Source of the DNA: Candidatus Omnitrophota bacterium
Lineage (GTDB): Bacteria > Omnitrophota > Gorgyraeia > Zapsychrales > Zapsychraceae
Length of the DNA: 64,000 nucleotides
Assembly (NCBI GenBank): GCA_015233495.1
Contig: JADFXQ010000001.1
Span: 68,045-132,044, forward strand
Direction of reading: 5' to 3'
Shown: positions 1 to 64,000 of the stretch, piece after piece
How positions within the stretch are numbered: the stretch's first letter is position 1
Layout of the letters: each line of letters starts with the position of its first letter
Translations under genes and position numbers: made by a program
Notes under the pieces: generated by a model
Told to the model about the DNA's origin: nothing
Seen by the model: only the letters and a program-made list of their open reading frames with translations
The model's database searches: none

Positions 1-888
1 CCGCCGTGACCTGTCCCTGGAAAACATTTCCCAAGCTATCGGGGGTAATGATTCCCGCCAAAGATTCCCAGCTCCCCAAATCCGACCAGCCTAAATCCGG
101 CGCGAGAACCGCGACGACCCGTTGGGATTTTTCCAATACGCCGTAATCGATGGAGACCGGTTCAAGCTTAGCCCATTGCGCATTGAAATCAGCGTGGTTC
201 AAATGAACGCGAAAAAATTGTTCCAGGTTCGGCAGATGGGCGCGAAATTCTTCTAAGATAACGCCAGCCTTCCACACAAACATCCCGCTGTTCCAAAAAT
301 AATTTCCCTGGCGCAGATATTGCCGGGCCCGTTTGATATCCGGCTTTTCCACGAACCGCGCCACTTTGTGAATGGTCGCGCCCTGACTTCGGCTAGTCTT
401 GGTCTGAAAATATCCGTATCCGGTTTCCGGCCGGGTCGGAGTAATGCCAAAGGTGACCAAAAAATCGGTTTGCGCCAAGGCGATCGCCCGGTCCAGACAG
501 GCCAGAAATTTTTTCGACTCGCGGATCAAATGATCCGACGGAAAAATGCCCATGACCGCTTGCGGGTCCCGGCCGTGAATCACAGACGCGGCCCAGCCGA
601 TCGCGGGCGCGGTATTCTTGGCGGATGGTTCATATAAAATATTAGCGGGTGGAATCGCAAACCCGGACAGTTGGCGTTTGATAATTGTCCGGTACCGCTG
701 ATTGGTCAAAATCAAAATATTGGCCTGCGGCACCCGGGCCGCGACCCGTTGGACCGTCTGCTGTAACAACGAATCCTTCCCGGTCAAGGCCAGAAATTGT
801 TTGGGAAAACTCGCCCGGCTCAACGGCCAAAACCGCGTGCCGGATCCCCCGGCGAGAATCACAGCGTAAATATGGCTTCGATTTGTCA
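1..888 (-). CDS. manC: mannose-1-phosphate guanylyltransferase (GDP-mannose pyrophosphorylase), N-terminal portion; gene continues past window start
   Basis: Absent from the ORF track because there is no in-window stop. Reverse-strand translation from ATG (888-886) gives MTNRSHIYAVILAGGSGTRFWPLSRASFPKQFLALTGKDSLLQQTVQRV... This carries the GGxGTRxWPLS nucleotidyltransferase signature and a ManC/CpsB-like N-terminus. Confidence 0.75.
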
Positions 889-944
889 TGGTTGAAAGAA
901 TAACATCAAGATGTCATTTGTCTGACTTAAATAACCTCTTTCCG

Positions 945-2123
945 TTATATTCCTGTATTCATTTTTTTAATAAACTTTCCGACCACTTCCGCCACATAAT
1001 CCAAATCCGCCAATTCGATGTCCTGATGGATGCCGATGTGCGTCCCGTGATCGGAACAGAATTCGGCTTCCGGGAAATCGCCGAGTTTGTGGCCTAAAAA
1101 AGCATAGCTCGGGCATTGCGTTGGTATGGAATAAAATAAATTGCGCGAATCAATGCCGGCGGCCTCGATTTGGGCGACCAATTGATCTTTAGAAAACGGC
1201 AGGCCTTCGCGGACAATTATGTGAAACGCGTGCGGCCCGATTTTTTCATACGGCTCTTCTTTGAGGAATATAAAATACGGCTCAAAGATTTTGAATTTGT
1301 CGATCAGGTACAGTAAATTCCGCCGGCGTTTGCCTAAAATCTGATCAAAAATTTTAATGTTTCCTAAACCCACCGCGGCTTCCAGCTCATTCATTTTCGC
1401 GGAAAACCCGACTCGTTTTGCCGTAAATTTTCCGTCAATGCCATGGTTGCGCAACGAGATCAACACGTCCCGCAGCTTCTGGTCATTGGTCGTCACCATT
1501 CCGCCTTCAATGGAGGTGACAATATGCGCGGCGTATAAACTATAAGCCGCCATTCGGCCGAAGGTCCCGATTTTTTTTCCGCGGTATTCCGCGCCATGCG
1601 CTTCTGCCGCGTCTTCAATCACCAACAGCTTATGCTGACGGGCAATCGCCATGATCTGATCCATGTCCGCGGGCTTGCCCATCAAATGCACCGGCATGAT
1701 CGCCCGGGTCTTAGAGGTAATCGCCGCCTCGATTTTATCCGGATCAATGTTCAACGTGTCCCGCCGAACATCCACGAACACCGGCGTGAGTCCGGCTTGC
1801 AGGACAGCGTTGCCGCTGGCCACGAACGATAACGCGGGCACAATGATTTCATCGCCGCGCGCTGCTCCCTCATCATAAAGCGCCGCGCAAGCCAAGGCAT
1901 CCGCGTCCGTGCCGCTGCTCACCGAAACTGCGTATTTTACGCCAAACAATTCGGCGAACTTTTCCTCAAACGCCTGCACATATTTGCCGCGGGTCAACCA
2001 TTTCGCGTCAATAGCGGCGTTAATTAGCTGTTTTGCCTCGTCGGTAATGGAAACCGTGCCAAACGGCACCCGCATCTTCGCTTTAGCGGCCAAAGACGCG
2101 CTGTTCGCGTGATCAATCGTCAT
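945..2123 (-). CDS. DegT/DnrJ/EryC1/StrS family PLP-dependent sugar aminotransferase (perosamine-synthase-like)
   Basis: 403-aa ORF with DegT-family sequence throughout. Start re-set to MTIDHAN, where ATG overlaps the TGA of the upstream SDR gene (ATGA coupling). Confidence 0.8.
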   Translation of the reverse strand: MTIDHANSASLAAKAKMRVPFGTVSITDEAKQLINAAIDAKWLTRGKYVQAFEEKFAELFGVKYAVSVSSGTDADALACAALYDEGAARGDEIIVPALSFVASGNAVLQAGLTPVFVDVRRDTLNIDPDKIEAAITSKTRAIMPVHLMGKPADMDQIMAIARQHKLLVIEDAAEAHGAEYRGKKIGTFGRMAAYSLYAAHIVTSIEGGMVTTNDQKLRDVLISLRNHGIDGKFTAKRVGFSAKMNELEAAVGLGNIKIFDQILGKRRRNLLYLIDKFKIFEPYFIFLKEEPYEKIGPHAFHIIVREGLPFSKDQLVAQIEAAGIDSRNLFYSIPTQCPSYAFLGHKLGDFPEAEFCSDHGTHIGIHQDIELADLDYVAEVVGKFIKKMNTGI

Positions 2124-3115
2124 TTCTTTTTTTCCCTCTCTACTTGTTTGCGGCAATAATCCAATAAATGGTCTACCGTATCGGCAAACGCATATTTCGG
2201 CTGCCAGCCGGTCTCCGTTTCAAACTTTGCCGTGTCCGGAATGGATAAGGCAATATCCGTTGGCCGCAGCAACCCCGGGTCGACCCTCGACGGAATCGGC
2301 CGCCGGGCTTTTTGTTTTAATATTTCCAGAAATTCCCGGATCGTGACCGGATTTTTCGCGCCAATGTTATAAACCTCACCTGGCCGTCCTTGGGTCAACG
2401 CGATCCATAATGCCTCTGCCGCGTCCCGGGCGTCTAAGAGCGTCCGCTTCGCGTCTAAATTTCCGTGTGTCAGCTCAGTCTGCAGTCCGGCTTCAATGCG
2501 CGCGACCTGGGTCGCAAAGGCGGAGGCGAATAAATCCGGCCGGCGCGGACTGATATAGGGAAACATCCGCGCCCGGATAATTTTCATTCCATAACACAAA
2601 AAATAACATTCGCCCAAAAGGTCCTGCGTGACCTTGGAAACGGAATAAGGATTCACCCCCTGCAAAGGACACGTTTCATTAACGGGGATGTGCCGGGGAT
2701 CGACCCGGCCATAGACTTCCGACGAACTGCAAATCAAGATGTAGGGATCAAGTTTAAGCTGGCGCACCGCGTCGAGCAAATGCGCGGCGCCCATCATATT
2801 GTTATAAAGAACCGGCAAAGGCGCCTTGAACGAGGCCCGCACATCCGCGTCGGAAGCCACATGAACAATGCCGTCGGGCCGCACCAGATACAGCACTTCC
2901 AACACCGCGTGCAAATCCGTCAAATCCGCGTAATGAATTTCAACCCGGGACTCCACCCCTGCCAAATTGCGGCGCGCTGCCTTGCTCTGTCCTCGCGCCA
3001 GACCATGCACGCAGACATTGGGATGACGCGCCACAATATAATCGGCAAGATAACTTCCGGCCGCGCCGGTAATGCCCGCGATGAAAATCTTTTTAAATTT
3101 ACGCGTATCGTTCAT
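2120..3115 (-). CDS. NAD-dependent sugar nucleotide dehydratase/reductase (GDP-mannose 4,6-dehydratase / Rmd-like extended SDR)
   Basis: N-terminal GITGAAGSYLADYIV Rossmann motif like Gmd (GITGQDGSYLAE). YSVSK catalytic YxxxK. 331 aa. Confidence 0.65.
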   Translation of the reverse strand: MNDTRKFKKIFIAGITGAAGSYLADYIVARHPNVCVHGLARGQSKAARRNLAGVESRVEIHYADLTDLHAVLEVLYLVRPDGIVHVASDADVRASFKAPLPVLYNNMMGAAHLLDAVRQLKLDPYILICSSSEVYGRVDPRHIPVNETCPLQGVNPYSVSKVTQDLLGECYFLCYGMKIIRARMFPYISPRRPDLFASAFATQVARIEAGLQTELTHGNLDAKRTLLDARDAAEALWIALTQGRPGEVYNIGAKNPVTIREFLEILKQKARRPIPSRVDPGLLRPTDIALSIPDTAKFETETGWQPKYAFADTVDHLLDYCRKQVEREKKK

Positions 3116-3174
3116 ATTTTTTGTGAGTCGCGCTATTGGAACGAAAAGAAAATCCCAGCCATAATCGACCTGAA

Positions 3175-3870
3175 TCAGCGGTTCCCTTCCCCCCGCGCGC
3201 GCGCGATCCGTTCCGGGGTGCCGATATCATGAAACGACGATTCCGTGACAAAGGCGTAAAGACCTTGGGCAACAAGTTGAGGAAACAGGTCATATTCTAA
3301 CGAAAATTTTTCTCGTTGCGGCGTCAAAACAAAAATTTTTTTGGAAAAACAATATATCCCGGCGTTGGCAAATACCGGTCCGGCAGGAGCGAACGCGGAT
3401 TTTTCATGAAATGCCAAAATACGCTGCGCAGCATCGAAAATAACTGCGCCAAAATCCGCGCCATTATCGACCCGGGACACCGCCAGAGTTCCCAGGCTAT
3501 TCTTCTGACGGTGAAAACTTAAAAGAGCGTCCAGATCCGCCGGGCAAAAGGAATCGCCGTTAAATACAAAAAAATCGTCGGAAGCAATCAATCCCGAAGC
3601 TAATTGCAAAGCGCCCCCGGTGCCTAAAGGAGTGGTTTCGCGGGAAAATAATACCGCCATTCCCGGATTGGCTTGGTAATACGCTTCAATTTCTTGCGCC
3701 TGATACCCCGTGCACAGAATCACCCGGCGCGCGCCTTGCCCCCGCAATTGATCCATAATCCGGTCGAGAAACGGCCGGCCGTTCACCTGAGCCATGACCT
3801 TGGCATGCTCACCGATCACGGATCGCAACCGCGTACCCAACCCGCCGCAAAGAATAACCGCGTCAATCAA
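3175..3870 (-). CDS. sugar-phosphate nucleotidyltransferase (HddC/ManC-N-terminal-like)
   Basis: LIDAVILCGGLGTRLRS G-rich NTP-transferase motif. ORF track start is at 3918. A TTG at 3870 with GGGGAG SD upstream is more likely and removes the overlap with the upstream lipoprotein gene. Confidence 0.65.
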   Translation of the reverse strand: MIDAVILCGGLGTRLRSVIGEHAKVMAQVNGRPFLDRIMDQLRGQGARRVILCTGYQAQEIEAYYQANPGMAVLFSRETTPLGTGGALQLASGLIASDDFFVFNGDSFCPADLDALLSFHRQKNSLGTLAVSRVDNGADFGAVIFDAAQRILAFHEKSAFAPAGPVFANAGIYCFSKKIFVLTPQREKFSLEYDLFPQLVAQGLYAFVTESSFHDIGTPERIARARGEGNR

Positions 3871-4208
3871 TTCGAACTCCCCATCTCCTTCAAATGCGCT
3901 CGGGCCATATCCGTCCAAAACCCTTCGGAATATTTTTTAGTCAGCCGTTCGTACACTTCCTGCGCTTCCCGCGTCCGACCGCAAGCGCGGGCGCTTTGTG
4001 CCCAATAATATAAAGCAGCAGCCGCCATAGGATGATCTGGCTGTTCATTGGCGAATTTCTGATAAAACTGCCGCGCCTGTTCATAATGTTTACGGTCATA
4101 CGCGGATTGCGCCAAATCATATGCGTCCGGCGAAACATAGCGGGTCGACGCGCATCCGGATAGGATAGCGATCCCCAACAGCAGCTCTAACCAAAAAATT
4201 TTTTTCAT
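3867..4208 (-). CDS. small lipoprotein, TPR-like helical (YbgF-like) domain
   Basis: Signal peptide plus lipobox LSGCAS, then helical repeat-like sequence. Start taken as MKKIFW. Confidence 0.45.
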   Translation of the reverse strand: MKKIFWLELLLGIAILSGCASTRYVSPDAYDLAQSAYDRKHYEQARQFYQKFANEQPDHPMAAAALYYWAQSARACGRTREAQEVYERLTKKYSEGFWTDMARAHLKEMGSSN

Positions 4209-4861
4209 TTCCATTGCTCCTCAATCCATTGCGCAGCTTGCATATAATCCCGGGTATCCGGAACAATGCTGTCTTCTCCCTCCCGGATCGTCTTAACCTT
4301 CCAACCCAAATCATAAAGAAACTGATGATCAGCTTGCGTTGCCTGCTCTTGATTATCCTTGATCCGTCGGATCAAAACGGCCCAGTGACGTATCCGCGCT
4401 TGATGACCACTTTTATAACGCTCCGGAATGGCCCCGCCTTGAATAACCACCGCCCGAAACAGCGCGCTCTGTTCAAAAAGCAAGGCGTACGCCATTGTCG
4501 CCCCTTCGACAAAACCCGCCGCAATGATTTTTTGCGGGTTTACCGGATACGAATGCCCAATTTGTTTAAGCGTGCCGGCTAACCGGCGGCTCTCCCAGGA
4601 AAGACTGCTGATTTCCGGCTTGATATTTTTCTCCGCGTAAATTAGCCATTTGTAGGTTTCAGCCACATTTTTCCAAGCGCCGATCATCGCCCAGGCATCC
4701 GGCTTCTTCGAAAAAACCGCGACTAAAGGATAGGTTCTTCCCACCACAACGCCCTGGGGAATATACAATAAATAGTCTTTGGTATTGGTCAGCCGCGGCA
4801 CCTGCGCCAAAGCCGGACCCGCCCAAAAAAGCAACATCAGCAAACCAAAGCTTATTTTCAT
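4205..4861 (-). CDS. secreted alpha/beta-hydrolase-like protein (phospholipase/carboxylesterase family-like, nucleophile Ser apparently replaced)
   Basis: Signal peptide MKISFGLLMLLFWAGPALA. AAGFVEGATMA aligns to the esterase elbow GFSQGGAMA, but with V in place of Ser. Confidence 0.3.
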   Translation of the reverse strand: MKISFGLLMLLFWAGPALAQVPRLTNTKDYLLYIPQGVVVGRTYPLVAVFSKKPDAWAMIGAWKNVAETYKWLIYAEKNIKPEISSLSWESRRLAGTLKQIGHSYPVNPQKIIAAGFVEGATMAYALLFEQSALFRAVVIQGGAIPERYKSGHQARIRHWAVLIRRIKDNQEQATQADHQFLYDLGWKVKTIREGEDSIVPDTRDYMQAAQWIEEQWK

Positions 4862-5020
4862 AAAACCTGCCTCAACGGTGTAAGTTGTGACGATTATACC
4901 CTATCCCAGAAGCTCTGAAAAGCACTAAATCTGCCGCTAAAATTTCCGGCGAAAAATCGGTCAGCATGTTATAATTGAAAAAATATTAAAGCGTGCCGCC
5001 CCAGCAAAAGGAGCCTGTTT

Positions 5021-5437
5021 ATGGAAACGTACATTTCTTTGTCGAAAAAATGGACCGCGCAGCAAAAAGAAATCTGGGCGGTGATTGAAGACCATTGGCA
5101 ATGTCTCGTCGAAGGAAAGACCGAACAATTCATCCAATACATTCACCCCGACTTTGTCGGATTCGGCCATGAAAGCCCTTACCCGGTGGATTTCGGCTGG
5201 CTGAAAGACTGGGTTGGTTTTTGGTCAAAAAGCACAAAATTTCTCACCCACGGCGTGCGGCCTATCCACATTGTTATTCACGACAATATCGCAATCGTGC
5301 AATACTGTCTGTTTACTATCGTTAAACACGATGTCAGCGCGCCGACCAGCTCCATCCGGCGTTACACCATGACCTGGAAAAAAACAAACGGTAAATGGCA
5401 AGTCATTGCCAGCCATAATAATCTGCAAGGGGAGTAA
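5021..5437 (+). CDS. SnoaL-like / NTF2-fold domain protein (DUF4440-like)
   Basis: 138 aa, with a WxxxxxxG...H...D NTF2-like pattern. One of few plus-strand genes, with an SD-like AAAGGAG upstream. Confidence 0.5.
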   Translation: METYISLSKKWTAQQKEIWAVIEDHWQCLVEGKTEQFIQYIHPDFVGFGHESPYPVDFGWLKDWVGFWSKSTKFLTHGVRPIHIVIHDNIAIVQYCLFTIVKHDVSAPTSSIRRYTMTWKKTNGKWQVIASHNNLQGE

Positions 5438-5438
5438 T

Positions 5439-5551
5439 ACAGGACACAAGTATTCTAAATTTTAATTCTAGTTTTTAATAGAAAATCAGGCAGACACAAC
5501 AAATTTTTAAATAAATGTAAACGACATTACTTGTGTCTTGTGTCTTGTGTC
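5439..5551. repeat. GACACAAG/CTTGTGTC terminal-inverted-heptamer intergenic element, copy 1 (forward)
   Basis: Left end is acaGGACACAAGta. Core is aaaatcaggcagacacaacaaattttt...aaatgtaaacgacat. Right end is taCTTGTGTCTTGTGTCTTGTGTC. Lies between convergent genes. Confidence 0.8.
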
Positions 5552-5555
5552 TTTT

Positions 5556-6326
5556 TTAAAACCGCACTACCACCCCAGTCACAATTCCACACGCTTCGTT
5601 TTTATTGACAATCGGACTTTTCTTGATATTGGTTCCCAGGAATTCCAGGTCGAAACGGGTAACTAAAAAACACGTTTTCGACAACCCCATATTAAACCCG
5701 AGATTGACAAAAGGATTCCACGCGGCGTCGCCTTTATACGACGAACGCGACGCATTGGCTTCATAATCCCGCACGCCATAATAATAATCCACGAACATTT
5801 TGCTTTGCCAGGACGCGCCCAGGGACGGAACAATTTCAAAAAACGACCCTTTGAATTTTTTCGTCAAAGCCAGAACGCCTTCTTGCCCGCCGTAGACGTT
5901 CAACACATCCGTCGAAACTTCCACGCTTAAAAACAAATCTTCCCCCCACGGGATCGTCCGCTCGACCCGGCCGCCGGCTGCCAGGGAATTATGGCGGTCT
6001 TCCATGCCGGCAAAAGCTTTGGAATCATCCGCCTGATAACCCGTCAGCTGAGGCGACAAAAAAACATCCGCGCGCCAATCGTCATTTTCAAAAGCCACCC
6101 ATCCGCCTTTCAACCCCTGAATAAAAAAATTTCCCTGCCGCCATTTGATTATCGGAATCGGCGTCACTGACGGCTTCATGTCCTCATACGGCCGGAAAGC
6201 AGTATAAACCCCCATACCCGCCACATTAAATTCTCCCTTCTCCCGAGGCGCATCCTGCGCCCATCCGAGGTTTGCGCAGCATAACAGTGACAAGCAAAAT
6301 TCCATCACAAGTTTCCGTGACAACAT
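5556..6326 (-). CDS. mipA: MipA/OmpV family outer-membrane beta-barrel protein
   Basis: Signal peptide, alternating beta-strand pattern, and a C-terminal aromatic (..VVRF) typical of OMPs. Size and motifs resemble MltA-interacting protein. Confidence 0.55.
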   Translation of the reverse strand: MLSRKLVMEFCLSLLCCANLGWAQDAPREKGEFNVAGMGVYTAFRPYEDMKPSVTPIPIIKWRQGNFFIQGLKGGWVAFENDDWRADVFLSPQLTGYQADDSKAFAGMEDRHNSLAAGGRVERTIPWGEDLFLSVEVSTDVLNVYGGQEGVLALTKKFKGSFFEIVPSLGASWQSKMFVDYYYGVRDYEANASRSSYKGDAAWNPFVNLGFNMGLSKTCFLVTRFDLEFLGTNIKKSPIVNKNEACGIVTGVVVRF

Positions 6327-6600
6327 TTCCCGCTCCTCTGTTCATTGAGTTAAATAAAAAATATTTTATGCCAAAAATGGAAACACGCAAGCGGGAATCT
6401 CGAATTTATATCGTCGAGATCTCTGTCCATGATTTTGCAATTGCCGATTTTTCGCGGTGATCGGACTCTTGCGGAAAAACGTTTCCCTTTGACACTAAAG
6501 TAAGGTAGACAAATCAATTTTCTCAAGATAAAATAAATCCAAAAAGGGATATGCGGATTCGGGCGTAAATATATATATTACACAAAAATAATTCTTACAG

Positions 6601-7164
6601 GTGAATCTAATGTTTAAACGAGTGTTAGTCCCCTTAGCCGAAGGTTTTGAAGAAATCGAGGCTCTTTTCCCGGTAGATTTATTGCGGCGCGCTGAGATTG
6701 AAGTTGTGATCGCCGGCCTAAACACTCAAAACGTCAAAAGCGCCCACGGAATCATTGTCACTGCGGATACCACGTTGGATAAAGTCACGGGCAATTTCGA
6801 CGGCGTTCTGCTGCACGGCGGCAATCCCGGCACACAAAATCTGGCAGCTTCAACCTTGGTTTCCGAGTTGATCAAACAATATTTTCAGCAAGGAAAATTG
6901 ATCGCCGCGATCTGCGGCGCCCCCGCCGGAGTGGTGTATCCGACCGGCATCCTCAAAGACAAACGCGCGACCGGTTTTCCCGGCGCAGAAAAGCGGTTCG
7001 GCAAAGACACCATCTTTGTGCTCGCGCCGGTCGTGGTTGACGGCAATATCCTCACCAGCCGCGGTGTCGGCACGGCGCACGCCTTTGGCTTGGCGGTCAT
7101 TGCCTATCTTTTGGGCAATGAAAAACGCGACGAGATCAGCCAACGGACTTTATTCCCGGAATAA
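6601..7164 (+). CDS. DJ-1/PfpI (ThiJ) family protein
   Basis: The AICGAP motif has the DJ-1 nucleophile Cys in AIC(G)A. 187 aa. Start possibly MFKRV at 6610. Confidence 0.8.
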   Translation: MNLMFKRVLVPLAEGFEEIEALFPVDLLRRAEIEVVIAGLNTQNVKSAHGIIVTADTTLDKVTGNFDGVLLHGGNPGTQNLAASTLVSELIKQYFQQGKLIAAICGAPAGVVYPTGILKDKRATGFPGAEKRFGKDTIFVLAPVVVDGNILTSRGVGTAHAFGLAVIAYLLGNEKRDEISQRTLFPE

Positions 7165-7253
7165 ATTCTAGGGAAATGCGTCCATAACATTGCGAATGCG
7201 CGCGCCTTCCGTTATAATGAACCCTTTCCGATTTTAATTGCCAAAGGATTATC

Positions 7254-10200
7254 TTGAAACGGCCCGCTTCCCTTTTTTTCGCGCTTTTATTTGTCCTGAT
7301 TTTTGCCTGCGGATTATTTTATATCCGGAATGTTTTCATCCCGATTCACTTAAAACAGATCCTGATCAACCAAGCTTCGGCTTTTCTCAAACGCCGGATT
7401 GTGGTCGAAGATATTGATTTCCGAGTCCCGCAAGGCTTCCGGTTTAAAAGATTAACCGTCTTTCGCCAAGACGATCCGCAAAAGCCGTTTATCCAAGTTG
7501 ACGAAATCACTTTCGGCTTTTTCTTTCCCGACTTTTTTCATCAAAGGTCCGTTTATATCCCCTCTTTGAATATCAACGGCCCCTCCATTTTCCTGCGGCG
7601 CGATGAAAAAAACGGCTGGAATTTCGCGGATCTGCTCCCCGGCTCCGGTAAGCAAGGAATAAAAATCAACCGTTTCGGTTTCCGCGTATCCACCCGTCGC
7701 TTCCTCGTGAAAAATGGAAAAATTGCTGTCGAAGACGCATCGGTCAATCCGCCGCTCATAGAAAGCATCAACAATATCAACGCCGATGTCCGGCTCAGCT
7801 CGACGCGCCGCGTCATTTTTTCCGTAGACCTTGCTATTCCCCAACGCCAAGCGGATCTGCAACTGAGCGGAGCATACGATCTGAATCAAAAAAAATTATC
7901 CGCTACCCTGGCCGGCCGCAACCTCCCGCTCGCCGCTTATTTCCCAACCTTTCACCAAACTTGGCCTGTCGCTTTCCCAGCCGGCATACTCGCGTCCCTC
8001 AAAACCGCAGTCACTTACGAGAACCAGACACTCTCGCTCATCGGGGATTTCGCCGTGCGTCAACTGCAGATTGCGTCTTTGCCATCCGCGCTTTTCTCGA
8101 TCCGGCAGATCACCGGCCAAAAGTATGCCGCGTCTTGGGACGGTAAAAGTTTCTTAACGAAAGGCAATCTCCTCCTTTCCGATTTAGAAATAAAATCCGG
8201 GACTGAAACATTTACCGCGGCCAACCTGACCTCCGGAGACTTATTCTGCGGCCGAACGCCTAATAAAATCGGCTTAAACGGCAGCTTCACCGTCGCCAAT
8301 GCTGTTTTTCAATCCGCGGGTCAGCAAGTTCAAGGCAATGTGATCTTCGATAATTTCAGAATCGTCCGGGAAGCAACCGGAATCAAAATCAAATCGGATA
8401 TCAAAATTCCGGATCTAACCGTCACCCGTGAAAACGGCTGGCGCGCCAGCGGCAACCTTACTTTATCCAAATTGCGGGCAGCCATCAACCCCGCAGAAAA
8501 AATCTATTCCGTAAAAAGCGGGATAACTTTGCTCAATTTGTCAGTCCAAAACGCCCAAGGATTAAATATCAAAACCAACGCCAATGACCCGGATCTCCGG
8601 CTCGACGGAAAAAATGCCGCTTGGAAAATCACCACCTCGCCGCAATTGATGAACTCCTTGGTTAAAACCCCGCAAGGCTTTGAATTCCGCGGCAGTGCGA
8701 CCTTTGATCCCACCCAACTTGATTTTGCCAACCATATCCTCACCATCGCCGGTAAAACGGTTTGCCATATTCCCACGGCAAAAATCGGCGAAAACCGCGG
8801 ATTCCAAGGCAATCCCGAGATCACGTTCAGCGTCCGCTCCGATCCGGCCCAAGAAAATCCCTGGGATTTTCAAAGCTCGGTTCTTTTGTCAGACGCAATC
8901 ATTGATGGCGTTCCGGGATTAGGCCAGATCTCCCGCGTCAGCGGTCTGCTCCAATTACGCCCGAATTCCATCCGCGCGGAAAAATTGGATCTCCGGGTCG
9001 CCAATTATGACCTGACGCTTTCCGGCGCGCTGCGCGATTTTGACAATCCCTATGCGGATCTTAAAGTTGCCACCCCCCGCGTCGATTTGGAATATCTTTT
9101 AGCCCGGCTTCCCCAGGATATACTTGCCAAAATTCCCGGCAAAATCGCCGGCCCCGCCGCGGGTGAAGTGAGCTTCAAAGGTTTAATCAGCCAGCCTGCG
9201 CAAGCCGAGATTACTGCCGCTATCTCTCTCGACGGGTTGCAGATTGCCCTGCCCGCTTTGCCGGGTCCAATCGACGCGGTGAGGGGAAAGATCCATTACA
9301 ACTCCCGGCAAACAACCTGGGAACAATTAACTGCGACATTCCAAAACCGCGACTACACGCTCAACGGGAAATTCACCCGCACACTCAAACCCTCGATTGA
9401 TCTCGAACTGCAAGAAAAAGATTTGTATTTTACCGCTAAAGTCAATCTGCTCAACCAGGTATTTCAAATAGACGCCTGTCAAGGCCGGTATCTGACCAGC
9501 GATTTTGACTTTAAAGGCGATATCAAATTAGACCCGTCCGGGAATCATTTCTTTGATATGCGGACCAATCTCGCCCTGAATTTAGCGGATTTGGCTTTAC
9601 TTCCCTACCCGCCTCTGCAAGACGCGGCCCGGCAGATTGATCCGCAAGGCGAGATCAGATTCAACGGTTTATGCCGCGGCCATATCCGCGATTGGCAAAA
9701 ATGGGACATAAAATATAAGGCAAATGCCGATGAAATCAAACTCAAAGGCATCCCCTTGACCGGCATGGTGGCAGACTTTGAACAACGGGGCGAGTATATT
9801 AGCAAATGCCTGCTCAGCGCGGATGTTTACGGAGGCAAGTTGAACCTGAAAGCAACGGCTGATCTGAAAAACAACAAGATTTTAAGCGATATTACCGCGA
9901 ACGTGGCGAATGCGGATTTGGCAAAATATACCGCGGAAAAAAAATTAAAAAACGAACAGATTGCCGGGACAGTCAACGCCTTTCTCCATGTCATCGGCCC
10001 GCTCAACGCCCCCAAATCGCTTAAAGGACAAGGCACACTGAAAATCACCAATGGTTATCTCTGGCGGTGGGACATTCTAGACGGGTTGTTCAAAGCCCTC
10101 TTGATCCCGGAATTTCAAAATATTTATTTCACGGGGGCGAACGCGGATTTTAAAATTAACAATGGAAAAATCGGCACGGACAATTTGAAACTGACCGGCA

Positions 10201-10472
10201 ATGTTCTCTCGCTGGCCGGAACCGGCTGGATGGATTTTAACGGTAATCTGCGGTTCAATATTGTCCCGCATTTTGACATTACGCTGATCGAACAATCCCA
10301 ATCTCTGCAGAAGATCCCCACGCAAATCATCAGTCAAGCCGTGCAAGCCAAAATCAGCGGCACCTTGGCCAAACCCGCTTACCTCATCGAACCCTTGCCG
10401 TTAAAAGTCCTGGAAGAAACCACGGATATTATCCGACAGGGCGTGCAAAATATTCTTGGAGAGTTGTTTTAA
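7254..10472 (+). CDS. AsmA/TamB-like large envelope protein
   Basis: 1072 aa. N-terminal TM anchor, then an AsmA-like N-domain (IVVEDIDFRVPQGFRFKRLTV) and a long beta-rich repeat body. Confidence 0.55.
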   Translation: MKRPASLFFALLFVLIFACGLFYIRNVFIPIHLKQILINQASAFLKRRIVVEDIDFRVPQGFRFKRLTVFRQDDPQKPFIQVDEITFGFFFPDFFHQRSVYIPSLNINGPSIFLRRDEKNGWNFADLLPGSGKQGIKINRFGFRVSTRRFLVKNGKIAVEDASVNPPLIESINNINADVRLSSTRRVIFSVDLAIPQRQADLQLSGAYDLNQKKLSATLAGRNLPLAAYFPTFHQTWPVAFPAGILASLKTAVTYENQTLSLIGDFAVRQLQIASLPSALFSIRQITGQKYAASWDGKSFLTKGNLLLSDLEIKSGTETFTAANLTSGDLFCGRTPNKIGLNGSFTVANAVFQSAGQQVQGNVIFDNFRIVREATGIKIKSDIKIPDLTVTRENGWRASGNLTLSKLRAAINPAEKIYSVKSGITLLNLSVQNAQGLNIKTNANDPDLRLDGKNAAWKITTSPQLMNSLVKTPQGFEFRGSATFDPTQLDFANHILTIAGKTVCHIPTAKIGENRGFQGNPEITFSVRSDPAQENPWDFQSSVLLSDAIIDGVPGLGQISRVSGLLQLRPNSIRAEKLDLRVANYDLTLSGALRDFDNPYADLKVATPRVDLEYLLARLPQDILAKIPGKIAGPAAGEVSFKGLISQPAQAEITAAISLDGLQIALPALPGPIDAVRGKIHYNSRQTTWEQLTATFQNRDYTLNGKFTRTLKPSIDLELQEKDLYFTAKVNLLNQVFQIDACQGRYLTSDFDFKGDIKLDPSGNHFFDMRTNLALNLADLALLPYPPLQDAARQIDPQGEIRFNGLCRGHIRDWQKWDIKYKANADEIKLKGIPLTGMVADFEQRGEYISKCLLSADVYGGKLNLKATADLKNNKILSDITANVANADLAKYTAEKKLKNEQIAGTVNAFLHVIGPLNAPKSLKGQGTLKITNGYLWRWDILDGLFKALLIPEFQNIYFTGANADFKINNGKIGTDNLKLTGNVLSLAGTGWMDFNGNLRFNIVPHFDITLIEQSQSLQKIPTQIISQAVQAKISGTLAKPAYLIEPLPLKVLEETTDIIRQGVQNILGELF

Positions 10473-11070
10473 GCTTTTTCAGCGCCCGGGCCCGGTGGCT
10501 GAGCTTGGCCTTGATCAGGGAATCAAGCTCGCCGAACGTCTTGCCGTACCGCGGAATCAAAAACAGAGGGTCATATCCGAACCCATTCGACCCTGAAGGT
10601 TTTAAGGCAATCACCCCGCCGCAGGTTCCGCTCACCGTCGCCCGCGTACCCTGATCGTCCACCAAAGCAATGCAGCAATGATATCGGCAGGACCGTTTGG
10701 ATAAAGGCAGTCCGCGTAAAGAACGTAAAAGTTTGGCATTATTTTTTGCATCCGTAGCCTGCGGCCCCGCGAACCGCGCCGAATAAATACCCGGCGCGCC
10801 GCCCAACCCGTCCACGGCCAATCCAGAATCCTCACCCATGGTCAATTTGCCGGTATAAGCCGCAATCACCTGCGCCTTCTTGAGCGCGTTCGCCGCGAAC
10901 GTTGTACCATCCTCAACAATCTCCGGAGCGGCAGGATAGTCCTTTAAAGAAGTGATCGCGATCTCCATCCCCGCCAACAATTCCTTAATCTCGCGCAACT
11001 TACCCTGATTCGTCGTGGCAATAACTAATTCCCGTTTTTTCAAAACCACTCCTTGTGAATACAATAGCAA
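10429..11070 (-). CDS. rdgB: RdgB/HAM1 non-canonical purine NTP pyrophosphatase (dITP/XTP pyrophosphatase)
   Basis: LVIATTNQGKLREIKELL ... FGYDPLFLIP HAM1 signatures. Its 3' end overlaps the AsmA-like 3' end convergently. Confidence 0.8.
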   Translation of the reverse strand: MLLYSQGVVLKKRELVIATTNQGKLREIKELLAGMEIAITSLKDYPAAPEIVEDGTTFAANALKKAQVIAAYTGKLTMGEDSGLAVDGLGGAPGIYSARFAGPQATDAKNNAKLLRSLRGLPLSKRSCRYHCCIALVDDQGTRATVSGTCGGVIALKPSGSNGFGYDPLFLIPRYGKTFGELDSLIKAKLSHRARALKKLKTTLQEYFARPVG

Positions 11071-11141
11071 AAAAAGAATCCTTTTCGCGATCGCGCCGCT
11101 TTCATAAAAATCCTCCCGAGAACCGACCTATAAATCACGCG

Positions 11142-13394
11142 CTACCTCCCGGAAATTGACGTTGGAATCCCAATCGGAACAATCCGCAATATCATCCCCC
11201 GAACTCCGGAAAAATTACCTCTCTGAAATTCCGCGATCATCGCCGAGGTAAATTTTAAATCTATGCCCTGCCTCTCTCGCGTGACATCAACCGTGATATT
11301 AAAGTTAATCCCTCCGGGATTCATTCCCGCGAGCGGACTGGATAACACTTTGACATCCGCATTCTCCAATCGCGTCACTTCGCCATTTTTCAATTCCAAT
11401 TGCCGCCATTGAATCACAGAAACACCCTCCTCATGAACACGAGCAACTGTGTTTGACCGCATCGCAATACGCAAAGCGCTCATCTGAATCGCATGGCCAA
11501 AAAGAATGACCGTTTTGCCTCGCAGGTGGGTATCTTCGGCTATCTTCTTTAAAAAACGATACTGCCGCGCAATGAGGTCCAAATATCTTTCACCCCGGTT
11601 AAATGAAGCCAAAGCGCTCCCGGTGATATCATTCATGCCGGTTGTGCTCCCTCCCGGCCAAATACTCACACGTGTTGTTTCCATGTCTCCGGTCATCTTC
11701 CGGGGGGAAAGCCCAACCGACTGCATTTCTGCATGCAATGCTTCCGGCGGCTGCGCATAAGCAAAATGCGTCGCATCACCCATATCCATTTCATTGATGC
11801 CAGGTTCCACAGACACCGGAAGATTAACTCCCAACTCCCGCTTCACTAAATCCAAAAACGGCTGTGCCGTTTGTTGCGCACGTCGTAAACCCGAGGTGAT
11901 AACCACAACTTTCCCGGCAGCAATGTCGGCGCGATAGATATCGAACAATTGTTGACTTGTTTGTTGCGCCTGTTGCACTCCTTTGTCATTAAGAGAATCG
12001 AGAAACTCCTCATTTGCTTGCCCGTTTAAAACAAAATAGCGATTCGCATTCGTATGCCCGTGCCGGACCCCGACCAACTGAACGCCGCTCAGATCAACCC
12101 AAGGCTCGTCGGAAGTATAGGCGATTTCACCTTTTGTGTTGACCTGCAATTTACCATCAGTTGCGTTAACTGCTGTCCAACCTTGCATAGCCGGGCGAGT
12201 GGTCCCAACCGCCAACACAGATACCCGCGCGCGATCGCCGTCTTGACCGGATTTGTCCGTAGGAGAAGATGATCCAGTGATCGTTAAATTCTCTATGCCT
12301 AACCGCATATTTTCTCCGCCGGAAAAATATTGACGCGCAATAGTATCTTCACTCAACGGGTCTGTATCTTCTTTAATATAATTGAACACCCCTTTTTGGT
12401 AAGCCTGTAAGTATTGTTGATATATTTTCTCTTTCACCAAGGGATCATCTGTTAAAACGCCGCCGGTCTTCCCTTTATTACTGTACACTTGATTCAACAA
12501 CGCGTCTTTAAGCGCGATCTTATACCAAGAAGCCAGAATCATGCTATAAAACATCTGCCGTAGCGGAGCAAAATTTTTCCCTTCATTCACTTCCTTTTCA
12601 ATTTCGGGAATGATGATTTCTTTGACAGCCGCAGCAGCCATACTATGAGTTGAAATACGCGGCCGACGCTCAATATGAACCATACCGGTTCGTTCATCTT
12701 GGTCCCGCATTCTCAATCGGCCATCCGCCGCCAAAGCGGCATAATCTTCTTCTAACATTACCTTCAAATGGGAGCCCACAACAAAAGCCGTATGATCCCG
12801 TTCCCGAACCTTCGCATGCTCCGCGACAATCCAAACCTTATTGAATGTATCGACTGGAATATCAGTTGCCCCAAATTGCTTTTCCACCTTGGCATAGACC
12901 CGATCCCAAAAAGTCTTTCCTAATTGGCTATTAGGATACATCAATGACGCAGTCAATTGCTTCAAAATATAATCTTGTGCCAGCATATCCCGGCCAAGTA
13001 TTGTCTTCCCCAACTCCGCCGGAATGATTTTGTCCTTTTCGTATGGAGACAAATTTACCCAAAGATCATCTTCCTTGATCGTTAAAGCTGCTAAAAAATA
13101 TTTAATCAATTTCTGTGATTCTGTTTTGAACTCCGCGCTATCAATCTTGATCTGTGAGGAACCCGTATCCATAATAAAATCAAACAAAAGCGGGTTGTCA
13201 GCATGGATTTCAACGCCCTTCATGATAACCGGCATATAAGCTGGGTTGGAAAGAACCCTGGCTCCCGGCGCCGGCAAAAGCAAGGCCTGAGCCAAGGCCG
13301 CCGGAGAAAGCAGCCCGGAAAAAATAAATCCCCCAATGATCCCCACGCAGATCAATCGAAATATCAATGTCTTTTGGAATGTTTGCCTCTTCAT
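11142..13394 (-). CDS. large secreted protein: conserved N-terminal ~450-aa domain of unknown function fused to C-terminal histidine phosphatase (PGAM-family RHG) domain; paralog of 55163..57472
   Basis: Signal/anchor MKRQTFQKTLIFRLICVGIIGGFIFSGLL. N-domain LIKYFLAALTIKEDDLWVNLSPYEKDKIIP... is shared with the second paralog. C-terminal VGVRHGHTNANR has the RHG motif. Confidence 0.5.
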   Translation of the reverse strand: MKRQTFQKTLIFRLICVGIIGGFIFSGLLSPAALAQALLLPAPGARVLSNPAYMPVIMKGVEIHADNPLLFDFIMDTGSSQIKIDSAEFKTESQKLIKYFLAALTIKEDDLWVNLSPYEKDKIIPAELGKTILGRDMLAQDYILKQLTASLMYPNSQLGKTFWDRVYAKVEKQFGATDIPVDTFNKVWIVAEHAKVRERDHTAFVVGSHLKVMLEEDYAALAADGRLRMRDQDERTGMVHIERRPRISTHSMAAAAVKEIIIPEIEKEVNEGKNFAPLRQMFYSMILASWYKIALKDALLNQVYSNKGKTGGVLTDDPLVKEKIYQQYLQAYQKGVFNYIKEDTDPLSEDTIARQYFSGGENMRLGIENLTITGSSSPTDKSGQDGDRARVSVLAVGTTRPAMQGWTAVNATDGKLQVNTKGEIAYTSDEPWVDLSGVQLVGVRHGHTNANRYFVLNGQANEEFLDSLNDKGVQQAQQTSQQLFDIYRADIAAGKVVVITSGLRRAQQTAQPFLDLVKRELGVNLPVSVEPGINEMDMGDATHFAYAQPPEALHAEMQSVGLSPRKMTGDMETTRVSIWPGGSTTGMNDITGSALASFNRGERYLDLIARQYRFLKKIAEDTHLRGKTVILFGHAIQMSALRIAMRSNTVARVHEEGVSVIQWRQLELKNGEVTRLENADVKVLSSPLAGMNPGGINFNITVDVTRERQGIDLKFTSAMIAEFQRGNFSGVRGMILRIVPIGIPTSISGR

Positions 13395-13670
13395 CCTTTC
13401 TGCATATCGTCAGCTGTAATCTTTACGCCCAATCTTTTCCCTTGAAAAAATTTAAACCAAGAGCGCCAACACATATTTTGTGAATTGCAGAACAAGTATA
13501 CCTGATCATATGATGAAACGCCAATTTTAGCAATTGAATCACTTTTTCAAATCATCCCTGAGAAATATGCGGCAACTAATAAGATTCAAATATTCCTGCG
13601 GGTTTGCTGGATATCTTTAATAAGTATGTAACGATTCAAGGCGTCAATGAGAGAGGTGGGAAAACCCAAG

Positions 13671-13690
13671 AACCGATTGATTTATCGGTT
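13671..13690 (-). terminator. candidate intrinsic terminator hairpin after hicB
   Basis: AACCGAT-tgattt-ATCGGTT perfect 7-bp stem just downstream of the hicB stop, followed on the minus strand by cttgggtttt. Confidence 0.35.
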
Positions 13691-13695
13691 GGAGC

Positions 13696-14031
13696 CTATT
13701 GAGCTGAAAGAATCTCTTCAATGTATTTATTTAAACTATCGCCATTACGCAGGGCTTTAATCGTTATGGTCTTGTGAAGATCCGGGGAAATTCTTAACGG
13801 TATCTTCCCGGAAAATTTCCGGGACATAATCTGCGGCGGAATCGGCCGGCCGTCTTTTAACAAAATAGCTTCCATCTCCGCGGCCACGGCGCATAACTCT
13901 CGGAACACTTTAGATTCATCTTTTCCGTGCACCCCCCCTAAAAACAGACCCGGCGCCGTCCCAATATAGCATTGGTCCTCATCCGACCATTCCACGACTT
14001 TTAAATAAGCGGGCCTTTTTTGTTTAATCAT
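13696..14031 (-). CDS. hicB: HicB family antitoxin
   Basis: HicB-like RNaseH-fold N-terminal region and a C-terminal RHH-like tail. Start MIKQKRP overlaps the hicA stop. Confidence 0.65.
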   Translation of the reverse strand: MIKQKRPAYLKVVEWSDEDQCYIGTAPGLFLGGVHGKDESKVFRELCAVAAEMEAILLKDGRPIPPQIMSRKFSGKIPLRISPDLHKTITIKALRNGDSLNKYIEEILSAQ

Positions 14032-14222
14032 TTCTGCGCCTCCCACAAAGCAATTTTAACCGCTTGCTCTTGATACGGTAAAGCATCATCGCCCAATTGA
14101 CCGGAAATAACAACCGCCGGGTGTAGCGGGTGAACAAACTTCCGATGACTGCCCTTGCCGCCCCGGTTAGCAAACCCCATTTTTTCCAAATCCCTGATCA
14201 ATTCGCGAATTTTGCGTAGCAT
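14028..14222 (-). CDS. hicA: HicA family mRNA interferase toxin
   Basis: 64 aa, ...GFANRGGKGSHRKFVHP... The GSH-containing YcfA/HicA motif. Confidence 0.7.
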   Translation of the reverse strand: MLRKIRELIRDLEKMGFANRGGKGSHRKFVHPLHPAVVISGQLGDDALPYQEQAVKIALWEAQK

Positions 14223-14284
14223 AATAATGATATCATTGTAATATCACATTTACAAGAAAATTTTTATTAAATTAAACCCCCATT

Positions 14285-14998
14285 TTATAAAACGTGCCCC
14301 AACTGTTTTTTCTGGATCTTAAATAACTCCTTGATACCTTTCTCCGCCAGGGCCAGAAGTTTGTCCATTTGGTCTTTGGAAAACGGTTTGCCTTCGGCTG
14401 TGCCTTGCACTTCCACGAAATCGCCTTGGCCTACCATGACCACGTTCATATCCATGCCCGCCGTCGAATCTTCTTGATAATCTAAATCCAAAACCGGCTG
14501 ACCCGCGACCATGCCGACGCTCACTGCCGCGACATAATCCGTAATCGGGATAGTCTTGATTTTTCCTTTAACGTTTAACGTCTCTAAGGCTAAAGCCAAA
14601 GCGATAAACCCGCCGGTAATCGACGCGGTGCGCGTGCCGCCATCCGCCTGAATCACATCGCAATCGATCGTGACCGTGCGCTCGCCAATTTTATGCAAAT
14701 CTACAATGGAACGCAAAGACCGGCCGATCAACCGCTGAATTTCCTGAGCCCGTCCAGAAACCGGAGCCCGTTTCACCCGCGACGAACAAGACCGCGGCAG
14801 CATCGCGTATTCCGCAGTCACCCAACCCTGTCTTTGTCCTTTAAGAAAAGGCGGCACTGTGTCTTCCACCGTAGCCGCGCAGATCACCCGGGTATCTCCG
14901 AACTCAATCAAGCACGAACCTTCAGGATGCTTGATGTAATCCCGCGTCACCTTAATCTCGCGCAATTCCTGCGCCGCGCGTCCGTCATGTCGAGCCAT
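14285..14998 (-). CDS. rph: ribonuclease PH
   Basis: RPH signature throughout ([48 protein letters not shown]). Start taken as MARHDGR. Confidence 0.9.
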
Positions 14999-15123
14999 AA
15001 TTCCATCCTTTTTCGTGGTTCGTTCTGTCAAAAGTTTTCACTTCTTATCTTTTGTTTTTATAACGAGTTCTGATTTTTTGACTTGCCTCCCTGCCCATCG
15101 CTGGCAAAGCCGCGCGCCTTAAA

Positions 15124-15549
15124 CTATCGCGATTCCAACTTCGACAACAATTTTTTACCCTTATATTCCGCGGATACCATAGTATGAATCCCCCCGCGCG
15201 GCATAATATTTCCTTCGACCCGCATCCATTTCGGCTGACAAGCGGCCACCAGATCGTCGAGAATCCGGTTAACCAAATGCTCGTGAAAAATACCCTTATC
15301 GCGGTAAGCAATGATATACATCTTCAAAGACTTCAATTCCAGACAAGTTTTCGCGGGAATATAATCAATCACAATCGCGCCAAAATCCGGCAGTCCGGTT
15401 TTCGGACAAATGCAGGTAAATTCCGGAATCTCCAAATGAATCGTATAATTTCGTCCGGCGTACTGATTCTCCCAAACCTCAATCCCCGGTATTTTCATAG
15501 TGCGAACATGCGCTTGCAAATTTTCATAAGAACTTTTTTTTGTAGGCAT
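15124..15549 (-). CDS. queF: NADPH-dependent 7-cyano-7-deazaguanine reductase (preQ1 synthase)
   Basis: EFTCICPKTGLPDFGAIVIDY catalytic Cys motif of unimodular QueF. Confidence 0.85.
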   Translation of the reverse strand: MPTKKSSYENLQAHVRTMKIPGIEVWENQYAGRNYTIHLEIPEFTCICPKTGLPDFGAIVIDYIPAKTCLELKSLKMYIIAYRDKGIFHEHLVNRILDDLVAACQPKWMRVEGNIMPRGGIHTMVSAEYKGKKLLSKLESR

Positions 15550-15613
15550 TTTTTCTCCTTTAACAATTCAACGAACAGTGGCAAAACCGCGCGGAACCGC
15601 AGCCCCCGCCGAA

Positions 15614-16303
15614 TCAGCGGATCTGCAGCAATTTATGCATCTGCGGAATTACGCGCGCGTCCCTTAAATATTTGGAACTAAGCCGCGCGAAAGACTCATA
15701 TTTTTCAATCGAATCCCCCGCCAGGGATTGTCCCTGCGGCTGAATCACCAAAACTATGCCCGGATCAACCGAAGCAACGAGTTGCGCGGCTTGCGCAACC
15801 TCTTCAAACGCGGTGCTCGGAGTGACAACAACTTTCGCATAAACATCTTTTTCCGCGGCAATTCTTAAAAATTCCTCATGTTCGGCCCAATAAGATTTTT
15901 CGCCAGTCGAAGTCGGCAGTTTGATATCCATAGAAACGATATCCACCGCCGGTAAAACCTCGGCTAAGGCCTGCGGCAAAGTGCCATTAGTCTCCAAAAA
16001 AACTTTGCGCCCGGACTGATGAATCATCTCGCCCAGCTTCCGCACTGCCGACGGCTGTAATAAGGGCTCGCCTCCCGTCAAGCTGACCGAATGGCATCCT
16101 TCCCATAACGACACAATTTGTTTAAACACCTCTGCCACGGATTGTGACGCTTCTGTCCGGGGAATAACCGCCGCGGATTTTGTGTCGCACCAGACGCAGT
16201 TTAAATTGCATCCCGCGAACCGGACAAAGACTTGGCAGACGCCGACATATTTCCCTTCGCCTTGAATCGAACGAAAAATTTCAACAATGCTCGCTGATGC
16301 CAT
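15614..16303 (-). CDS. queE: 7-carboxy-7-deazaguanine synthase (radical SAM)
   Basis: FVRFAGCNLNCVWCDT CxxxCxxC-like QueE cluster motif. Confidence 0.85.
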   Translation of the reverse strand: MASASIVEIFRSIQGEGKYVGVCQVFVRFAGCNLNCVWCDTKSAAVIPRTEASQSVAEVFKQIVSLWEGCHSVSLTGGEPLLQPSAVRKLGEMIHQSGRKVFLETNGTLPQALAEVLPAVDIVSMDIKLPTSTGEKSYWAEHEEFLRIAAEKDVYAKVVVTPSTAFEEVAQAAQLVASVDPGIVLVIQPQGQSLAGDSIEKYESFARLSSKYLRDARVIPQMHKLLQIR

Positions 16304-16327
16304 AAAATCACATCCCGAAAAAATCCT

Positions 16328-17014
16328 TTACCCGGCGGGATCCGCCATCCCCACCGCCGCAAATCCTTTTTTCCGTAACACACAACTGTCACATGTCCCG
16401 CAGGGCTTACGGCCGCCCTGATAACACGACCAGGTCAATTCATACGGCACGCCTAATTTCATCCCTAAACGGATAATCTGCGCTTTGGTTAAATTCACCA
16501 GCGGCGTTAAAATCTTGATTGCCTTGCCGTTCACCCCCGCCTTGGTCCCCCGGCGCAAAGTTTCTTGAAACGACTGAAAAAATTCCGGCCGGCAATCCGG
16601 ATATCCGGAATAATCGATCGCGTTCGCGCCAATGAACACCGCTGACGCGCCGATCGCTTCCGCGTAAGAAACCGCGAAGCTTAAAAATATAATATTGCGC
16701 CCCGGCACATAGGTAGAAGGGATTTCCTGAAGATCGATTTTTTCCCGGCGCGGCAAAGGGCTTTTCTTGTTCAGCAATGACGATCCTTGCCAAGGCAGAA
16801 TGATCTTAAGAATCTGATAGCCGCATCCCGCAGTCCGCGCCACAGCAACCGCCTGGCGCGTTTCTTTTTGATGCCGCTGGCCATATCGAAAAATCAGACA
16901 ATGCGGGACATACCCTTGCCGGTGAGCCGCGTATAAAGTCGTAGCGGAATCCAGCCCTCCGGATAACAACACCACAGCCTTGCGTCCGCTATTGGGGGTG
17001 GATCTTTCTGCCAT
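16328..17014 (-). CDS. queC: 7-cyano-7-deazaguanine synthase
   Basis: KAVVLLSGGLDSATTL PP-loop and a C-terminal CGTCDSC zinc motif. Start moved to MAERST to avoid overlapping queD. Confidence 0.85.
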   Translation of the reverse strand: MAERSTPNSGRKAVVLLSGGLDSATTLYAAHRQGYVPHCLIFRYGQRHQKETRQAVAVARTAGCGYQILKIILPWQGSSLLNKKSPLPRREKIDLQEIPSTYVPGRNIIFLSFAVSYAEAIGASAVFIGANAIDYSGYPDCRPEFFQSFQETLRRGTKAGVNGKAIKILTPLVNLTKAQIIRLGMKLGVPYELTWSCYQGGRKPCGTCDSCVLRKKGFAAVGMADPAG

Positions 17015-17063
17015 TACATTTCCCTTTCGCGTTCCCTGTCCCGCGCTTTTTCCCCGCTGTTCC

Positions 17064-17426
17064 TTATCCCCGATAGATAACACTCGCGGCTTCCGATTCC
17101 CAGACTTCGACTTGCCGGACAACTATCGGCGCGACAGCCGCGGAAAATCCCTCGAAAACATGCCGCGCTATATTTTCAGTTGTCGGGTTATGCGTTTTAA
17201 AATATTCCAGATCATTCAGACAGCAATGATCCATCGGGCTTAAAAAATCATTCAACCTTTGTTTCACCGCGCCGAAATCCGCTACCATACCCAAATTATC
17301 CAATTCCGCCGCCGCTATTGTCACCTGAACCTTCCAATTGTGACCGTGCAGATGCCGGCACTTACCCGCGTATTCGCGCAAAAAATGCGCGGAAGAAATC
17401 ATGCCTTGCGCTTTAAGTTCGTACAT
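17064..17426 (-). CDS. queD: 6-carboxy-5,6,7,8-tetrahydropterin synthase
   Basis: CRHLHGHNWKV CxxHGH zinc motif. Start taken as MYELKAQ. Confidence 0.85.
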   Translation of the reverse strand: MYELKAQGMISSAHFLREYAGKCRHLHGHNWKVQVTIAAAELDNLGMVADFGAVKQRLNDFLSPMDHCCLNDLEYFKTHNPTTENIARHVFEGFSAAVAPIVVRQVEVWESEAASVIYRG

Positions 17427-17461
17427 ATCCCGCCTCCCTGCCCTCAAAAAAAGAAAGAATC

Positions 17462-17506
17462 ATCCCAGACCATATATGTCCAATTTGGACAGCAATGATC
17501 CCAGAC
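17462..17506. promoter_or_regulatory. candidate operator upstream of queDCEF: palindrome TGTCCAA-T-TTGGACA flanked by direct repeats ATCCCAGAC
   Basis: Seen in the murI-queD intergenic region. No preQ1 riboswitch-like sequence is present. Confidence 0.4.
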
Positions 17507-17513
17507 ATATCTT

Positions 17514-18329
17514 CTATCGCCGCACCAGCACACTGCGGATTTCCCGCCCCAAAAAATGGCTCGCCATCCGCGAAAAATCCTGCGGACGGTCGCTGACCAA
17601 AAACCGGTATTTGCCGGTATGTTTGTCTTCCCGAAGCAATCCTGATTCCATAAGAATATTGCGGGCGCGTCCCGCTACTTCCGACGCGGAATCAACCAGA
17701 AATACCCGCGGCCCCATCACCCGCCTCAATACCGGCTTTAATAAAGGATAATGCGTGCATCCCAAAATCAGCGTGTCTACCCTCGCCTTGATTAAATCCC
17801 GTAAATATTCCTCCGCGACCAAACCGGTCACGGTTTTACCCGTCCATCCCTCCTCGACCAGCGGAACAAACAAAGGACAGGCCTTCCCATAAACCTTGAC
17901 CGCCGGGTTAAGCCGGGTAATCGCCTCCACGTATTTTTGACTTTTGATCGTAGCCGAAGTCGCGATCACTCCGACGCGCTGATTTTTCGTGACCGTCACC
18001 GCCTTATAAGCTCCCGGCTCAATCACGCTAATAATCGGCAAATCGAAAGCGGCGCGCAAAGCAGGGATCGCGCAGCTCGAAGATGAATTGCAAGCCACAA
18101 CCACGGCCTTTACATCGTGCTCTAATAATATTTCCGTATTCTCAACGGAAAAACGAATAATCGATTCTTCCGATTTGGTTCCATAGGGGACGCGCGCCGT
18201 ATCCCCGAAATAAACGATATCCTCGCGCGGCAGACAGCGCATCATTTCCTTAACGACCGTTAATCCGCCCAGCCCTGAATCAAAAACGCCGATCGGTTTA
18301 CGGCGGTCATTCTTTGACATATTTGCCAA
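17514..18329 (-). CDS. murI: glutamate racemase
   Basis: IGVFDSGLGGLTV ... VVACNSSS ... LGCTHYPLL MurI motifs. Confidence 0.9.
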   Translation of the reverse strand: MANMSKNDRRKPIGVFDSGLGGLTVVKEMMRCLPREDIVYFGDTARVPYGTKSEESIIRFSVENTEILLEHDVKAVVVACNSSSSCAIPALRAAFDLPIISVIEPGAYKAVTVTKNQRVGVIATSATIKSQKYVEAITRLNPAVKVYGKACPLFVPLVEEGWTGKTVTGLVAEEYLRDLIKARVDTLILGCTHYPLLKPVLRRVMGPRVFLVDSASEVAGRARNILMESGLLREDKHTGKYRFLVSDRPQDFSRMASHFLGREIRSVLVRR

Positions 18330-19419
18330 TCCCTTGGGTGATCCCGTCGGCGATTTTTTGCCGGTAATCCGCCTGCCGCAATAATTTTTCTTCCCGCGGA
18401 TTGGTCAAAAAACCCACCTCCACTAAAGCCGCCGGGATCAACGTATTGCGCAGCACAAAAAACCGGCAAGTCTTCACTCCGCGAAAGGAAGCATGGATCG
18501 CGCGGCCGGTTTGTTTTCCAATATCATTAGCCAACCGATGAGACGCGGATTCTTTAAAAGCATAAAGCATATCCGAAATAATCTCGGCTACCGTCTTTAA
18601 ATTACGGGCCATTTTAAACCGATGGAAAAACGTCTGTTCATTCTGAGCGCGCTGCTCTTCGCGTTTCTCGCTCGGCGTCAATTCCCGCAGGGCATAGACT
18701 TCAATGCCATTGATTGAACGGGAAGGATGTGAATTGGCGTGAATGCTCACAAACAGATCCGCCCGCGACATACTGACAATTTCCGTGCGGCGTTCCAAGG
18801 AGACAAACACATCGCCCGACCGCAGCAAAATCACCCGAAACCCCTCATTTTCCAATTCTTCCTTAACACGCCGGCTGATATCCAAAACAATATTCTTTTC
18901 CTTCAACCCCCAAGGGCTGATCGCGCCGGGGTCTTTCCCGCCGTGGCCGGGATCTAAAATGACCGTCAGCGGTTGCCGCGCCGCGGTCGCGGTGATTTTA
19001 GGTTCCCCGGGTTCGACCCGCCGCGCCGCCATCGAGACTGCCGGCGCCGGAAAGATACGGTCGAGCACTTTCTGCTGAAAATCCGGCGGAACAATCACCT
19101 CGCTTTGGACAAGACGGATGGGTTGGTTTAAAAGGATACTTTGCTGACTCCAAAGCACCAACGGACTTCCCGCCAAGGCTTTGATTTCGGTCCGAGCCGA
19201 CTTCATCGTGATCACCCGCGTCACCGGGTCCCAGGAACAATCCCAGTGATATTGGCTGCATATTTCAGTCAACCGGTTTGTTCCGCCGGAAACCGCGGCT
19301 CCGGTCGGCGGGTTCGGACGCGTCGCTGTTGCGCAGCCCCAGATCAAAGCGCCGCTGACCACGCCAAAAATCAATAACCAAAAAGAAATGCCGCCCTTTA
19401 AGAATATATCTTTTTTCAT
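18307..19419 (-). CDS. N-acetylmuramoyl-L-alanine amidase (Amidase_3, AmiC-like) lipoprotein
   Basis: Lipobox LIWGCAT. Amidase_3 motifs LDPGHGGKDPGA and IHANS. Confidence 0.8.
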   Translation of the reverse strand: MKKDIFLKGGISFWLLIFGVVSGALIWGCATATRPNPPTGAAVSGGTNRLTEICSQYHWDCSWDPVTRVITMKSARTEIKALAGSPLVLWSQQSILLNQPIRLVQSEVIVPPDFQQKVLDRIFPAPAVSMAARRVEPGEPKITATAARQPLTVILDPGHGGKDPGAISPWGLKEKNIVLDISRRVKEELENEGFRVILLRSGDVFVSLERRTEIVSMSRADLFVSIHANSHPSRSINGIEVYALRELTPSEKREEQRAQNEQTFFHRFKMARNLKTVAEIISDMLYAFKESASHRLANDIGKQTGRAIHASFRGVKTCRFFVLRNTLIPAALVEVGFLTNPREEKLLRQADYRQKIADGITQGIGKYVKE

Positions 19420-20322
19420 TTATGTCCCTGTCGGCCGTACCGTGAAAAAAATCACGGTTTCGGTTTTTTGATTTTTCTTTTCCCGCGTCGTAAAAGCCGA
19501 TCCGATAAAAGGTAATTTCCCGAATAGCGGGACCGGCCGGATGTTTTCTGTCGTAAAATCCTCCGTTACTCCGGAAATAATCCCCGCATACCCGTCGGGC
19601 AATAACATCTGAAACGCGCTCGTGCCGGATCCCACGGTCTGCGGGTTTTCTTCATTAAAAACCGGCTGCATTGTCAGACGCGTCATAGGGGCATCTTCTT
19701 TCAGCACCGTGTCCGTTTGCATAATGACCGGCAAATGAGCCCGGAAGTTCTTTTGCCGGAAACCCGCCCAATTTCCCTCCCAAGAAAATTCCGCCAAAGC
19801 CGGTTGCTGGTACGCCAATTTGATCTCCTGCTCCGCTAAAATCTGGTACGTCCCGATATTTTTTAACGCGCTCAGCAAAATACGTTTATCTTCCTGCGAT
19901 AAAACCCCGGCGCGTAAAAACTCAATCCGCAGCCCCCAACGATCCGATAATTTCTCCGGGGCTTTGATCCTTTGATTCGCGGCAACAATCGCTTCCCAAT
20001 CAATCCCGCTTTGATTATCCGTATTTAAAACAATCCCCACCACCTGGCCATGGACCGCCATCTGTCGATGCTCCAGTGCCGGAACCAAAGCTGCCGTTTC
20101 CGTCTGCTGCGTGGGCGCCCCAACAGCCTCAGCGGCTTTGGCCGAAATTGCCGCCGCGGTCGGCGTCTGTTCCACCGCATTGAGCGCCGCTTCAACCGCT
20201 TGCTGATAATTCTTCGGTTCTTGCGCTGACGCCCGCCCGATAAAAATACCTAAAAAGAAAACACTGCAAAGAATGCGCTGCCACATGGATTCCATCATAC
20301 ACGCAAGACAAGAAAAAATCAT
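19420..20322 (-). CDS. secreted protein with secretin-like C-terminal motif
   Basis: Signal peptide. C-terminus VPLFGKLPFIGSAFTTREKKNQKTETVIFFTVRP resembles the secretin C-terminal VPxLGDIPxLGxLF...ELLIFITP motif, but the protein is only 300 aa. Confidence 0.3.
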   Translation of the reverse strand: MIFSCLACMMESMWQRILCSVFFLGIFIGRASAQEPKNYQQAVEAALNAVEQTPTAAAISAKAAEAVGAPTQQTETAALVPALEHRQMAVHGQVVGIVLNTDNQSGIDWEAIVAANQRIKAPEKLSDRWGLRIEFLRAGVLSQEDKRILLSALKNIGTYQILAEQEIKLAYQQPALAEFSWEGNWAGFRQKNFRAHLPVIMQTDTVLKEDAPMTRLTMQPVFNEENPQTVGSGTSAFQMLLPDGYAGIISGVTEDFTTENIRPVPLFGKLPFIGSAFTTREKKNQKTETVIFFTVRPTGT

Positions 20323-20334
20323 GAAAAAATAAAA

Positions 20335-21276
20335 CTACTCCAGCCGTCGCAAACGCGCGATAAAAAAACCTTCCCGGCGCTCATCCGGAAGAATCCGGCA
20401 GCAACGCGCCACCCGGCCATCATAGGCCCGGCCTTCCCAGGCTTGCAAACCCGGATAGGTTTTGATTTCCGGCGGCACGGATATATTCTCGATGTCAAAC
20501 GCTGCCGCGGTTTTGCGTAAAAACCAATCCACCACCGCCTCATTCTCTTCCGGAGCGAAAGTGCAGGTCGAATACACCAATATCCCGCCCGGTTTAAGCA
20601 TCCGTCCCGCGTTGAGCAAAAGACCTTTTTGTTTGCGCTGCATTTCTCGAATTTTACGTAAACTCCAATAGCGCCAGGTTTCGGGGTCCGCTAAATCGAA
20701 CCGTCCTTCACTGCCGCAGGGCGCGTCGACTAAAATCCGGTCAAATAAATCCGGACTGCGCCAACGGCGGCCGTCCATCATCCGGCACGCGACAATCGAC
20801 GCGCCCAGCAGAGATACCACGGATTTCAACCGGTAAAACCGCCCTTTTACCGCCTCAACAGCGACAATTTCCCCCTGATTTTGCATCAAGGCGGCCATTT
20901 GCGTCGTTTTACTTCCCGGGGCCGCGCACAAATCTAAAACGCGTTCGCCGGGCTGCGGGTCAAGCACGATCGGCACCCATTGACTGGATAAACTTTGCGG
21001 ATAAAAACCTCCCGCAGTCGTAAGTTCAAGACGCAGCACCGCCTCGCGTTGGTCCTGCGGAAACAACAGCGCCGCAGCGCCCAGCCCTGCTGGTAAAACC
21101 GGAGTCAAACCCCGGGCTTGCAAATACGCCACAGCCTCTGGCAACGCCATTTTTAAGGTGTTGACCCGGACAGAGAAAAATTTTTTTTCTTTAAATAAAG
21201 CGGTTAGGCTGCTATCGCTGGTTGTAATGATCGCGCCAAGACGCGCCAAAAATAAGGGTGGAAGCAAGACCGGCAT
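20335..21276 (-). CDS. 16S rRNA m5C methyltransferase, RsmB/RsmF (NOL1/NOP2/Sun) family
   Basis: VLDLCAAPGSKT SAM motif and DAPCSG-like DAPCGSEG motif IV with the catalytic Cys pair. Confidence 0.75.
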   Translation of the reverse strand: MPVLLPPLFLARLGAIITTSDSSLTALFKEKKFFSVRVNTLKMALPEAVAYLQARGLTPVLPAGLGAAALLFPQDQREAVLRLELTTAGGFYPQSLSSQWVPIVLDPQPGERVLDLCAAPGSKTTQMAALMQNQGEIVAVEAVKGRFYRLKSVVSLLGASIVACRMMDGRRWRSPDLFDRILVDAPCGSEGRFDLADPETWRYWSLRKIREMQRKQKGLLLNAGRMLKPGGILVYSTCTFAPEENEAVVDWFLRKTAAAFDIENISVPPEIKTYPGLQAWEGRAYDGRVARCCRILPDERREGFFIARLRRLE

Positions 21277-21483
21277 GTTTAAAAATGCCGCGGTGAATGC
21301 GGCTTCTTGCGATGCATGACCGTAAAACGTCCATCTTTCATATCCGTTTTCATCGACCCGACGTCCGCATCCGCGGGCAAAGTGAAAGATTGATTGAAAA
21401 AACTGATACGGATCATACGCATACTTTTATTTTTACCGTCACAGCGCGTCGATTCCTGACGCTGAGCCTGGCTGGTCAACCGT

Positions 21484-22476
21484 CTACTCTTTATTCGGCT
21501 GATAAAAAATAATCTGCGTGCCGAAATCTTCAAATTTAAACGGCACCCATAACAATTTGCGCAATTTTTTCCGCACCGCTTCCTGCTGTTGTAGCGGCGC
21601 GAAAAATAAAATAAACCCGCCGCCGCCCGCGCCCAATAATTTTCCGCCTGTCGCGCCGGCTTTGCGGGCCGCCTCATAAATTGCGTCGATTTCCGGCGTT
21701 GAGACTTTATCCGACAACTTCCGCTTCAATTGCCAACTTTCATTCAATAATTTTCCAAACGACGCGAGACTTCCCCGGCCGTTCACCACCTTCAAGGCCT
21801 CGAACACCAGACTGTGCATGGTTTTCAATTCCTCCCGCCGCGAGGGGATATTCTGAATCTGATGCGCCGCGATCTGCGAGGCCATGCGCGAAAACCCGGT
21901 AAAAAACAGCATCAAGTGATTTTGTAAATCCTCCAGCCGTTCCTGGGTAATCGTTACCCGCCGCGCCTGTAAATGATGCTTGCCGCCGAATTCAATCAAA
22001 TTGAAACCGCCCAAAGCCGCCAGCGTCTGGTCCTGACAGCCGACATTTTCTTTGCACATATTCTGCTCAATATGGATCGCTTCCCGCGCCAGCCTTTCCT
22101 TGGTCGGCATCACGCCTTTCAAAGCGTAGACGGCGTGCAGCAGGCCCACTGTAAAGGACGAACTCGAACCCAAGCCGGTGCGCGCCGGCAAATCTCCGTC
22201 GTGATGAATCTCCACGCCTTTGCGCATCTGTAAATAGCGCAACACCTCGCGCACCGCCGGATGATCGATTTCGTCTAACTTTTTCACATGCTCCATCTGG
22301 GAATAAATGATCCGCGATTTATGCTCAAAAAACGGCGGCAAATACCGGCAAGTGATATAACAATATTTATCGATCGTGGTGGCTAAAACAGCTCCCGGAT
22401 GTTCCCCGTACCATTGAGGATAATCCGTGCCCCCGCCAAAAAACGAAATGCGAAAGGGAGTTCTGGATATAATCAT
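21484..22476 (-). CDS. GHMP kinase, D-glycero-alpha-D-manno-heptose-7-phosphate kinase-like (HddA family)
   Basis: MIISRTPFRISFFGGGTDYPQWY N-terminus characteristic of HddA-type GHMP kinases. GLGSSSS motif. Confidence 0.65.
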   Translation of the reverse strand: MIISRTPFRISFFGGGTDYPQWYGEHPGAVLATTIDKYCYITCRYLPPFFEHKSRIIYSQMEHVKKLDEIDHPAVREVLRYLQMRKGVEIHHDGDLPARTGLGSSSSFTVGLLHAVYALKGVMPTKERLAREAIHIEQNMCKENVGCQDQTLAALGGFNLIEFGGKHHLQARRVTITQERLEDLQNHLMLFFTGFSRMASQIAAHQIQNIPSRREELKTMHSLVFEALKVVNGRGSLASFGKLLNESWQLKRKLSDKVSTPEIDAIYEAARKAGATGGKLLGAGGGGFILFFAPLQQQEAVRKKLRKLLWVPFKFEDFGTQIIFYQPNKE

Positions 22477-22485
22477 GCTGACGCC

Positions 22486-24039
22486 TTAATAATTGTCCCG
22501 GACCAATTTTTTCTCACAGACTTTCTGCATATGCGCGACTTCCGCTTCCCCAAACCGCTCCCGCAGCCGGTTCAAATACCGGACGTCCTGACAATAATCG
22601 TCAAAAGCCGCGTCCCGGAATTTTAAAATTGCCCCGCTGGTCAAATGTTGGGTAGGCAAAGGAAGACAATCGCGGCTAAGCTGGGCATAACTGCTCCACG
22701 ACTGCGGGAGCGGCCATCCTTCGCGGATCGCGTCTAAATATAATTGTGAACCGGGATACGCCATCGCGCAATAAAAATTTGGATAGGCGCAATTCAATTC
22801 TTTCGCTAAAGCCAGCGTGGCGCGCATGGATTCCAAATCATCGTCCGGCAGACCAAAAATAAAATTCGCGACCACCTCAATCCCGGCCGCATGGGTTTTG
22901 CGGACAATATCCTTAATGTCTTCTTCATTAAACCGGCCCTTGGAAACGGCATCCCGGACTTTTTTCGTGCCTGCCTCGATTCCATAAGCGATCCAATTAA
23001 TGCCTGCCTGTTTCATTTTGGGCAGCATATATTCTTTCACCGTGTCAATCCGGCCATACACCCAAAAATTCAAATCATATCCGCGTTGAATCACTCCGTC
23101 GCAAATCGCCTCAACATGGTCCCATTTCATGGCAAACAGCTCGTCCAAAATCTTGATATTTTTGACCCGGTAATTTTTAACCAAAAAATCGATTTCCTCC
23201 AGGACTTTTTCCGTCGGGCGGTAACGGATACCCGGTCCGCCGAATATCGCGCTGATACAGCAAAACCCGCAGTGAAACGGGCATCCTAAACTGGTGTACA
23301 CAACCGCGTAAGGCGCACGTTCGTTCAAATGACCAAAACAATGCCAATTATGCGCCCGGTATCGGCTCATATCTAACAAGTCCCAGGCCGGCATGGGCAA
23401 AGAACCCAAATCTTGAATATTATCCGGGCGAGGATTACTGACGATTTTTCCCCCGCGCAAATACCACAGACCTTTAATCGAAAAATCCCGCGCCAGCCCG
23501 CCGCGGATAGAATCAAACAAATCCGGCGCCGCGCCGCTCGGCAAATCCGAGATTTGGCCGCCTTCTCCGAGAGACCCCTGCCGGGCCTTACCGTTTTGTA
23601 AAGCCGCCAGCAATTCAGCGTGCGTGGTAAACCCCTCGCCAACCATGACGAAATCCACAGCCTCTTCGCGCAAGGTTTGCTCCGGCAAGGCGGACGGATG
23701 TAATCCGGCGATCGCCCGGGGAGTTGCCGGCGAAAGCGTCTTTAAAGCGGCCAAAACTTTTCCCGCGCCCGGCATATTGCAAGTGGAGGCGTTAGGGTTT
23801 GTCCCGGAAACAATCACTGAAACGAATAATGGTTTCGCGGCAAGCGCCCGAGCCGCGGTTTCCTGCTCGTCCAGATTTTCCGCTTCCGCGTCAATCACCC
23901 GAACGGAAAATCCCTTGTCCCGCAAATAAGCGGCAGTCAAAATCAGCCACAAAGGCGGCTCAATCGCGGACACATCCTCGCTCAGTCCCTGATACAAACG
24001 TTTTTGATTATTAGCTTTAATGAGTACAATATCTGGCAT
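22486..24039 (-). CDS. B12-binding domain radical SAM protein (class B)
   Basis: N-terminal cobalamin-binding-like region, YTSLGCPFHCGFCC cluster motif, 517 aa. Confidence 0.75.
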   Translation of the reverse strand: MPDIVLIKANNQKRLYQGLSEDVSAIEPPLWLILTAAYLRDKGFSVRVIDAEAENLDEQETAARALAAKPLFVSVIVSGTNPNASTCNMPGAGKVLAALKTLSPATPRAIAGLHPSALPEQTLREEAVDFVMVGEGFTTHAELLAALQNGKARQGSLGEGGQISDLPSGAAPDLFDSIRGGLARDFSIKGLWYLRGGKIVSNPRPDNIQDLGSLPMPAWDLLDMSRYRAHNWHCFGHLNERAPYAVVYTSLGCPFHCGFCCISAIFGGPGIRYRPTEKVLEEIDFLVKNYRVKNIKILDELFAMKWDHVEAICDGVIQRGYDLNFWVYGRIDTVKEYMLPKMKQAGINWIAYGIEAGTKKVRDAVSKGRFNEEDIKDIVRKTHAAGIEVVANFIFGLPDDDLESMRATLALAKELNCAYPNFYCAMAYPGSQLYLDAIREGWPLPQSWSSYAQLSRDCLPLPTQHLTSGAILKFRDAAFDDYCQDVRYLNRLRERFGEAEVAHMQKVCEKKLVRDNY

Positions 24040-24062
24040 ATTTTATCATGTCCACACGATAC

Positions 24063-24175
24063 CAGGACACAAGTCATGTCGTTTACAATTTTTATAAATT
24101 TTGTTGTGTTTGCCTGATTTTATCTTAAAAAATAAGATTAAAATTTACAATACTTGTGTCCTGTGTCCTTGTGTC
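24063..24175. repeat. GACACAAG/CTTGTGTC element, copy 2 (reverse orientation)
   Basis: Core aaattttgttgtgtttgcctgatttt is the reverse complement of the copy-1 core. The ends are ccaGGACACAAGtc ... taCTTGTGTCCTGTGTCCTTGTGTC. Confidence 0.8.
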
Positions 24176-24178
24176 TTT

Positions 24179-25111
24179 TTAGACATTGGCATACTGATTT
24201 CGTTTCAAGATCCGGTAAGCCTTCACTAATTCTTTAATCCCGCCGGTCAGCGATACCGCCGGTTTAAAACCGGTCTTTTCGATTTTTTCATTGCTGACAA
24301 TATAATCGCGCTTGTCCGGATCTTCGCCGATTTTCGATTCGACGTAATAAAATTCCGGCACCTGTTTCTTGATTTCAGCGCACAATTCCTCTTTATTCAA
24401 ATTCGCGTCGCTCAAACCCACATTATAGGCTTGATTTTTCATGGTGTCAAAATGCGCCAACCCATGCACAAAGGCATTGGCCACGTCGCGGACATGAATG
24501 AAATTCCGTTTAAAATGCGCCTCAAACAACACCACAAACCGATCATTCACCGCCCGATAAACAAAATCATTCACCAATAAATCCAAACGCATCCGCGGGC
24601 TGACCCCAAACGCGGTCGCCAAACGCAAGGTGATCGCGTTGCCGGAATCGAGGATCGCTGTTTCCGCGTCCACCTTCAGCTTGCCGTAAAGCGAAACCGG
24701 CCTAAGTGGCGTTTCCTCCGTGCAATACTTGCCTTTTTCGCCGATCCCGTAACCGCTGTTCGTCGTAGGAAAAATAATCTTCTGCTGGGGACGGCGCAAA
24801 GTCAACATCAGCTTAATCGCGTCCAGCAAAACTGCCTGGGCAGTTTGCGGATCCTTCGCGCACAAAGGCGCCCCGGTCAAACAAGCCAACGGGAAAATCG
24901 CGTCCGCGTCGGCCAGCAATTTCTCAACGCAATTTTTGTCCCGCACATCCCCGCGAACAATTTCAAATTTCGGATCATGGCAGCAATCCAACAGCGGTGT
25001 CTGGCCATACATAAAATTGTCCAAAACCGTTACCTGATGCCCCTGTGACAACAACATCGGCGTCATCACCGACCCGATGTACCCGGCCCCGCCGGTAATC
25101 AATATTTTCAT
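24179..25111 (-). CDS. NAD-dependent epimerase/dehydratase (extended SDR)
   Basis: MKILITGGAGYIGS ... YGKLK catalytic YxxxK. Confidence 0.7.
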   Translation of the reverse strand: MKILITGGAGYIGSVMTPMLLSQGHQVTVLDNFMYGQTPLLDCCHDPKFEIVRGDVRDKNCVEKLLADADAIFPLACLTGAPLCAKDPQTAQAVLLDAIKLMLTLRRPQQKIIFPTTNSGYGIGEKGKYCTEETPLRPVSLYGKLKVDAETAILDSGNAITLRLATAFGVSPRMRLDLLVNDFVYRAVNDRFVVLFEAHFKRNFIHVRDVANAFVHGLAHFDTMKNQAYNVGLSDANLNKEELCAEIKKQVPEFYYVESKIGEDPDKRDYIVSNEKIEKTGFKPAVSLTGGIKELVKAYRILKRNQYANV

Positions 25112-25214
25112 ACAACTTTCTCCTTGCTTTTTATTCCCGACGACAAAAATATGCTAAAAATGAAAATAGCCATAAACTATTTATTGCCAATGGGATATTG
25201 AGATCTTACACCAT

Positions 25215-26255
25215 TTATTCAACCATCTTTCTTGCCGCAGATACGATGTCGGCTACGCCTGGGTAAAAGGCCTCTTCTAACACATAGCTCGACGGGGTTG
25301 GGATGTCCGGGAAAGTGACGCGGACCGGCGCGGATTTTAATGACGCGAAGCCTTTTTCTGTGACGGTGGCGATCACTTCCGCGGCAAAACCGCAGGTTTT
25401 CCAACTCAAATCCGCGACTAACAGGCGGCCGGTTTTTTTCACGGAATCCAAAACTAGCTGTTCATCAAATGGCTTGAGCGATCTGGGGTCAATGATCTCC
25501 GCGCTGATACCCAGCTTTGCTAATTCTTCCGCCGCGCGCAGGGCCTCGACGGCCATATGCGACACCGCGACAATGGTGATATCCTTGCCTTCCCGACGGA
25601 TAACGCCCTGGCCGATGGGAACCGAATACATTTCCTCCGGGACATCACCGGTGTGTTTATACAGCCAGCGCTGCTCAAAATACAGCACCGGATTCGGATC
25701 CGCGATCGCGGCTAAAAGCAAACCTTTGGCGTCAAACGCGGTAGTGGGCATCAAGACTTTGAGCCCCGGCGTGTGGACAAACAAAGATTGCAGGGCTTGA
25801 GAATGTTGCGCTGCCGACCCCCAGCCGCGGCCGATACACGCCCGGATCACGATCGGAACCTTGACGCGCCCCGCAAACATATAATGCCATTTTCCGGCGT
25901 GATTGGCGATTTGGTCCATAGCGACGAGCAAAAAATCCGGACGGTTGTGCACCGAAACCGGACGCAAGCCGCACATCGCTGACCCTAAGGCCATGCCGAT
26001 CACCGCGTTTTCCGAAAGCGGGGTGTCAAACACCCGGCGGCCGCCGTATTTTTTATGCAGATCTTTCGTCGATCCGAACATCCCGCCCGGGTCATCGACG
26101 CCCTGACCCATGACATAAACATTCGGGTCAGCGGCCAAGGCCTGATCAAGCGCCTCGCGGATGGCTTCGCCATAACTCAATTTGCGCACAGCTTGACCCG
26201 CGTCATGATCAAAATGCGGCTCCTGCCGCTCTACATATAATTTTGTCCAGGGCAT
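25215..26255 (-). CDS. TPP-dependent dehydrogenase E1 component, beta subunit (transketolase-like)
   Basis: Full-length E1-beta similarity. The start was moved to MPWTKLY because the longer ORF-track N-terminus overlaps repeat copy 3. Confidence 0.8.
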   Translation of the reverse strand: MPWTKLYVERQEPHFDHDAGQAVRKLSYGEAIREALDQALAADPNVYVMGQGVDDPGGMFGSTKDLHKKYGGRRVFDTPLSENAVIGMALGSAMCGLRPVSVHNRPDFLLVAMDQIANHAGKWHYMFAGRVKVPIVIRACIGRGWGSAAQHSQALQSLFVHTPGLKVLMPTTAFDAKGLLLAAIADPNPVLYFEQRWLYKHTGDVPEEMYSVPIGQGVIRREGKDITIVAVSHMAVEALRAAEELAKLGISAEIIDPRSLKPFDEQLVLDSVKKTGRLLVADLSWKTCGFAAEVIATVTEKGFASLKSAPVRVTFPDIPTPSSYVLEEAFYPGVADIVSAARKMVE

Positions 26256-26271
26256 AGATTCCTTTATTAAA

Positions 26272-26389
26272 TACACAAGACACAAGTATTCTGCTCGAAT
26301 GTCCTGCTTATTTAAGGCAAACTCAGGCAAACACAACAAAATATTTTCAAATGCCTAAACAACTTGACTTGTGTCCTGTGTCTTGTCTC
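26272..26389. repeat. GACACAAG/CTTGTGTC element, copy 3 (forward)
   Basis: Left end ataCACAAGACACAAGta. Core ctcaggcaaacacaacaaaatattttcaaatgcctaaa. Right end CTTGTGTCCTGTGTCTTGTCTC. Confidence 0.8.
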
Positions 26390-27356
26390 ACTCAAATAAA
26401 AATCTTCCCAATTCCTCTTTTTTCGGCAAGGGGCTTTGCTGGGCAAAAAGGAATGCCGCCTCAATTTCCCCGTCCACTGCTTCGTCGATGGCGGCAATGT
26501 CCGCCTCCGGCGCCAAATTCTGCGCTAAAATTTTGTTCTTGAATATTTCGACCGGACACCGCCTAAAAGCATCATCCAAATCTTCTGACCGGCGGTAATT
26601 TTCCCGGCCCGGATCGCCGATTCCATTATGACCGCGCCAGCGTTGGCAAAGGCATTCTAAAAAAACCGGGCCTTGACCCGAACGCGCCGCGGCAATCGCT
26701 GTTCCCGCCTGTTCATAAACTGATAGCAAATCCGAACCATCCGCCTGATACGCGGGAATATCAAAGGCGCCCGCCCGCGCCGTCAACCGCTCATTCACCT
26801 GCCGGGCAGACAACCGCGAACAGACCGCGTAATAATTATTTTCACAAACAAATACCACCGGCAGTTTGCGCAAAGCCGCCAGATTCAAACTCTCGAAAAA
26901 CACTCCTTCTTCCATCGCGGCGTCGCCGAAAAAAGTCACCGCAACCCGGTTATCGCCGCGATACCACGAGGCGAACGCCGCGCCGACCGCGTGCGGAATG
27001 CTTCCCGCCACAATGGCCGAAGATCCCATCAGACCCACTTGCGGATCAACCAAATGCATGGAACCGCCGCGGCCCGCCGCGCACCCGGTTTCCTTGCAAT
27101 ACAATTCCGCGATCATTGCCGGCAGATCGCCGCCCTTGGCCAAATAATGACCATGACTGCGATGATTGCTGAAAACATAATCTTCGCGTTTTAAATGGCT
27201 GCAAACCCCGACGGAAACCGCCTCCTGTCCCAAGGACAAATGCACGGGCGTCTTCATCTCATCACGCGGATAAAGTTCTTCGATTTTCTGTTCCACTTTC
27301 CGAATACGGATAAGCGAACGATACAGCCGGATAATTTGTTCTGCGGTCAAGTTCAT
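26388..27356 (-). CDS. TPP-dependent dehydrogenase E1 component, alpha subunit
   Basis: TPP-binding GDAAMEEGVFFESLNLAA...VCENNYYA motif. Confidence 0.8.
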   Translation of the reverse strand: MNLTAEQIIRLYRSLIRIRKVEQKIEELYPRDEMKTPVHLSLGQEAVSVGVCSHLKREDYVFSNHRSHGHYLAKGGDLPAMIAELYCKETGCAAGRGGSMHLVDPQVGLMGSSAIVAGSIPHAVGAAFASWYRGDNRVAVTFFGDAAMEEGVFFESLNLAALRKLPVVFVCENNYYAVCSRLSARQVNERLTARAGAFDIPAYQADGSDLLSVYEQAGTAIAAARSGQGPVFLECLCQRWRGHNGIGDPGRENYRRSEDLDDAFRRCPVEIFKNKILAQNLAPEADIAAIDEAVDGEIEAAFLFAQQSPLPKKEELGRFLFE

Positions 27357-27413
27357 GCGCTGCGATATTCCTTTTGAAAAACCATGCCAAATTCTGTCCT
27401 GCCGCTGCTTGTT

Positions 27414-28355
27414 TTACAGCCTATCCTGAAACCAGGCTAAGGTTTCCTTAATACCTTGCTTTAGCCCGACTTTTGGCTGCCACTGCAAATGCTTTTTCGC
27501 CAGCGTAATATCCGGCCGGCGCTGTTTCGGGTCATCGACGGGAAGCGGCGAATACGCGATGCGGCTTTTTGTCCCGGACAATTTAATCACCAGTTGGGCG
27601 AATTCCAAAATCGTAAATTCCCCCGGATTGCCGATGTTCATCGGCCCCGCATAATCGGACAATAACAAACGATAAATCCCTTCGACCAAATCAGAATAAT
27701 AACAAAAAGAACGCGTTTGTTGACCATTGCCATAAACCGTCAGCGGCTTTCCATGCAAGGCCTGGTCAATAAAATTCGGCACCACCCGCCCATCTTTAAT
27801 CCGCATCCGCGGCCCATAGGTATTGAAAATCCGAATAATCCGCACATCCACCTTGTGATACCGGTTATAAGCTAAAGTGATAGCTTCCGCAAACCGTTTC
27901 GCCTCGTCGTAAACACTGCGCGGTCCGTTGGGATTCACATGCCCCCAATAAGTTTCTTTTTGCGGATGGACCTGCGGGTCGCCGTACACTTCCGAAGTGG
28001 ACGCGAGAAAAAACCGCGCCTTCTTCGCCTTCGCCAAACCCAATCCATTGTGCGTGCCTAATGACCCCACTTTCAAAGTCTCAATCGGAAACATCAGATA
28101 ATCCACCGGACTGGCCGGAGAAGCGAAATGCAGCACATAATCCACTTTCCCGGGAATCGTAATCGGCTTGGAGATATCATGCTTCAGAAAATCAAACCGC
28201 TTCTCGTCCTTCAAATGCGCGATATTCTTCATGTTCCCGGTGATCAAATTATCCACCGCGATCACCCGATACCCCTCCAAAATAAACCGATCGCACAAAT
28301 GACTCCCCAAAAACCCCGCCCCGCCGGTAATGACGACTGTCTTACATTTTTTCAT
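27414..28355 (-). CDS. uxs: UDP-glucuronate decarboxylase (UDP-xylose synthase)
   Basis: Strong end-to-end resemblance to UXS ([56 protein letters not shown]). Confidence 0.85.
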
Positions 28356-28451
28356 TACGATCCTTTCCGTAAATTAAAAAGACGCCTGATCATATCCAAA
28401 TTTCTATATAGCAAATACAGCAAACTATCAAAAACCGCGCGCCCAAGGCGA

Positions 28452-29753
28452 TTACAACCTCACCACATTCTTATACATTTTATCCCCATAAACGTTTTTC
28501 ACATCAAACACCAACCGCGAATGCTTCCGCACCGCTGCGTAATCAACCTGACTATGGTCCGTAGCAATCACCACGCAATCATATTTCCTCAAATTCGCCG
28601 GCGTAACCTCCACCCGCAGCAAATCAATCCCATTGATCTTCAAATAAGGAATCAACGGGTCAGAATAATCCACCCGGGCCCCGGCCTTTTGCAAAAGCTC
28701 AATCAAAACCAAAGACGGCGACCGCCGTAAATCTTTGACATCTTTTTTATAAGCAACGCCTAAAACCAGCAAGGACGCCTCTTGCAAAAATGTGTCCGGC
28801 TTTAAAATCTCCGTGATCCGCTCTACGGCATAGGCCGGCATATCCGCGTTCGTATCCGCCGATAATTTAATATATTTCGAATGAAACCCGTATTTCTTCG
28901 CTTTCCAGTAAAGATACAGCGGATCATCGGGAATACAATGACCGCCCACGCCCAAGCCCGGATAAAACGGCATAAAACCAAACGGCTTCGTCTTCGCCGC
29001 CGCGATCACCTCCCAAACATCCACGCCCATTTTATGACACATCCGGGCCACTTCATTGATCCACCCAATGTTGATAATCCGAAACGAATTTTCCAAAAGC
29101 TTGGTCATCTCCGCCGCTTTTGCGGAAGACACTAAGTGAACAGCCACAATAATTTTTTCATAAAGCAGTTTCGTTAACTCCCCGCATTCCGCTGTCACTC
29201 CGCCGACCAATTTGGGGATCCGCGTCACATCGTAATTTTTATTCCCCGGATCGATCCGTTCCGGCGAGAAAGCGAGATAAAAATCAGTTCCCGCTTTCCG
29301 GCCGCCGCGCTCCAATTCCGGCCGGAACAATTCGTCGGTTGTTCCCGGATAGGTCGTGCTTTCGAGGACCACCAATGTCCCCGGCCGGATATATCGGCGT
29401 ATAGTTTTCACCGCGTCGACAATATAAGAAATATCCGGCGTGTATTTTCGTTTGAGCGGAGTGGGGACACAGACAATGATAACATCAACCTGTGCCAACA
29501 CCGCAAAATCCATCCCCGGAGAAAACCGGGCTTGATCGATCACCTCGGCAACTTCTTTGGCCGGCATATCGAGTATATAACTCCGCCTTTGTTGTAATTG
29601 GATAACTCGGTCTTCGTCTTTATCCAAACCCCAAACTGAAAAACCGGCTTTTGCGAAATTGACCGCCAAAGGCAATCCCACATATCCCAGCCCGATCACC
29701 GCGAGCTTCGCGGTTTTATTCTGTATTTGTTTTTTTAAATTTTCCCGTTTCAT
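28452..29753 (-). CDS. UDP-N-acetyl-D-hexosamine dehydrogenase family (WecC/WbpA-like nucleotide-sugar dehydrogenase)
   Basis: LAVIGLGYVGLPLA Rossmann motif. The GGHCIPDDP catalytic Cys motif is the variant typical of UDP-ManNAc/GlcNAc dehydrogenases. Start taken as MKRENL. Confidence 0.7.
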   Translation of the reverse strand: MKRENLKKQIQNKTAKLAVIGLGYVGLPLAVNFAKAGFSVWGLDKDEDRVIQLQQRRSYILDMPAKEVAEVIDQARFSPGMDFAVLAQVDVIIVCVPTPLKRKYTPDISYIVDAVKTIRRYIRPGTLVVLESTTYPGTTDELFRPELERGGRKAGTDFYLAFSPERIDPGNKNYDVTRIPKLVGGVTAECGELTKLLYEKIIVAVHLVSSAKAAEMTKLLENSFRIINIGWINEVARMCHKMGVDVWEVIAAAKTKPFGFMPFYPGLGVGGHCIPDDPLYLYWKAKKYGFHSKYIKLSADTNADMPAYAVERITEILKPDTFLQEASLLVLGVAYKKDVKDLRRSPSLVLIELLQKAGARVDYSDPLIPYLKINGIDLLRVEVTPANLRKYDCVVIATDHSQVDYAAVRKHSRLVFDVKNVYGDKMYKNVVRL

Positions 29754-29772
29754 AATTTTCCTGATTCCGCTC

Positions 29773-31083
29773 TTATCCCTTAACCTTCCCCCGGCCGACC
29801 CCGTAATATTCAAAACCCAGCGCGGCCAAATCCGCTGCCGCGTAAAGATTGCGCCCGTCAAAAATAACCGGTTGTTTCATCAAGGATTTTATTTTGCGAA
29901 AATCCAGATCCTGAAATTCCGGCCATTCGGTCAAAACGATGCAGCAATCACATCCTTTCGCCAGATCATACACATCCCGGCTATAAACCACATTTTTAAA
30001 AATCAACCGGGCCTGCGCCATCGCCTGAGGATCAAAGGCCTTAATCCGCGCCCCTTCGTGCTGCAGGGTTTTAATCACGCTGATCGACGGGGCGCTGCGC
30101 ATATCATCGGTATTGGGTTTAAACGCCAACCCCAAAACGCCAATGGTCTTGCCCTTGACATTCCATAATTTATCTTCGACCAATTTCAAAAATGCCGCTC
30201 CTTGGTCTTCGTTTACCTGCCGCACCTGCTTCAGCAGTTGAAAATCATATCCGTTTTTTTCGGCAAGCCGAATAAAAGCGTCAACGTCTTTTGGAAAACA
30301 ACTACCGCCATATCCGATCCCGGCGTCCAAAAACGAACGACCGATCCGTTTATCAAATCCCATCCCTTCCGCGACTTTCAGAACATCCGCGCCTACCCGG
30401 TCGCAGATCTGCGCCACCGCGTTGATGAATGAAATTTTCGCCGCTAAAAACGAGTTAGAAGCATGTTTGATCATCTCCGCGGAATTGATATTCGTCACGA
30501 CCATGCGGGCGGCCAGTGGTTTATAAATATCCCGCAAAATCCGTTCGGCGCGTTTGGATTCCACCCCGATCACCACCCGGTCCGGATTCATAAAATCATG
30601 AACCGCCGATCCTTCCCGTAAAAATTCCGGATTGGACGCCACGTCAAATTCCAGGGTTTTATTTTTCGGAAGATTGAGCCGGATCGTCCGGGCGACGCGC
30701 TGTCCGGTTTCCGCGGGCACCGTCGATTTCTCGACGATCAAACGATAGCCGTCTAAACACCGCGCGATTTCCCGCGCCACGTTTTCCACATAAGTCAAAT
30801 CCGCGTCGCCGTTTTTCTTTGAGGGAGTGCCGACCGCGATAAAAATCACTTCAGTTTGTTTCACCGCCGCTTTGATCGAAACGGAAAACGACAGCCGTTT
30901 GCTTTTCATATTTTTCTTTAACAGCGGCTCTAATCCCGGCTCATAAATCGGAACCATTCCTTGGTTCAATTGCTTTATTTTTTCCCGGTCCACGTCGACA
31001 CAAATTACCGTATGCCCGGTTTCCGCCAGACAAACCCCGGTCACCAACCCGACATAACCCGAACCAATGATAGCAATGTTCAT
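29773..31083 (-). CDS. ugd: UDP-glucose 6-dehydrogenase
   Basis: MNIAIIGSGYVG, GGSCFPKD catalytic Cys motif, 437 aa after the start was reset. Confidence 0.85.
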   Translation of the reverse strand: MNIAIIGSGYVGLVTGVCLAETGHTVICVDVDREKIKQLNQGMVPIYEPGLEPLLKKNMKSKRLSFSVSIKAAVKQTEVIFIAVGTPSKKNGDADLTYVENVAREIARCLDGYRLIVEKSTVPAETGQRVARTIRLNLPKNKTLEFDVASNPEFLREGSAVHDFMNPDRVVIGVESKRAERILRDIYKPLAARMVVTNINSAEMIKHASNSFLAAKISFINAVAQICDRVGADVLKVAEGMGFDKRIGRSFLDAGIGYGGSCFPKDVDAFIRLAEKNGYDFQLLKQVRQVNEDQGAAFLKLVEDKLWNVKGKTIGVLGLAFKPNTDDMRSAPSISVIKTLQHEGARIKAFDPQAMAQARLIFKNVVYSRDVYDLAKGCDCCIVLTEWPEFQDLDFRKIKSLMKQPVIFDGRNLYAAADLAALGFEYYGVGRGKVKG

Positions 31084-31123
31084 ATTTTTTGATATCCTTT
31101 GCGCGGTTAAACAACCTTCCGGC

Positions 31124-33235
31124 TTAAATCTCTTGTCCAGCCTTGCGCTTGGCAAACCCGGTGCCGCCGCCGACATTGATAGACGGAAACGCCTTAAGCC
31201 GGAAAATCAACATGATTTCGCTGCCCTCGCCCTTTTTGTTAGTCAGCGAAGTTTCCACGGTCCAGCTGTGCAAATCCCGCGTGACCGTGTAGCCCTGTTC
31301 CTTAAGTTTCGAAGCTTTCAAATCAAACCGGTCAAACACATGGAGCGTCCATTTTTTATTCACATCCCAATGCAGGTCGGTAGTCACCTGATCATCCGCG
31401 TCCCGGGCCCAGCGTTTCCCCACATCGAGTCCCCAGCCTTTGCCGTTAATGTACGCATCGAAATTCACCGCACTCCAATGTCTCTGCCGCGGATCATATC
31501 CGGAATCAAAATACAAAGTAAGCCAATCCACCGGACGAAAATCAATGTTCGAAGTAATCGTGTCAAACCCGCCTTTGCGCGGGTCTTCTTTCAAATGAAA
31601 ATCCGTGCCCAGCACCGCGCGCAGCAGTTCGACCGTCTTGTCGTTCCGTTTCGTCTGCAATTTATTTTCTAAAGAAAAATTGATGTTATGAATATTCGTG
31701 ATCGTGTCCACGCTGTCAAAGGCATCCAGCGTGGTGGCTGGCACAGTTGGCTTGTTCTGAAAGTCATAGGAAACGGTTGGCGTGATGATATGGCGCAGCC
31801 GGTTGATTTCCAGTCCATAGGCGTTCATCTGCGCTTCATAAATACGATAAAATTTGGTGCTGACACTTGCCCCGGTTTTAAACACGGCGCGCGTGATATT
31901 GGAGCGGGAAATGTCGTGGGTGCGGCTGTAGTATGTTTCTTCCTGCCCGACATACGGCTTAAATTCGAAAATATGGACCTTCATCGGATACGATAAAATG
32001 TTATCCGTATCCAAACGCATGGTCTTCAAACGACTGACGCTCGGCGCGGCCTGTTCATTGGCCAAATTGGAATAGGTCGTCGCGTTTCTCCAATAAAGCC
32101 CCGAATCCCCCAGCTCAAAATTGGCCATGTCATAACGGACTTCCGGCAGACGCTCGACCTGACTGGTAAACGTATTGACCCGTTTATCCGCCCGCAGGCT
32201 CAAAATCCCTTTCGACAATGTCCGCGTCAAAAGAAAAAACGTCTGCGGATTGCTGTCGCGGTCATACTCCCTTTGGAAAAAATCTTTCAAAAAACGGCTG
32301 TCGCTTAATTTATAAAACTGCATCACCGCGTTGGTCTGCTTATCCATCTGCCATTGATGCCGCCATTCGACCTTATACCGGGTATGTTGAATTTTATAAA
32401 CATCCGTCTTATCCGTGGTGGTTAAGGATTTGTCAGTAAGATAATAGGTGCGCAATAAACCGTTTCCCAAGGAAGGGGTTTTATAAGCGGTATCCAAACC
32501 ATAGCCCATGCCGATCAATTGCCGGTAATCGGCGTGCACAACCGCTTTCAAATGCTCGTCCCCGAAATAGCGCCACTGGCCCAGTAAAAACGCTCCCCAG
32601 CGCTTTTTATAACCGGGAATAACTTCCCACTGGGGTTTGGGATTTTGTAAATTTTGCGAAATCTTCGGAATATACATCAAAGGCACGTTGCCGACTTTCA
32701 TCAGAACATTGCGGGCGATAACCTTATCCTGCGGATAAATTTCGATCTGATCGGCAAACATCCGATATTCCGGATCATCCCAGTCGGAAGTGGTCATATA
32801 ACCTTTAGACATCACCAACTTATCCCCCTGCAGTTTGGTAATCAAATCCGTATATCCGTAAAGCGGGGGCATAAAAATTTTCGCTTGGCGGAATTCGCCT
32901 TTTTGCGTCGCAAAGTTATACTCCAGTTCATTGCCGGCAACCTCGCCTTTTTTGGTGCGCAAACGAACATGGCCTTTCGCGTGCGCATTTTTCGTTTTTT
33001 GCTCAAAAGTGACCATGTCGCAGGTCAGTGTCGAATCCTGATAAATAATTTTCACATTGCCCTTGGCGGTGATCAGACTTCCATCCACCGAATATTCCAC
33101 AGTGTCCCCATTCAGCTCTACGGAAGACGCGGGCGAAGAGACCGCGGCAAAACCTCTCCCCGTCCCGGCTAAAACAACCGACAAAAGCATCAATACCGCT
33201 TTTAATGGAAAATTCCAGGTTTCGCGCTTTGTCAT
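31124..33235 (-). CDS. lptD: LPS-assembly protein LptD (OstA family)
   Basis: Signal peptide. N-terminal OstA/LptA-like repeats (GNVKIIY...GHVRL...) and a ~550-aa C-terminal beta-barrel. Confidence 0.7.
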   Translation of the reverse strand: MTKRETWNFPLKAVLMLLSVVLAGTGRGFAAVSSPASSVELNGDTVEYSVDGSLITAKGNVKIIYQDSTLTCDMVTFEQKTKNAHAKGHVRLRTKKGEVAGNELEYNFATQKGEFRQAKIFMPPLYGYTDLITKLQGDKLVMSKGYMTTSDWDDPEYRMFADQIEIYPQDKVIARNVLMKVGNVPLMYIPKISQNLQNPKPQWEVIPGYKKRWGAFLLGQWRYFGDEHLKAVVHADYRQLIGMGYGLDTAYKTPSLGNGLLRTYYLTDKSLTTTDKTDVYKIQHTRYKVEWRHQWQMDKQTNAVMQFYKLSDSRFLKDFFQREYDRDSNPQTFFLLTRTLSKGILSLRADKRVNTFTSQVERLPEVRYDMANFELGDSGLYWRNATTYSNLANEQAAPSVSRLKTMRLDTDNILSYPMKVHIFEFKPYVGQEETYYSRTHDISRSNITRAVFKTGASVSTKFYRIYEAQMNAYGLEINRLRHIITPTVSYDFQNKPTVPATTLDAFDSVDTITNIHNINFSLENKLQTKRNDKTVELLRAVLGTDFHLKEDPRKGGFDTITSNIDFRPVDWLTLYFDSGYDPRQRHWSAVNFDAYINGKGWGLDVGKRWARDADDQVTTDLHWDVNKKWTLHVFDRFDLKASKLKEQGYTVTRDLHSWTVETSLTNKKGEGSEIMLIFRLKAFPSINVGGGTGFAKRKAGQEI

Positions 33236-34185
33236 TTGAATTTTGTCATTTGAATTTTGTCATTTGTCATTAATAAACCCGCTCCGATCACGCCCGCGTC
33301 ATCGCCTAATTTCGCCGCCGCCACTTTAACTAACTGCGCGGGAACTCCCATTGCCCGTTCGCGGATCGTGGCGGCAATCGCTGTTTTCATAAAACGCAAA
33401 CTTTTCGCGACCCCGCCGCCTATCACAATAAGACGCGGATTTAATAAATTAACCGCCCCGACTAAACCATACCCAACCACTGTGCCGACCCCATACCAAA
33501 AATCCAAAGCCCGGCTATCGCCCCGCGCTGCTAAGGCGTAAACATCTTCTAATGTGATATCTTGGCGTTTAAAAAAATCCCGCGCTCCAGCCAAGAGAGT
33601 GGCATTGCCGACATAACGCTCAAAACAAGCCCGCCCGCCGCAATTGCACGCCGGCCCGTTTTCATTGAGCGGCACATGACCCAGCTCGCCCGCGCAAAAC
33701 CCTTCGCCGCGATACAATTTGCCCTCTAAAATCAAACCCGCGCCCACCCCCGTACCCAGCGTCATACAAATCATGTTCCGGTAGCCCCGTCCGGCTCCGA
33801 ATTTCGCCTCCGCCAGAGCCATACCATTGACATCATTATCTACCCGGACCGGTAACCCTAATTTTGCTTCTGCCAATTTCTGCAAAGGCACATTTTTCCA
33901 CCCAAAAATATTCGTCAAAGTCAAAACCACGCCCCGGTCAAAATCCACCAAACCCGGCACGCCAAAACCCACGCCTTGCACCTGATCTTGACGCAGTCCC
34001 CGCGCCGCTAAAAGCCCGGCCACACTTTCGACCACCGCTTGAATCAGACATTCTTTATCCGCGGCCACCTCGGCGGTCTTGATCCGGCCTCGGGCCACAA
34101 TCTCCCCGGCATCCGAGACGATACCCAGTTTAATATTCGTGCCGCCAATATCAACGCCAATCACATAATTTTTCTTATACATCAT
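33232..34185 (-). CDS. ROK family sugar kinase (glucokinase-like)
   Basis: VIGVDIGGTNIKLGIV, and an EAGHxP ROK motif including a CxCGxxGC zinc motif. Confidence 0.75.
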   Translation of the reverse strand: MMYKKNYVIGVDIGGTNIKLGIVSDAGEIVARGRIKTAEVAADKECLIQAVVESVAGLLAARGLRQDQVQGVGFGVPGLVDFDRGVVLTLTNIFGWKNVPLQKLAEAKLGLPVRVDNDVNGMALAEAKFGAGRGYRNMICMTLGTGVGAGLILEGKLYRGEGFCAGELGHVPLNENGPACNCGGRACFERYVGNATLLAGARDFFKRQDITLEDVYALAARGDSRALDFWYGVGTVVGYGLVGAVNLLNPRLIVIGGGVAKSLRFMKTAIAATIRERAMGVPAQLVKVAAAKLGDDAGVIGAGLLMTNDKIQMTKFK

Positions 34186-34344
34186 AATTTGAAGAAAGAA
34201 GTAACTCTATGATTATTAAGGATTTTCGACTGAAACACTTAGACTCGCCACTGCCAGACTTGTTACAAAATTGCGGTTATTTTACACGATAAGATTTAAG
34301 GAAGCAACTTGAATTTAAGAAGGAAATTACCCCGGGGTTGCGGA

Positions 34345-34704
34345 TCATGTCTCCAGGCTGAACGACGGCAGGGCATCGGAACTTTTATCTAGGAGTTTTT
34401 TAAGACGGCTCATAGATTCGTCTTCCATTTTCGTGAAATAAAAAGCAAAACCTTCGCCGGCCACGATCCGGGAAATGCGCGCCATACCTTGAATAAGGTT
34501 GTGTTCATTGCCGGGAGCGGACGGAAAAGCGAAACCGATCTCGTCGCTTAACTTCAAAAACACGTTTTCCCGTATGCGGATAAACGCGCTCTTTAAAGAG
34601 ATGTCCTTCAGCCGTCCGTTTAAAGTTAATTGCTCTCCGATACGAATCTGGGCCGGCAAGTCCGAATTGTATCGCGATTCCCTGCGTAAATTTTGCGTTT
34701 CCAT
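34345..34704 (-). CDS. PilZ domain c-di-GMP receptor
   Basis: RRESRY (RxxxR) followed by LKDISLKSAFI (D/NxSxxG-like) PilZ motifs. 119 aa. Confidence 0.65.
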   Translation of the reverse strand: METQNLRRESRYNSDLPAQIRIGEQLTLNGRLKDISLKSAFIRIRENVFLKLSDEIGFAFPSAPGNEHNLIQGMARISRIVAGEGFAFYFTKMEDESMSRLKKLLDKSSDALPSFSLET

Positions 34705-34745
34705 ATTGAACGCTCCTTTAATAGTTTACCTATGCAAACTCTCTT

Positions 34746-35795
34746 TTATAAATGCTGCTTTCCCGCAGCTTTATCTGTGTAAACCCCGACTGCCGCCACT
34801 CGGTTTCTCCCCTGCTGTTTCGCGCGATAGAGCGCCCAATCCGCTTTTTCAAGAATTTCCTCCGCGGTTTTACCGTCTTGCGGGAACGTGGCAATGCCGA
34901 TGCTCAGGGTGACTTGATACGTTCCGTCATAAGCCCTGACTACGGTCTTTTCCATAGCTAAACGGATACGTTCCGCGGCATACTTCGCGCCGTCCGATCC
35001 GGTATCCGGCAATATCACGCAAAATTCTTCCCCGCCAAAGCGGCCATCAATATCAATCTCCCGGATATTGGTCTTAATCACTTGCCCGACCTCCCGCAAT
35101 ACCTGATCGCCGGTAAAGTGGCCGTATTGATCATTAAAAGTTTTAAAATGATCCACGTCTGCCATAAGAAAAGAAACCTCGGTTTTATGGTTTTTCGAGC
35201 GGCTTACCTCTTCCGCGAAACGCTCCAAAGCGTAACGCCGGGTGTGCACCGCAGTCAAACTGTCGGTGATCGCGATTCTTTCGATTTCTTCATACAACTT
35301 GACCCGGCGCAAAGCCAAAGCAAACTGATGTCCCAAGATCATCAACTTATCTTCTTCCTGGGCAGGCATCCCGGTCACCACCAAATATCCCAGGCGCCGG
35401 CGTTTAACATGCAGCGAGAATACAAAAACCTGGTCTGGCGTCCAGTAATGGTTTCCTTTATGCGGGAGGTTGATGGCCTCGGGTAAAACATCGAGAAGCA
35501 GACACTCGGCGAACCGGACGTGTTCCCTTAATTTCTTTTTGAACAACTCCAAAGCCTCCGCTTCCTTTTGGGACTGGGTAATATCTTTAGTCATTTCATA
35601 GAGAGTAAAAATCTGAATCGCCCGGTCTTCCAAAGCCATTTTTTGATCGAAATACGCATTTTTCTCCGCTACGCATTTTTGATAATCGGCTTGCTGGTCT
35701 GCCAGCTTCTTTTCTAACCGGACAAACACCCGCCGGACAAGATAGCGGGAGGCCAGCATCACCACTGCGACATAAACAATTAAAAAGCCAATCAT
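34746..35795 (-). CDS. membrane-anchored GAF-like/GGDEF diguanylate cyclase
   Basis: N-terminal TM and a coiled region. GGEEF active site with the RYGGEEF context and the RxxD I-site region. Confidence 0.85.
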   Translation of the reverse strand: MIGFLIVYVAVVMLASRYLVRRVFVRLEKKLADQQADYQKCVAEKNAYFDQKMALEDRAIQIFTLYEMTKDITQSQKEAEALELFKKKLREHVRFAECLLLDVLPEAINLPHKGNHYWTPDQVFVFSLHVKRRRLGYLVVTGMPAQEEDKLMILGHQFALALRRVKLYEEIERIAITDSLTAVHTRRYALERFAEEVSRSKNHKTEVSFLMADVDHFKTFNDQYGHFTGDQVLREVGQVIKTNIREIDIDGRFGGEEFCVILPDTGSDGAKYAAERIRLAMEKTVVRAYDGTYQVTLSIGIATFPQDGKTAEEILEKADWALYRAKQQGRNRVAAVGVYTDKAAGKQHL

Positions 35796-35828
35796 CGATT
35801 CCCCGTCTCTGCCCTATCGCCTCGGGCC

Positions 35829-37187
35829 TTATACATAGCACACACGGTTACGGCCTTGCTCTTTAGCCCGATATAATGACTGGTCTGCCTGGGCGATCAA
35901 TTCATCTTTATCCCGGCCGTCCTGCGGAAAAGCGGCGACCCCGATAGAAATCGTGACGCGCGTCCGCTCCCGGCGCAAAAAAATCGTCTGCCCGGCAATT
36001 TTCTCCCTCAGCCCTTCGGCCAATTCCGCAGCTTTCGTCTTCGAACAGTCCGGCAATAAAACACAGAATTCTTCTCCGCCATAACGCGCCACCAAACTGC
36101 CCGGAATATGACTGAAATAATCCGTCATGGCCATCGCCGCCGTCTTCAGCACAATATCGCCAGCTACATGGCCAAACCGGTCGTTATAATCTTTAAATTT
36201 GTCCAAATCCATCATCAAAAAAGCCAAGGATTCCTGCCTGCGAACGTGTCGGCTGATCTCCTGCGCTATGCGCCCCATCAAATAGCGGCGTTGATACAAA
36301 TTGGTCAAGCCGTCAAAAATCGCCAATTGCTCCGCGCGTTCATACAACTGCGCATTTTCCACGGCGACCGCGGCTAAATCGGCGATCGCCGCGAGAAAAC
36401 GCAAATCATCGGTCGTAAAAAATTTTTCCCGGGGATGATCGACACGCAAAATTCCCAAAGTCCGTTGACCCACGACAAGCGGAACGCTGATCAAAGAACC
36501 GACTACCCGAGAGTCCTCCCCGGCGATTTTTTCTACGTCAAACCGATAATCGCCCCGGCTGTCTTCCACCAAAAGCGGCTGCAAGGTTTTGACTACCCAA
36601 CGGTCAAACGCGTCACCCTGCTTCGATTTGATACTAACGCGGTTCAGCCCTTTTTGCGACGACGAAATTCCAAACTCTCCGGTTTTCGCGTGAAATAAAT
36701 AAAGGATCACGGTGGCCTCGGAGCCTTTACCGGCGGCAATCAAACGATGCGCCTCATTAGTCAGCATCTTCGAGGTGTCAAGTGTGTAGAGGCACTGGCC
36801 TAACAATTCCGTGAGGTCTTTTAACTTGGCTAAAAGCGCAATTTTGTCTTCAAGCGCGGCTATGGCTTTCGTTTCCGCGGCAATTTCCGCGGTCACCAAA
36901 TTACGCGACTCAAAAATATCCTGCGATTTAAAATTATGTTCCGCTTGATAAGCGGACAGCCTTTTACCCCAATAAAAAAAATAAAGGATCAAACAAAATA
37001 AAGCGGCAGCCAAATTGATAAAAAAACGGGGGTCCTGTTTAATCGCAAAATGAAAAAAAAACGCCAAGGGAAACCCAAATAAGGCGAGGAAATAGAGGAC
37101 TTGCTCAGATGATCGTTTTTTCAGTAACGGGATCAAAGAAATGCACCTTGCCCATGTTAAACACAACCTCCATGTCCCGATTGACAT
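35829..37187 (-). CDS. membrane-anchored GAF-GGDEF diguanylate cyclase (start uncertain)
   Basis: GAF region (LISVPLVVGQRTLGILRV) and GGEEF motif. A tandem paralog of the neighbouring DGC. The ORF-track start overlaps the ABC ATPase 3' end by ~80 nt, so the true start is probably a downstream alternative codon near 37127. Confidence 0.75.
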   Translation of the reverse strand: MSIGTWRLCLTWARCISLIPLLKKRSSEQVLYFLALFGFPLAFFFHFAIKQDPRFFINLAAALFCLILYFFYWGKRLSAYQAEHNFKSQDIFESRNLVTAEIAAETKAIAALEDKIALLAKLKDLTELLGQCLYTLDTSKMLTNEAHRLIAAGKGSEATVILYLFHAKTGEFGISSSQKGLNRVSIKSKQGDAFDRWVVKTLQPLLVEDSRGDYRFDVEKIAGEDSRVVGSLISVPLVVGQRTLGILRVDHPREKFFTTDDLRFLAAIADLAAVAVENAQLYERAEQLAIFDGLTNLYQRRYLMGRIAQEISRHVRRQESLAFLMMDLDKFKDYNDRFGHVAGDIVLKTAAMAMTDYFSHIPGSLVARYGGEEFCVLLPDCSKTKAAELAEGLREKIAGQTIFLRRERTRVTISIGVAAFPQDGRDKDELIAQADQSLYRAKEQGRNRVCYV

Positions 37188-38211
37188 CCGGACGGTTGTG
37201 AGCTCCGACCCGGGCGATAAAGGTATTTTTCCCGGAATTAAGATACAAATAAACTTCTGATCCTAAAGGCTCCACCACTTCGCAGACCGCTCGGACCGTA
37301 TTATCCGCGGCCGCTTCCGCAATGAACAACCGGTCATAAATATCCTCCGGTCTGATCCCCAGGATGAGCTCTTTTCCTTCCCAAGCAGAAAAGATTTTAT
37401 ACATATCTTCGACTAATTTTACCTGAAACCGTCCCTCATCAAAATAATATTTCTTTTCCTTCTTGATGATCCGGCCAGGAATCAAATTGATCGGCGGCGA
37501 CCCCATGAACCCCGCGACAAATTTGTTCGCCGGTTTTTCATAAATCGTGATCGGGTCCGCGCACTGTTGGATTTTGCCGTCACGCATCACCACGATCCGG
37601 TCGCCCAAAGTCATCGCCTCGACCTGATCATGGGTGACATAGACGAATGTGGCCCGAAGCCGCAGGCGCAATTTATGGATTTCCGTGCGCATCTGGAGGC
37701 GCATCTTCGCGTCCAAATTGCTTAAAGGCTCATCAAATAAAAACACCAGCGGTTTGCGGACAATCGCCCGTCCCAAGGCGACGCGCTGCATCTCTCCGCC
37801 GGAAAGCTGGGCCGGCCGGCGGCGCAAGATCGGATTGATTCCCAGAATTTCCGCGGCTTCATGCACGCGGCGTTCAATCTCCGGTTTGGGATACCGGCGC
37901 ATCCGCAGGCCAAATGACATATTTTCATAAACCGTCATGTGCGGATAAAGCGCGTAATTCTGAAAAACCATGGCAATATCGCGGTCTTTCGCCGGAACAT
38001 TGTTGACCAACCGGTCGCCGATCCAGATCTTTCCGTCGGAAACCTCTTCCAGCCCCGCGATCATCCGCAAGGTAGTGGATTTCCCGCAGCCGGAAGGCCC
38101 GACGAGCACAATGAATTCTTTGTTCTCAATGCCCAGCGAGACGTTGTCAACCGCTTTGACCGCGCCGCTTTTATATACTTTCGAAACATTACGGAGGCTG
38201 ATTTGAGCCAT
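37105..38211 (-). CDS. ABC transporter ATP-binding protein, carbohydrate-import MalK/UgpC/MsmX family (orphan, no adjacent permeases)
   Basis: Walker A GPSGCGKST, LSGGEMQRV signature, Walker B LFLFDEPLSNLD, and a C-terminal TOBE-like domain. Confidence 0.85.
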   Translation of the reverse strand: MAQISLRNVSKVYKSGAVKAVDNVSLGIENKEFIVLVGPSGCGKSTTLRMIAGLEEVSDGKIWIGDRLVNNVPAKDRDIAMVFQNYALYPHMTVYENMSFGLRMRRYPKPEIERRVHEAAEILGINPILRRRPAQLSGGEMQRVALGRAIVRKPLVFLFDEPLSNLDAKMRLQMRTEIHKLRLRLRATFVYVTHDQVEAMTLGDRIVVMRDGKIQQCADPITIYEKPANKFVAGFMGSPPINLIPGRIIKKEKKYYFDEGRFQVKLVEDMYKIFSAWEGKELILGIRPEDIYDRLFIAEAAADNTVRAVCEVVEPLGSEVYLYLNSGKNTFIARVGAHNRPDVNRDMEVVFNMGKVHFFDPVTEKTII

Positions 38212-38228
38212 AAGAGTAATGACAAAAT

Positions 38229-39071
38229 TCAAATCACAAAATATCCGATCAATTTTGCCAGCGTGGACTTCATTTCTTTGCGCGAAACAATCATATCGAT
38301 CAGGCCGTGCGCCATCAAAAATTCCGAACGCTGAAATCCTCCCGGCAGCTTCTGCCGGATCGTTTGTTCAATAACCCGCGGCCCGGCAAAACCCACCAAA
38401 GCCCGCGGCTCAGCGATAATTATATCGCCCACCCCGGCGAACGAAGCCATAATCCCGCCCATGGTCGGATCAGTCAATACGGAAATGTAAAGCAATCCGG
38501 ATTCCTGATGCTTGCCTATTGCCGCGCAAGTTTTCGCCATCTGCATCAAAGAAATCGCGCCCTCATACATCCGCGCCCCGCCGCCAGACCCCGAAACAAT
38601 AATCATTGGCAAACGCTGCCGCGTTGCCGCCTCAACCGCGCGGGTTATCCGCTCCCCAACCACTGATCCCATTGACCCCATAATGAACCGGGAATCCGTA
38701 ACCCCCAAAACCACGTCACGTCCTTCTATCTTGCCTTGCCCGGTGATCACCGCGTCCTTCAACCCGGTCAGCGCTTGATCGCCTTCAATTTTCTGCTGAT
38801 ACGTTTTCGGGCCTTTAAAAACCAACGGATCCCGGGAAGTCAACGCCGCGTCCATTTCCGTAAAAGTGTTTTCGTCCATGAGCAGACTGACCCTCTGCGG
38901 CGCGGTCAGGACGATATGATAATTGCATTTTGGACAAACATTCTCGTTAATGTCCAAATCTTTTTTATGGTTGGCCGCAGAACATTCCGGACATTTATGC
39001 CATAACCCGGCCGGAATCTCTTTTTTCTTTACGGTCACCAACGTAAATTTACTGCGTCCAAAAAGAGCCAT
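38229..39071 (-). CDS. accD: acetyl-CoA carboxylase carboxyltransferase beta subunit
   Basis: N-terminal zinc ribbon CPECSAANHKKDLDINENVCPKCNYH and a carboxyltransferase domain. Confidence 0.9.
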   Translation of the reverse strand: MALFGRSKFTLVTVKKKEIPAGLWHKCPECSAANHKKDLDINENVCPKCNYHIVLTAPQRVSLLMDENTFTEMDAALTSRDPLVFKGPKTYQQKIEGDQALTGLKDAVITGQGKIEGRDVVLGVTDSRFIMGSMGSVVGERITRAVEAATRQRLPMIIVSGSGGGARMYEGAISLMQMAKTCAAIGKHQESGLLYISVLTDPTMGGIMASFAGVGDIIIAEPRALVGFAGPRVIEQTIRQKLPGGFQRSEFLMAHGLIDMIVSRKEMKSTLAKLIGYFVI

Positions 39072-39131
39072 AAAGCAAAATCCCTTTTAACTTTTTTCCT
39101 AAAACAAAGTCCGAATAACTTTTTCCATTTT

Positions 39132-39204
39132 CCCTCCCCCCGGCCTTCCGGGAGGCCTGCCTGCCGGAAGGCTGTGGGGGAGGGGCAGGGGTGGGGGTGA
39201 GGGG
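39132..39204. promoter_or_regulatory. GC-rich extended hairpin flanked by C-tract and G4-capable G-tracts between DUF1015 gene and accD
   Basis: ccctccccccGGCCTTCCGG-gaggcctgcctg-CCGGAAGGCtgtgggggaggg is a ~20-bp stem. It is followed by gggg-a-gggg-ca-gggg-t-ggggg-t-gagggg. There is no U-tract. Confidence 0.4.
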
Positions 39205-39213
39205 AACGGCCGC

Positions 39214-40464
39214 CTATTTCGGCAAAACCACCAGCCCGGATAATACTTTGGGATAAAAATAAGTAGTTTTTGGCGGCATTTTATCGCCGCTTAAGGCGAC
39301 ATCCTTCAACTGCTGAATCGGCACGGAATTCATAATAAACCCGGCTTCCGCTTCTCCGGCATCCACCATCGCCGTTACCCGCTGAATATCCTTGGTATAA
39401 ATGATATCCTTTGACTCCAGTCCGATTTCATCAAAAACAAAACTTTTTAAAATCGCCGCGTCTAATGCCTTATAAGCCGCGGAACCTTCTTTCACCTTAT
39501 CATTGACCAAACGTTTATTCTTCAGGCGTAAAAGCCGTATACCCTCGCGGGTGTAAAGACCAAACGCGTTTTCATTGCGGCCGGCGCGCGCCAGAATAAT
39601 CAAAAGCTCGCCCACCGTCTTCACCCGGTCGGTGCGGAAATAATCATCCAAAAAATGCAAAGGCTTGGTGAGGCGCGTCACGATCCGGTGCATGGGAAAA
39701 ATCTGCAAATCGCGCGAATCCAGATTCGTAAAATAGGTGAGGACAAAATTGTACGGAGCCTCGTCATCGCCCGCCGGGTTGCGCTCTTTGCACAACCGAC
39801 GGTATTCCTGCGCCACTTTAAACCGGTGATGTCCGTCCGCGATAAACAATGGCTGGCCTTCCACAGTTTGCTGAATCTGCGCAATGAGCGCCGGATCTGA
39901 CAACCGCCAGAACAAATGTTTCACCTTGTCCGGGTCTTCCACCTCAAACAGCGGCGTCTGCGGGGCAATATGCCGGATAAAAATTTTATCCATCTGCCGG
40001 GAACGGTCAGAATAACAGACAAAAATCGGCGACAGATCAGCTTTCAAATTTTTACACATCGCCAAACGGTCATCCACCGCCTTAGCGTGGGTATTCTCAT
40101 GCGGATAAACCTTAGAATCGCGGCCGTCTTCGATCCGCATCGCGCCGATAAAACCCAGCCGGTTGTATTTCTGGCCTTGGTATTTATATTCCTGGCGGTA
40201 TACATAAAGCGACGGCTTATCGTCTTTAGTCAAAACTCCGGTCTTCATCCATTCATCAAATCTCTGCTTCGCGGACGCGTAGCGGTCCATGCCGCCCTGT
40301 TCTTTGGGCAAATCAATATGAGTGAAATTATACGGGCTCAAATTATTCAAATGGCGCAGTTCTTCATCCGCAATCACGTCATAAGGCGGACTTACCACTT
40401 TTCCCGGATCCTTGATCTTCGCGCCATTATAGCGCACACCGCAAAATGGGTTGACAATAGCCAT
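39214..40464 (-). CDS. DUF1015 domain-containing protein
   Basis: PFxGxRY, VVSPPYDVI, ADGHHR and C-terminal TTYFYPK motifs are conserved in DUF1015. Confidence 0.7.
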   Translation of the reverse strand: MAIVNPFCGVRYNGAKIKDPGKVVSPPYDVIADEELRHLNNLSPYNFTHIDLPKEQGGMDRYASAKQRFDEWMKTGVLTKDDKPSLYVYRQEYKYQGQKYNRLGFIGAMRIEDGRDSKVYPHENTHAKAVDDRLAMCKNLKADLSPIFVCYSDRSRQMDKIFIRHIAPQTPLFEVEDPDKVKHLFWRLSDPALIAQIQQTVEGQPLFIADGHHRFKVAQEYRRLCKERNPAGDDEAPYNFVLTYFTNLDSRDLQIFPMHRIVTRLTKPLHFLDDYFRTDRVKTVGELLIILARAGRNENAFGLYTREGIRLLRLKNKRLVNDKVKEGSAAYKALDAAILKSFVFDEIGLESKDIIYTKDIQRVTAMVDAGEAEAGFIMNSVPIQQLKDVALSGDKMPPKTTYFYPKVLSGLVVLPK

Positions 40465-40467
40465 ATT

Positions 40468-40854
40468 TTAAACAACTTTCCCTGAATTTTTCTTTAAAAA
40501 TAAAAAGATCGCCGCCCCCAAAGCGCTGCCGATCGTGTCTGCCAGCCAGTCAAAAACATCAGCGCAGCGACCGGGCACAAAATATTGGTGAATTTCATCA
40601 CTCGCCGCGAAAAGCATAGCTATCAACAGCGCGCCTAAAAAAACAAAACGCGGCAAAAACAACCGCGTTGTCCCAATTAAGGCCCGGGTGAGCAACCATC
40701 CCCACAAACAATATTCAATAATATGCTCGATTTTATCGAAATTGTCAACCGGAACTATTGTCGGCACCCGGCTCAGGGAGGATACAAACCAAATGATACC
40801 AGAATACAAAATAACCGGAAACCAATATTTAAGGATTTTCTCGTTCATACACAA
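40468..40854 (-). CDS. VanZ family membrane protein
   Basis: 128 aa, four TM segments, and the VanZ-like DKxxH motif (DKIEHII). Confidence 0.55.
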   Translation of the reverse strand: MCMNEKILKYWFPVILYSGIIWFVSSLSRVPTIVPVDNFDKIEHIIEYCLWGWLLTRALIGTTRLFLPRFVFLGALLIAMLFAASDEIHQYFVPGRCADVFDWLADTIGSALGAAIFLFLKKNSGKVV

Positions 40855-40959
40855 AGAATATATTATAACAAAATAACCTTATTTGAACTTGTTGTGAAGC
40901 CATTGAATCCTGACCAAAGAACATCTAATCTGTCGAGGAAAGCGTAAATGGCTCTGATT

Positions 40960-41409
40960 TTATTTTGTAAAATGTGTTTTTAATTTATGCTTTTGAGCGG
41001 CAGCTAACAACGCCCCATCGTAGGTCAATAACGGGATATGCCCTAATCGCGCAGACAAATCCAAGTAGGCGGCGTCATAAGTTGTAAGATGATAAGTTCG
41101 TGCGATATCAAGAACGGAAGTGTTTAACCAGCCGGGTGACGATATTGCGTCAATAAACAACGGAAGCCGGCTGGCCATGTCGAGAATTCTTTCTTGAGTA
41201 TGGCGATTTAAGCGTCCTTTATTTTCTGCCATAACCAAGATATTCATGAATTCATAAACAAAAATAGACGGGACGTGGATTTTGATTCTATCTATTTTGT
41301 CAAGCGCCCCAGAATGCTCCCCGGCAGACTCATCCGGAAGAAACCATGAAGCCACAACATTAGCGTCAACGACAACAGATGATATTAAGCTCGACCCTGT
41401 CTTTTCCAT
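40960..41409 (-). CDS. vapC: PIN-domain toxin (VapC-like)
   Basis: VVDANVVASWF...(D) acidic PIN residues, YDAAYLDLS, 149 aa. Paired with the upstream small antitoxin. Confidence 0.65.
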   Translation of the reverse strand: MEKTGSSLISSVVVDANVVASWFLPDESAGEHSGALDKIDRIKIHVPSIFVYEFMNILVMAENKGRLNRHTQERILDMASRLPLFIDAISSPGWLNTSVLDIARTYHLTTYDAAYLDLSARLGHIPLLTYDGALLAAAQKHKLKTHFTK

Positions 41410-41627
41410 TGATTAAGCTCTTCGATGGTGATCTTGTCTACGGATTGGCGGAGTTCTTTAATTTCTTTTATCAAAGATTTTGAACGGCATAAAAAACTTT
41501 CAGTTACAGGCACTATTTTGGCGACCGGCACATTCTTTTTCATGATGACGTGTTCTTCTCCTCGCATCACCTCTTTGATAATTCCCGACAAATGGCTTCT
41601 TGTTTCTAAAATTCCGCTCGTGGTCAT
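41385..41627 (-). CDS. Phd/YefM-type antitoxin (VapB-like)
   Basis: 80 aa, with the typical Phd N-terminus (TSGILETRSHLSGIIKEV...). Start MTTSG is preceded by a GGAGGG SD. Overlaps vapC by ~25 nt. Confidence 0.6.
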   Translation of the reverse strand: MTTSGILETRSHLSGIIKEVMRGEEHVIMKKNVPVAKIVPVTESFLCRSKSLIKEIKELRQSVDKITIEELNQWKRQGRA

Positions 41628-41643
41628 ATTACGTCCCTCCATT

Positions 41644-41684
41644 CTGTACATCTAAAGTGTACAGTTAAATATTGTTCATGTCAA
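41644..41684 (-). promoter_or_regulatory. vapBC promoter with overlapping palindromic operator
   Basis: On the minus strand: TTGACA-17 bp-TACACT. The perfect inverted repeat CTGTACA-N7-TGTACAG (41644..41664) overlaps the -10. Confidence 0.5.
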
Positions 41685-41759
41685 TGTTTTTGGGAAGATC
41701 GGTGGGCGCGTTCGAGACCCCAATGTTTACACATTATCAGGTCATCCGTTAAGACTTAC

Positions 41760-42035
41760 TCATTTACATCCCGGGCAGCAGCCTTCGGCTTTAGCTGGGC
41801 AGGTTTTTTCGGGAGATTTCGGGGACGGGGCTTCGCATTTTGGCGCGTCTTTCTTTTTGTAATCGGTTTCGTAGAAACCTTTGCCTTTAAAAATCACGCC
41901 GCCTCCGGTGCCAATGAGCCGGATAAGCTTGTTCTTGCCGCATTTCGGGCATTTTTTTAATTTTTCATCCGTCATAGACTGCCAGGCTTCTAATCCATGG
42001 CCGCAGGCCGTGCATTCATATTGATATGTTGGCAT
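41760..42035 (-). CDS. FmdB family zinc-ribbon protein
   Basis: MPTYQYECTACGH...CPKCG is the FmdB/CxxC-x17-CxxC N-terminus, followed by a Cys-rich tail. Confidence 0.7.
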   Translation of the reverse strand: MPTYQYECTACGHGLEAWQSMTDEKLKKCPKCGKNKLIRLIGTGGGVIFKGKGFYETDYKKKDAPKCEAPSPKSPEKTCPAKAEGCCPGCK

Positions 42036-42054
42036 AGGTCGATCCTTTTATTAA

Positions 42055-42181
42055 AGACACACGCCACAAGTAAGGTCATTTAGGCATTTGAAATATTTTG
42101 TCGTATGTGCCTGAGTATCAATATTTCAACAAGACTTTCAAACAGAATGTTTGTGTCTTGTGTCCTATCCTTTGTCCTGTC
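42055..42181. repeat. GACACAAG/CTTGTGTC element, copy 4 (reverse; closest to copy 3)
   Basis: aGACACACGCCACAAGta ... aggcatttgaaatattttgtcgtatgtgcctgag (reverse complement of the copy-3 core) ... TTTGTGTCTTGTGTCCTATCCTTTGTCCTGTC. Overlaps the dnaJ stop. Confidence 0.75.
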
Positions 42182-43329
42182 TATTTAAACACCTTCTTTA
42201 ACTTATCTTTAAACGATTTTTCACCAATATCTTCCCCGCTCGCTTTCGCAAAGTCTTCCAGAGCGCGTTTTTGGTCCGCGCTTAATTTCTGCGGGACGTC
42301 GATCATCATTTTCGCGTAAAGATCTCCGGTGCCGCCCTGATGCACATCCGGCATGCCTTTGCCTTTGAGCCGAAAGACCTTGCCGCTCGGCGTGCCTGCC
42401 GGGATTTTCATTTCCACCTCGCCGGCCAAAGTTTCAACCGCGACCTCGCCGCCAAACACGGCTTTGACAAACGGGATCGGCAGTTCCATATATAAATCGT
42501 TGCCCTCTCGCTTGAATATGTCGTGCTCTAGCGCATGGACATAAAGATAAAGATCGCCCGGCCCGGCCGCGCCGACCTCGCCTTCATGCCTGACCCGCAG
42601 CCGCGACGAATTATCCACACCCGGCGGGACATTCACGTCGATATTTCGGGTGATTTTGACCGCGCCCTGGCCGCCGCATTTCGGACAATATTCGGTGATC
42701 GTCCGTCCCTGGCCGTGACACGCCGGACAGGTCTGCTGCATCCGGAAAAATCCGCTCGACATCATAACCGCGCCTTGACCGCCGCAGGTCGGACACGTTT
42801 TGAGGGATTTGCCGTCTTTCGCGCCTGTGCCTTCGCAATCTTGACAAAATTCATGCCGAGGGACCTGAATTTTCCTGGCAACACCTTGATAAGCTTCCTC
42901 CAGCGTCACCTCAATCTCATATTGAATGTCCCGGCCGCGGCTCTGCCGGCGCGGACGCCCGCCCCCGGAAGACCGGCCGCCGCCGAACATCTCAAAAATC
43001 GAATCCGCGTTGCCGCCTCCGCCGCCGAATATAGAACTGAAAATATCGTTAAACTCGCCAAAATTCGCGCCGCGGAAAATATCCTCCGTCGTATATTGCT
43101 GATCAATCCCGGCGTGACCGTACTGATCATACATCTCCCGCTTCTTCGCGTCGGACAAAACGCCGTAGGCCTCGGAAATTTCCTTAAACTTCTCCTCCGC
43201 CGCTTTTTTCTCTTTCTCCTCAACTCGGTCCGGATGATAACGCAAAGCCAGCGACCGATAGGCCTTCTTGATCTGCGTAATATCCGCGTTCTTCTCGACA
43301 CCCAATATTTCGTAATAATCTTTTTTCAT
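42181..43329 (-). CDS. dnaJ: molecular chaperone DnaJ
   Basis: J-domain (YYEILGV...HPDR), G/F-rich linker, four CxxCxGxG zinc repeats. Start taken as [11 protein letters not shown]. Confidence 0.95.
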
Positions 43330-43349
43330 ATATTTTTGAAAGTCATAAA

Positions 43350-43487
43350 GACACAGGACACAAAGACATAAGATATGTTGCACACGTCATTTTAAAATTT
43401 TAATGTGTCTGTCTGATCATCCTTTAAAAAATAAAATACTAAATCACAACACTTGTGTCCTGTGTCTTTGTGTCTTGTGTCCTTGTA
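43350..43487. repeat. GACACAAG/CTTGTGTC element, copy 5 (reverse), between dnaK and dnaJ
   Basis: GACACAGGACACAAAGACATAAG ... core ... CTTGTGTCCTGTGTCTTTGTGTCTTGTGTCCTTGTa. This is the longest heptamer array. Confidence 0.8.
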
Positions 43488-43491
43488 ATCT

Positions 43492-45450
43492 TTATTTCTT
43501 CTCATCCTCCGCCCGAAAATCGGCGTCGATTACGTCATCCTTGCCGTCGCTCTTGCCGGATGAAGAATGATCATCCGCTTTTCCGGCATTCGGATGTCCA
43601 GCGCCCATATCCGGACCCGGACCAGCCTCGCCGCCCGGCGCCGCGCCAGCGCCCGCCGGCCCGCCTTGCGCCGCGGTCGCTTTATAAACTTCTTCCGCCA
43701 ATTTATGACTGGCTTTTTGCACAGCATCCATCGCGGATTTGATTTTTCCGGCGTCCTTGCTCTCGATCGCTTGCTTGAGCGCCGCGAGCTCATTTTCCAC
43801 ACTCGACTTATCACCTCCGGAAATCTTGTCGCCATAATCTTTCAGCGCCTTTTCCGTTGAATAAAGCAAGGTGTTCGCTTGATTATGCATTTCCGCTTCG
43901 TCGCGGCGTTTTTTGTCTTCATCGGCGTATTGTTCCGCCTGTTTCACCATCTTATCAATCTCTTCCTTCGACAATTTCGTCGGAGCCGTAATCCGGATCG
44001 ACTGTTCCTTGCCGGTCCCGCGGTCTTTCGCAGCCACATGAACAATCCCGTCCGTGTCAATGTTAAAGGTCACTTCCACCTGAGGAACGCCGCGCGGCGC
44101 CGGCGGAATTCCCACCAGATCAAACCGGCCCAATTCCGTATTGTCATTAGCCATTTGCCGCTCGCCCTGCAGAACCCGGATCGTCACCGCAGTCTGATTG
44201 TCATCCGCGGTTGAAAACACCTGGCTCTTTTTGCTCGGGATCGTCGTATTGCGATCAATCAATTTCGTAAACACCCCGCCCAAGGTTTCAATCCCCAAAG
44301 ACAACGGCGTTACGTCGAGCAAAAGAACTTCTTTCGCTTCGCCGCGGATGATCCCGCATTGCACAGCCGCGCCCAAGGCCACGCATTCCATAGGGTCAAT
44401 CCCGCCTTCGATCTTCTGCCCGATTTCCTTTTCCACGAACTTCTGGACAATCGGCATGCGCGTCGGACCGCCGACGAGAATCACCCGGTCCACCTTCACG
44501 TCACTCCCCAATTTCGCGGAGGCGTCTTTGATGGCCTGATGAATTGGGCCGCGGCAGCGCGCCACAATCGGCTCCACCAGACTTTCCAATTTGGCCCGTT
44601 CGATTTTCATAGTCAAATGTTTCGGACCCGTGGCATCCGCGGTCACGAACGGCAGATTGATGTCAGTCGAAACCGTGCTGGACATTTCCACCTTGGCCTT
44701 TTCCGCCGCTTCACGCAAGCGTTGAAACGCCATCTTGTCGCCTTTAAGGTTAATGCCGCTCTCTTTGCGGAATTCCTCGGTGATATAATCAATCAGGACA
44801 TTATCCATGTCCGTGCCGCCCAGCAAATTATCCCCACTCGTCGACAAAACCTCGAAAGTCGAGGCCTTGTGGCCTTCGTCCCAACCCATTTCCAGGATCG
44901 TGACATCGAGTGTGCCGCCGCCAAAATCAAAAACCATGATCTTTTGCTCTTTGCCGACTTTATCCAAACCATAGGCCAGACACGCGGCAGTTGGTTCATT
45001 GATGATGCGCAGCACTTTCAATCCTGCGATCTCCCCCGCGTCTTTCGTAGCTTGCCGCTGATTGTCGTTGAAATACGCTGGCACTGTGATGACCGCTTCA
45101 TCCACGGTATCGCCCAGATATTTCTCCGAATCCGCCTTGATTTTTTGCAAGATAAACGCGCTGATCTGTTGCGGCGTGAATTCCTTATCAAAGACCTTGA
45201 ACTTCTCGCCGGTCCCCATCTTGCGTTTGGCCGCGTATACGGTCCCTTCCGAATTAACCGCGGCCTGACGCCGCGCCGGTTCGCCGACCAAACGCTGGCC
45301 ATCTTTCGTGAACGCCACGAATGACGGAAATGCCTTGCCCGAAGCCACACCCGCGCCTTCGGCCGACGGAATAATCACCGGACGCCCGCCTTCCATCACC
45401 GCGGCCGCTGAATTCGAAGTCCCTAAATCAATCCCAATTGCTCTAGCCAT
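43492..45450 (-). CDS. dnaK: molecular chaperone DnaK (Hsp70)
   Basis: [22 protein letters not shown], and full-length Hsp70 similarity. 652 aa. Confidence 0.97.
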
Positions 45451-45480
45451 ATTATTTCTCCCTTTTTAAAATTTTTTATA

Positions 45481-46065
45481 TTATTTGCTTTTCGCTAATT
45501 TGACTTTTGCGGTTCTGATAACCCGGTCTCCCAGACAATATCCTTTTTGCAATTCTTCCAAAACCGTCCCTTCTTCAACCGCATCATTCGGCTCTTGATA
45601 TAACACTTCCTGTGAATGCGGATCAAACTTTTTGCCCTTCGCCTCAAGCGGCTTGACTCCATGCTGGGACAACATCTTATTGATCTGCCCCATCACCAAC
45701 TCCACTCCTTTCAAAAACGCCTCATAATCCTCATGCTTAGCCTGCGCCACCGCCACCGTCCGCTCCAGATCGTCGAGAATATCCAAAAATTCAATGATCA
45801 GCCCCTCATTCGCGAATTTCCGAAAATCAATCCGTTCCCGTTCCCAACGTTTGCGCGCATTATCAAATTCCGCGACGAGACGGACATTGCGATCCTTATA
45901 CTCTGCGGCTTCAGAGAGCAACCGCTCATATTCCTCCGAAGGAATCGAAGCCATCTTGACTTCGCCGTCCGCCTTATCCGTCGTCTCAGGCGAATCAAAC
46001 GGCACCTGCTCCGAATTGTTCATATTTTCGTTTTCATCATCCATTAACAAAATCCTTGTCTTCAA
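45481..46065 (-). CDS. grpE: nucleotide exchange factor GrpE
   Basis: GrpE coiled-coil and C-terminal beta domain. The ORF-track start is a TTG. ATG at 46044 (MDDENEN) has an AAGGA SD and may be the true start. Confidence 0.85.
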   Translation of the reverse strand: MKTRILLMDDENENMNNSEQVPFDSPETTDKADGEVKMASIPSEEYERLLSEAAEYKDRNVRLVAEFDNARKRWERERIDFRKFANEGLIIEFLDILDDLERTVAVAQAKHEDYEAFLKGVELVMGQINKMLSQHGVKPLEAKGKKFDPHSQEVLYQEPNDAVEEGTVLEELQKGYCLGDRVIRTAKVKLAKSK

Positions 46066-46082
46066 ATAACACCGATACCCAA

Positions 46083-46204
46083 ACCGCGCGCTAAAAGTTG
46101 GTGAGGAAATGCTTTCGGGATCGTTCTGAGGCCGTTCTTACCTCTTTTTTCCAGAAAAAGGCCGAAGGCAGAGCCCGAAAACATTTCCTCACCAACCCGC
46201 GCGC
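46083..46204 (-). promoter_or_regulatory. long imperfect inverted repeat (>30-bp stem) in hrcA-grpE intergenic region
   Basis: CGCGCG..TTGGTGAGGAAATGCTTTCGGG ... CCCGAAAACATTTCCTCACCAA..CGCGCG. Mismatches become G-U pairs only in the minus-strand (mRNA) sense. Confidence 0.5.
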
Positions 46205-46252
46205 CTTTATCGGCAACGCGAAACAACGCCAAAGAACGCCTCGCGTGTAATC

Positions 46253-46990
46253 TCACCACATCTCTTCCAGCAACCGCGAAAAGTAATCCAGCGTAGAGAC
46301 AACGCGTTCATAATCCATACGCGTCGGTCCCAACACCGCGAGCCTGCCGCTCGGCCCATGATGCGTTTTATAACGCGATACAACCAACGAACACGTAGTC
46401 ATGCCTTGGCACCGAATCTCCTGACCAATATGAATATCAATCTTCCGCTGCAAATCCCGGTTAATCATATCCAGCAGCCGTTCCTTTTCATCCAACGCGA
46501 ATAAAATATGCCGGATACTTTCAATATCCTGATAATCGGGATACGCGGCAATGAAATTCGTCCCCCGGCAAAAAACCCGCCGCAAATCTCCGTCAATCGA
46601 AACCAGACTCGTATAATGCGTAGTTTCCGCCAGCACCTTTGAAGTGCGGTCCAAAATATCCTCCAACTCGCGAGTCTTGCGGTCATATTCCATCTTGATC
46701 CGCCGCTTTTCTTCTTCTAACAGATAAATTTCTTCCATCAAATAATCGACATAATACCGATACCCCCACTGGGTCGGAACCCGGCCCGCCGAAGTATGCG
46801 GATGAGTCAAATATCCTTCCTCTTCCAATTCCGCGAGAATATTCCGCACCGTGGCGGAACTCAATTCCGGCAAATATTTTTCCACAATCAATGCCGAACT
46901 TACCGGAGAAATATGATGAATATACTGCCCCACCGTAATCGCCAAAACCCGGTCTTTCCGCGCTTGAATTTCTGCTTTTTTAGTTTGCAT
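46253..46990 (-). CDS. hrcA: heat-inducible transcription repressor HrcA
   Basis: HrcA winged-helix N-terminus (ARKDRVLAITVGQYIHHISPVSS) and a GAF-like C-domain. Start MQTKK with a GGGAG SD. The longer ORF-track N-terminus overlaps CIRCE. Confidence 0.85.
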   Translation of the reverse strand: MQTKKAEIQARKDRVLAITVGQYIHHISPVSSALIVEKYLPELSSATVRNILAELEEEGYLTHPHTSAGRVPTQWGYRYYVDYLMEEIYLLEEEKRRIKMEYDRKTRELEDILDRTSKVLAETTHYTSLVSIDGDLRRVFCRGTNFIAAYPDYQDIESIRHILFALDEKERLLDMINRDLQRKIDIHIGQEIRCQGMTTCSLVVSRYKTHHGPSGRLAVLGPTRMDYERVVSTLDYFSRLLEEMW

Positions 46991-47034
46991 CCGTCTGCTC
47001 CCCATTTGGTTTTTCGTTCCCCGGAACGAAAAAC

Positions 47035-47061
47035 TTAGCACTCTATAAATCAGAATGCTAA
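47035..47061. promoter_or_regulatory. CIRCE operator (HrcA binding site) upstream of hrcA-grpE-dnaK-dnaJ
   Basis: TTAGCACTC-tataaatca-GAATGCTAA matches the CIRCE consensus TTAGCACTC-N9-GAGTGCTAA with one mismatch. The adjacent perfect palindrome TTCGTTCC-cc-GGAACGAA (47015..47032) lies between CIRCE and the start codon. Confidence 0.8.
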
Positions 47062-47083
47062 AGCGCAATTATAACAAAAAAGT

Positions 47084-47761
47084 TTAGGTTGTCAAATTTT
47101 CTATCCGCTTCACCAAATGCATCAATTTCTCCGCGCTTTTCTCTAATAAAGATAATTGATTAATTAAAATCGGACGGCTCGGTTTAAAATATCCCGCCTC
47201 GCTGAATTCTAAAATAATCTCGCCATCAATGACTTTCAAAGAATTGAAGACTGCTCCCCGCGTATCCGCGTTAGCAAAATCGACAAACAGTTGCGCGACT
47301 TGTTTATTCTCAAATAAACTCCGCGTCAAATCGAGATTATTCGTGTGATAAGTAAACCGCGCCAGGCTCTTCGGCAAAATAAACGGCGCGGCAGTCGTAT
47401 CGGAACTCTGAGTGTTCTGCGCAACCGGCGCTCGTTCGGCACGAATTGTTCTGCGGTCCTCTTTCTCCACCAGCGAAATAGAATAGGGCGTCGCGGTTTT
47501 CACGCGCAAATATCCTTTAAATTCCCGTTCGCGGAACCCGCGCGATTCTCGATCTTCATAAACGCACAAATGGCCGTCATAAACAAATTCGATTTTAAAA
47601 GCGTTTTCAAATTCCTCGAGTGGGATCACCTGACCCCCCACCTGCTTAGCCAAGGCGGACAAAAATTCTTCCCGGGTTATTTTTTTCACCCGAAACCCCC
47701 CGGATAAAAAAACAATTCCGATCAAGCACGCCGCAACAAATAAAATAATATACAAAGTCAT
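47084..47761 (-). CDS. hypothetical membrane-anchored protein
   Basis: 225 aa. N-terminal TM (LYIILFVAACLIGIVFL). No recognisable domain. Confidence 0.3.
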   Translation of the reverse strand: MTLYIILFVAACLIGIVFLSGGFRVKKITREEFLSALAKQVGGQVIPLEEFENAFKIEFVYDGHLCVYEDRESRGFREREFKGYLRVKTATPYSISLVEKEDRRTIRAERAPVAQNTQSSDTTAAPFILPKSLARFTYHTNNLDLTRSLFENKQVAQLFVDFANADTRGAVFNSLKVIDGEIILEFSEAGYFKPSRPILINQLSLLEKSAEKLMHLVKRIENLTT

Positions 47762-47777
47762 TTTGCGATCGCCGCCT

Positions 47778-48665
47778 TTATGGTTTTACTGCCGCTTCTA
47801 AAGAAAAAGTAGTTTGACTTTCCAGCACGCCGTTCGGCGCGTAGGTTTTAAAATCCCCCTCCTGCCGATCCGATTCATATCTTCCGACGGTTTTCAATTG
47901 CCCGGTCGGATAGAATTCCTGATAAACGCCTTCCTTTTTGCCGTTTTTCAGCGGCACCGCGGATTTCGATTCGCCAGTGGCGTAATATTCTTTTTCCGTC
48001 CCGTCACTCGTCCAGCCATTGGCCAAGGTGATATCTTTCTTCAATTCGCCCGTCGGGTAAAATTCCTTGACCACTCCCTGCGGCACTGTGTTATCCGCTT
48101 TAAACGAGCGCGTCAACAATCCGTTATTGTCAAACTCGCGAACCAAACCTTCTTGAATCCCGTCTTTAAAGGTGGTTTCCCGGACCAAAGAACCATCCGG
48201 ACGATATTCTTTTGCCCAGCCGTTCTCATGTCCGTTCTTATAATCCCGTTCATAATGCAACTGGCCGCTCGGCCAATATTCCTTAAATAACCCGTCCTGT
48301 CTTCCCTGGTAATAGCGCGATTCCGTCCATAACCGCCCGCTCTCATAATAACGCTTCGCTTCGCCGTCTAAAATTCCGTTCTTATAATGCACTTCCATCT
48401 TCTTAATCCCATCGGCAAAATAGCCAATCGCTTTCGCCTCTAATTTTCCGTTCACATACAGCCCCTCACCCATCAGCTTCCCATTCTGATAAAACGTATT
48501 AAACATCCCGTTCGGCTTCCCGTTTTGGTAGGTTAACAAACGTTTCACCTCGCCGGAATTATAAAACTCCCGGTACAACCCGTCCTGAATATATTCCGCG
48601 CGGACCGGTAAAGCAAAAAACCATCCCAAAAACCAAGCCCCAAACAAAATTTTTCGCAATTTCAT
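47778..48665 (-). CDS. secreted MORN-repeat (MORN_2 / YwqK-like) protein
   Basis: Signal peptide. About 10 repeats of the G..EG....YY.NGQL type. Confidence 0.6.
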   Translation of the reverse strand: MKLRKILFGAWFLGWFFALPVRAEYIQDGLYREFYNSGEVKRLLTYQNGKPNGMFNTFYQNGKLMGEGLYVNGKLEAKAIGYFADGIKKMEVHYKNGILDGEAKRYYESGRLWTESRYYQGRQDGLFKEYWPSGQLHYERDYKNGHENGWAKEYRPDGSLVRETTFKDGIQEGLVREFDNNGLLTRSFKADNTVPQGVVKEFYPTGELKKDITLANGWTSDGTEKEYYATGESKSAVPLKNGKKEGVYQEFYPTGQLKTVGRYESDRQEGDFKTYAPNGVLESQTTFSLEAAVKP

Positions 48666-48749
48666 CTGTGCCTCCTGTTAGTTGAGGCATTATAACATAT
48701 CAGCCCTATTCACATGGTTCCAAAAACGAATTTCTACTAGGATTTACTG

Positions 48750-48953
48750 ATTTCTTGTATTCGCCGCGTTTGCGCGAAAGCGTTTTGAAACGGATCAGCG
48801 GAATAATTACCGAGCGCGCCTCTGTTCGAGTGCCGCCGGGGGCTATCCCCCGGCGGTGCGAGTTAGGCGCGCCCGCTGAGCCGCTTCAAAACAGCGGCCC
48901 TCCCGCATTGCAGAGGCGGGAGTTGAAGCTCTCAGCGACGAATACAAGAAATC
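48750..48953 (-). ncRNA. candidate structured RNA: ~200-nt extended hairpin with asymmetric internal bubble (6S-RNA-like architecture) immediately downstream of clpB
   Basis: 15-bp perfect closing stem GATTTCTTGTATTCG/CGAATACAAGAAATC. Internal 19-bp stem cgttttgaaacggatcagcgg/ccgctgagccgcttcaaaacag. Apical GCCGCCGGGGG-ctat-CCCCCGGCGG. The 3' side of the bubble forms CTCCCGC-attgcaga-GGCGGGAG. Mismatches become G-U only in the minus sense. Confidence 0.3.
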
Positions 48954-48964
48954 CGCCGATCCGT

Positions 48965-51544
48965 TCACACAATTTCGATCACCAACCCATCGGCCTTTGC
49001 CTCCACCCGAACTACGCTCTTTTCCTTCACATCACCCTGCAACATCTTCAAGGCGATCGGGTCCTGTAATTCCCGCTGAATCACTCTCTTTAAAGGCCGC
49101 GCCCCATACACCGGATCATAACCCAGCCGGCCGATATAATCCAAGACCGCGTCGGTCACCTCCAACGCGATATATTTCTGCGCCAGCCTTTCGCGCAGCA
49201 CTCCGACCTGAATATCCACAATCTTTCGGATATCCTCCTTGCGCAGCCGGTTAAACACCACAATCTCATCCAGCCGATTCAAAAATTCCGGCCGAAAATG
49301 AGCTTTCAACGCCTCCTGAACGCGAGATCGAATCTCCTGCCGCTTCTCCAAACCGGCAATCAAATCCGAACCGACATTCGACGTCATAATAATGATCGTA
49401 TTCTTAAAATTCACCAACCGGCCCTGCCCATCGGTCAACCGGCCGTCATCGAGAATCTGCAAAAGCGCGTTAAAAACTTCCGGATGCGCTTTTTCAATCT
49501 CATCAAACAAAATCACCGCGTAAGGCCGGCGCCGCACGGCTTCCGTCAACTGCCCGCCTTCTTCATAACCCACATACCCCGGCGGCGCGCCGATCAACCG
49601 CGACACGCTGTGCTTTTCCATATACTCGCTCATGTCTAACCTGATCATGGCATTAACATCATCAAACAAAAACCAGGCCAAAGACCGCGCCAGCTCCGTC
49701 TTGCCCACACCCGTCGGTCCGACAAAAATAAACGAACCCATCGGCCGGTTGGGGTCATTCAATCCGGTCGCTGACCGGCGGATACAATTCGCGATCAAAT
49801 CCACCGCGTCATCCTGGCCGACCACCCGTTTCTTTAAACTCTCCTCGATATGCACCAGCTTCTGCGTATCGCTTTCCATCAATTTCGTGACCGGGATCTT
49901 CGTCCACTTGGCAACTACCTCGGCGATATCCTGGTCATCAACTTCTTCTTTCAACAAAGCGCCGCCTTTCTGCAATTCCAGCAACGCCGCGTTTTCTTTT
50001 TGTAAATCCTTATCGAGCTGGACGAGTACACCATAACGGATTTGCGCCACCTTATCGAGCATCCCCTGTTTTTCAAATTGCTGTTCCTCGGCCCGGGCGC
50101 GCTCAATATCCGTCTTGATCTTGCGAATCCGCTCGATCCGTCCCTTCTCATTCTGCCAGCGGCCGCGCAATTGTTTGTTTTCTTCCTTAAGTTCCGCTAA
50201 ATCCTGTTTCAATTTAGCCAAACGCTGACGAGATGCCTCATCCGTTTCCTTAGCCAAGGCCTGCGCCTCGATTTCCATTTGCCGGATCTTGCGTTCATTC
50301 ACGTCTAATTCCTGCGGCATACTGTCAATCTCAATCCGCAAACGCGACGCTGCCTCATCTATCAAATCAATCGCCTTGTCAGGTAAAAACCGGTCGGTAA
50401 TATAGCGTTGTGACATCACCGCCGCCGCGATCAAGGCCGGGTCCTGAATCCGCACGCCGTGATGAATTTCATATTTTTCCTTCAAACCCCGCAGAATCGC
50501 GATCGTGTCTTCCACCGTCGGCTCATTCACCAGAACGGGTTGAAACCGCCGCTCCAGGGCCGCGTCTTTTTCAATATATTTGCGATACTCATCCAAAGTC
50601 GTAGCGCCGACACAGCGCAGCAATCCCCGTGCCAAAGCGGGTTTCAGCATATTGGAAGCGTCAAGCGACCCTTCAGCCTTGCCCGCGCCGACAATCGTGT
50701 GCAGTTCATCAATAAACAATATGATCTCGCCGGCCCGCGATTCAATTTCCTTAAGCACCGCTTTCAACCGGTCTTCAAATTCTCCCCGGAACTTGGCCCC
50801 GGCCAAAAGACTGCCAATATCGAGGCTAATGACTTTTTTATCCTTTAAACCTTCCGGCACGTCGCCAGAGGCGATCCGCTGGGCCAGACCTTCAATGATC
50901 GCGGTTTTCCCCACGCCAGGCTCGCCGATCAATACCGGATTATTTTTGGTCCGGCGGGACAAAACCTGCACGACGCGGCGGATTTCCTCATCACGGCCAA
51001 TCACCGGATCGAGTTTTCCTTGATTCGCGGCCGCGGTCAGATCCCGGCCGTATTTGTCCAATGCCTGATATTTCGCTTCCGGATTATCGTCCACCACGCG
51101 CTGCTCGCCCCGAATCTCTTTTAAAAAACGTAAAATATCGTCTTCGCTAATCCCGTTTTTCCGCAACTCCCGGCTCAAAATAGATTGCTGATCACGGGAA
51201 ATGGCCAAAAAAATATGTTCCTGCGAAACATAATCATCTTTCATGCCGGCAGCGATTTTTTGGCTGTTTTCCAACACCTGATTCGCAGCCGGAGACAAAA
51301 ACGGTTGTCCCCCGCCGTCCACAGCCGGACGCTTGCGCAAATTGTCATCCAAAGAACTCAACAACCGATCCGCGGACAAGCCGAATTTCTGCAATAAAAC
51401 GCCGAACAGCCCCGCGTCTTCCTTAATATAGGCAAAGGTCAAATGGTCAACATCAATCTGCTGGTGCCCCATCTGCCCCGCCAAATCCATGGCCTTTTGC
51501 AACCCCTCCTGCGACTTTTGCGTAAGCTTATCAAATCGAATCAT
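48965..51544 (-). CDS. clpB: ATP-dependent chaperone ClpB
   Basis: Two AAA+ modules ([16 protein letters not shown]), a middle coiled-coil, 859 aa. Confidence 0.97.
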
Positions 51545-51563
51545 AGCGCCTCCTTCTCTTCGA

Positions 51564-51590
51564 TTAGCAGTCTATCATTGAGAGTGCTAA
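51564..51590. promoter_or_regulatory. CIRCE operator upstream of clpB
   Basis: TTAGCAGTC-tatcattga-GAGTGCTAA, 20 bp upstream of the clpB start, with a GGAGG SD between. Confidence 0.8.
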
Positions 51591-51644
51591 AAAGCAAGAA
51601 AAATTAATTGCCTGCTTTATCAACAAAAATTTTCTCCTAACAAT

Positions 51645-51680
51645 TTGACAATGCGCAGCAAATGTGTATATTAATACACA
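51645..51680 (+). promoter_or_regulatory. mazEF-like promoter with palindromic operator
   Basis: TTGACA (51645-50), a 16-nt spacer, then TGTGTATATT extended -10. The perfect palindrome TGTGTAT-atta-ATACACA (51663..51680) overlaps the -10. SD AGGAGG is 8 nt before ATG 51695. Confidence 0.55.
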
Positions 51681-51694
51681 AGGAGGTGTGTATT

Positions 51695-51916
51695 ATGGTG
51701 CGCATGAATATAACAATGCCGGATCGGATAGCTCAAAAACTATCTAACATAAACAATAAAAGCCGTTTTATCGCCGAAGCCGTCGAGGAAAAAATCGACA
51801 CCCAAGAAAAACAAATACTTTTTGCGGCTTTGTCTCAAGAATACAAACAAATGTCAATGCGGCAAAAAACATTCATCAAAGATTGGCAAAAAATTGAAAC
51901 CGAGGGCTGGGAATGA
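51695..51916 (+). CDS. ribbon-helix-helix (CopG/MazE-like) antitoxin
   Basis: 73 aa, MVRMNITMPDRIAQKL... RHH N-terminus. The stop overlaps the toxin ATG (ATGA). Confidence 0.55.
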   Translation: MVRMNITMPDRIAQKLSNINNKSRFIAEAVEEKIDTQEKQILFAALSQEYKQMSMRQKTFIKDWQKIETEGWE

Positions 51917-52260
51917 AAAATCCGCATCCCCAACGCGGAGAAATTTGGGTCGTTCAATTGGATCCCGCGATCGGCTCCGAAATCAAAAAAACCAGACCCG
52001 CCTTAATTATTTCAAACAACGCGCATAATCGTTTCATGGGCCATTTGACAGTTTTACCCATCAGCGACGCGGGTGAGAAAGTTTATTTAGTCGAGGTATT
52101 CCTCCCCGCCGGCATAGCAAACTTAACAAAAAATTCCAAAATCCGCTGTCATCAAATCCGAACCATTGACAAATCCCGTTTTATTAAACCGATAGGTTCC
52201 ATTCCACAAATGTATTGGGAATCTATTGAAAAAGCCCTGCGAATCCATTTAAATTTTTAG
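51913..52260 (+). CDS. MazF/PemK family endoribonuclease toxin
   Basis: GEIWVVQLDPAIGSEIKKTRPALIIS is the classic PemK/MazF N-terminus. 115 aa. Confidence 0.8.
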   Translation: MKNPHPQRGEIWVVQLDPAIGSEIKKTRPALIISNNAHNRFMGHLTVLPISDAGEKVYLVEVFLPAGIANLTKNSKIRCHQIRTIDKSRFIKPIGSIPQMYWESIEKALRIHLNF

Positions 52261-53555
52261 CCACCTGCCTCGCCCCGGCCTTCTGTCTTCTGCCCTCCAT
52301 ATACAGCAAATTTCCCGCACATTTGCGCCGGGACTGAAGCCCGGATGTTGATGTGGTCTTCGTAATAGGTGATGGACGTCACCTCGCCGTCATTATGGGC
52401 GAGACTCACCAGGTCCATCCGGTTGATCGGCACGTCGACGTTGATTTCCACGAACAGCGACATGAGCATGGTGCTGATCTCTTCCAAGAGACGCGGGATA
52501 TTCTCTCCGGACAACGCGGAAATCGCGATCGCGTTTTTAAACTGCTTGGCCGCGCCGTCCAAAAATGTCCGATCCGCCAGTTTATCGATTTTATTAAACA
52601 CCACGATCATCGGTTTCTGGTCCGCTGCCAATTGCTTCAGCACATCGACCACCGCCTCATAAAGCAAACCATACTGGGTATTGCTGACATCCACCACGTG
52701 CAAAAGCAAATCCGCGTCCTGCACTTCCTCAAGCGTCGCCTTAAACGATTCGATGAGGTTGTGCGGCAAATCGTGCATAAATCCGACTGTGTCAGAGATG
52801 ACCACCTTCTGATGATTCGGCAGAGCAAACTGCCGTGCCAAAGAGTCCAGCGTCGTAAACAGCCCGTCGTGAGTGATCTGTCCCGCGCCGGTCAGAGCGT
52901 TTAACAGCGTTGACTTCCCGGCATTGGTATACCCGACCAAAGAAATCAGCGGAACCTTGGCCTGGCGTTTCTTGCGCTTCACCGAACGATCCGCGGAAAT
53001 CTCTTTCAATTTATCCCGCAGCCGTGCGATCTTATCATCGATCTGCCGGCGGTCGACTTCCAATTTCGTTTCGCCGGGACCCACTGTGCCGATGCCGCCG
53101 CCCAACCGAGACATTTCCTTGCCGTGGCCGGTCAACCGCGGCATCAGATATTGCAGCTGCGCCAGTTCAACCTGCATCTTGCCTTCATTGCTCGTCGCGC
53201 GGCGGGCAAAAATATCTAAAATCAATTGCGTCCGGTCAATCACCCGGGTTTTCACGGCTTCCTCAATATTTCTCTGCTGACTGCCTTTCAAATCATAACT
53301 GAAAATCACGGTATCCACCGCGTGTAGAGAACAGCGCTGGGCAATCTCCTGGATCTTCCCCTCTCCGATCAAATACCGCGCCGTCGGCTCCACGTCCTTG
53401 CACAATACCGAATCCACTACTTCGCCCCCGCCGGAAATGACCAATTCCTTCATCTCCGCGAGATGCTCCTCCAGACTCCAGGTGGCCCGCTGGTTATGCA
53501 AATAAACCACGACAATCAAAACCTTTTCCTTCCCGCGCTGGGTCGAATGCGTCAT
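52257..53555 (-). CDS. hflX: GTPase HflX
   Basis: HflX N-domain, G-domain (GYTNAGKSTL, DTVGF, NKID), 432 aa. Confidence 0.85.
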   Translation of the reverse strand: MTHSTQRGKEKVLIVVVYLHNQRATWSLEEHLAEMKELVISGGGEVVDSVLCKDVEPTARYLIGEGKIQEIAQRCSLHAVDTVIFSYDLKGSQQRNIEEAVKTRVIDRTQLILDIFARRATSNEGKMQVELAQLQYLMPRLTGHGKEMSRLGGGIGTVGPGETKLEVDRRQIDDKIARLRDKLKEISADRSVKRKKRQAKVPLISLVGYTNAGKSTLLNALTGAGQITHDGLFTTLDSLARQFALPNHQKVVISDTVGFMHDLPHNLIESFKATLEEVQDADLLLHVVDVSNTQYGLLYEAVVDVLKQLAADQKPMIVVFNKIDKLADRTFLDGAAKQFKNAIAISALSGENIPRLLEEISTMLMSLFVEINVDVPINRMDLVSLAHNDGEVTSITYYEDHINIRASVPAQMCGKFAVYGGQKTEGRGEAGG

Positions 53556-53578
53556 GTAAGTCCTTTATGATCCTTAAA

Positions 53579-54469
53579 TTATTTCTTCAACAGCTTCTTA
53601 TTCTGCGGAATTGTAAGATAATTTTCCCGACTGACAACCAAGTCTCCGCTTTTTTGTTCCAATTCTTTTCTGGCATTGCCGGCCACACTTCCACCGTCAA
53701 TGGCTGCCTGCTTATTCGAATCAAAACCCTGGGAATTACGGCCGCGGGCGATTTTTGTCGTTGATGCTTCCCCAAGCATGGAGAAAATCAATTCCAAATC
53801 CGTCATATGATCCCGCAAATTCTGACGACTCAATCCCTTATATTTTTTATACTCGGAAGGGGTCATCCCAAATGCCGCTTTTGAAATTTCTGCAGTTAAA
53901 ATCGCGTAATTCTGCTGGTCTTTAATACCTCGTTTGTTCCATTCATCCGTCAATTCCTCCCTAATGGCAATACCGCGCACGCGTTTTTCAATCCACTCCT
54001 CCGAATATCCTTTTGCTTTATAAATCGCCCTTAAGCGTTTCATAGCCAGTTCGGGGTCTTCAATTTCCTGAACGCGCTCATAACCAACTTTAGCCAACCA
54101 GCGTTTAAATGGTTCTGCTTTGGGCGACGGTATCGTCTGAATAATACGAAATAAGCTTTCAGTATTAGCACAGTCTGTCAAATATTCCTTGCCGTCAGAT
54201 GCCATTAATTTCAGTTGTCCGATTTTTTCGGACACCTCAACATACCCTTCTTGAATCAATTTTTTCTTTAAATCGCTCCAATATTTCCTGGGTCTTGCTG
54301 TTTCAGTGAGCGCCTCCACAACATCAATAACCGAAAACCACCATTCATTCTGATGAATCGTTTTCCTAACCTGCTTTCCTTTAAAAACAGCAATTTTGGT
54401 TACACTGATTTCATTGCGCATCTCCGCCTCCCCCCATCCAAAACGATTCAAAAATATCAACCACAACAA
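53579..54469 (-). CDS. Bro-N domain protein, DNA-damage-inducible protein D (DinD)-like
   Basis: Bro-N-like N-terminus (VFKGKQVRKTIHQNEWWFSVIDVVEAL). The C-terminal region parallels E. coli DinD (...AILTAEISKAAFGMTPSEYKKYKGLSRQNLRDHMTDLEL...). Confidence 0.55.
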   Translation of the reverse strand: MLWLIFLNRFGWGEAEMRNEISVTKIAVFKGKQVRKTIHQNEWWFSVIDVVEALTETARPRKYWSDLKKKLIQEGYVEVSEKIGQLKLMASDGKEYLTDCANTESLFRIIQTIPSPKAEPFKRWLAKVGYERVQEIEDPELAMKRLRAIYKAKGYSEEWIEKRVRGIAIREELTDEWNKRGIKDQQNYAILTAEISKAAFGMTPSEYKKYKGLSRQNLRDHMTDLELIFSMLGEASTTKIARGRNSQGFDSNKQAAIDGGSVAGNARKELEQKSGDLVVSRENYLTIPQNKKLLKK

Positions 54470-54496
54470 GCTTAAAGATTATATCAGCTCATTTCC

Positions 54497-54579
54497 TCAT
54501 GCACAAAACAACATCTTATTATGCACAAATTGACATGACTTCATGCACAAAACAGCAAAAAATTACGCACAAGTTGACA
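54497..54579. repeat. four direct 17-mer repeats T(C/T)A(T/C)GCACAA(A/G)(A/T)(C/T)(A/G)(A/G)CA spaced 21-23 bp upstream of the dinD-like gene
   Basis: tcATGCACAAAACAACA, ttATGCACAAATTGACA, tcATGCACAAAACAGCA, ttACGCACAAGTTGACA at 54497, 54518, 54541 and 54563. Confidence 0.6.
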
Positions 54580-54641
54580 AATGTTGATTTTTCCGTCGGT
54601 GAGCATCTTTTGAAATAGACGATGAAATGGCCCCATTGATT

Positions 54642-57472
54642 TTATCTGGCCCGGACCGGATGACCTCCCACGGATCCTGCGCATAAAAACTCCGGCAAGG
54701 TTTGGGACAGCGGAAACACTCCGAGAACGTCTGGCGACAAACCCCGGAAATCGGCAACACCCGCTGGGTCAAACCGAAAGGTCCAAGACCCGCCGCGGGT
54801 CTCGACGCCTTCCTCGAGTAGATCAATTCCGCCGTTGGCTGGCTGCCGTCCTACGGGCGAAGCAGCAGGTTTTTCTGGAACGACCAACGGCAAATAAACC
54901 GTGAATTTTGAACCTTTTCCCAATTCTGAAACAGCTTCGATATTCCCATACATTTGATGCACAATCATGTAAACAGCTTCCAAGCCGAGCCCTGTTCCGG
55001 GAACATCTCCGACATTGCCGGCCCGAAACCCCCTGTAAAAAACTTTTTCGATTTCACCCGACGGTATACCAATGCCCGTGTCCTCAACTTCCAAAACCAT
55101 GCACGGCTTCTCTGACTGACCGGAGTATTTGAGCTGTTTTGAAGCTTTGGCGAGTCGAACTGTCACCCCCCCCGTGGTGTGTATTTGATCGCGTTTTGCA
55201 GAAGATTATCCACAACCACTTTCAGCCAATTAACGTCACAACGCGCCACAAACATATCCTCATCCGTTAATTCCACGCGAAAATCCAATCCTTTCGCAAC
55301 TGCCCGACTTCTCCCAGCCGCGACACTTGCGGCAATCAATGGCGTGACATTTCTCGTCTGAAAATCACTGCCTTGCTCTAATAAACCAATAAAAAGATCC
55401 GACGCGTCCATCACATAATTTTCCGACGCGTTATATTTTAAATACTGCTTTAATGATTCCATGGCCTGCGGCGATTGAGCATCTGCCGCGTGAATTAGCT
55501 CTAATAACCGGGGAATATGTCCATATATAAATGGATATATCCCCAAGGGAAATGCATCCACTCCGCCATTGTGCCTCAATGAAGTCATAAAATCACAAAA
55601 ATCGTTATAACCGTTTCTCTTTAATAAATCCCGAACACCAAACCAAGGGGCGTTTCCCTGCCCAATGAGATGATTGAGCCGCCCTGCGAATGCCGCTTTT
55701 TCCGCCTCGGTAATTTCGCCGTTGGTCTGAACCCCAGGCAAAGAGCGTCCGGCATAAATCTGAATATATCCGTCTTCCTTTTCCTGCCATTGTTTAAAAT
55801 CCGGAGACGCCATAACCCCGGAAAACATCCCGGATTCGCGCATCGCAACTTTCGCTTGAGTCCGCTTGCGTTCCTCGGCGTCCCGATCTAATCCGCCGAA
55901 TATTTCATTCTTATGAAGAACTAAAGATGTCAGTTCTTTTTCACTAAAACCAAAAGAATAATGAAAATCATAAGAAAAATCCCTGCCCCACCAAATCATC
56001 ACTTTGTCCACTTTAAAATCTCTGGCTGTTTCCCGCAAAAATGCGTCCATTCGTTGTCTGATCCGGGGTTCAACAATCCCGAATACTGCCGGCAATGCCC
56101 TAATCGCGTCAACGTGGATTTTGATTTCATCCCCGGCTTGACGAATTTGCGGATAAGCGTCCCGCTCAAAAGCCTGAATGCCTTGTTCTTGCAATACCTT
56201 TAATCCTTTAGCAAACGCGGCCTGCAGTCCGGGATATAATGCTCGCATCGCCTTCATATGCGCGGTCAATCTGTCCCTGGCTTCCTTAATTGTTAACCGC
56301 CGCGGTTCGGCGGAATACGTCGGACTGGAGGAAGCCGAATCAAAATTCAGCCGCACCGGAATTTCGCGGTACCGGCGCGTTGATCCGTTTTGCGGAATTT
56401 GGGCAGGAGAGGAAACCGTTTCAATCGCCGCTGACGCCAGAGCCACACCGCCGGAAAAATATTTCCGCGTCACGCTTTCTTCCGTGAGCGGGTCATAATC
56501 TTCCTTGGTCGTGTTATACACGCCTTGTTTGAAGGCCGCGATGTATCGGTTATACATTTTCTCTTTAATGGTTTTGTCCGCGAGGTCAATGCCGACAATC
56601 TTATTTTGGTCCGCGTAAGACCGGCCGAGGATGCTGTCTTTGAGTTTGCGTTTAAACCAAGAAGCCAAGATAAACGAATGGACCACCTGGCGCAGAGGGG
56701 CAAAATGAGCGCCTTCATTGACTTCTTTTTCCAAGGCCGGGATAACAACCTCGCGGGTGATTCGGGCGGCAATGTCGTCCATCGGGCAAGACGGCGCACG
56801 CGCGACAGCGGGTTTTGCCGCGCGCTGACCGATATAGTCTTGCTCCAACATGACTTTTAACCGGCTTTCAACAACATAGGCCGTGGCCTCGGTTTTTGTT
56901 CTTCCGCCCTCGTAAACCACTGCCTTGTCGAGAACAATCCAGACTTTATTCAATGTCTCGATCGGGATATCAGTCGTGCCATAACGCTGTCGCGCATAGC
57001 CGTAAACCTTTTCCCAGAATTCCTTGCCGACCGGGCTATCGGGATTGAGCAAAGACGCGGTGATTTGTTTGAGGATAAAATCCTGGCTTAAAAGATCGCG
57101 GCCCAGGTCCGTGACTGCCAGGCTGTCGGGGATGACCCGGTTTTTTTCATAAGGCGAGAGATTCACCCAAAGATCTTTTTCCGGAACGGTCAACGCGGCC
57201 AGAAAATATTTGACGAGTCGGCCGGATTCCGTTTTCAGTTTTTCCGGCAAGTAATCCGCGTTCCCGACATCCAAAATAAAATCCAATTTAAACGGATTAT
57301 CTGCGTAGACCTTGACGCCTTTCAACAAAGGCGGGCCGAATTCCAGGCTCAATGCCGGCCGGCTGACGGTCGCCGGCAGTTGCGCCAGTCCCTGACCCGC
57401 AACCGGATCAACCTGGGCGCTGATAAACGCCGATAAAATGAAAATGGCAACAATGCGTCGCGTCATAAACAA
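54642..57472 (-). pseudogene. large secreted sensor-like protein (paralog of 11142..13394) with C-terminal GHKL/histidine-kinase-type ATPase domain, split by frameshift in a G8 (plus-strand C8) homopolymer at 55166..55173
   Basis: ORFs 55163..57472 and 54642..55166 are in different frames. Inserting one G gives the continuous protein ...NLLQNAIKYTPRGGVTVRLAKASK...VEDTGIGIP...FYRGF...GTGLGL...GSKFTVYLPL (N, G1, F, G2 boxes). The N-terminal ~450 aa are homologous to 11142..13394. Confidence 0.55.
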
Positions 57473-57733
57473 AAAAAGTTTAAAAATAAGGATAAAAAAA
57501 GGACAGCCTGCCTGAGACTGCCCTTAAAATATATACTATTTATTTCAAAATGGCCAATTTTTGACTAAACATATATAATTTGATCAATGCCGACGAAGAT
57601 GTTAATATTTGACCGATGCGATCAAAAAAGGGGATGTCCTATGGCTAAGAAAATAGTGAAACTTTGGTTTGATAAAGAAGGCGATATTAAACGTGAGTAA
57701 ACTGTCCCATAAACCTATTCGAGTTTCGTTGAT

Positions 57734-58645
57734 TTAAAATTCACTGATCGTTTTAACGGCAACGGCTATCGGCTTATCTTTTCCCAACTCAATCCACTGC
57801 GCTCGTTTTTCTTTCCGAAACCAGGTGAGCTGGCGTTTGGCGAATTGGCGGGTGTGCATTTTCATGAGGATTTTGGCGGCCTCCAGGTCGTGTTCGCCGC
57901 GAAAGTAAGCTTGCAGTTCCGGGATGCCGATGAGCGAGCCGGCGGTGCGGCTTAATTTTATGCCGGCGAGAGATTTGATTTCTTCAAGCAAGCCGGCCGC
58001 GAACATCGCGTCCACGCGCTGATTGATCCTCTCATACAATTCTTCCCGGTCGAGGTTCAGGCAAAAAATATCAATCGGTTGTTTTCCCCACAACCCGCGC
58101 CGTTCTTTCTGCGCCTCGGTTGCCGGCCGGTCATGGGTCAGGCAAATCTCCAAGGCCCGAATCAGACGTCGGCGGTCATTCGGGTGGACTTTTGATGCAG
58201 CTTGCGGGTCTTGGCTTCGCAATTGTTCATATAAAAACGCTAGGCCTTTCTCATCCGCCAATAGGGATAACTCTTCCCGGCAACCGCCATCTTGACTCCG
58301 ATCTTCAAAAATCCCGTCTAACAAAATCTGCATATACATCCCGCTGCCGCCGGCCACGACCGGCACCCGGCCGCGGGACTGGATGTCGACGATCGCGGCG
58401 TTCGCCATGCGGTTGAACGCGGCCACATCATAATCTTCCGTCACGGAGAGAAACCCGACGAGATGGTGCGGAACGCGGCGCAAACCATCATCGGACGGCC
58501 GGTTGTTGGCGATGCGGATCTCGCGGTACACCTGCATCGAATCGCAGGAAACAATCTCCCCGCCAACCCGCTCGGCTACTGCCAAGGCGATTTCGGATTT
58601 CCCGACTGCCGTAGGCCCGACGATAAAAACAATCTTATTTATCAT
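57734..58645 (-). CDS. miaA: tRNA dimethylallyltransferase
   Basis: IVGPTAVGKS P-loop and full-length MiaA similarity. Confidence 0.9.
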   Translation of the reverse strand: MINKIVFIVGPTAVGKSEIALAVAERVGGEIVSCDSMQVYREIRIANNRPSDDGLRRVPHHLVGFLSVTEDYDVAAFNRMANAAIVDIQSRGRVPVVAGGSGMYMQILLDGIFEDRSQDGGCREELSLLADEKGLAFLYEQLRSQDPQAASKVHPNDRRRLIRALEICLTHDRPATEAQKERRGLWGKQPIDIFCLNLDREELYERINQRVDAMFAAGLLEEIKSLAGIKLSRTAGSLIGIPELQAYFRGEHDLEAAKILMKMHTRQFAKRQLTWFRKEKRAQWIELGKDKPIAVAVKTISEF

Positions 58646-59415
58646 GGATATATTTTGGAAGGATAACCCAATGACTTTATCTGTTCTTGCGCCTGCCGCG
58701 CCTCATTTAAAGTCGAAAATTTACCGACGCGGACCCGGAAATATCTTTTGCCGTTATCTGCCATCTCGGATATATAGGGCTTCAAATTTTTCGACTTCAT
58801 TTCGGAAAGCAATTGTTCCGACCGCGCCCGCTCCGTGAATGACCCGCTCTGGATAGAGAAAAACGGCTCTTCTTTCAGCAATTCGGCGGCATATTCCGAT
58901 TCAAAACTTTTCGGAAAATCCAGAGTAATTTTGCTCAGCAAAACCCGGCCATCCTCCCAACGTCCCAATTTTAAATCAATCCGCGCTTTTCTGTAAAAAT
59001 ATAAACTCAAAGCGTCGGATTGCGGATGAGCCGCCAAACATTTCTCAATTCCCGCCAAAGCCGCTTCGTATTTTTCCTCGGAATAATTTAGATCCACCAT
59101 TGCCAAGTCCACCTGTTCCCTTAACAAAGCATCCTTAACTTCAGAGTCCAAAGCCTGCAGCACGGCGGAAGCTTTCGCGTTTTCACCAGCGCGCAGGTAA
59201 ATCAAACCCAGATAATAACGTCCGCGCCAAATATTCAAATCCTGACTTTGCGCCGCCAAAAGCGGTTCTGCCAAAATCCGCACTTCTTTATCATCTTGAC
59301 GGATAAACGCGCTCTCGATTTGAGATAAATCCGCGGCAGAAAATCCGCAGCAGAACAACCAAACGTTTAACAGGCCAAGTCCCGCAAATAATAAACGCAT
59401 ATTCATCCTTTCCAA
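58642..59415 (-). CDS. TPR-repeat protein with C-terminal SPOR (peptidoglycan-binding) domain
   Basis: Signal peptide. TPR-like helices. C-terminal FSIQSGSFTERARSEQLLSEMKSKNLKPYI...YFRVRVGKFSTLNEARQAQEQIK has the SPOR pattern. Confidence 0.55.
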   Translation of the reverse strand: MERMNMRLLFAGLGLLNVWLFCCGFSAADLSQIESAFIRQDDKEVRILAEPLLAAQSQDLNIWRGRYYLGLIYLRAGENAKASAVLQALDSEVKDALLREQVDLAMVDLNYSEEKYEAALAGIEKCLAAHPQSDALSLYFYRKARIDLKLGRWEDGRVLLSKITLDFPKSFESEYAAELLKEEPFFSIQSGSFTERARSEQLLSEMKSKNLKPYISEMADNGKRYFRVRVGKFSTLNEARQAQEQIKSLGYPSKIYP

Positions 59416-59825
59416 AGCATCAACCCTGTCCTCGGGTCAATCTCCCGTTGTAAAATTCCCCCGGTTAATTCTTCAATAAAATATTCCGCGGCAAAAATGA
59501 CCGAACCCGGCATCAAATGCCCGGCGTAACAATGCCCTTGAAGATCCGCGAACGTAACGTGGGCGTGCACAAAAATTTCGCCGTCCTTCAAAGAAACATT
59601 GGCAAGACAGGACGCGATTTCCAATTTTTTTTCCAATTCCACGCAATAAATATACTTCTGATTCACCTGATCATAATACCCCAGCCGCCCCCGCGTTACC
59701 GCTCCGATAACCTGCGCCGTTCCTAACCGAATATTTTCCAGCCGGCAAAACCGGTTCAACTCCTCCAGCAAATCCGTTTCCGCCTCAAACCGCCCGATAA
59801 ATGCTCGTCCACGTTTCACTTCCAT
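59403..59825 (-). CDS. PPC (DUF296) domain protein
   Basis: 140 aa. The conserved DUF296 pattern (GTAQVIGAV...HAHV..AD....YAGHL) is present. Confidence 0.55.
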   Translation of the reverse strand: MEVKRGRAFIGRFEAETDLLEELNRFCRLENIRLGTAQVIGAVTRGRLGYYDQVNQKYIYCVELEKKLEIASCLANVSLKDGEIFVHAHVTFADLQGHCYAGHLMPGSVIFAAEYFIEELTGGILQREIDPRTGLMLWKG

Positions 59826-59964
59826 AAATTTACTCGTTTCTTCATACGTCCCTGACGCAAGCCCAATGCAGGTGTGTCGTAGTTTTTTCTTACCACTGTC
59901 CTATCCTATAGCAAAACCGCGCGCCTTTAAACAGCCACAATACATCAATCTCCACCGAAGCTTT

Positions 59965-60939
59965 TCACGAATGAAAAATCTTTCCATTCAAATAATCTTC
60001 AATGATCTGTTTATGATCAAACGCGTACTCCAACCGCAGCAAATCATCTCTGGCAACGACCCGCAAGGCCTTGGCATCATCGCCGGAAGCCGGCGTTCCT
60101 TTCCCTGCGCCCACAAACACCGTGCTCACCGTATGAAACCGCGGGTCGCGCCCCGGGTCCGAATAAATATGCAACTGCCGAAAATCAACAAAATCCAAAT
60201 GTGTCTCTTCCTTAACTTCGCGGCAAACCGCTTGTTCCAAACTTTCTCCATAATCCACAAACCCGCCGGGTAAAGCAAAACCAAATGGCGGATTCGAACG
60301 TTCGATCACCACAATGCCTTGCGGCATCTCAATAATCGCGTCCACCGTGACATAAGGTCCGTCACCCAGCGTGTCTTGAATATGCGTGACATAACCGGCA
60401 ACTGTGGTCATAAACGTCTCATACGCGGCGGCGTCGTAAAGGCAAAATACAACCTCCTTTAAACCCGGGTTAGCCCGCGCATCTTGCCTCCTTTGAACCC
60501 ATCCGGCCTGTTTAGCGTATTTCATCACCTCCTGCGCCATGATTTTTGCCGCGCCAACCAAAGAAAATTTTCCCACGCCGCACCCCAAAGCGGGAAAAGC
60601 GAGAGATTGAATCCCCAGCTCATCTGCCAATGCTAAAGAGCTCGCGCAAGACCGGCGGATTTTATGTTCATCCGTATGAAAATCCATGCCCATAGTAGCG
60701 GCGTGAATCACAAAACGCGCCGGAAGTTTACCCGCATTAGTCCAAACCGCCTCGCCGATTTCAACCGGACCTTTTTTCATCGCCTCCGTCTCAATCTGAG
60801 CGCCGCCTTTTTTGCGAATAACACCTGCCACGCCGCCGCCCATTTCAAAACGGTTGTTCGCTGGATTCACAATCGCGTCAACAGATAATTCCGTTATATC
60901 GCCGCAAATAATTTTTAATTCCATATTTTTAATTTTCAC
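59965..60939 (-). CDS. Macro domain - NUDIX hydrolase fusion protein
   Basis: N-terminal Macro (IICGDITELSVDAIVNPANN...GGGVAG). C-terminal Nudix box GGFVDYGESLEQAVCREVKEETHL. Confidence 0.7.
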   Translation of the reverse strand: MKIKNMELKIICGDITELSVDAIVNPANNRFEMGGGVAGVIRKKGGAQIETEAMKKGPVEIGEAVWTNAGKLPARFVIHAATMGMDFHTDEHKIRRSCASSLALADELGIQSLAFPALGCGVGKFSLVGAAKIMAQEVMKYAKQAGWVQRRQDARANPGLKEVVFCLYDAAAYETFMTTVAGYVTHIQDTLGDGPYVTVDAIIEMPQGIVVIERSNPPFGFALPGGFVDYGESLEQAVCREVKEETHLDFVDFRQLHIYSDPGRDPRFHTVSTVFVGAGKGTPASGDDAKALRVVARDDLLRLEYAFDHKQIIEDYLNGKIFHS

Positions 60940-62413
60940 GCTTGCCCCTCCCTCTCCCCATATTCCGGCCCCTCAACTTTTCCGCAATCCCCTTTGCCAC
61001 CGCCAGCGCCTCATCCTTTGTCTTAATCTTTCCCAAGGCTTGTTGTTCTTCGACCGCGCTTAATATTCTAGCGAACAAAGGCGACGGTGTCAGCCGCAAT
61101 CCACGGATCAAATCGTCCCCGTTAATCAAGCGGACAAAGGGCTTCTCCCGCAGTTTCGCGAAATACTGTTCTAAAACCTGTTCGCAGATGCGGGTATGAT
61201 GCGCTGCGTCTTTTTTGGTAGTCAACGGTCCGGCAGTGGCCGCTTGATCCGCCATCGCCAGAATCAATACCGCCGGCGCCAATTCCCCGGCGTCCCGCAT
61301 AAAACGGTACACGGCACGGGAGGTCGGCTGGCGAAAATTCGCCAAATAACCGGGCCGCAGATGGAGCAAAACCAGATTTTCTAAACTGTGCCTCTCTGGA
61401 ACTGAAAGCTTGAGTTGTTTCGCCACATAACGGCAAACGCGCTTCCCGGCATGCTCATGGCTATGAAACGTGAAGCGGCCTTCCTCAAAACGCCGGGTTT
61501 CCGGCTTGCCAATATCATGTAAAAGCAAGGCCAGACGAATCAAGGCCAGACGGGAATGATTCGCGGCCACCGGGGTTTCTAAATAAACAGCGACGTCCGG
61601 ATTCTGGCTAACCCGGTTTAAAATATTTTCCAATTGACGGACTGACTCCAAAGTATGCTTCCACACGTCAAGATGATGATACCCGCCTTGCGCGCATTTA
61701 CCCATAACCGTGATTTGCGGGATGATCTTGGCCAACAATCCGGCGCGGTCCATTTCCGTTAAAACAGCCGCGGCGCGCGGCGACGCCAAAATTTTGAATA
61801 GCTCATCCCGGACGCGTTCCATAGAAACCGCGCGGATCAAATCCGCGTCGACACGGATCCGGGCCAGCGTGGTTCTTTCGATCTTAAAACCAACCGCCGC
61901 CCGCAAACTGAAGGCCCGCAGCATACGCAAAGGATCTTCCCGCATCGCCGCAGCAGAAACCATGCGGATCGTTTTCAATTTTAAATCGCGGAGGCCTTGT
62001 TGCTGATCTTGAATCAAAAGCGGCAAAGAATTTTTGCCGGCTATCTTGAGCAAATCCACTGCCAGGGTGTTGATCGTAAAATCCCGATGCGCCAAATCGC
62101 CCCGCAGGGTTTTGGCGCGGTAGTCCGCAAAATCAAACGTGGTAATTTTGCCGTCGATTTTTTTGACTACCCGGCCGCAGCCGTGTTCAACGTCTAAAAG
62201 CACAAACGCCCCCCGGATCTGCTTCGCGAATTTTTCCGCCAAAGCGACTGCTCCGGTCTGAACGGCGAAATCAAAATCCCGCGACTCCCGTCCCAATAAA
62301 TAATCCCGCAGAAAACCGCCGATCAAAAACACCCCGGCAGGTTTTTGCGAATCCCCCGAAACAAGCGCCTGTAAATTTTCTAAGTAAGGAATATGTGATG
62401 CTGGATATTTCAT
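60929..62413 (-). CDS. cca: CCA-adding enzyme / tRNA nucleotidyltransferase with HD domain
   Basis: Pol-beta NTase head (GGFLRDYLLGRESRDFDF), RMLRA motif, and HD domain (LLLHDIGK). Confidence 0.8.
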   Translation of the reverse strand: MKYPASHIPYLENLQALVSGDSQKPAGVFLIGGFLRDYLLGRESRDFDFAVQTGAVALAEKFAKQIRGAFVLLDVEHGCGRVVKKIDGKITTFDFADYRAKTLRGDLAHRDFTINTLAVDLLKIAGKNSLPLLIQDQQQGLRDLKLKTIRMVSAAAMREDPLRMLRAFSLRAAVGFKIERTTLARIRVDADLIRAVSMERVRDELFKILASPRAAAVLTEMDRAGLLAKIIPQITVMGKCAQGGYHHLDVWKHTLESVRQLENILNRVSQNPDVAVYLETPVAANHSRLALIRLALLLHDIGKPETRRFEEGRFTFHSHEHAGKRVCRYVAKQLKLSVPERHSLENLVLLHLRPGYLANFRQPTSRAVYRFMRDAGELAPAVLILAMADQAATAGPLTTKKDAAHHTRICEQVLEQYFAKLREKPFVRLINGDDLIRGLRLTPSPLFARILSAVEEQQALGKIKTKDEALAVAKGIAEKLRGRNMGRGRGKREN

Positions 62414-62555
62414 GACATGAATATGACCGGATTTGCTTGCCCGCAGAATATTATAGCGTTAAAATTTCCGCCGCCGCAACCCAATAAGCAGACTCTTGTG
62501 TTTCCCAATGATTATAACAGCGCTGAAGATAGATGCCCCTGGAATATGCCGCCGA

Positions 62556-62957
62556 CTATTTAAAGACCACCGCGTGCTGCATGACGTCATCATCAACGAA
62601 AATAGGCGCCTCGGTCCGGACCGCCAAGGCAATGCCATCGGAAGGGCGGCAGTCGATAATCTTAGTGATGCCGTCTTTAAGCCGCAGATAAATCTTCGCG
62701 TGAAATGTATTTTCAATCATTTTGTCAATAACTAAGCTTTCCATTTGGGCATCGACCGTTTTGATCATCGTCAAGATCAAGTCATGAGTGAGCGGACGCG
62801 AAGCCGCGACACCGGCGATCCGCATCTGAATGCTGGAGGCTTCCAAAAATCCGATCACGATTGGGAACTGGCGGTCTCCCGCCTTTTCTTTTAAAACAAT
62901 GATCTGATCTTGGCGTTTTTCATCAATTATGATCTTGCTCAGCTCTACAGCAACCAT
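62556..62957 (-). CDS. bifunctional nuclease (BFN/DUF151) family protein
   Basis: 133 aa. The conserved DUF151 core (PIVIG..EA..I.......RP.THDL) is present. Confidence 0.55.
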   Translation of the reverse strand: MVAVELSKIIIDEKRQDQIIVLKEKAGDRQFPIVIGFLEASSIQMRIAGVAASRPLTHDLILTMIKTVDAQMESLVIDKMIENTFHAKIYLRLKDGITKIIDCRPSDGIALAVRTEAPIFVDDDVMQHAVVFK

Positions 62958-62958
62958 A

Positions 62959-63414
62959 TTATTTTTCTTTATCCAAGATGACTTTCAATTCCTTCATAAA
63001 CTGATTAACGTCTTTAAACTGACGATAGACGGAAGCGAACCGCACATAGGCGACCTCGTCCAAATTGGCCAATTTTTCCATGATCATTTCGCCGATTTCT
63101 TTTGACGCCACATCCCGGTCGAATTTTTTCTGTACCGCGCGTTCCACTTCCAAGGCGACCTCTTCTACCTTGTCCATAATCGGCCGTTTTTCGCAAGCCT
63201 TGATCAAACCGTTGATAATTTTCTTGCGGTCAAACAACTGCCTCTGGCCGTCGCGTTTCACCACCATGAGAGGGACCTGCTCCACATATTCATACGTGGT
63301 AAACCTTTTGCCGCATTCCAGACACTCCCGCCGGCGGCGGATCGACCCGCCGTCCGCGCTTTCCCGGGAATCAATGACTTTAGTATCTAAGTGGCCGCAC
63401 GAGGGACATTTCAT
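62959..63414 (-). CDS. nrdR: transcriptional repressor NrdR
   Basis: MKCPSCGH...CLECGKRF zinc ribbon plus ATP-cone. 151 aa. Confidence 0.92.
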
Positions 63415-64000
63415 ATATAAATCGGAAAAGCGCGGGTCAAAGCTTCCACTGCCTGCCGGACTTCCGCTAATTTTGCTTCCTCATTTCGCAACACCACCGT
63501 CCGGTCAATCAATCCGGCAATCTGGCGCATTTGCTCTTCTTTCATGCCCCGCGTGGTCACTGCCGGCGTGCCGATACGAATTCCGCTGGTAACGGTCGGC
63601 GGCTGCGGGTCAAAGGGAATTAAATTTTTATTCACCGTAATCCGCACGCGATCCAGCAGATGGGTGATCTCTTTTCCGGTGATATTTTTGGAACGCAAAT
63701 CAACCATAAACAAATGATTATCTGTGCCGCCGGAAACAATGCGATACCCCAAACGGATCATTTGATCCGCGAACGTCTGGGCATTGGCCACAATTTGGCG
63801 TTGATATTTTTTAAAATCATCGCGCAAAGCCTCCTGAAATGCCACCGCCTTGGCCGCGATCACGTGCATCAAAGGGCCGCCTTGGATCCCGGGAAAAATC
63901 CGGGAGTCGATTTTTTTCGCGAATTCTGCCCGGCAGAGAATCATCCCGCCGCGCGGCCCGCGCAGAGTCTTATGCGTGGTTGTAGTCACAAATTCCGCGT
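63411..64000 (-). CDS. glyA: serine hydroxymethyltransferase, C-terminal part (gene continues beyond window end)
   Basis: [17 protein letters not shown]-lysine region and an SHMT C-terminal domain. The reading frame stays open through position 64000. Confidence 0.9.

Follow-up and report, generated by a model that had tools for sequence, protein, structure and literature searches.

A dispersed family of intergenic elements with inverted heptamer arrays at their ends in an Omnitrophota genome

Five intergenic copies in a 64-kb window

The stretch of DNA analyzed here (64 kb, referred to as the window) carries about 65 genes, which Pfam assigned to ordinary housekeeping content. The genome is compact, with only about 20 gaps >100 bp in the window, and five of these gaps are copies of a single repeat family, designated c1 to c5. 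According to Pfam and the open reading frames, c1 is located between convergent DUF4440 and MipA genes, c2 between an epimerase gene and a radical-SAM/B12 gene, c3 between the E1alpha and E1beta genes of pyruvate dehydrogenase E1, c4 between dnaJ and a Zn-ribbon gene, and c5 between dnaK and dnaJ. This is the gene context given by the initial annotation, in which c5 had been flagged. The features and their coordinates in the window are as follows.

c1, 5438-5555, plus strand: canonical orientation, between the stop codons of the convergent DUF4440 and MipA genes
c1 parts: left unit CAGGACACAAG at 5440-5450; core at 5451-5529 (79 nt); right array (CTTGTGT)x3 at 5530-5553
c1 neighbors: DUF4440 gene at 5021-5437, plus strand; MipA gene at 5556-6326, minus strand
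c1 motif, 5486-5505, plus strand: example of the conserved internal motif
c2, 24050-24178, minus strand: canonical on the minus strand
c2 parts, read on the plus strand: degenerate units at 24050-24062; unit at 24063-24073; core at 24074-24152 (79 nt); array CTTGTGTCCTGTGTCCTTGTGTCTTT at 24153-24178
c2 neighbors: stop of the epimerase gene at 24179; start of the radical-SAM/B12 gene at 24039
c3, 26272-26389, plus strand: canonical on the plus strand, antisense to the flanking genes
c3 parts: left units at 26272-26286; core at 26287-26367 (81 nt); right array at 26368-26389
c3 neighbors: the right array abuts the E1alpha stop codon at 26388-26390; start of the E1beta gene at 26255
c4, 42054-42183, minus strand: canonical on the minus strand
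c4 parts, read on the plus strand: units at 42054-42070; core at 42071-42149 (79 nt); degenerate array at 42150-42183
c4 neighbors: the degenerate array overlaps the dnaJ stop codon at 42181-42183; start of the Zn-ribbon gene at 42035
c5 (the flagged copy), 43339-43488, minus strand: canonical on the minus strand
c5 parts, read on the plus strand: array at 43347-43372; core at 43373-43451 (79 nt); array at 43452-43486
c5 neighbors: dnaK stop codon at 43492-43494; dnaJ start at 43329

An nhmmer search with a profile built from the MAFFT alignment of the copies yielded five full-length matches in the window (E values of 1.7e-37 to 4.4e-34) and no more; the other signals were reverse-strand echoes of the palindromic ends. 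Direct reading and the profile search placed all five copies at the positions and in the orientations originally described. The boundaries were shifted slightly outward for c4 and c5, to about 42054-42183 and 43339-43488, respectively, and the loci themselves stood. The octamer GACACAAG was counted 12 times compared with 0.63 expected occurrences, a count reached by 0 of 100 shuffles, and all 12 octamers are confined to c1 to c5. A degenerate pattern of core plus end matched all five copies and none of 100 shuffled sequences.

In a common orientation, every copy reads (AAGACAC)n, followed by an AT-rich core of 79-81 nt and (GTGTCTT)n, so that the proposed layout of inverted heptamer arrays flanking an AT-rich core was seen in all five intervals. 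The repeat unit is the 7-mer AAGACAC, or GTGTCTT in the other arm, and is at times 8 nt long. Tandem Repeats Finder detected period-7 arrays at the ends of the copies, and the number of units per arm ranges from 1 to 5 across the window. The five copies measure 115-150 bp and contain no open reading frame. The mean column identity of their MAFFT alignment is 68%, and the consensus core reads ...TATTCTGATTT..AATCTTATTTTTTAA..GAAAATCAGGCA.ACACAACAAAATTTTTAAAA..CGTAAACGACAT.A. Cut between the innermost units, the cores of c1 to c5 are 79, 79, 81, 79, and 79 nt long, a near-invariant length despite pairwise identities of only 51-84%. Their GC content is 19-35%, compared with about 50% for the window. 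The copies form the two subfamilies c1/c2/c5 and c3/c4. Internally, conservation is highest in the motif TCAGRCA-N-AYAC-NN-Y-AAAWT, the distance of which to either array is the same in every copy. In c1 and c5, a third, direct GACACAA-like unit is found within this motif. The five copies share descent, as the recurrence of a single core, in one orientation or the other, at five unrelated loci shows.

Two further observations concern the core. By eye, the central motif shows partial matches to an IHF site and to a sigma-54 promoter, and the near-invariant length of 79 nt is a hint of constraint, something that would be unnecessary in a purely selfish element.

Each copy takes up the entire intergenic gap. 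On the side of the upstream gene, the array begins 0-7 nt past the stop codon in all five copies (in c1 on both sides), and the opposite array stops about 17-24 nt ahead of the next start codon, which leaves room for the ribosome-binding region only. Four of the five copies (c2 to c5) are probably located inside operons, and they are probably co-transcribed because they lie between same-strand genes with short spacers. Relative to the operon, three of these four are in the sense orientation and c3 is antisense. The description of the family as dispersed, non-coding, and strictly intergenic, with copies in either orientation, was supported, as was the exclusion of a simple operator.

In single-sequence folds, the two arrays pair with each other in every copy, forming stems of 8 to about 33 bp. 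The longest arms are those of c5, with a stem of about 33 bp. Fold z-scores were between -2.9 and -5.8 for most copies, and no consistent sense-strand bias in fold stability was observed. RNAalifold applied to the five copies yielded the terminal array-array stem only (12 pairs), which loops out the core of about 79 nt; compensatory changes were not detected among the five copies, and the covariation term was unfavorable. A conserved internal RNA structure was rejected, as RNAalifold predicts none across the five copies. A hairpin AGGCA/TGCCT is present in subfamily c3/c4 only. A switch in which the GACACAA-like unit would pair with the 3' arm was dropped, since this pairing is not conserved in c4 and c5. 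Scans for sigma-70 promoters and intrinsic terminators found no site common to the copies, and the idea that the copies in general carry promoters or act as classical terminators was rejected.

Known elements and orthologous sites in relatives

Rfam gave no match in the window at gathering thresholds. A permissive search with the five copies returned solely the plant miRNA hairpin MIR7504 at chance level (E = 0.13, 25 bits compared with a gathering threshold of 83). BLAST searches of plasmids and phages with c2 found no similar DNA, and no sequence similarity of the family to described MITE families was detected. That the initial annotation did not recognize the element as a described family agrees with the Rfam, plasmid, and phage searches. 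It was also correct that the arrays are not CRISPR: the units are 7-8 nt long, arranged head to tail and unspaced, whereas CRISPR arrays consist of direct repeats of 23-50 nt with unique spacers of similar length, which the copies do not have.

Among the about 65 genes of the window, no transposase, integrase, or RAYT gene was found with Pfam, and no consistent direct repeat was readable as a target-site duplication at the five copies. A scan of species-representative genomes with the core TCAGGCARACACAACAAAWT gave three matches, all within coding regions and without arrays, and all attributed to chance. A pattern fitting all five copies (core plus end) had zero matches in the JGI metagenomes, and a scan of viral contigs gave a single match without arrays, also judged to be chance. 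In the searchable literature, no account of AAGACAC arrays, Omnitrophota repeats, or heptamer hairpins in PVC bacteria was found. The Omnitrophota are known almost only from metagenome-assembled genomes (MAGs), and to our knowledge this is the first interspersed repeat family characterized in the phylum. The family could serve as a marker to type strains and to locate breaks in assemblies.

The gene order hrcA-grpE-dnaK-dnaJ-Zn_ribbon-DUF1015-accD is kept on the contigs of the nearest DnaJ homologues. A DnaJ search identified the host itself as a Candidatus Omnitrophica MAG, with a 100% identical protein encoded on an NCBI contig of 187 kb, and the second-best DnaJ is only 75% identical to that of the host. 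In contig L004 (DnaJ 75% identical), the two orthologous spacers are 54 and 98 bp long and the element is absent. The element is likewise absent from L068-L072 (DnaJ 64-67% identical), where profile and motif scans over about 20 kb each were negative. The comparison with related genomes that had been suggested at the outset thus found the element missing from the dnaK-dnaJ-Zn-ribbon spacers of all relatives examined. Filled and empty orthologous sites, the insertion polymorphism that characterizes MITEs, were accordingly observed at the dnaK-dnaJ and dnaJ-Zn_ribbon spacers. This pattern fits a gain by insertion and would imply either lineage-specific gain at these sites or loss everywhere else. 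Because the relatives are just 64-75% identical in DnaJ, it speaks for lineage-specific presence and not for recent movement.

Arrays of the same architecture at other loci

A metagenome search was performed with a pattern blind to the core (GACACARGACACAAG, 65-95 nt, CTTRTGTC). It retrieved 62 loci, where we estimate that only a handful would be expected by chance in a collection of unstated size. The matches are clearly non-random because the arrays run far past the search anchors, up to 28 units. Each locus consists of a left array, a short center, and an inverted GTCTT array, and the unit variants include AAGACGC, AAGACTC, AAGACCC, AAGACTTG, and AAGACATC. The 62 loci are intergenic and tightly flanked by open reading frames, in hosts with a GC content of 33-69%. 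The only recurrent neighbors are ABC transporters and other housekeeping genes. The window core was found in none of the 62 loci, the centers of which are unrelated. Core matches among these loci represent one locus resampled each time, so that a single core at several loci was seen in the window only.

The host lineage was determined for L059 and for L008/L056. L059, a GC-rich locus, belongs to the Verrucomicrobiota, with a MoxR protein 83-85% identical to Luteolibacter/Akkermansiaceae proteins. L008/L056, the best match to the profile, comes from a second Omnitrophota lineage. The terminal arrays are therefore not peculiar to the window family, and the architecture is shared by another Omnitrophota lineage and by Verrucomicrobiota. 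A 21-kb region of the cultured Luteolibacter yonseiensis contained no arrays. The sites in these lineages extend from a stop codon to the next ribosome-binding site and comprise dnaK/dnaJ, pyruvate dehydrogenase E1, lexA/recO, and MoxR/DUF58. In the one Verrucomicrobiota and two Omnitrophota lineages tested, the array architecture turns over between close relatives.

In the Verrucomicrobiota, this turnover was seen in the spacer between the MoxR and DUF58 genes. L059 and L077, the MoxR proteins of which are 85% identical, hold foldback arrays of 155-190 nt, beginning right at the stop codon. The two elements are homologous at the right-hand end and differ in the dominant unit (AAGACAC/GC/TTG in L059 compared with AAGACAG in L077). 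L079, which is closer to L059 than L077 is (MoxR 91% identical), has a spacer of 23 nt without an array. The sequence CAATA is present on both sides of the L059 element and once in L079, a single 5-bp case that may be due to chance. The pair L059/L079 looks like an insertion with a 5-bp duplication, or a precise excision between duplicates.

In the second Omnitrophota lineage, the lexA-recO spacer was compared. Arrays occupy both spacer ends in L008 and in the outgroup L073. L076 groups with L008 as its sister, with three proteins 91-93% identical compared with 80-88% to L073; its center is clearly homologous to that of L008, and both arrays are missing. Arrays and center are therefore separable and can be gained or lost independently, which is not predicted by a one-piece MITE made of a core plus terminal inverted repeats (TIRs). 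Array length also varies among near-identical loci (L040 and L051 compared with L063), as expected for slippage.

The unit variants of the two arms were compared across the wider class. Their overlap was 0.05 between the arms of one element and 0.15 between elements. The mirror symmetry between arms that a selected perfect hairpin would lead one to expect was thus looked for and not found. With the search anchors excluded, GTCTT was the pentamer that most often recurred at a spacing of 6-9 nt, at 20 of 50 non-redundant loci, compared with at most 12 for other rotations. Taken together with the non-mirrored arms, this recurrence indicates that the constant part of the unit is AAGAC/GTCTT, followed by 2-3 free positions. 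It argues that what is kept is this pentamer, and neither a perfect pairing of the arms nor one particular TIR sequence.

Origin and possible role of the elements

We consider it about an even chance (roughly 0.5) that the five copies represent a lineage-specific, non-autonomous, foldback-type MITE-like family. The terminal inverted repeats are short tandem arrays of the 7-8-nt unit AAGACAC (GTGTCTT in the other arm). The mode of spread, the slippage origin of the unit-number variation, and any effect on mRNA we infer as follows. Copies would have been inserted at stop codons, or immediately beside them, where the AT-rich spacers are very short. This would have happened either through a transposase supplied in trans from elsewhere in the genome or through ectopic copying of the core between loci bracketed by arrays. 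Such copying would be possible in either orientation, since the arrays are inverted repeats of each other. The array length would then drift by replication slippage, giving 1-5 units per arm. In co-transcribed copies, a stem would form in the mRNA whichever way the element is oriented, since the order (AAGACAC)n...(GUGUCUU)n is the same on the two strands. The likeliest consequence would be altered mRNA processing or stability between cistrons, or altered read-through. The copies, 16-49% divergent, are too old to show current mobility.

Bacterial MITEs such as Correia/NEMIS, RUP, Nezha, and ERIC-like elements have TIRs of unique sequence and a target duplication that is defined, and in most cases their parent IS can be identified. 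The window family shares with them a size of 100-150 bp, non-coding and AT-rich sequence, TIRs, and many dispersed copies in both orientations, as well as intergenic location including insertion within operons, co-transcription, and folding into long hairpins. It differs from them in that its TIRs are tandem heptamer arrays of variable length, and neither a target-site duplication nor a parent IS was found in the window. Long TIRs made of short tandem sub-repeats, the number of which varies between copies and arms, are a feature of the Foldback elements of eukaryotes (Drosophila FB, Galileo, and Tetris). In those elements, the central region is variable or absent. Foldback elements are of kilobase scale and are associated with known transposase superfamilies, and the likeness is limited to the architecture. 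The family would be their bacterial counterpart if its arrays do function as transposon ends.

The initial annotation had called the element MITE-like or REP-like. The first part is favored by size, TIRs, copy number, and insertion polymorphism; the second did not hold. The copies do share with REP, BIME, and REPIN sequences an intergenic location, hairpin formation, and high numbers, and REPINs are inverted doublets about 100 bp apart. However, REPs are GC-rich palindromes of 20-40 bp with a GTAG/CGTC head and a linked RAYT, whereas the window copies have AT-rich heptamer arms without such a head or palindrome. As the GC-rich palindrome and its head were looked for and not found in the copies, the family is not of the REP/REPIN type.

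Among described arrays, the closest are those of Xanthomonas, in which 2 to >20 GGGAATC heptamers follow one another in tandem, some positions of the unit being conserved and others variable (Rehm et al. 2015, PMC4692102). About 90% of them are intergenic, close to the end of the upstream ORF and often between same-strand genes; about 40% of the GGGANTN arrays occur as convergent pairs able to form stem-loops (PMC4692102). Their length varies between relatives, and their presence at the same genes is not conserved between species (PMC4692102). The window arrays resemble this type in their tandem heptamers, their conserved and variable positions, and their convergent intergenic pairs near the end of the upstream ORF. 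The differences are that the Xanthomonas unit is G-rich and discussed as quadruplex-forming, whereas AAGACAC/GTGTCTT has no G runs, that Xanthomonas hosts are Gammaproteobacteria, and that a dispersed conserved core, present in the window family, is unreported there (PMC4692102). Because inverted intergenic pairs of heptamer arrays have already been described in Xanthomonas (PMC4692102), the kind of element is not wholly new. Direct TAACTGA repeats are known from Beggiatoaceae, Cyanobacteria, and Bacteroidetes, where they are intergenic, present in 2 to 43 copies, and patchily spread (MacGregor 2015, PMC4679880). With these and with the cyanobacterial STRR heptamers, the window family has in common intergenic tandem heptamers adjoining the boundaries of coding regions. 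TAACTGA arrays, however, have another unit and no dispersed core, are almost all direct and unpaired, and lie mostly just 5' of start codons.

The Xanthomonas convergent pairs (PMC4692102) are also a precedent for a rather unlikely alternative, in which pairs of heptamer microsatellites arise in place. Inverted repeats at the ends of a spacer would grow by slippage and template switching, the arrays would not be transposon ends, and the shared core would have been spread by ectopic gene conversion, for which the arrays would supply portable homology. Among the long simple sequence repeats of prokaryotes, heptamers are the most common according to the statement in MacGregor 2015 that cites Mrazek 2007 (PMC4679880). 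The independent coming and going of the lexA-recO arrays around a conserved center and the unequal array lengths at the near-identical loci L040, L051, and L063 are in line with this alternative. So is the organization of the unit variants, which form higher-order tandem blocks within one arm that differ between arms, and the finding that one core occupies several loci in the window only, other core matches being a resampled locus. Growth in place alone, however, does not account for homologous cores that lie at five unrelated loci and in both orientations, nor for the reappearance of AAGACAC across two phyla and a host GC range of 33-69%. The pair L059/L079 resembles the clean insertion or excision of an entire foldback unit, and conversion tracts cannot be shown from five diverged copies.

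Distinctly improbable is an RNA clamp selected by the host. The (GUCUUNN)n 3' arm would carry predicted sites for cold-shock proteins (Csp). With scarce Csp, it would pair with (NNAAGAC)n and loop out the spacer, and with abundant Csp the stem would be open. Such a clamp would tune termination or read-through, RNase III processing, or the coupling of the flanking cistrons. For such a clamp, orientation would not matter, since the order 5'-AAGAC array ... GUCUU array-3' is found on both strands. In E. coli, Csp proteins melt hairpins and act as antiterminators. The prevalence of GTCTT as the most recurrent pentamer agrees with a clamp, as does the position of the variable residues after the pentamer, where the arms are not strictly complementary. 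The placement of the arrays, from 0-7 nt past the stop codon to about 5-25 nt ahead of the next start, and the core length held at 79-81 nt also point in this direction. Bacillus subtilis CspB binds one heptanucleotide with the consensus 5'-GTCTTTG/T-3' and a strong preference for C3 and for T2, T4, and T6 (PMC1904285). The window unit GTCTTGT fits this consensus, which is that of a Firmicute protein, at six of seven positions (1-5 and 7), and some loci, such as L024, contain GTCTTTG exactly. The preferred T6 is not matched by the window unit, however, and by our estimate the probability of a 6/7 match by chance in one of the 14 registers and strands is about 0.03. We regard the resemblance as a lead and not as evidence of binding. 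Csp, S1, and CsrA have been proposed as readers of the TAACTGA heptamer arrays (PMC4679880). Against the clamp, no csp gene was found in the window, the folds revealed neither compensatory changes nor a consistent sense-strand bias, and the elements are missing at the same operons in close relatives, unlike a needed regulator.

A still bolder version, which we would call a long shot, extends the clamp across phyla. The AAGAC/GUCUU arrays of Omnitrophota and Verrucomicrobiota would be orientation-independent RNA clamps with tandem cold-shock-domain sites in the 3' arm, the Csp level (temperature, growth state) would set the looping of the spacer, and the window family would be a mobile, core-carrying version. 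Arrays that act as protein-read RNA modules would provide a testable link between abundant RNA chaperones and expression ratios within operons. The microsatellite and Csp alternatives can coexist with the MITE-like reading, and either outcome, transposon ends or RNA modules, would be relevant to the question of why bacterial genomes have an excess of heptamer repeats.

A multi-copy structured small RNA gene or known cis-regulatory RNA (riboswitch, leader, or sRNA), which the intergenic site, the conserved 20-nt central motif, and the constant length might suggest, is hardly tenable given the chance-level Rfam result, a consensus fold reduced to the terminal stem with an unfavorable covariation term, the lack of a consistent promoter or terminator in the copies, and their occurrence in both orientations relative to operons.

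CsrA-like ACAAGGA sites, absent from c3 and from the Verrucomicrobiota arrays, were observed at the junctions of 8-nt units in c2, c4, and c5.

Flanking arrays in spacers of other lineages

The spacer between lexA and recO was compared in three contigs of a second Omnitrophota lineage, and the MoxR-DUF58 spacer in three Verrucomicrobiota contigs. The following intervals were used.

L008 655-785, lexA-recO spacer
L073 1881-2051, lexA-recO spacer
L076 4520-4618, lexA-recO spacer
L059 10499-10660, MoxR-DUF58 spacer with foldback heptamer arrays
L077 2953-3170, MoxR-DUF58 spacer with foldback heptamer arrays
L079 1580-1602, MoxR-DUF58 spacer without arrays

The centre of the lexA-recO spacer was homologous in all three genomes, and in L076, the sister of L008, the spacer was present without either flanking array. 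In the MoxR-DUF58 spacer, foldback arrays were found in two of the three genomes (L059 and L077), with unlike dominant units, and none was found in the closer third, L079. The L059 element was bracketed by a duplicated CAATA.

In relatives of the window host, other repeats were observed at the dnaJ sites. The dnaJ-zinc-ribbon spacer of the related Omnitrophota contig L068, corresponding to the c4 site, contained five ~50-nt tandem repeats of unrelated sequence (11147-11484); different repeats have gathered in this spacer in different lineages. The dnaK-dnaJ spacer of L069 (9889-10000) carried 2.3 copies of AAGGTAA on the left and a T-rich run of period 7 on the right, which hints weakly at the array/inverted-array layout of the window family with another heptamer.

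Motifs in the 5' arms of c2, c4 and c5

In three window copies of the element, ACAAGGA and CAGGA motifs are created at 8-nt unit joins in the 5' arms, for example in the following arms.

24153-24178, minus strand, c2 arm
42150-42183, minus strand, c4 arm
43452-43486, minus strand, c5 arm

These motifs are similar to CsrA sites and to Shine-Dalgarno sequences, and the stem would sequester them. They were missing in copy c3 and in the Verrucomicrobiota arrays.

Other repeats and toxin-antitoxin-like genes in the window

A second small dispersed repeat, with 7-nt half-units, lies at gene junctions. Its 14-nt unit AATGACAAAATTCA occurs in 2.8 tandem minus-strand copies (33228-33271) spanning the ROK stop/LptD start overlap, and a 25-nt inverted copy with 24 of 25 bases matching was found 5 kb away at the accD stop/ABC-ATPase start junction (38218-38242). 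In the hrcA-grpE spacer (46097-46196), two 40-nt arms that are 80% complementary form an inverted repeat around a 20-nt loop; the repeat differs in sequence from the classical CIRCE element. An apparent operator or iteron-type array of four repeats, with a 22-nt period and the core ATGCACAAA (54490-54577), lies directly upstream of the Bro-N domain gene at 53579-54469. Three toxin-antitoxin-like loci were also present.

13696-14046, HicB
40960-41651, PIN domain gene overlapping that of an 88-aa partner
51662-52260, MazF/PemK toxin with an 84-aa partner upstream

Follow-up and report, generated by a model that had tools for sequence, protein, structure and literature searches.

The spacer between hrcA and grpE in this Omnitrophota genome encodes a hairpin that is genuine and lies far beyond chance. 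We tentatively read it as a MITE-like insertion, co-transcribed with the surrounding operon, whose helix may be cut by RNase III or may block exonucleases, splitting the hrcA message from that of grpE-dnaK-dnaJ. As a class, it would be nothing out of the ordinary: an intercistronic palindrome, or MITE-like hairpin, that is transcribed with its operon and probably has a role in RNA processing or stability. All coordinates below are those of the window, that is, the whole 64-kb stretch of DNA (64,000 nucleotides) that was analyzed.

The genes hrcA, grpE, dnaK and dnaJ on the minus strand form a textbook class I heat-shock operon, whose components and clpB neighbor are the following.

47068-47095, minus strand: sigma-70-type promoter driving hrcA-grpE-dnaK-dnaJ, TTGACA-16-TATAAT with an upstream TG, matching at 12 of 12 hexamer positions.
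47035-47061, minus strand: CIRCE operator of the hrcA operon, TTAGCATTC-N9-GAGTGCTAA, with one mismatch to the consensus and 0 matches expected by chance.
46253-47005, minus strand: hrcA (Pfam HrcA, E = 1.8e-29), identical (100%) to NCBI protein HQL23_00530.
45481-46044, minus strand: grpE (Pfam GrpE, E = 5.8e-44), with its ATG at 46044 and an alternative TTG start at 46065.
43492-45450, minus strand: dnaK, operon member.
42181 to about 43329, minus strand: dnaJ, operon member.
48965-51544: clpB, just upstream of the hrcA operon, with its own CIRCE at 51564-51590.

The hrcA stop codon occupies 46253-46255, and the start in the public annotation is the ATG at 46990 (245 aa). The spacer length of 187 bp given in an earlier note on this DNA is correct for a grpE start at TTG 46065 and becomes 208 nt for ATG 46044, which is preceded by a well-spaced AAGGA Shine-Dalgarno (46053-46057). 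No internal promoter for grpE was found between the hairpin and grpE at 9 or more of 12 matches, and the grpE-dnaK gap is 30 nt. From this layout we infer that the element is co-transcribed: lacking a promoter-like site downstream of it, it must be transcribed within the CIRCE/HrcA-controlled operon mRNA, and, given also the short grpE-dnaK gap, grpE-dnaK-dnaJ would depend on read-through.

Several other features of this neighborhood deserve mention. The second CIRCE, TTAGCAGTC-N9-GAGTGCTAA (one mismatch, 51564-51590), lies directly upstream of clpB, so that in this organism the HrcA regulon appears to include ClpB. The Pfam HrcA match covers only the C-terminal part of the model (profile positions 125-215 of 215). 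Typical HrcA proteins are about 340 aa long, and since that of this MAG, like those of all the Omnitrophica relatives listed (P0001-P0120), has only about 245 aa, its architecture is a shortened one, possibly phylum-wide. Amid the housekeeping genes of the window are toxin-antitoxin-type genes identified with Pfam, encoding a MazF/PemK toxin, a HicB antitoxin and a PIN-domain protein (51913-52260 on the plus strand, 13696-14046 and 40960-41409 on the minus strand), as well as a BRO-N domain protein (53579-54469, Pfam).

Within the spacer, a repeat search returned inverted arms at 46097-46136 and 46157-46196, each of 40 nt, 80% complementary and separated by 20 nt. The parts of the element and of its immediate surroundings are as follows.

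46084-46204, minus strand: core element in the predicted fold, comprising the long imperfect palindrome and its GCGCGC-containing flanks.
46174-46196, minus strand: 5' arm (mRNA sense) of the basal 23-bp stem, with 22 Watson-Crick pairs and one G.U (46181/46112).
46097-46119, minus strand: 3' arm (mRNA sense) of the basal 23-bp stem, from the repeat search and the pairing register.
46120-46173, minus strand: imperfect apical half, forming short inner hairpins in the mRNA sense, including an 8-bp stem at about 46140-46162.
46197-46204, no strand assigned: right copy of the 8-bp direct repeat CCGCGCGC, in which GCGCGC is the right clamp.
46084-46091, no strand assigned: left copy of the 8-bp direct repeat CCGCGCGC, in which GCGCGC is the left clamp.
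46092-46096, minus strand: UUUUA (mRNA sense), directly 3' of the 3' arm, the only asymmetric insert of the palindrome.
46208-46213, minus strand: 5' half of an outer 6-bp stem (CCGAUA in the mRNA), from predicted folds.
46072-46077, minus strand: 3' half of the outer 6-bp stem (UAUCGG in the mRNA), closing around the element in predicted folds.
46216-46246, minus strand: small separate hairpin directly after the hrcA stop codon, from the predicted fold.

In strict palindromic register, 32 of the 40 arm positions are Watson-Crick and 8 are not; a single non-Watson-Crick position falls in the basal 23 bp (46097-46119/46174-46196), and six of the eight sit in the apical half. The GCGCGC blocks at 46086-46091 and 46199-46204 pair with each other in the predicted folds, and UUUUA then appears either as a short U-tract or, when the clamp pairs, as a 3-nt bulge. 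Pairing of the outer 6-bp stem varies with the length of the fragment folded. The imperfect inverted repeat of more than 30 bp, the GCGCGC clamps and the small inner hairpins that the earlier note had described in this spacer are thus all present.

The strength of the structure was assessed against 200 dinucleotide shuffles. For the 121-nt core the predicted energy in the mRNA sense is -67.9 kcal/mol (z = -9.0), and for the 211-nt spacer it is -90.0 kcal/mol (z = -6.0); the corresponding plus-sense values are -59.9 kcal/mol (z = -7.1) and -71.9 kcal/mol (z = -6.8). Not one of the 200 shuffles was as stable as the native sequence, on either strand and for core and spacer alike. Among approximately 4,260 sliding 130-nt windows over the 64 kb, the hairpin ranks third at 51% G+C, behind two with 65% G+C. 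The hrcA-grpE gap is also one of only four, out of the 21 intergenic gaps of at least 96 nt in the window, with z < -4.

The predicted mRNA-sense helix consists of 25 + 6 bp with a 3-nt bulge, and includes G.U pairs at 46181/46112, 46197/46096 and 46198/46095, the last two joining the stem to the clamp. It had been claimed that the mismatches of the repeat resolve to G-U pairs only in the mRNA sense, which is true of 46112/46181 and of the basal helix, uninterrupted in that sense; 46125/46168, by contrast, is a G.U pair only in the plus sense, and six positions pair in neither. The core is 8 kcal/mol more stable in the mRNA sense than in the plus sense, and its z-score is also better, whereas for the longer fragment much of the strand difference in raw energy reflects composition, since the z-scores of its two strands are close or in the opposite order. 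The asymmetry involves three G.U pairs, with one G.U the opposite way; it is not statistically decisive, and suggests a modest lean to the transcribed sense.

The strands of the window also differ in general composition. About 53 of the 59 ORFs of at least 110 aa lie on the minus strand, and the plus strand contains 18,449 C vs. 13,325 G, an excess that makes minus-sense RNAs G/U-rich and intrinsically more foldable. The mean MFE of 130-nt windows is -34.8 kcal/mol in the minus sense vs. -28.4.

In the reading that we favor, a lineage-specific palindrome of about 105 bp (46092-46196) would have been inserted into a formerly short hrcA-grpE spacer, where it would be transcribed with the CIRCE/HrcA-controlled hrcA-grpE-dnaK-dnaJ mRNA and form a very stable hairpin with the 25+6-bp helix at its base. 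Bacterial RNase III needs double-stranded RNA of about two helical turns (at least approximately 20-22 bp), and the predicted mRNA-sense helix, with its 25 bp and 6 bp, is of sufficient length. Because the basal duplex exceeds about two helical turns, cleavage in the stem or an exonuclease barrier would be its most likely effect. RNase III could make a double-strand cut in the stem, or the hairpin could act as a block to exonucleases; by either route the hrcA and grpE-dnaK-dnaJ segments would acquire different lifetimes, and the ratio of repressor to chaperone would not be fixed at 1:1.

Conservation of the pairing in orthologous operons had been set beforehand as a check, and it is not observed: the element is absent from all eight Omnitrophica relatives, whose hrcA-grpE spacers measure 0, 4, 5, 8, 13, 45, 62, and 96 nt. 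Using blastn and local alignment over 11 orthologous loci, we detected no element-like sequence above shuffled controls. Since no relative locus has similar sequence, the element is, as far as these loci indicate, lineage-specific. The closest HrcA proteins share 64-68% identity, a distance at which the exact empty site cannot be aligned and absence in relatives cannot separate insertion from evolution in place; synteny upstream is common to the window and to two of the relative loci (L002 and L011).

Unrelated hairpins are present in the two longer-spacer relatives that we read, two 9-bp stems in L002 and a 12-bp GC stem in L014, and the hairpins in relatives' hrcA-grpE spacers have no U-tail. 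The grpE-dnaK spacer of another relative, L003, contains three strong hairpins (z = -6.8). Structured junctions therefore recur in the dnaK operons of Omnitrophica, with variable positions and unrelated sequences. A hairpin after grpE in L002 (AAAGCGCGCGG...) was considered as a homologue of the element and rejected, its alignment being not above shuffled controls and its fold reaching only z = -2.1. L002 (HQL26 Omnitrophica MAG, JADFYJ010000003.1) has a grpE-dnaK spacer of 477 nt (5345-5820), which contains a duplicated block of about 130 nt (gtagggggcacgcgggttgaNgatgt, at approximately 5455 and 5585) and, in two places, tandem arrays of the 8-nt unit TTACTNNG that recall the GACACAR arrays described below for the window.

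An origin by insertion, which the earlier note had not considered, is suggested by the perfect 8-bp direct repeat CCGCGCGC bracketing the 105-bp palindrome at 46092-46196. By our own estimate, the chance of such a flanking 8-mer is about 1e-3. Six of its bases are self-complementary and could equally be read as an extension of the stem; its two leading C lengthen the direct repeat and not the inverted repeat, and in this it looks like a target-site duplication, unlike a stem extension. Without 46092-46204 the spacer would be 95 nt long, inside the range of the relatives. With respect to MITEs, for which sizes of about 50-500 bp are the criterion, the 105 bp between the direct repeats have no coding capacity and end in near-perfect terminal arms of 23 bp, with five extra bases (TAAAA) between the direct repeat and the arm at the left end.

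We searched widely for a second copy. None was found in the 64-kb window (blastn with word size 7, and a 15-mer search with three mismatches), in 185,579 GTDB species genomes, which do not include the source genome and in which a 20-mer arm pattern gave one chance archaeal match, or in plasmids and phages (blastn), and viral contigs returned 0 matches. JGI metagenomes likewise yielded no second copy, the 20-mer arm pattern giving four single-arm matches without hairpin context; the 20-mer common to them can be read as the peptide GEEMLS, and for this reason they look like coding sequence. Neither a transposase gene nor an RNase III gene (rnc) was found by Pfam among the approximately 58 ORFs of the window. 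As no second copy appears in the window or in the public collections searched, mobility of the element is unproven.

The window does contain a separate dispersed palindromic family, with at least four copies in 64 kb (5443-5551, 24063-24176, 26279-26382, and 43340-43484) and further possible ones at 42151-42164 and 16110-16186. Its copies consist of inverted arrays of 7-8-nt GACACAR/YTGTGTC units around an AT-rich core of about 85 nt, and two of them (24031-24200 and 43321-43500) are 80% identical over 90 nt. This family looks MITE-like, with tandem heptamers that could serve as iterons for protein binding. The dnaK-dnaJ spacer is taken up by one of the copies (fold z of about -4.7 to -5.4), which indicates that small palindromic insertions do occur in the hrcA-dnaJ operon.

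These same observations bear on the strongest competing explanation, in which the palindrome is a selfish or neutral insertion, either a decaying orphan MITE or an inverted duplication that arose de novo, which is tolerated and has no more than an incidental regulatory role. The flanking direct repeat, the terminal-inverted-repeat-like architecture with intact ends and a decayed apical half, the absence from eight of eight relatives, and the invasion of intergenic regions of the same genome, the hrcA-dnaJ operon included, by another palindromic family are all consistent with it. Nevertheless, a 25+6-bp helix in the mRNA of an essential stress operon would hardly be inert towards RNase III and exonucleases, and both the lone mismatch of the basal stem and the junction of stem and clamp are G.U in the mRNA sense. 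In addition, the heat-shock cluster from clpB to dnaJ has three long spacers, and all three count among the window's four strongly structured intergenic regions, against one of 18 gaps elsewhere (P of about 0.003 if gaps are exchangeable, a post hoc value, with one of the three being a copy of the dispersed repeat). We consider a purely neutral insertion possible, if rather unlikely.

The three spacers in question (48735-48965, 46072-46213, and 43340-43484) are unrelated in sequence. They might represent a lineage-specific post-transcriptional layer on the CIRCE/HrcA regulon, a speculative idea to which we give little credence. If true, the spacers after clpB, hrcA and dnaK would set chaperone stoichiometry or stress-dependent mRNA lifetime independently of HrcA, by means of RNase III or exonuclease barriers, and the structured grpE-dnaK spacer of L003 would be part of the same theme.

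The most stable predicted structure of the window (-127 kcal/mol, z = -8.8) lies at 48735-48965 (minus sense), from the clpB stop (48965) to the promoter of a MORN-repeat gene. It is multi-branched, spans about 230 nt and is closed by an inverted repeat of 28 nt. A search of Rfam with E as high as 10 gave no match to it, and it could be an as yet uncatalogued ncRNA, a terminator or stabilizer of clpB, or another palindromic insertion. A further G/C-rich hairpin, CCCTCCCCCCGGCCTTCCGG...CCGGAAGGCTGTGGGGGAGGGG (39130-39205), lies between a DUF1015 gene and an accD-like carboxyltransferase gene on the minus strand; its 130-nt window ranks second in stability, but against shuffles of its own gap it reaches only z = -0.95, which is not significant.

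An attenuator had also been proposed for the hrcA-grpE element. In this case the hairpin would be a partial intrinsic terminator after hrcA, with some transcripts ending at UUUUA and the remainder reading into grpE-dnaK-dnaJ. Indeed, the one asymmetric insert of the palindrome contains a run of four U that, in the mRNA sense, falls exactly on the 3' side of the stem, and a 3'-end hairpin would also stabilize a monocistronic hrcA transcript. However, intrinsic (Rho-independent) terminators, taken here as a short GC-rich stem-loop with a U-rich tract (at least 5 U in 8) immediately behind it, are not what is found. The long hairpin was not called by the consensus scan, which returned nearby only a weak 5-bp apical stem (46176-46159), and after the inner stem there is only UUUU, followed by GCGCGC that pairs back. 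Terminator-like sites are not enriched in the region (10 found vs. 12.9 expected), and the relatives' spacer hairpins, as noted, are without a U-tail. With no promoter-like site downstream, efficient termination would starve grpE-dnaK-dnaJ of transcript, and would leave repressor in excess of chaperone, where the opposite stoichiometry is expected. The attenuator proposal is thus weak, and we regard it as distinctly improbable.

A signal acting at the DNA level, such as a palindromic protein-binding site or a cruciform with an effect on transcription or replication, is more improbable still. The plus strand is nearly as significant as the minus strand, as expected of any DNA palindrome; yet arms of 23-40 bp separated by 20-54 bp are unlike the geometry of an operator, the small asymmetries favor the transcribed sense, and there is neither similarity to CIRCE nor a similar site elsewhere in the window. 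The statement that the element is not a CIRCE is confirmed. A CIRCE is a 9-bp inverted repeat with N9 between its halves, and a pattern search for TTAGCACTC-N9-GAGTGCTAA with up to three mismatches gave nothing in 46045-46252, the only two matches in the window being those upstream of hrcA and of clpB. Least probable of all is the suggested RNA thermometer-like module, which would melt on heat shock and alter grpE translation or mRNA fate: in its favor there is only that the element sits in a heat-shock operon and has G.U pairs and internal loops, and the grpE Shine-Dalgarno (46053-46057) and AUG (46044) lie outside the structure and are not sequestered, with a predicted fold that is essentially constant from 20 to 70 C and retains -33.7 kcal/mol at 70 C, whereas known thermometers (ROSE or fourU type) are short, marginally stable hairpins that hide the ribosome-binding site and open at about 30-42 C.

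Three other identities were rejected. No Rfam 15 family matches anywhere in the window at the gathering threshold, and the best sub-threshold match of the region (E up to 10) is mir-548, a generic long hairpin, with 28.3 bits vs. the 90 needed. An integron attC site begins (5') with RYYYAAC and finishes (3') with GTTRRRY, whereas here the order is reversed (GTTGGTG...CACCAAC) and there is no cassette context. The 65-aa ORF that runs across the spacer (46062-46259), considered as a gene for a small protein, has no Pfam match and no credible homologue among 1.84 billion protein representatives, two marginal matches with several matched stretches each being taken as noise.

The closest known counterpart of the processing that we tentatively propose is in Bacillus. 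The processing site between hrcA and grpE in the dnaK operon of B. subtilis (and B. cereus) was described by Homuth, Mogk and Schumann (1999), as cited in later work (PMC3446304; PMC11313650). In B. subtilis, according to those later accounts, RNase Y-dependent cutting between the two genes uncouples HrcA from the remainder of the operon (PMC11313650; PMC3446304). The operon, the junction and the proposed post-transcriptional uncoupling of repressor from chaperone cistrons are the same as here. In contrast, the two phyla differ, the sequences have no relationship, and cleavage is known in Bacillus, as against a predicted helix alone here. RNase Y moreover cuts single-stranded RNA near structures, whereas the long duplex of our element is better suited to RNase III.

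Palindromic repeats of other bacteria offer further likenesses. REP/BIME-type hairpins and RNase III sites, for example those of phage T7 early mRNAs, set different lifetimes within one transcript. Both are intercistronic stable hairpins like the element here. REPs are short (about 35 nt) and highly repeated, unlike our element, and the T7 sites have characteristic internal loops that direct single-strand cuts. Correia elements (CREE/NEMIS) are palindromic intergenic insertions of about 100-150 bp that are co-transcribed with their neighbors, and in this resemble the hairpin described here. They duplicate a TA target, as against the 8-bp flanking repeat that we observe. They are also present in many copies per genome with a defined consensus, whereas our element is dissimilar in sequence and single-copy in everything searched. 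In Neisseria transcripts, RNase III cuts at the inverted repeats of Correia elements (PMC10969869; PMC2649163), and where these paired repeats are cut or bound by RNase III the expression of adjacent genes changes (PMC2649163; PMC10969869). The ERIC/IRU elements of enterobacteria, imperfect palindromes of 127 bp, are of similar size and, like the element here, palindromic over their whole length. Located between genes in regions that are transcribed, they modify mRNA decay (PMC10969869; PMC2759123). Unlike our element, they are multi-copy with a known consensus, and their reported effect is via RNase E; there is no sequence similarity between the two.

The finding would leave our understanding of the heat-shock response and of RNA processing unchanged. 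If the helix is cleaved, or if it is a barrier that affects stability, an uncultured candidate phylum would have reached the Bacillus solution via a different molecular route, with a long duplex, probably supplied by a palindromic insertion, detaching the hrcA message from the chaperone message after transcription. It would then also be a further example of a small mobile palindrome recruited to tune expression inside an operon.

Follow-up and report, generated by a model that had tools for sequence, protein, structure and literature searches.

In Escherichia coli and other Proteobacteria, hfq lies between miaA and hflX in the miaA-hfq-hflX(KC) superoperon. The two outer genes were identified in the same arrangement, with miaA upstream of hflX on the same strand, in a contig of a Candidatus Omnitrophota bacterium, where they flank an interval containing a Bro-N domain gene, a frameshifted kinase-like gene and an array of four direct repeats. 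This raises the questions of whether the interval occupies the place of hfq, how it relates to the gene order of the lineage, and what the repeat array upstream of the Bro-N gene may do. The analysis covered a stretch of 64,000 nt, referred to here as the window, in which all positions are counted from the first base.

Accessory DNA between miaA and hflX

The interval is bordered and occupied by the following features.

52257-53555, minus strand: hflX (ribosome-associated GTPase), downstream border; Pfam GTP-bdg_N, GTP-bdg_M, MMR_HSR1 and HflX_C
53579-54421, minus strand: Bro-N/DinD-like gene, member of PADLOC family PDC-S13 by Pfam Bro-N, PADLOC and PHROG profiles
54642-57466, minus strand: kinase-like cargo gene with a 1-nt frameshift; HATPase_c match and alignment of the joined product to protein P0122
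55166-55173, C8 run on the plus strand (G8 on the coding strand): frameshift site, from sequence and translation
57734-58645, minus strand: miaA (tRNA isopentenyltransferase), upstream border; Pfam IPPT, 254 bits

The initial annotation had placed miaA and hflX at these coordinates, and the Pfam matches confirm both. The usual order in the lineage is a SPOR/TPR gene, miaA, hflX and then clpB. Synteny comparison showed a miaA-hflX gap of 1-128 bp in nine of ten related Omnitrophota loci, with hflX directly after miaA in eight Omnitrophota genomes (L005-L012) and in L217. The last of these, a contig of 2.4 kb with a gap of 1 bp, carries the closest HflX relative, and its 67 % identity was the best HflX match in databases when a closer relative of the source genome was sought. 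The gene order here is not that of the lineage, as the gap holds ~4.2 kb of extra DNA (53556-57733). The Bro-N gene has a GC3 of 0.43 and a mazEF-type pair beyond hflX one of 0.42-0.45, compared with 0.62-0.69 for miaA, hflX and clpB. Both the abutting genes of the relatives and the low GC3 back the description of the interval as an accessory islet in a conserved neighbourhood, and the synteny confirms the ~4.2 kb as accessory DNA inserted between housekeeping genes that adjoin in relatives. This patch is a mosaic rather than a single element. The kinase-like gene has an intact orthologue, P0122, whose genomic context is another one. No tRNA or tmRNA was found as a mark of an integration site, and an Rfam scan of the whole window returned no family. 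A plus-strand ORF at 57642-57701 was considered as a DUF2283 remnant and dropped for want of Pfam support.

No Hfq-like ORF was present between miaA and hflX, and tblastn with the Hfq proteins of E. coli and Bacillus subtilis detected nothing better than E=2 in the window and nothing at E<=1 in 24 miaA loci. ORF inspection and tblastn thus agree with the earlier statement that hfq is absent. The accompanying idea that the islet sits in place of hfq did not hold. Among the eight Omnitrophota relatives with 10 kb flanks, none had hfq between miaA and hflX or within 10 kb (0/8), and because the sampled relatives, which have no insertion, are also without hfq at this position, the gene has not been replaced by the islet. 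The locus departs from the superoperon in two ways: hfq is missing, as it is from the Omnitrophota relatives examined, in which miaA abuts hflX, and the genes inserted here are unrelated to hfq. This corrects the expectation of an intervening hfq gene, since miaA and hflX simply lie side by side in Omnitrophota.

Two further genes lie on the other side of hflX.

51695-51916, plus strand: putative antitoxin, from position, size, 4 bp overlap and palindromic operator
51913-52260, plus strand: PemK/MazF toxin; PemK_toxin, 102 bits against a cut-off of 23.1, and a MazF-like PHROG

The report of a MazEF-like module adjacent to hflX is supported by the PemK_toxin match together with the small upstream ORF. 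As in MazEF/PemIK type II modules, this ORF overlaps the toxin gene, and a palindromic predicted operator, read from the sequence as TGTGTATATTAATACACA, overlaps the -10 element of the pair. Unlike in those modules, the antitoxin matches no known family (no Pfam or NCBIfam match). The hflX-clpB position in relatives contains nothing, or a MerR-like ORF and a small heat-shock gene, and the mazEF-type pair makes up another small accessory insertion, on the clpB side of hflX.

The largest inserted gene had been described as a frameshifted sensor gene; the frameshift stands while the sensor does not. The HATPase_c gene is split into ORFs 55163-57472 and 54642-55166, and one extra G in the G8 run restores the reading frame. 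The joined product of 941 aa is colinear end to end with the intact P0122 (956 aa, 50 % identity) across the junction, where KYTPRGG/VTVRLAK pairs with KYTREGRVIVRLTK of P0122. The frameshift could be an assembly or sequencing error in the homopolymer. The HATPase_c match (54.8 bits) lies on ORF 54642-55166 and the N-box on the upstream ORF. A C-terminal HATPase_c domain with N-box and G-box motifs is shared with classical sensor histidine kinases; the cargo protein differs from these in that no HisKA/DHp domain was detected, a membrane-spanning sensor architecture is missing, its gene adjoins no response regulator and its reading frame is broken here by the 1-nt frameshift. Pfam gave no match at E<=0.01 on the 769-aa part, where a very divergent DHp may have escaped detection, and there was no transmembrane segment past the signal-peptide-like N-terminus. 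Weak NCBIfam matches to PnpS, BaeS and CreC begin at about residue 690-730, just before HATPase_c. The architecture consists of the signal-peptide-like N-terminus, a conserved Omnitrophota N-domain, a variable middle, HATPase_c and, at the C-terminus, the conserved tail GGIDL...FDPA. Thousands of Omnitrophota proteins with unrelated enzyme domains share its first ~320 aa and its tail, and cargo domains of the paralogues are phosphatase, radical-SAM, methyltransferase, Zeta-toxin and ART. This architecture identifies the 'sensor' as a polymorphic cargo protein of Omnitrophota rather than a classical kinase. A family in which a conserved N-domain and a conserved C-tail enclose interchangeable enzyme cargo is the more interesting by-product of the analysis.

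A Bro-N gene of a candidate defence family

The Bro-N ORF spans 53579-54469, with the real start at the ATG at 54421, and its product of 280 aa is identical to NCBI protein P0001. Pfam Bro-N (PF02498) matched at 45.3 bits against a gathering score of 25.6 (residues 34-127 of the long ORF, profile positions 2-92 of 96), and the protein matched phrog_15286 at 318 bits. Of the initial label, a DinD/Bro-N gene, the Bro-N half is upheld by these matches. The DinD half is not, and a DinD orthologue was ruled out, as the equivalog model NF008573 of NCBIfam scored 16.3 bits against a cut-off of 242 and aligned with residues 154-243 only. E. coli DinD is SOS-inducible and a reported inhibitor of RecA filaments. 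It has a similar two-part layout and a weak C-terminal similarity to the protein here (residues 154-243 on profile positions 148-239), but the promoter region of the Bro-N gene (54420-54620) showed neither a dyad motif nor a recognisable LexA-type box.

The family assignment is instead to PDC-S13, for which model PDLC04920 gave a full-length match (398.3 bits, E=4.5e-120; residues 9-277 on profile positions 5-274 of 286). By this profile match, the gene already carries a label, that of a candidate defence family. PDC-S13 is a single-gene 'phage defence candidate' (Payne et al., bioRxiv 10.1101/2024.01.29.577857). The members of this set are candidates by the authors' own statement, proposed from embedding in or adjacency to known defence systems, and the authors allow for homologues that are not embedded (10.1101/2024.01.29.577857). 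The likeness to PDC-S13 extends to an N-terminal Bro-N domain, a helical C-terminal half and a solitary gene. The copy here differs from the definition in lying between two housekeeping genes, not inside BREX, DISARM or type I RM; no RM, BREX or DISARM genes were present in the interval, in which the neighbours of the Bro-N gene are the kinase-like gene and hflX.

The protein has more than 8000 homologues, the best 120 at 73-100 % identity. Cross-phylum homologues (63-87 % identical) are solitary and occur in unrelated chromosomal and viral contexts, with 32 copies on viral contigs. Neighbouring genes varied, and several were defence-like (DpnI, DUF1016 and an SLFN-like helicase). An AlphaFold model was confident for residues 1-150 only, and its weak PDB matches were DNA-binding proteins (DdrC, the best, with E=7.7e-3, and the APSES proteins Mbp1 and PCG2); a PDB sequence search with the family profile gave no match. 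The protein may bind DNA via its N-terminal Bro-N/APSES-like domain and is a candidate anti-phage or DNA-damage-linked factor.

Predicted promoter, predicted terminator and repeat array

Three non-coding features of the inserted DNA bear on transcription.

54478-54486, minus strand: predicted extended -10 element TGATATAAT of the Bro-N gene, read from the sequence
54499-54586, no strand assigned: four direct repeats with an exact 22-bp period and two alternating subtypes, from the sequence
57499-57525, minus strand: intrinsic-terminator-like hairpin and T-run, putative function; consensus scan, 11-pair stem with 5 GC pairs, TTTTTAT

The -35 position of the Bro-N promoter (TTGTGC, 54506-54501) falls inside the core of repeat unit 1. 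The promoter was not listed by the consensus scan because this hexamer matches at only 3/6 positions. No RNA structure was evident in the Bro-N leader (z-score 0.06), and an 11-nt perfect complement between leader and coding sequence was rejected as it is not conserved in homologues. The terminator-like hairpin lies ~210 nt past the miaA stop codon, within the inserted DNA, and the insertion would thereby have brought a terminator after miaA. Given such a terminator and an hflX start only 23 bp past the Bro-N stop codon, hflX is probably now transcribed from the Bro-N promoter as well. The promoter, the terminator and this read-through are predictions at consensus level, according to which the insertion probably altered hflX transcription.

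The repeat units start at 54499, 54521, 54543 and 54565, and each comprises a 15-bp conserved core (AYGCACAARWYRRCA) and a 7-bp diverged spacer. Two subtypes alternate (...AAAACARCA and ...ARTTGACA), and the array is therefore a 44-bp unit present twice. The four direct repeats recorded earlier upstream of the Bro-N gene were recovered with revised dimensions: a core of 15 rather than 17 bp, a spacing of exactly 22 rather than 21-23 bp, and an extent of 54499-54586 rather than 54497-54579. The exact 9-mer ATGCACAAA occurs four times in the 64 kb, with three occurrences in register in the array. The array is far beyond chance. Between the 44-bp halves, the cores differ at 3/30 positions and the spacers at 9/14 (90 % conserved and 64 % diverged, respectively; Fisher P=4e-4, with a boundary chosen post hoc and a small sample). 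The array is the one feature of the islet that is not ordinary.

The 9-mer and the 15-mer did not recur above chance elsewhere in the window, and the array motif was absent from 824 kb of related loci; a search with the repeat as a regulon motif, as had been proposed, thus yielded no second copy in either set and no sign of a regulon. Upstream of 97 Bro-N homologues (79 metagenomic or genomic, 18 viral), the motif was also absent, as was any multi-copy 22-bp array, and 78 non-redundant chromosomal upstream regions of these homologues had no common motif. BLAST of the array region against phage and plasmid collections returned nothing meaningful, and the window contained no inverted partner array. 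With no copy upstream of these homologues, elsewhere in the window or in the related loci, the array is specific to this locus.

Readings of the array

Protein binding is the most likely role of the array, and cooperative binding on one helix face is the best reading of it. The four 22-bp-phased repeats would be sites for a factor encoded elsewhere in the genome. These sites lie on one face of the helix at about -28 to -115 of the extended -10 promoter, with unit 1 at the -35 position, so that a bound oligomer would occlude or recruit RNA polymerase.

The strongest alternative, although unlikely, is a relic: the repeats would be origin iterons, a partition site or arm-type sites of an integrase, brought in alongside the Bro-N gene by a mobile replicon or integrative element and now left with no cognate protein. 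The array lies at the upstream edge of the low-GC segment holding this gene. Its direct repeats of exactly 22 bp, with a core and a variable spacer in each, resemble the iterons of theta plasmids and lambda-type phage origins, which are units of 17-22 bp at a period of ~22 bp. The core TGCACAA is even common to phage iteron families, one case being the O-like gene of Acinetobacter phage TRS1. The pattern TGCACAA-N15-TGCACAA-N15-TGCACAA was found in 62 viral contigs of 11 sequence families, compared with 8 and 3 contigs for two composition-matched control 7-mers. In the largest of these families, which comes from Acinetobacter phages, the pattern sits within the gene for the lambda-O-like replication initiator and forms a classical iteron origin. 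However, the array here is intergenic, overlaps a promoter and has four units only, with no initiator gene in or beside it, and the phage and plasmid collections contain no DNA homologous to it. The islet and the window flanks examined carry no gene for an initiator, a partition protein or an integrase, none of the homologous Bro-N loci (0/97, 18 of them viral) had the motif or a multi-copy 22-bp array upstream, and there is no inverted partner array in the window. A relic with no binder should also not hold its cores at 90 % identity while the spacers randomise.

A further reading, likewise unlikely, makes the array the operator of a new Omnitrophota regulator. The insertion would then have rewired the conserved ribosome-rescue GTPase gene hflX, which would have been cut from miaA by the imported terminator and placed under new control together with a candidate defence gene.

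Neutral replication slippage, by which a 22-bp unit grew to 44 and then to 88 bp and would serve at most as A/T-rich upstream DNA, is rather improbable. Only four copies are present, the 44-bp super-repeat fits two successive duplications, and the motif is found nowhere else. The mismatches are, however, strongly non-uniform between cores and spacers, which neutral decay would not be expected to produce, although the contrast comes from the post hoc partition and small sample noted above.

It is very unlikely that the Bro-N protein itself binds the array and autoregulates its gene. Bro-N is a DNA-binding domain class, and the array immediately precedes the gene and overlaps its -35 position, but proteins 63-87 % identical should share specificity, and TGCACAA/TTGTGCA is absent from the 79 chromosomal and 18 viral upstream regions. 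The chromosomal set offers no other common motif in its place.

Little credence is given to a DnaA-box cluster serving DnaA titration or DnaA control of the promoter. Once the 5' flanks are included, the four units are TCATGCACA, TTATGCACA, TCATGCACA and TTACGCACA, and match the relaxed DnaA box TTWTNCACA at 8, 9, 8 and 8 of 9 positions in one orientation. The chance of such a match is nevertheless ~0.03 by a rough estimate of our own, before correction for the several motifs compared post hoc, and the window holds 157 sites with <=1 mismatch, four of which form an equal cluster at 51617, spanning no more than 120 bp. Further points against it are a cumulative GC skew that is monotonic across 46-64 kb, with no turn, the lack of a dnaA signature in the window, and flanking genes that run in the same direction on both sides, all on the minus strand.

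Equally little credence is given to the initial proposal of a non-canonical LexA-type or phage-repressor operator, under which the dinD-like gene would respond to SOS induction. Many homologues are named 'DNA-damage-inducible protein D' by their sources, the best, weak PDB match of the Bro-N model is the DNA-damage response protein DdrC, and some LexA motifs are direct repeats, with tandem sites used by the LexA of Verrucomicrobia (PMC4951493). Yet the units have no dyad symmetry, match the Verrucomicrobia motif TGTTC-N4-GAACA (PMC4951493) at only 6-7/10 positions and are spaced, at 22 bp, too widely for the half-sites of one LexA dimer. A putative palindrome, CTATACATATGTATAG, which may not be the motif of this organism, lies upstream of an Omnitrophota lexA and has no similar site in 54420-54620, around the promoter; among the minority of window ORFs that were annotated, none within the islet or next to it was an S24-family repressor gene, and the DinD equivalog cut-off was missed. 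Two other readings were rejected: a Tn7-like or transposon end, with no inverted partner array and no transposase, and PhoB/OmpR-type sites, with sub-repeats 8 bp apart within the unit, not 10-11 bp.

Taken jointly, a mosaic insertion with a Bro-N gene, putative phased sites for a factor encoded elsewhere and read-through into hflX is the best explanation of the locus and a fairly probable one. The finding is mostly ordinary, as toxin-antitoxin and candidate defence insertions between housekeeping genes are common. It does provide a clean natural case of a PDC-S13 gene outside defence systems, and the promoter with its phased array of putative sites is a possible handle on the control of this conserved, mobile gene, which is found across phyla.

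Gene order and insertions from miaA to clpB

Between 48.9 and 59.8 kb, every gene lies on the minus strand, the sole exception being a small toxin–antitoxin pair.

Features of the region, in minus-strand transcription order
58642-59415, minus strand, SPOR/TPR gene, first in transcription order
57734-58645, minus strand, miaA (IPPT, 254 bits)
55163-57466, minus strand, kinase-like long ORF (767 aa, signal-peptide-like start, without Pfam match)
54642-55166, minus strand, HATPase_c ORF (174 aa)
220 bp spacer between the HATPase_c ORF and the Bro-N gene
53579-54421, minus strand, Bro-N gene
52257-53555, minus strand, hflX
51695-52260, plus strand, small ORF and PemK/MazF toxin
48965-51544, minus strand, clpB

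Synteny was compared by a MiaA protein search restricted to one genome per species, for which 10-kb flanks were fetched and the window proteins mapped onto the resulting loci. In all eight Omnitrophota loci (MiaA identity 40-53%) hflX follows miaA by 13-128 bp; the SPOR/TPR gene lies upstream of miaA in seven of the eight, including L005-L010, and clpB is found downstream wherever the contig extends that far. No close relative of the source genome was present in the databases. A search of 5.8 billion proteins gave a nearest HflX relative at 67% identity, in which a single base pair separates miaA from the downstream hflX. One more relative has a different upstream gene. Because relatives keep both genes adjacent, the 4.2 kb at 53556-57733 represents an insertion into a tight miaA–hflX pair, in agreement with the initial annotation of an accessory islet in a conserved neighbourhood. 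Composition agrees with insertion for the Bro-N gene and mazEF because of their low GC3 (0.42-0.45, compared with 0.62-0.69 for miaA, hflX and clpB). GC3 of the kinase-like gene was 0.51-0.53, nearer that of its paralogue at 11142-13394 (0.49). Rfam and tRNA scans found nothing.

An Hfq-like sequence was not detected in the miaA–hflX interval, as first described, nor elsewhere in the window. The idea that the islet occupies the place of hfq did not hold, as none of 24 loci carried hfq within 10 kb of miaA (E <= 1). From gene content, the absence of hfq is a trait of the sampled lineage and not a replacement by the islet.

The MazEF-like module reported beside hflX was recovered as the small ORF and PemK/MazF toxin, and this pair is a second small insertion, between hflX and clpB. 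In relatives this gap is about 120 bp (L005) or holds a MerR-like ORF and a small heat-shock gene, alpha-crystallin-like by eye (L008:12170-13125, L009:12212-13251); in the window (51545-52256) the same gap holds mazEF, on the opposite strand. The promoter of the mazE-like gene and mazF is TTGACA-16-TATATT (51645-51697), and an 18-bp palindrome, TGTGTATATTAATACACA (51663-51680), overlaps its -10 element, which is the usual layout of an autoregulated toxin–antitoxin operator. The mazE-like antitoxin matched no known family.

Repeat array at the Bro-N promoter

Four direct repeats were confirmed upstream of the Bro-N gene, with a period of exactly 22 bp in place of the 21-23 bp spacing first given.

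Units of the repeat array
54499, unit 1, ATGCACAAAACAACA-TCTTATT
54521, unit 2, ATGCACAAATTGACA-TGACTTC
54543, unit 3, ATGCACAAAACAGCA-AAAAATT
54565, unit 4, ACGCACAAGTTGACA-AATGTTG

The units form two subtypes (1 and 3 versus 2 and 4). When the two 44-bp halves are aligned, mismatches number 3 in 30 positions of the 15-bp cores and 9 in 14 positions of the 7-bp spacers (Fisher p = 4e-4), a result that is indicative and no proof because the boundary was set after inspection. A perfect extended -10 element for the Bro-N gene, TGATATAAT, lies on the gene strand at 54486-54478, with the -35 position (TTGTGC) 17 bp upstream of it, within unit 1's core; the promoter was passed over by a consensus scanner because this hexamer agrees at only 3 of 6 positions. 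Downstream come a ribosome-binding site (GGAGG) and the start codon (ATG, 54421). Counted from a transcription start inferred near 54471, the array covers roughly -28 to -115. It is a genuine feature specific to this locus, with its units on the same side of the helix at the Bro-N/hflX promoter, and is probably bound by a protein. With 23 bp between the stop codon of the Bro-N gene and the beginning of hflX, and a terminator-like hairpin following miaA within the inserted DNA (57525-57499), hflX is probably now transcribed from inside the islet. This hairpin overlaps a promoter-like site of the kinase-like gene, TTGGCC-18-TATATT at 57557-57528 (the two together span 57499-57557), and transcripts from that site would be without the hairpin's 5' arm; the kinase-like gene has no recognisable Shine-Dalgarno sequence.

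Likeness to phage iterons was assessed in 2.9 million viral contigs, which were scanned for TGCACAA cores occurring three times with a 22-bp spacing. Such arrays occurred in 62 contigs (L029-L090) of 11 unrelated sequence families (e.g. L030:3323-3440; L219:1924-2040), compared with 8 and 3 contigs for two composition-matched control 7-mers. The biggest family (43 contigs) comes from Acinetobacter prophages, whose lambda-O-like initiator gene contains the array as an iteron origin. The window array therefore looks iteron-like, sharing geometry and even core sequence. It stands in a promoter context, and genes for an initiator, for partition or for an integrase are missing beside it. It is possible that the array is a relic of a mobile replicon, but conserved cores alongside randomised spacers fit this poorly. 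DNA similar to the array region was not found in phage and plasmid collections.

A cluster of DnaA boxes is not a convincing reading: with their flanks, the units match the relaxed box TTWTNCACA at 8, 9, 8 and 8 of 9 positions, but the window contains 157 near-matches with an equal cluster at 51617. GC skew does not turn, gene orientation does not change, and dnaA is missing. All 11 exact TTWTNCACA matches in the window are on the plus strand (4.9 expected on both strands), a bias probably due to this replichore's strand composition and strongly negative GC skew.

Autoregulation, in which the Bro-N protein would control its own gene through the array, is argued against by the regions upstream of homologues. 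The array motif was absent from the 150-300 bp upstream of 79 metagenome and genome homologues (63-87% identity) and from those upstream of 18 viral homologues, and neither set had a comparable multi-copy array; this also excludes the array as part of a Bro-N cassette. The chromosomal upstream regions had no motif in common.

We know of no SOS motif described for Omnitrophota. A perfect palindrome, CTATACATATGTATAG, about 13 bp upstream of an Omnitrophota lexA start codon (L182:14938-14953, minus strand) is a candidate LexA box for the phylum. The non-canonical LexA operator proposed initially was rejected, as the array units lack dyad symmetry, no CTATACATATGTATAG-like site was found near the Bro-N promoter, and agreement with the Verrucomicrobia LexA motif, TGTTC-N4-GAACA (PMC4951493), reached only 6-7 of 10 positions. 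Nor does the motif recur as a regulon signal, with five two-mismatch matches elsewhere in the window against 5.1 expected and none in 824 kb of related non-viral loci.

Other repeats were observed in the window. A dispersed element, about 110-130 bp long (5443-5551, 24066-24175, 26279-26375 and 43339-43486; also 42157), has an AT-rich centre flanked by heptad runs in inverted orientation (GACACAA ... CTTGTGTC, 2-4 times), with 12 occurrences of CTTGTGTC in the window against 0.68 expected, and resembles a MITE/REP element or shared operator. At 33228-33271 a 14-bp unit, TTTGTCATTTGAAT, stands in 2.8 perfect tandem copies (TRF score 78).

Identity and spread of the Bro-N gene

The Bro-N gene product carries a Pfam Bro-N domain. 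It is not a DinD orthologue, because the NCBIfam DinD equivalog scored 16 bits where 242 are required, and the earlier 'DinD-like' label gives way to a full-length match to PADLOC PDC-S13 (398 bits). A PHROG without assigned function also matched (318 bits). PDCs are 145 'phage defence candidates' of predicted function, proposed because genes of this kind occur inside BREX, DISARM or type I RM systems (bioRxiv 10.1101/2024.01.29.577857). Homologues numbered >8000, the best 120 of which were 73-100% identical and came from Omnitrophota, Planctomycetota, Nitrospirota and Patescibacteria. The homologue was solitary in six of six contexts examined, among mutually unrelated neighbours; contexts included a DpnI/DUF1016 islet flanked by pdxA and ksgA, a cluster of LPS sugar genes and positions beside an SLFN-like helicase, and viral contigs contained 32 copies. 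The gene behaves as a horizontally mobile, highly conserved single gene.

The AlphaFold model was confident for residues 1-150 only, and its best PDB matches were weak and DNA-binding (DdrC, E = 7.7e-3; APSES domains of Mbp1 and PCG2); PDB sequences searched with the family profile gave no match. Eleven nucleotides of the Bro-N leader are perfectly complementary to codons ~20-23 (54354-54364 / 54440-54450), a pairing that would loop out the ribosome-binding site and start codon; folding energy here was not unusual (z = 0.06) and the pairing was not conserved among homologues.

The kinase-like gene and its family

The two kinase-like ORFs are one gene, meeting at a C8 run (55166-55173, plus strand). 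With one G added at the join, the 941-aa product is colinear with an intact protein of 956 aa (50% identity), through the junction into the C-terminal tail. The frameshift described initially was therefore upheld; its 'sensor' label was not, as the protein appears from its domain layout to have a polymorphic cargo architecture and to be no two-component sensor.

No Pfam match covers the N-terminal ~320 residues, which contain invariant motifs (LWVNLSPYE, GRDLL.QDY.LKQ, NKVWI, EKEVNEG.NF..LRQ and KYFSGG), and the C-terminal tail reads GGIDL...F.FDPAM...PVI. Both are common to at least 3856 proteins, and among the top matches listed (homologues P0121-P0240) all those with a taxonomic label are from Omnitrophota. 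A model of the N-domain (pLDDT 64) had no structural match. Family members have a signal-peptide-like start, the ~320-aa N-domain, a variable middle and the conserved C-tail. The middle modules are interchangeable and unrelated to one another; they include HATPase_c, histidine phosphatase (His_Phos_1), radical SAM, methyltransferases, PEP-utilising enzymes, GNAT, Zeta toxin (Zeta_toxin), ART-PolyVal, metallophosphatase and glycoside hydrolase (GH26); the paralogue at 11142-13394 carries the histidine-phosphatase module.

There is nothing unusual in the islet as such: a decayed cargo gene specific to the lineage and a mobile candidate-defence gene form a mosaic, next to a toxin–antitoxin pair. 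The cargo family, though outside the islet finding, is the most interesting thing seen, and its layout looks like that of a polymorphic effector or cargo system.

Follow-up and report, generated by a model that had tools for sequence, protein, structure and literature searches.

A frame change at an eight-guanine run in a histidine-kinase-type gene of an Omnitrophota bacterium

Campylobacter jejuni, which lacks MutS/MutL mismatch repair, has many hypervariable homopolymer tracts throughout its genome. In the C. jejuni genes flgR and flgS, indels in coding-region homopolymers turn a two-component signalling protein OFF, and the frame is regained on reversion (PMC3930126). In Bordetella pertussis, a C6/C7 frameshift in bvgS accounts for virulent/avirulent phase variation (PMC1891110, citing Stibitz et al., 1989).

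The locus described here, in a 64-kb stretch of Omnitrophota DNA (the window), resembles both systems at first sight. As in bvgS, a G/C homopolymer lies within a histidine-kinase-type coding region and a one-base change truncates the protein, which would leave it without function; slipped-strand mispairing, the mechanism at work in bvgS, has also been proposed for the Omnitrophota tract. As in flgR/flgS, a homopolymer indel within the coding region breaks the frame of a signalling-type gene.

The frame change and the interrupted protein

The tract is C8 on the plus strand and G8 on the minus strand, at window positions 55166-55173. On the minus strand the site reads AAA TAC ACA CCA CGG GGG GGG TGA; the run comprises CGG GGG GGG, takes in the first G of a GTG codon and is the point at which the frame changes. 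The TGA (55163-55165) closes the upstream ORF (55163-57466, minus strand), which encodes 767 aa from ATG 57466, or 769 aa from TTG 57472, and ends right after NAIKYTPRGG; this ORF corresponds, at 100% identity, to the NCBI protein HQL23_00575 (P0001). The downstream ORF (54642-55166, minus strand; 174 aa from GTG) lies in the -1 frame, and its GTG (55164-55166) shares bases with the stop codon as GTGA. It has no internal stop, and its alignment with orthologs runs to its end.

Adding one G (9 G) yields a continuous product of 943 aa from TTG 57472, or 941 aa from ATG 57466, in which the junction falls at residue 769/770 and the tract lies 81% along the gene. A run shorter by two (6 G) would be in frame as well, at the cost of one residue of the canonical P-x-G-G. 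Because 9 G aligns without a gap and 6 G deletes a P-x-G-G residue, the ancestral in-frame state is taken to have been 9 G. The reading of the first-pass annotation, that two ORFs abut at the 8-G run and that 9 G fuses them into one protein, agrees with the sequence, the Pfam match and the ortholog alignment.

The Pfam HATPase_c profile (PF02518; histidine-kinase catalytic/ATP-binding domain) matches residues 746-863 of the reconstructed protein (54885-55237, minus strand; profile positions 2-109 of 111, E 7.9e-21), a domain that spans the junction and is interrupted by the tract. The N-box, LLQNAIKYTPRGG (55166-55204), is located in the 9-G fusion, and the G1 box VEDTGIGI (55065-55088), F box FYRGF (55026-55040) and G2 box GTGLGL (54981-54998), all on the minus strand, lie in the downstream frame. 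Only in the 9-G reconstruction do the N, G1, F and G2 boxes follow one another in a complete domain, intact exactly as the first-pass annotation described them; it was equally right that the 8-G version ends, at the TGA, directly after the N-box. A PDB sequence match to WalK/YycG (3sl2, E 2e-14) runs through the junction (NAIKYTPRGG against NALKYSPEGG). In an AF2 model the catalytic domain, predicted at pLDDT 80-93, forms the alpha/beta sandwich of histidine-kinase catalytic domains, with HK853, YycG and CckA as the best Foldseek PDB matches (E about 2e-13), and the frame change sits in the loop between the N-box helix and the next beta strand.

The helical region ahead of the catalytic domain is modelled at pLDDT of only 50-69; Foldseek alignments to DHp-CA structures extend over ~250 columns, but with a large rmsd. 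A Pfam search of the reconstructed protein returned no HisKA match. The motif LRHNGGVD (55556-55579, minus strand) may provide an H-box-like site: its His, a candidate phospho-acceptor, lies 129 residues ahead of the N-box Asn, and the four aligned orthologs all have LRHNGG and the closing D, with V or I as the seventh residue. Among the 58 ORFs scanned with Pfam, which covered the window up to its last ~4 kb, none has a Response_reg domain; the neighbours of the split gene are miaA, a Bro-N protein, hflX and a PemK toxin.

The rest of the protein belongs to a family. Its N-terminal module of ~340 aa (56354-57367, minus strand) has no Pfam model and is common to more than 3000 Omnitrophota proteins and to a paralog in the window (11142-13394); it is preceded by a putative signal peptide, MTRRIVAIFILSAFISAQV (57407-57466, minus strand), read from sequence alone. 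The C-terminal tail (NGGIDL...FRFDPA..., 54684-54839, minus strand) aligns with the tail of the ortholog P0002. By eye, the tail also resembles that of the window paralog; tblastn reported no similarity between these two tails.

Homologs of the gene and composition of the tract

The 9-G product is 50% identical to the 956-aa ortholog P0002 over 98% of the length, with no gap at the junction, and identity is 53.5% upstream and 45% downstream of it. Orthologs are 35-45% identical to the downstream fragment, where synonymous sites are saturated. Nine homologous genes of other Omnitrophota assemblies, of which three are protein-database orthologs and six come from further homologous loci in metagenomes, are all uninterrupted, single-frame and single-chain, and at the site of the tract none of the nine has a G run (e.g., GAA GGA AGG GTT or GAA GGC GGT ATC). 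Along their whole length the three closest ortholog genes are free of G/C runs of 6 or more; the three protein-database ortholog loci are 40-44% GC. Six homologs of the kinase-type module sit in open frames of 1400 aa or more.

Within the MAG the family has at least three members (HQL23_00575, HQL23_07120 and the window paralog at 11142-13394), and within the phylum more than 3000. HQL23_00575 is the only NCBI protein at >50% identity, and its protein cluster has one member; the 174-aa piece is absent as a protein from a collection of 5.8 billion proteins. A search for a second copy of the population, with the exact 16-nt and 14-nt flanks of the tract and a free gap of 5-12 nt between them, gave 0 matches in a genome contig collection and 0 in a metagenome contig collection. 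A scan of genome contigs with the ortholog alignment retrieved generic histidine kinases only, at 30-45% identity over the catalytic domain, and is uninformative for the tract.

The occurrence of a G8 run does not by itself exceed chance: the window holds one, against 4.6 expected from dinucleotide shuffles, and at least one is present in 97 of 100 such shuffles, so that G8 is in fact depleted. The position of the run is not due to chance, since it lies exactly where two frames meet which jointly make up one complete domain and align collinearly with the ortholog. In the 9-G frame the run is CGG-GGG-GGG-GTG and encodes the conserved N-box residues R-G-G-V; in the window CGG accounts for 45% of Arg, GGG for 25% of Gly and GTG for 40% of Val codons, and GGG-GGG is avoided, making up 3 of 124 Gly-Gly dicodons. 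Judging by codon usage, the G run is probably incidental, a product of preferred codons in a genome of roughly 50% GC. The 64-kb window contains no other simple-repeat candidate for switching.

Origin of the 8-G state

The split gene, one of a large paralogous family, probably carries a genuine loss-of-function allele that arose recently by slipped-strand mispairing. One modular, signal-peptide-bearing Omnitrophota gene, in which an N-terminal family module is followed by a lineage-specific helical region, then by a histidine-kinase-type catalytic domain and a C-terminal tail, would have been thrown out of frame when 9 G were shortened to 8 G. Replication slippage on the incidental poly-G run would add or remove one G; from the 8-G allele, translation would halt just past the N-box helix. 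Because this product would be missing the G1, F and G2 boxes and the ATP lid, it is predicted to be unable to bind ATP and thus kinase-dead. The event would be recent in evolutionary terms, since the 174 downstream codons remain open and have kept their match to the orthologs; absence of downstream damage is, however, equally expected from an artefact or from a reversible switch. We infer that the 8-G state is real in cells, arose by slippage and is a plain loss of function in a redundant family, not a selected switch. A recent incidental frameshift of this kind, whether called a young pseudogene or a loss-of-function allele, was not listed in the first-pass annotation and is ranked first here, at somewhat better than even confidence.

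The strongest competitor, itself unlikely, is an artefact: the gene would be intact in the cells, with 9 G, one of which was lost from the consensus. A low-coverage MAG consensus may miscall homopolymer length; the tract is the longest G/C homopolymer in the 64 kb, the sequence downstream of it is wholly intact, and the population is represented by a single assembly without independent confirmation. Against this reading, the window contains 53 long homopolymers (A/T of at least 7, G/C of at least 6), and 42 of them besides the tract lie within ORFs, among them one A9, seven A8/T8 and one C7 (13932-13938), yet none of the 42 closes its frame. No other gene in the window is split. To judge how sound the assembly is, Pfam was run on 58 ORFs, including some 50 neighbouring genes: every domain was essentially whole, and ~50 neighbouring ORFs have near-complete Pfam domains. 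A suspected truncation of hrcA (46253-47068) proved to be an intact gene with its N-terminal winged-helix region present. Since the other ORF homopolymers keep their frames and the neighbouring domains are near-complete, a systematic homopolymer sequencing problem is unlikely. The Illumina HiSeq platform has a low indel error at runs of 8-9 nt. It is the probable platform here: the probable source study used Illumina HiSeq with metaSPAdes (PMC7602337), and locus-tag series and organism name suggest its link to the MAG, whose sample is probably in BioProject PRJNA400260. The sequencing error named as the alternative in the first-pass annotation thus keeps some plausibility, weakened in that the window's other homopolymers break no gene.

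An evolved contingency locus, in which reversible 8 G/9 G slippage turns the kinase-type protein OFF and ON and thereby maintains the tract, is improbable. A length of G8/G9 suffices for a raised slippage rate, and in bvgS a sensor kinase is switched by a run that is shorter still, C6/C7 (PMC1891110). The repeat is so placed that a change in its length toggles the frame, 9 G restoring the 943-aa ORF; the part downstream of the tract is undamaged; and the product, with its signal-peptide-like N-terminus and large paralogous family, is of the exported, paralogous type in which contingency tracts are typical. Yet the run is missing at this site from every one of the nine homologs, G8 is depleted and GGG-GGG avoided in the window, which offers no further switching candidate among its simple repeats, and no tract-length polymorphism has been observed. 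The tract also lies 81% into the ORF, within a conserved catalytic motif, and is fully explained by preferred codons for conserved residues. The phase-variable tract proposed in the first-pass annotation draws on the general tendency of G8/G9 to slip, and every comparative test run went against it, including the comparison of tract length and integrity among orthologs, in which all nine homologs are intact. Nothing positive supports an evolved on/off switch.

It is just as improbable that subpopulations of this possibly magnetotactic Omnitrophota bacterium reversibly turn an exported kinase-type protein of the large modular family ON and OFF. If they did, a candidate phylum of uncultured environmental bacteria would have phase variation in a protein with a putative role in interactions with hosts or prey; a real, stable mixture of 8 G and 9 G would be a first hint of homopolymer phase variation in Omnitrophota, by a textbook mechanism.

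Recoding, by which a full-length product of ~104 kDa would be made through programmed -1 frameshifting on G_GGG_GGG or through slippage of RNA polymerase, is very improbable. Known transcriptional slippage sites are A/T runs. In form, CG[G GGG GGG] UGA fits the X_XXY_YYZ heptamer of the 0 frame perfectly, with a stop codon directly after it; the downstream ORF lies in the -1 frame, and the product of slippage would read exactly ...PRGGVTVRL.... Stimulatory elements are missing, however: the 90 nt after the site form no downstream stimulatory structure (z = +0.47, with equally good or better folds in 137 of 200 shuffles), and the fold of the wider 121-nt context has z = +0.65 relative to shuffles. 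The SD-like -1 frameshift stimulators GAGG, GGAG, AGGA, GGNGG and AGGKG (PMC4066793) do not occur in the 30 nt upstream, the 6-17 nt zone included. GGN codons are weaker -1 shifters than AAN or UUN, which makes this class of heptamer a poor shifter (PMC4066793), and the two-frame arrangement is not conserved, all nine homologs being single-frame. Programmed -1 frameshifting was judged unlikely for want of a stimulatory structure, an SD-like motif and conservation.

Least credible of all is a functional split. Termination-reinitiation at GTGA, a stop/start overlap characteristic of translational coupling, would yield the 174-aa piece, which would then reassemble with the 767-aa piece. The cut, however, lies within the catalytic domain, in the stretch that links the N-box helix to the next strand, the nine homologs are all single chains, the G run adjoins the GTG and leaves no correctly spaced ribosome-binding site, and the 5.8-billion-protein collection lacks the shorter piece.

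The locus matters mainly for its annotation: HQL23_00575 (767 aa, "hypothetical protein") and the 174-aa frame behind it, which is unannotated, are best described as one histidine-kinase-type gene frameshifted by a single base, and counts of family members in the MAG should include the split gene once and flag it as disrupted. The gene family is of more interest than the tract: its members combine a signal peptide and the ~340-aa N-terminal module with one of many cytoplasmic-type enzymatic domains, those examined also have a C-terminal tail, and the family, with thousands of members, is related to modules of giant Omnitrophota proteins.

Comparison with known systems

Set against the established switches, the locus differs in several respects. 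Both bvgS alleles have been seen, interconverting in culture and with a phenotype, whereas a single allele from a single assembly is known for the Omnitrophota gene; BvgS is a two-component sensor, whereas the Omnitrophota protein, which has no HisKA match in Pfam and lacks an identified response-regulator partner, is not a demonstrated one; and, unlike the host of bvgS, the Omnitrophota bacterium is uncultured and environmental. The flgR tracts are A/T runs (PMC3930126), in contrast to the G run here, and, unlike in C. jejuni, G/C runs are depleted in the window.

Like the E. coli dnaX site A_AAA_AAG and IS911, the locus has an in-frame X_XXY_YYZ heptamer with a downstream ORF in the -1 frame (motif rules in PMC4066793); unlike them, it has an all-G heptamer, no stimulatory hairpin and no SD-like element, and the arrangement is not conserved in homologs. 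The enzymatic-domain repertoire of the family (HATPase_c, radical SAM, PPDK_N, AAA_5) matches that of giant Omnitrophota proteins (bioRxiv 10.1101/2023.11.21.568195), although the window protein, unlike the products of the giant genes, has ~940 aa and a single enzymatic domain between the N-terminal module and the C-terminal tail.

With ordinary homopolymer-indel pseudogenes and frameshifted MAG genes the locus shares a single indel relative to intact orthologs, membership in a redundant family and a tract that is not conserved. It departs from ordinary pseudogenes in having no further degenerative changes and, if the allele is real, would be very young. The ordinary homopolymer-indel pseudogene, or frameshifted draft gene, is the category that the evidence fits best.

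A gene divided at a G8 run

A minus-strand run of eight G (55166-55173; window 55180-55161 reads ACA CCA CGG GGG GGG TGA CA) divides one gene into two ORFs. The upstream ORF (55163..57472) is 769 aa long when started at TTG and 767 aa when started at the ATG at 57466; it closes with LLQNAIKYTPRGG and a stop codon. The 174-aa downstream ORF (54642..55166, minus strand) follows in the -1 frame, its GTG start overlapping the stop as GTGA. One added G yields a single 943-aa product with LLQNAIKYTPRGG, VEDTGIGI, FYRGF and GTGLGL; Pfam HATPase_c matches its residues 746-863 (profile 2-109 of 111; E 7.9e-21), and the domain thus crosses the frame junction uninterrupted. The first-pass annotation had described the run, the abutting ORFs and the fusion with intact motifs at nine G accurately throughout, and the split is real as a sequence feature. 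A G8 run by itself is unremarkable: dinucleotide shuffles predict 4.6 per window and contain at least one in 97 cases out of 100. The notable point is its position, where two frames meet that jointly restore one domain.

The upstream ORF and NCBI's HQL23_00575 are the same protein, annotated as a "hypothetical protein" on a 187-kb contig of a "Candidatus Omnitrophica bacterium" MAG; it is the sole member of its protein cluster. The reconstructed protein begins with a signal-peptide-like segment, followed by an N-terminal module of ~340 aa lacking a Pfam model, a helical region of ~350 aa confined to a handful of orthologs, an HK-type catalytic domain, and a C-terminal tail (NGGIDL...F.FDPA) that aligns with that of the ortholog P0002. 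Sequence comparison with the PDB pairs the catalytic domain with WalK/YycG, VicK and HK853, NAIKYTPRGG standing opposite NALKYSPEGG. Across this domain, an AlphaFold model covering residues 585-868 is confident (pLDDT 80-93); in it the frame change falls in the loop joining the N-box helix to the next strand, and its closest folds are the DHp-CA structures of HK853, YycG and CckA. The His of LRHNGGVD, invariant in four aligned orthologs and 129 residues ahead of the N-box Asn, is a candidate acceptor site. Since no HisKA domain was detected in the protein and no response regulator among the window ORFs scanned, the label "kinase-type" is justified for the ATP-binding domain, and the protein is at most a candidate member of the classical two-component sensors.

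Between the split gene's end and the start of a Bro-N domain gene (53579-54469, minus), three copies of ATGCACAAA and a degenerate fourth (TTTGTGCAT on the minus strand) occupy 54500-54580 in a pattern that looks like operator sites. A heptamer, CTTGTGT/CCTGTGT (ACACAAG on the minus strand), forms tandem arrays at 5530-5553, 24153-24175 and 43452-43486, immediately 3' of the stop codons of minus-strand genes (e.g., in the dnaK-dnaJ spacer), with single copies at 5444, 24067, 26368, 42157, 51676 and 62495; 13 of 15 copies are intergenic, and the arrays are a candidate 3'-UTR or regulatory repeat.

Origin of the tract and comparison with relatives

The G8 region is encoded as CGG-GGG-GGG-GTG, and these codons account for 45% of Arg (CGG), 25% of Gly (GGG) and 40% of Val (GTG) in the window, where GGG-GGG is avoided among Gly-Gly pairs (3/124); the tract's origin is transparently codon-derived. 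Among 5.8 billion proteins searched, only three matches extend past the generic catalytic domain, each a single ORF from a locus of 40-44% GC: P0002 (956 aa), P0121 (912 aa) and P0122 (923 aa). The nine-G product is 50% identical to P0002 over 98% of its length, with a gap-free junction (YTPRGGVTVRL vs YTREGRVIVRL). At the tract site the three orthologs read GAA GGA AGG GTT, CAA GGA AGT ATC and GAA GGC GGT ATC, respectively, and none of their genes contains a G/C run of at least 6. A tblastn-based scan of metagenome contigs, which would have picked up split copies too, added six homologous loci that span the 284-residue query completely or almost so at 36-47% identity. Each of the six has an unbroken frame and lacks a G run at this position; the tract is thus private to this MAG. 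Compared for tract length and integrity, as the first-pass annotation proposed, the orthologs are intact and the tract is not conserved.

Loss, artefact, switch or recoding

The best explanation, somewhat favored overall, is a mundane one: a genuine loss-of-function allele. An incidental, codon-derived poly-G run would have slipped by a single base, a recent event that would have disabled one gene among the many paralogs of a very large family. The downstream 174 codons are intact (45% identity to P0002 vs 53.5% upstream), which indicates only that the event is young, reversible or artefactual.

A consensus error at a run of 8-9 nt is uncommon, yet not negligible, on Illumina HiSeq/metaSPAdes-type data. 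The HQL15-HQL23 Omnitrophica MAG series probably belongs to the magnetotactic-bacteria survey of Lin et al. (2020; PMC7602337), which used Illumina HiSeq, metaSPAdes and MetaWRAP reassembly; no second assembly of the population was found in the collections searched. Indirect evidence makes an assembly error at the tract unlikely: among 53 long homopolymer runs in the window (A/T at least 7, G/C at least 6), 42 besides G8 lie inside ORFs, including one A9, seven A8/T8 and one C7, and none closes its frame. In ~50 neighbouring ORFs the Pfam domains are essentially full-length and no further gene is split; hrcA, inspected separately, is intact. The data set is thus not homopolymer-error-prone. 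The C7 run (13932-13938), in frame within hicB, is a usable control for read-level comparison; the HicB antitoxin (13696-14046) and a small upstream ORF read as putative HicA lie within 13696-14230 (minus), and toxin-antitoxin-type genes also include a PIN-domain protein (40960-41409, minus) and a PemK/MazF toxin (51913-52260, plus). Adjacent GGDEF diguanylate cyclases (34746-35795 and, with GAF, 35829-37187), then a small PilZ protein (34345-34704), occupy 34345-37187 on the minus strand; near its 5' end (36974-37061), the second cyclase has A7, A8 and A9 runs (T in the coding sense), all in frame.

Any G8 or G9 run is more slip-prone than ordinary sequence. Slippage at homopolymers has precedents in signalling genes, bvgS (C6/C7; PMC1891110) and C. 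jejuni flgR/flgS (PMC3930126), and the first-pass annotation had proposed a phase-variable tract. An evolved contingency locus is nonetheless improbable here, as every comparative indicator examined is negative: the tract is not kept in homologs, G/C runs are depleted in the window, Gly-Gly dicodons avoid G runs, other simple-repeat candidates were not found in the window, and the tract lies 81% along the ORF within a conserved catalytic motif. Recoding, in which the eight-G gene is read through into the downstream ORF, is formally possible because G_GGG_GGG stands in frame ahead of UGA and that ORF is at -1; it is very improbable given the absence of a stimulatory structure (fold z = +0.47 and +0.65) and of an upstream SD-like motif, an inefficient codon class (PMC4066793) and no conservation in homologs. 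A functional split into two polypeptides is the least credible reading.

The modular family

The family is very large, modular and Omnitrophota-specific: its ~340-aa module is common to more than 3000 Omnitrophota proteins, whose attached enzymatic domains are highly diverse (PPDK_N, methyltransferases, radical SAM, His_Phos, GNAT, AAA_5, HATPase_c and others) and of cytoplasmic type. The window holds two members, the split gene (55163-57466 with 54642-55166, minus) and a paralog (11142-13394, minus) whose N-terminal module is 45% identical; both combine a signal-peptide-like start and this module with one variable enzymatic domain, HATPase_c and His_Phos_1, respectively. The NGGIDL-type tail shared with P0002 is also seen in the paralog, by eye only. 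ATP- or SAM-dependent domains on exported proteins suggest putative delivered effectors. In the six JGI metagenome loci (L084-L089), homologs of the helical region and catalytic domain (match ~3001-3850 in each) lie within open frames that extend past the ends of the fetched loci and measure at least 1400 to 2280 aa; the kinase-type module thus also exists as a cassette inside giant genes. The more interesting lead is the gene family and its relation to the giant Omnitrophota proteins, rather than the tract: the domain repertoire reported for those giants (bioRxiv 10.1101/2023.11.21.568195) is the same as that of this family.
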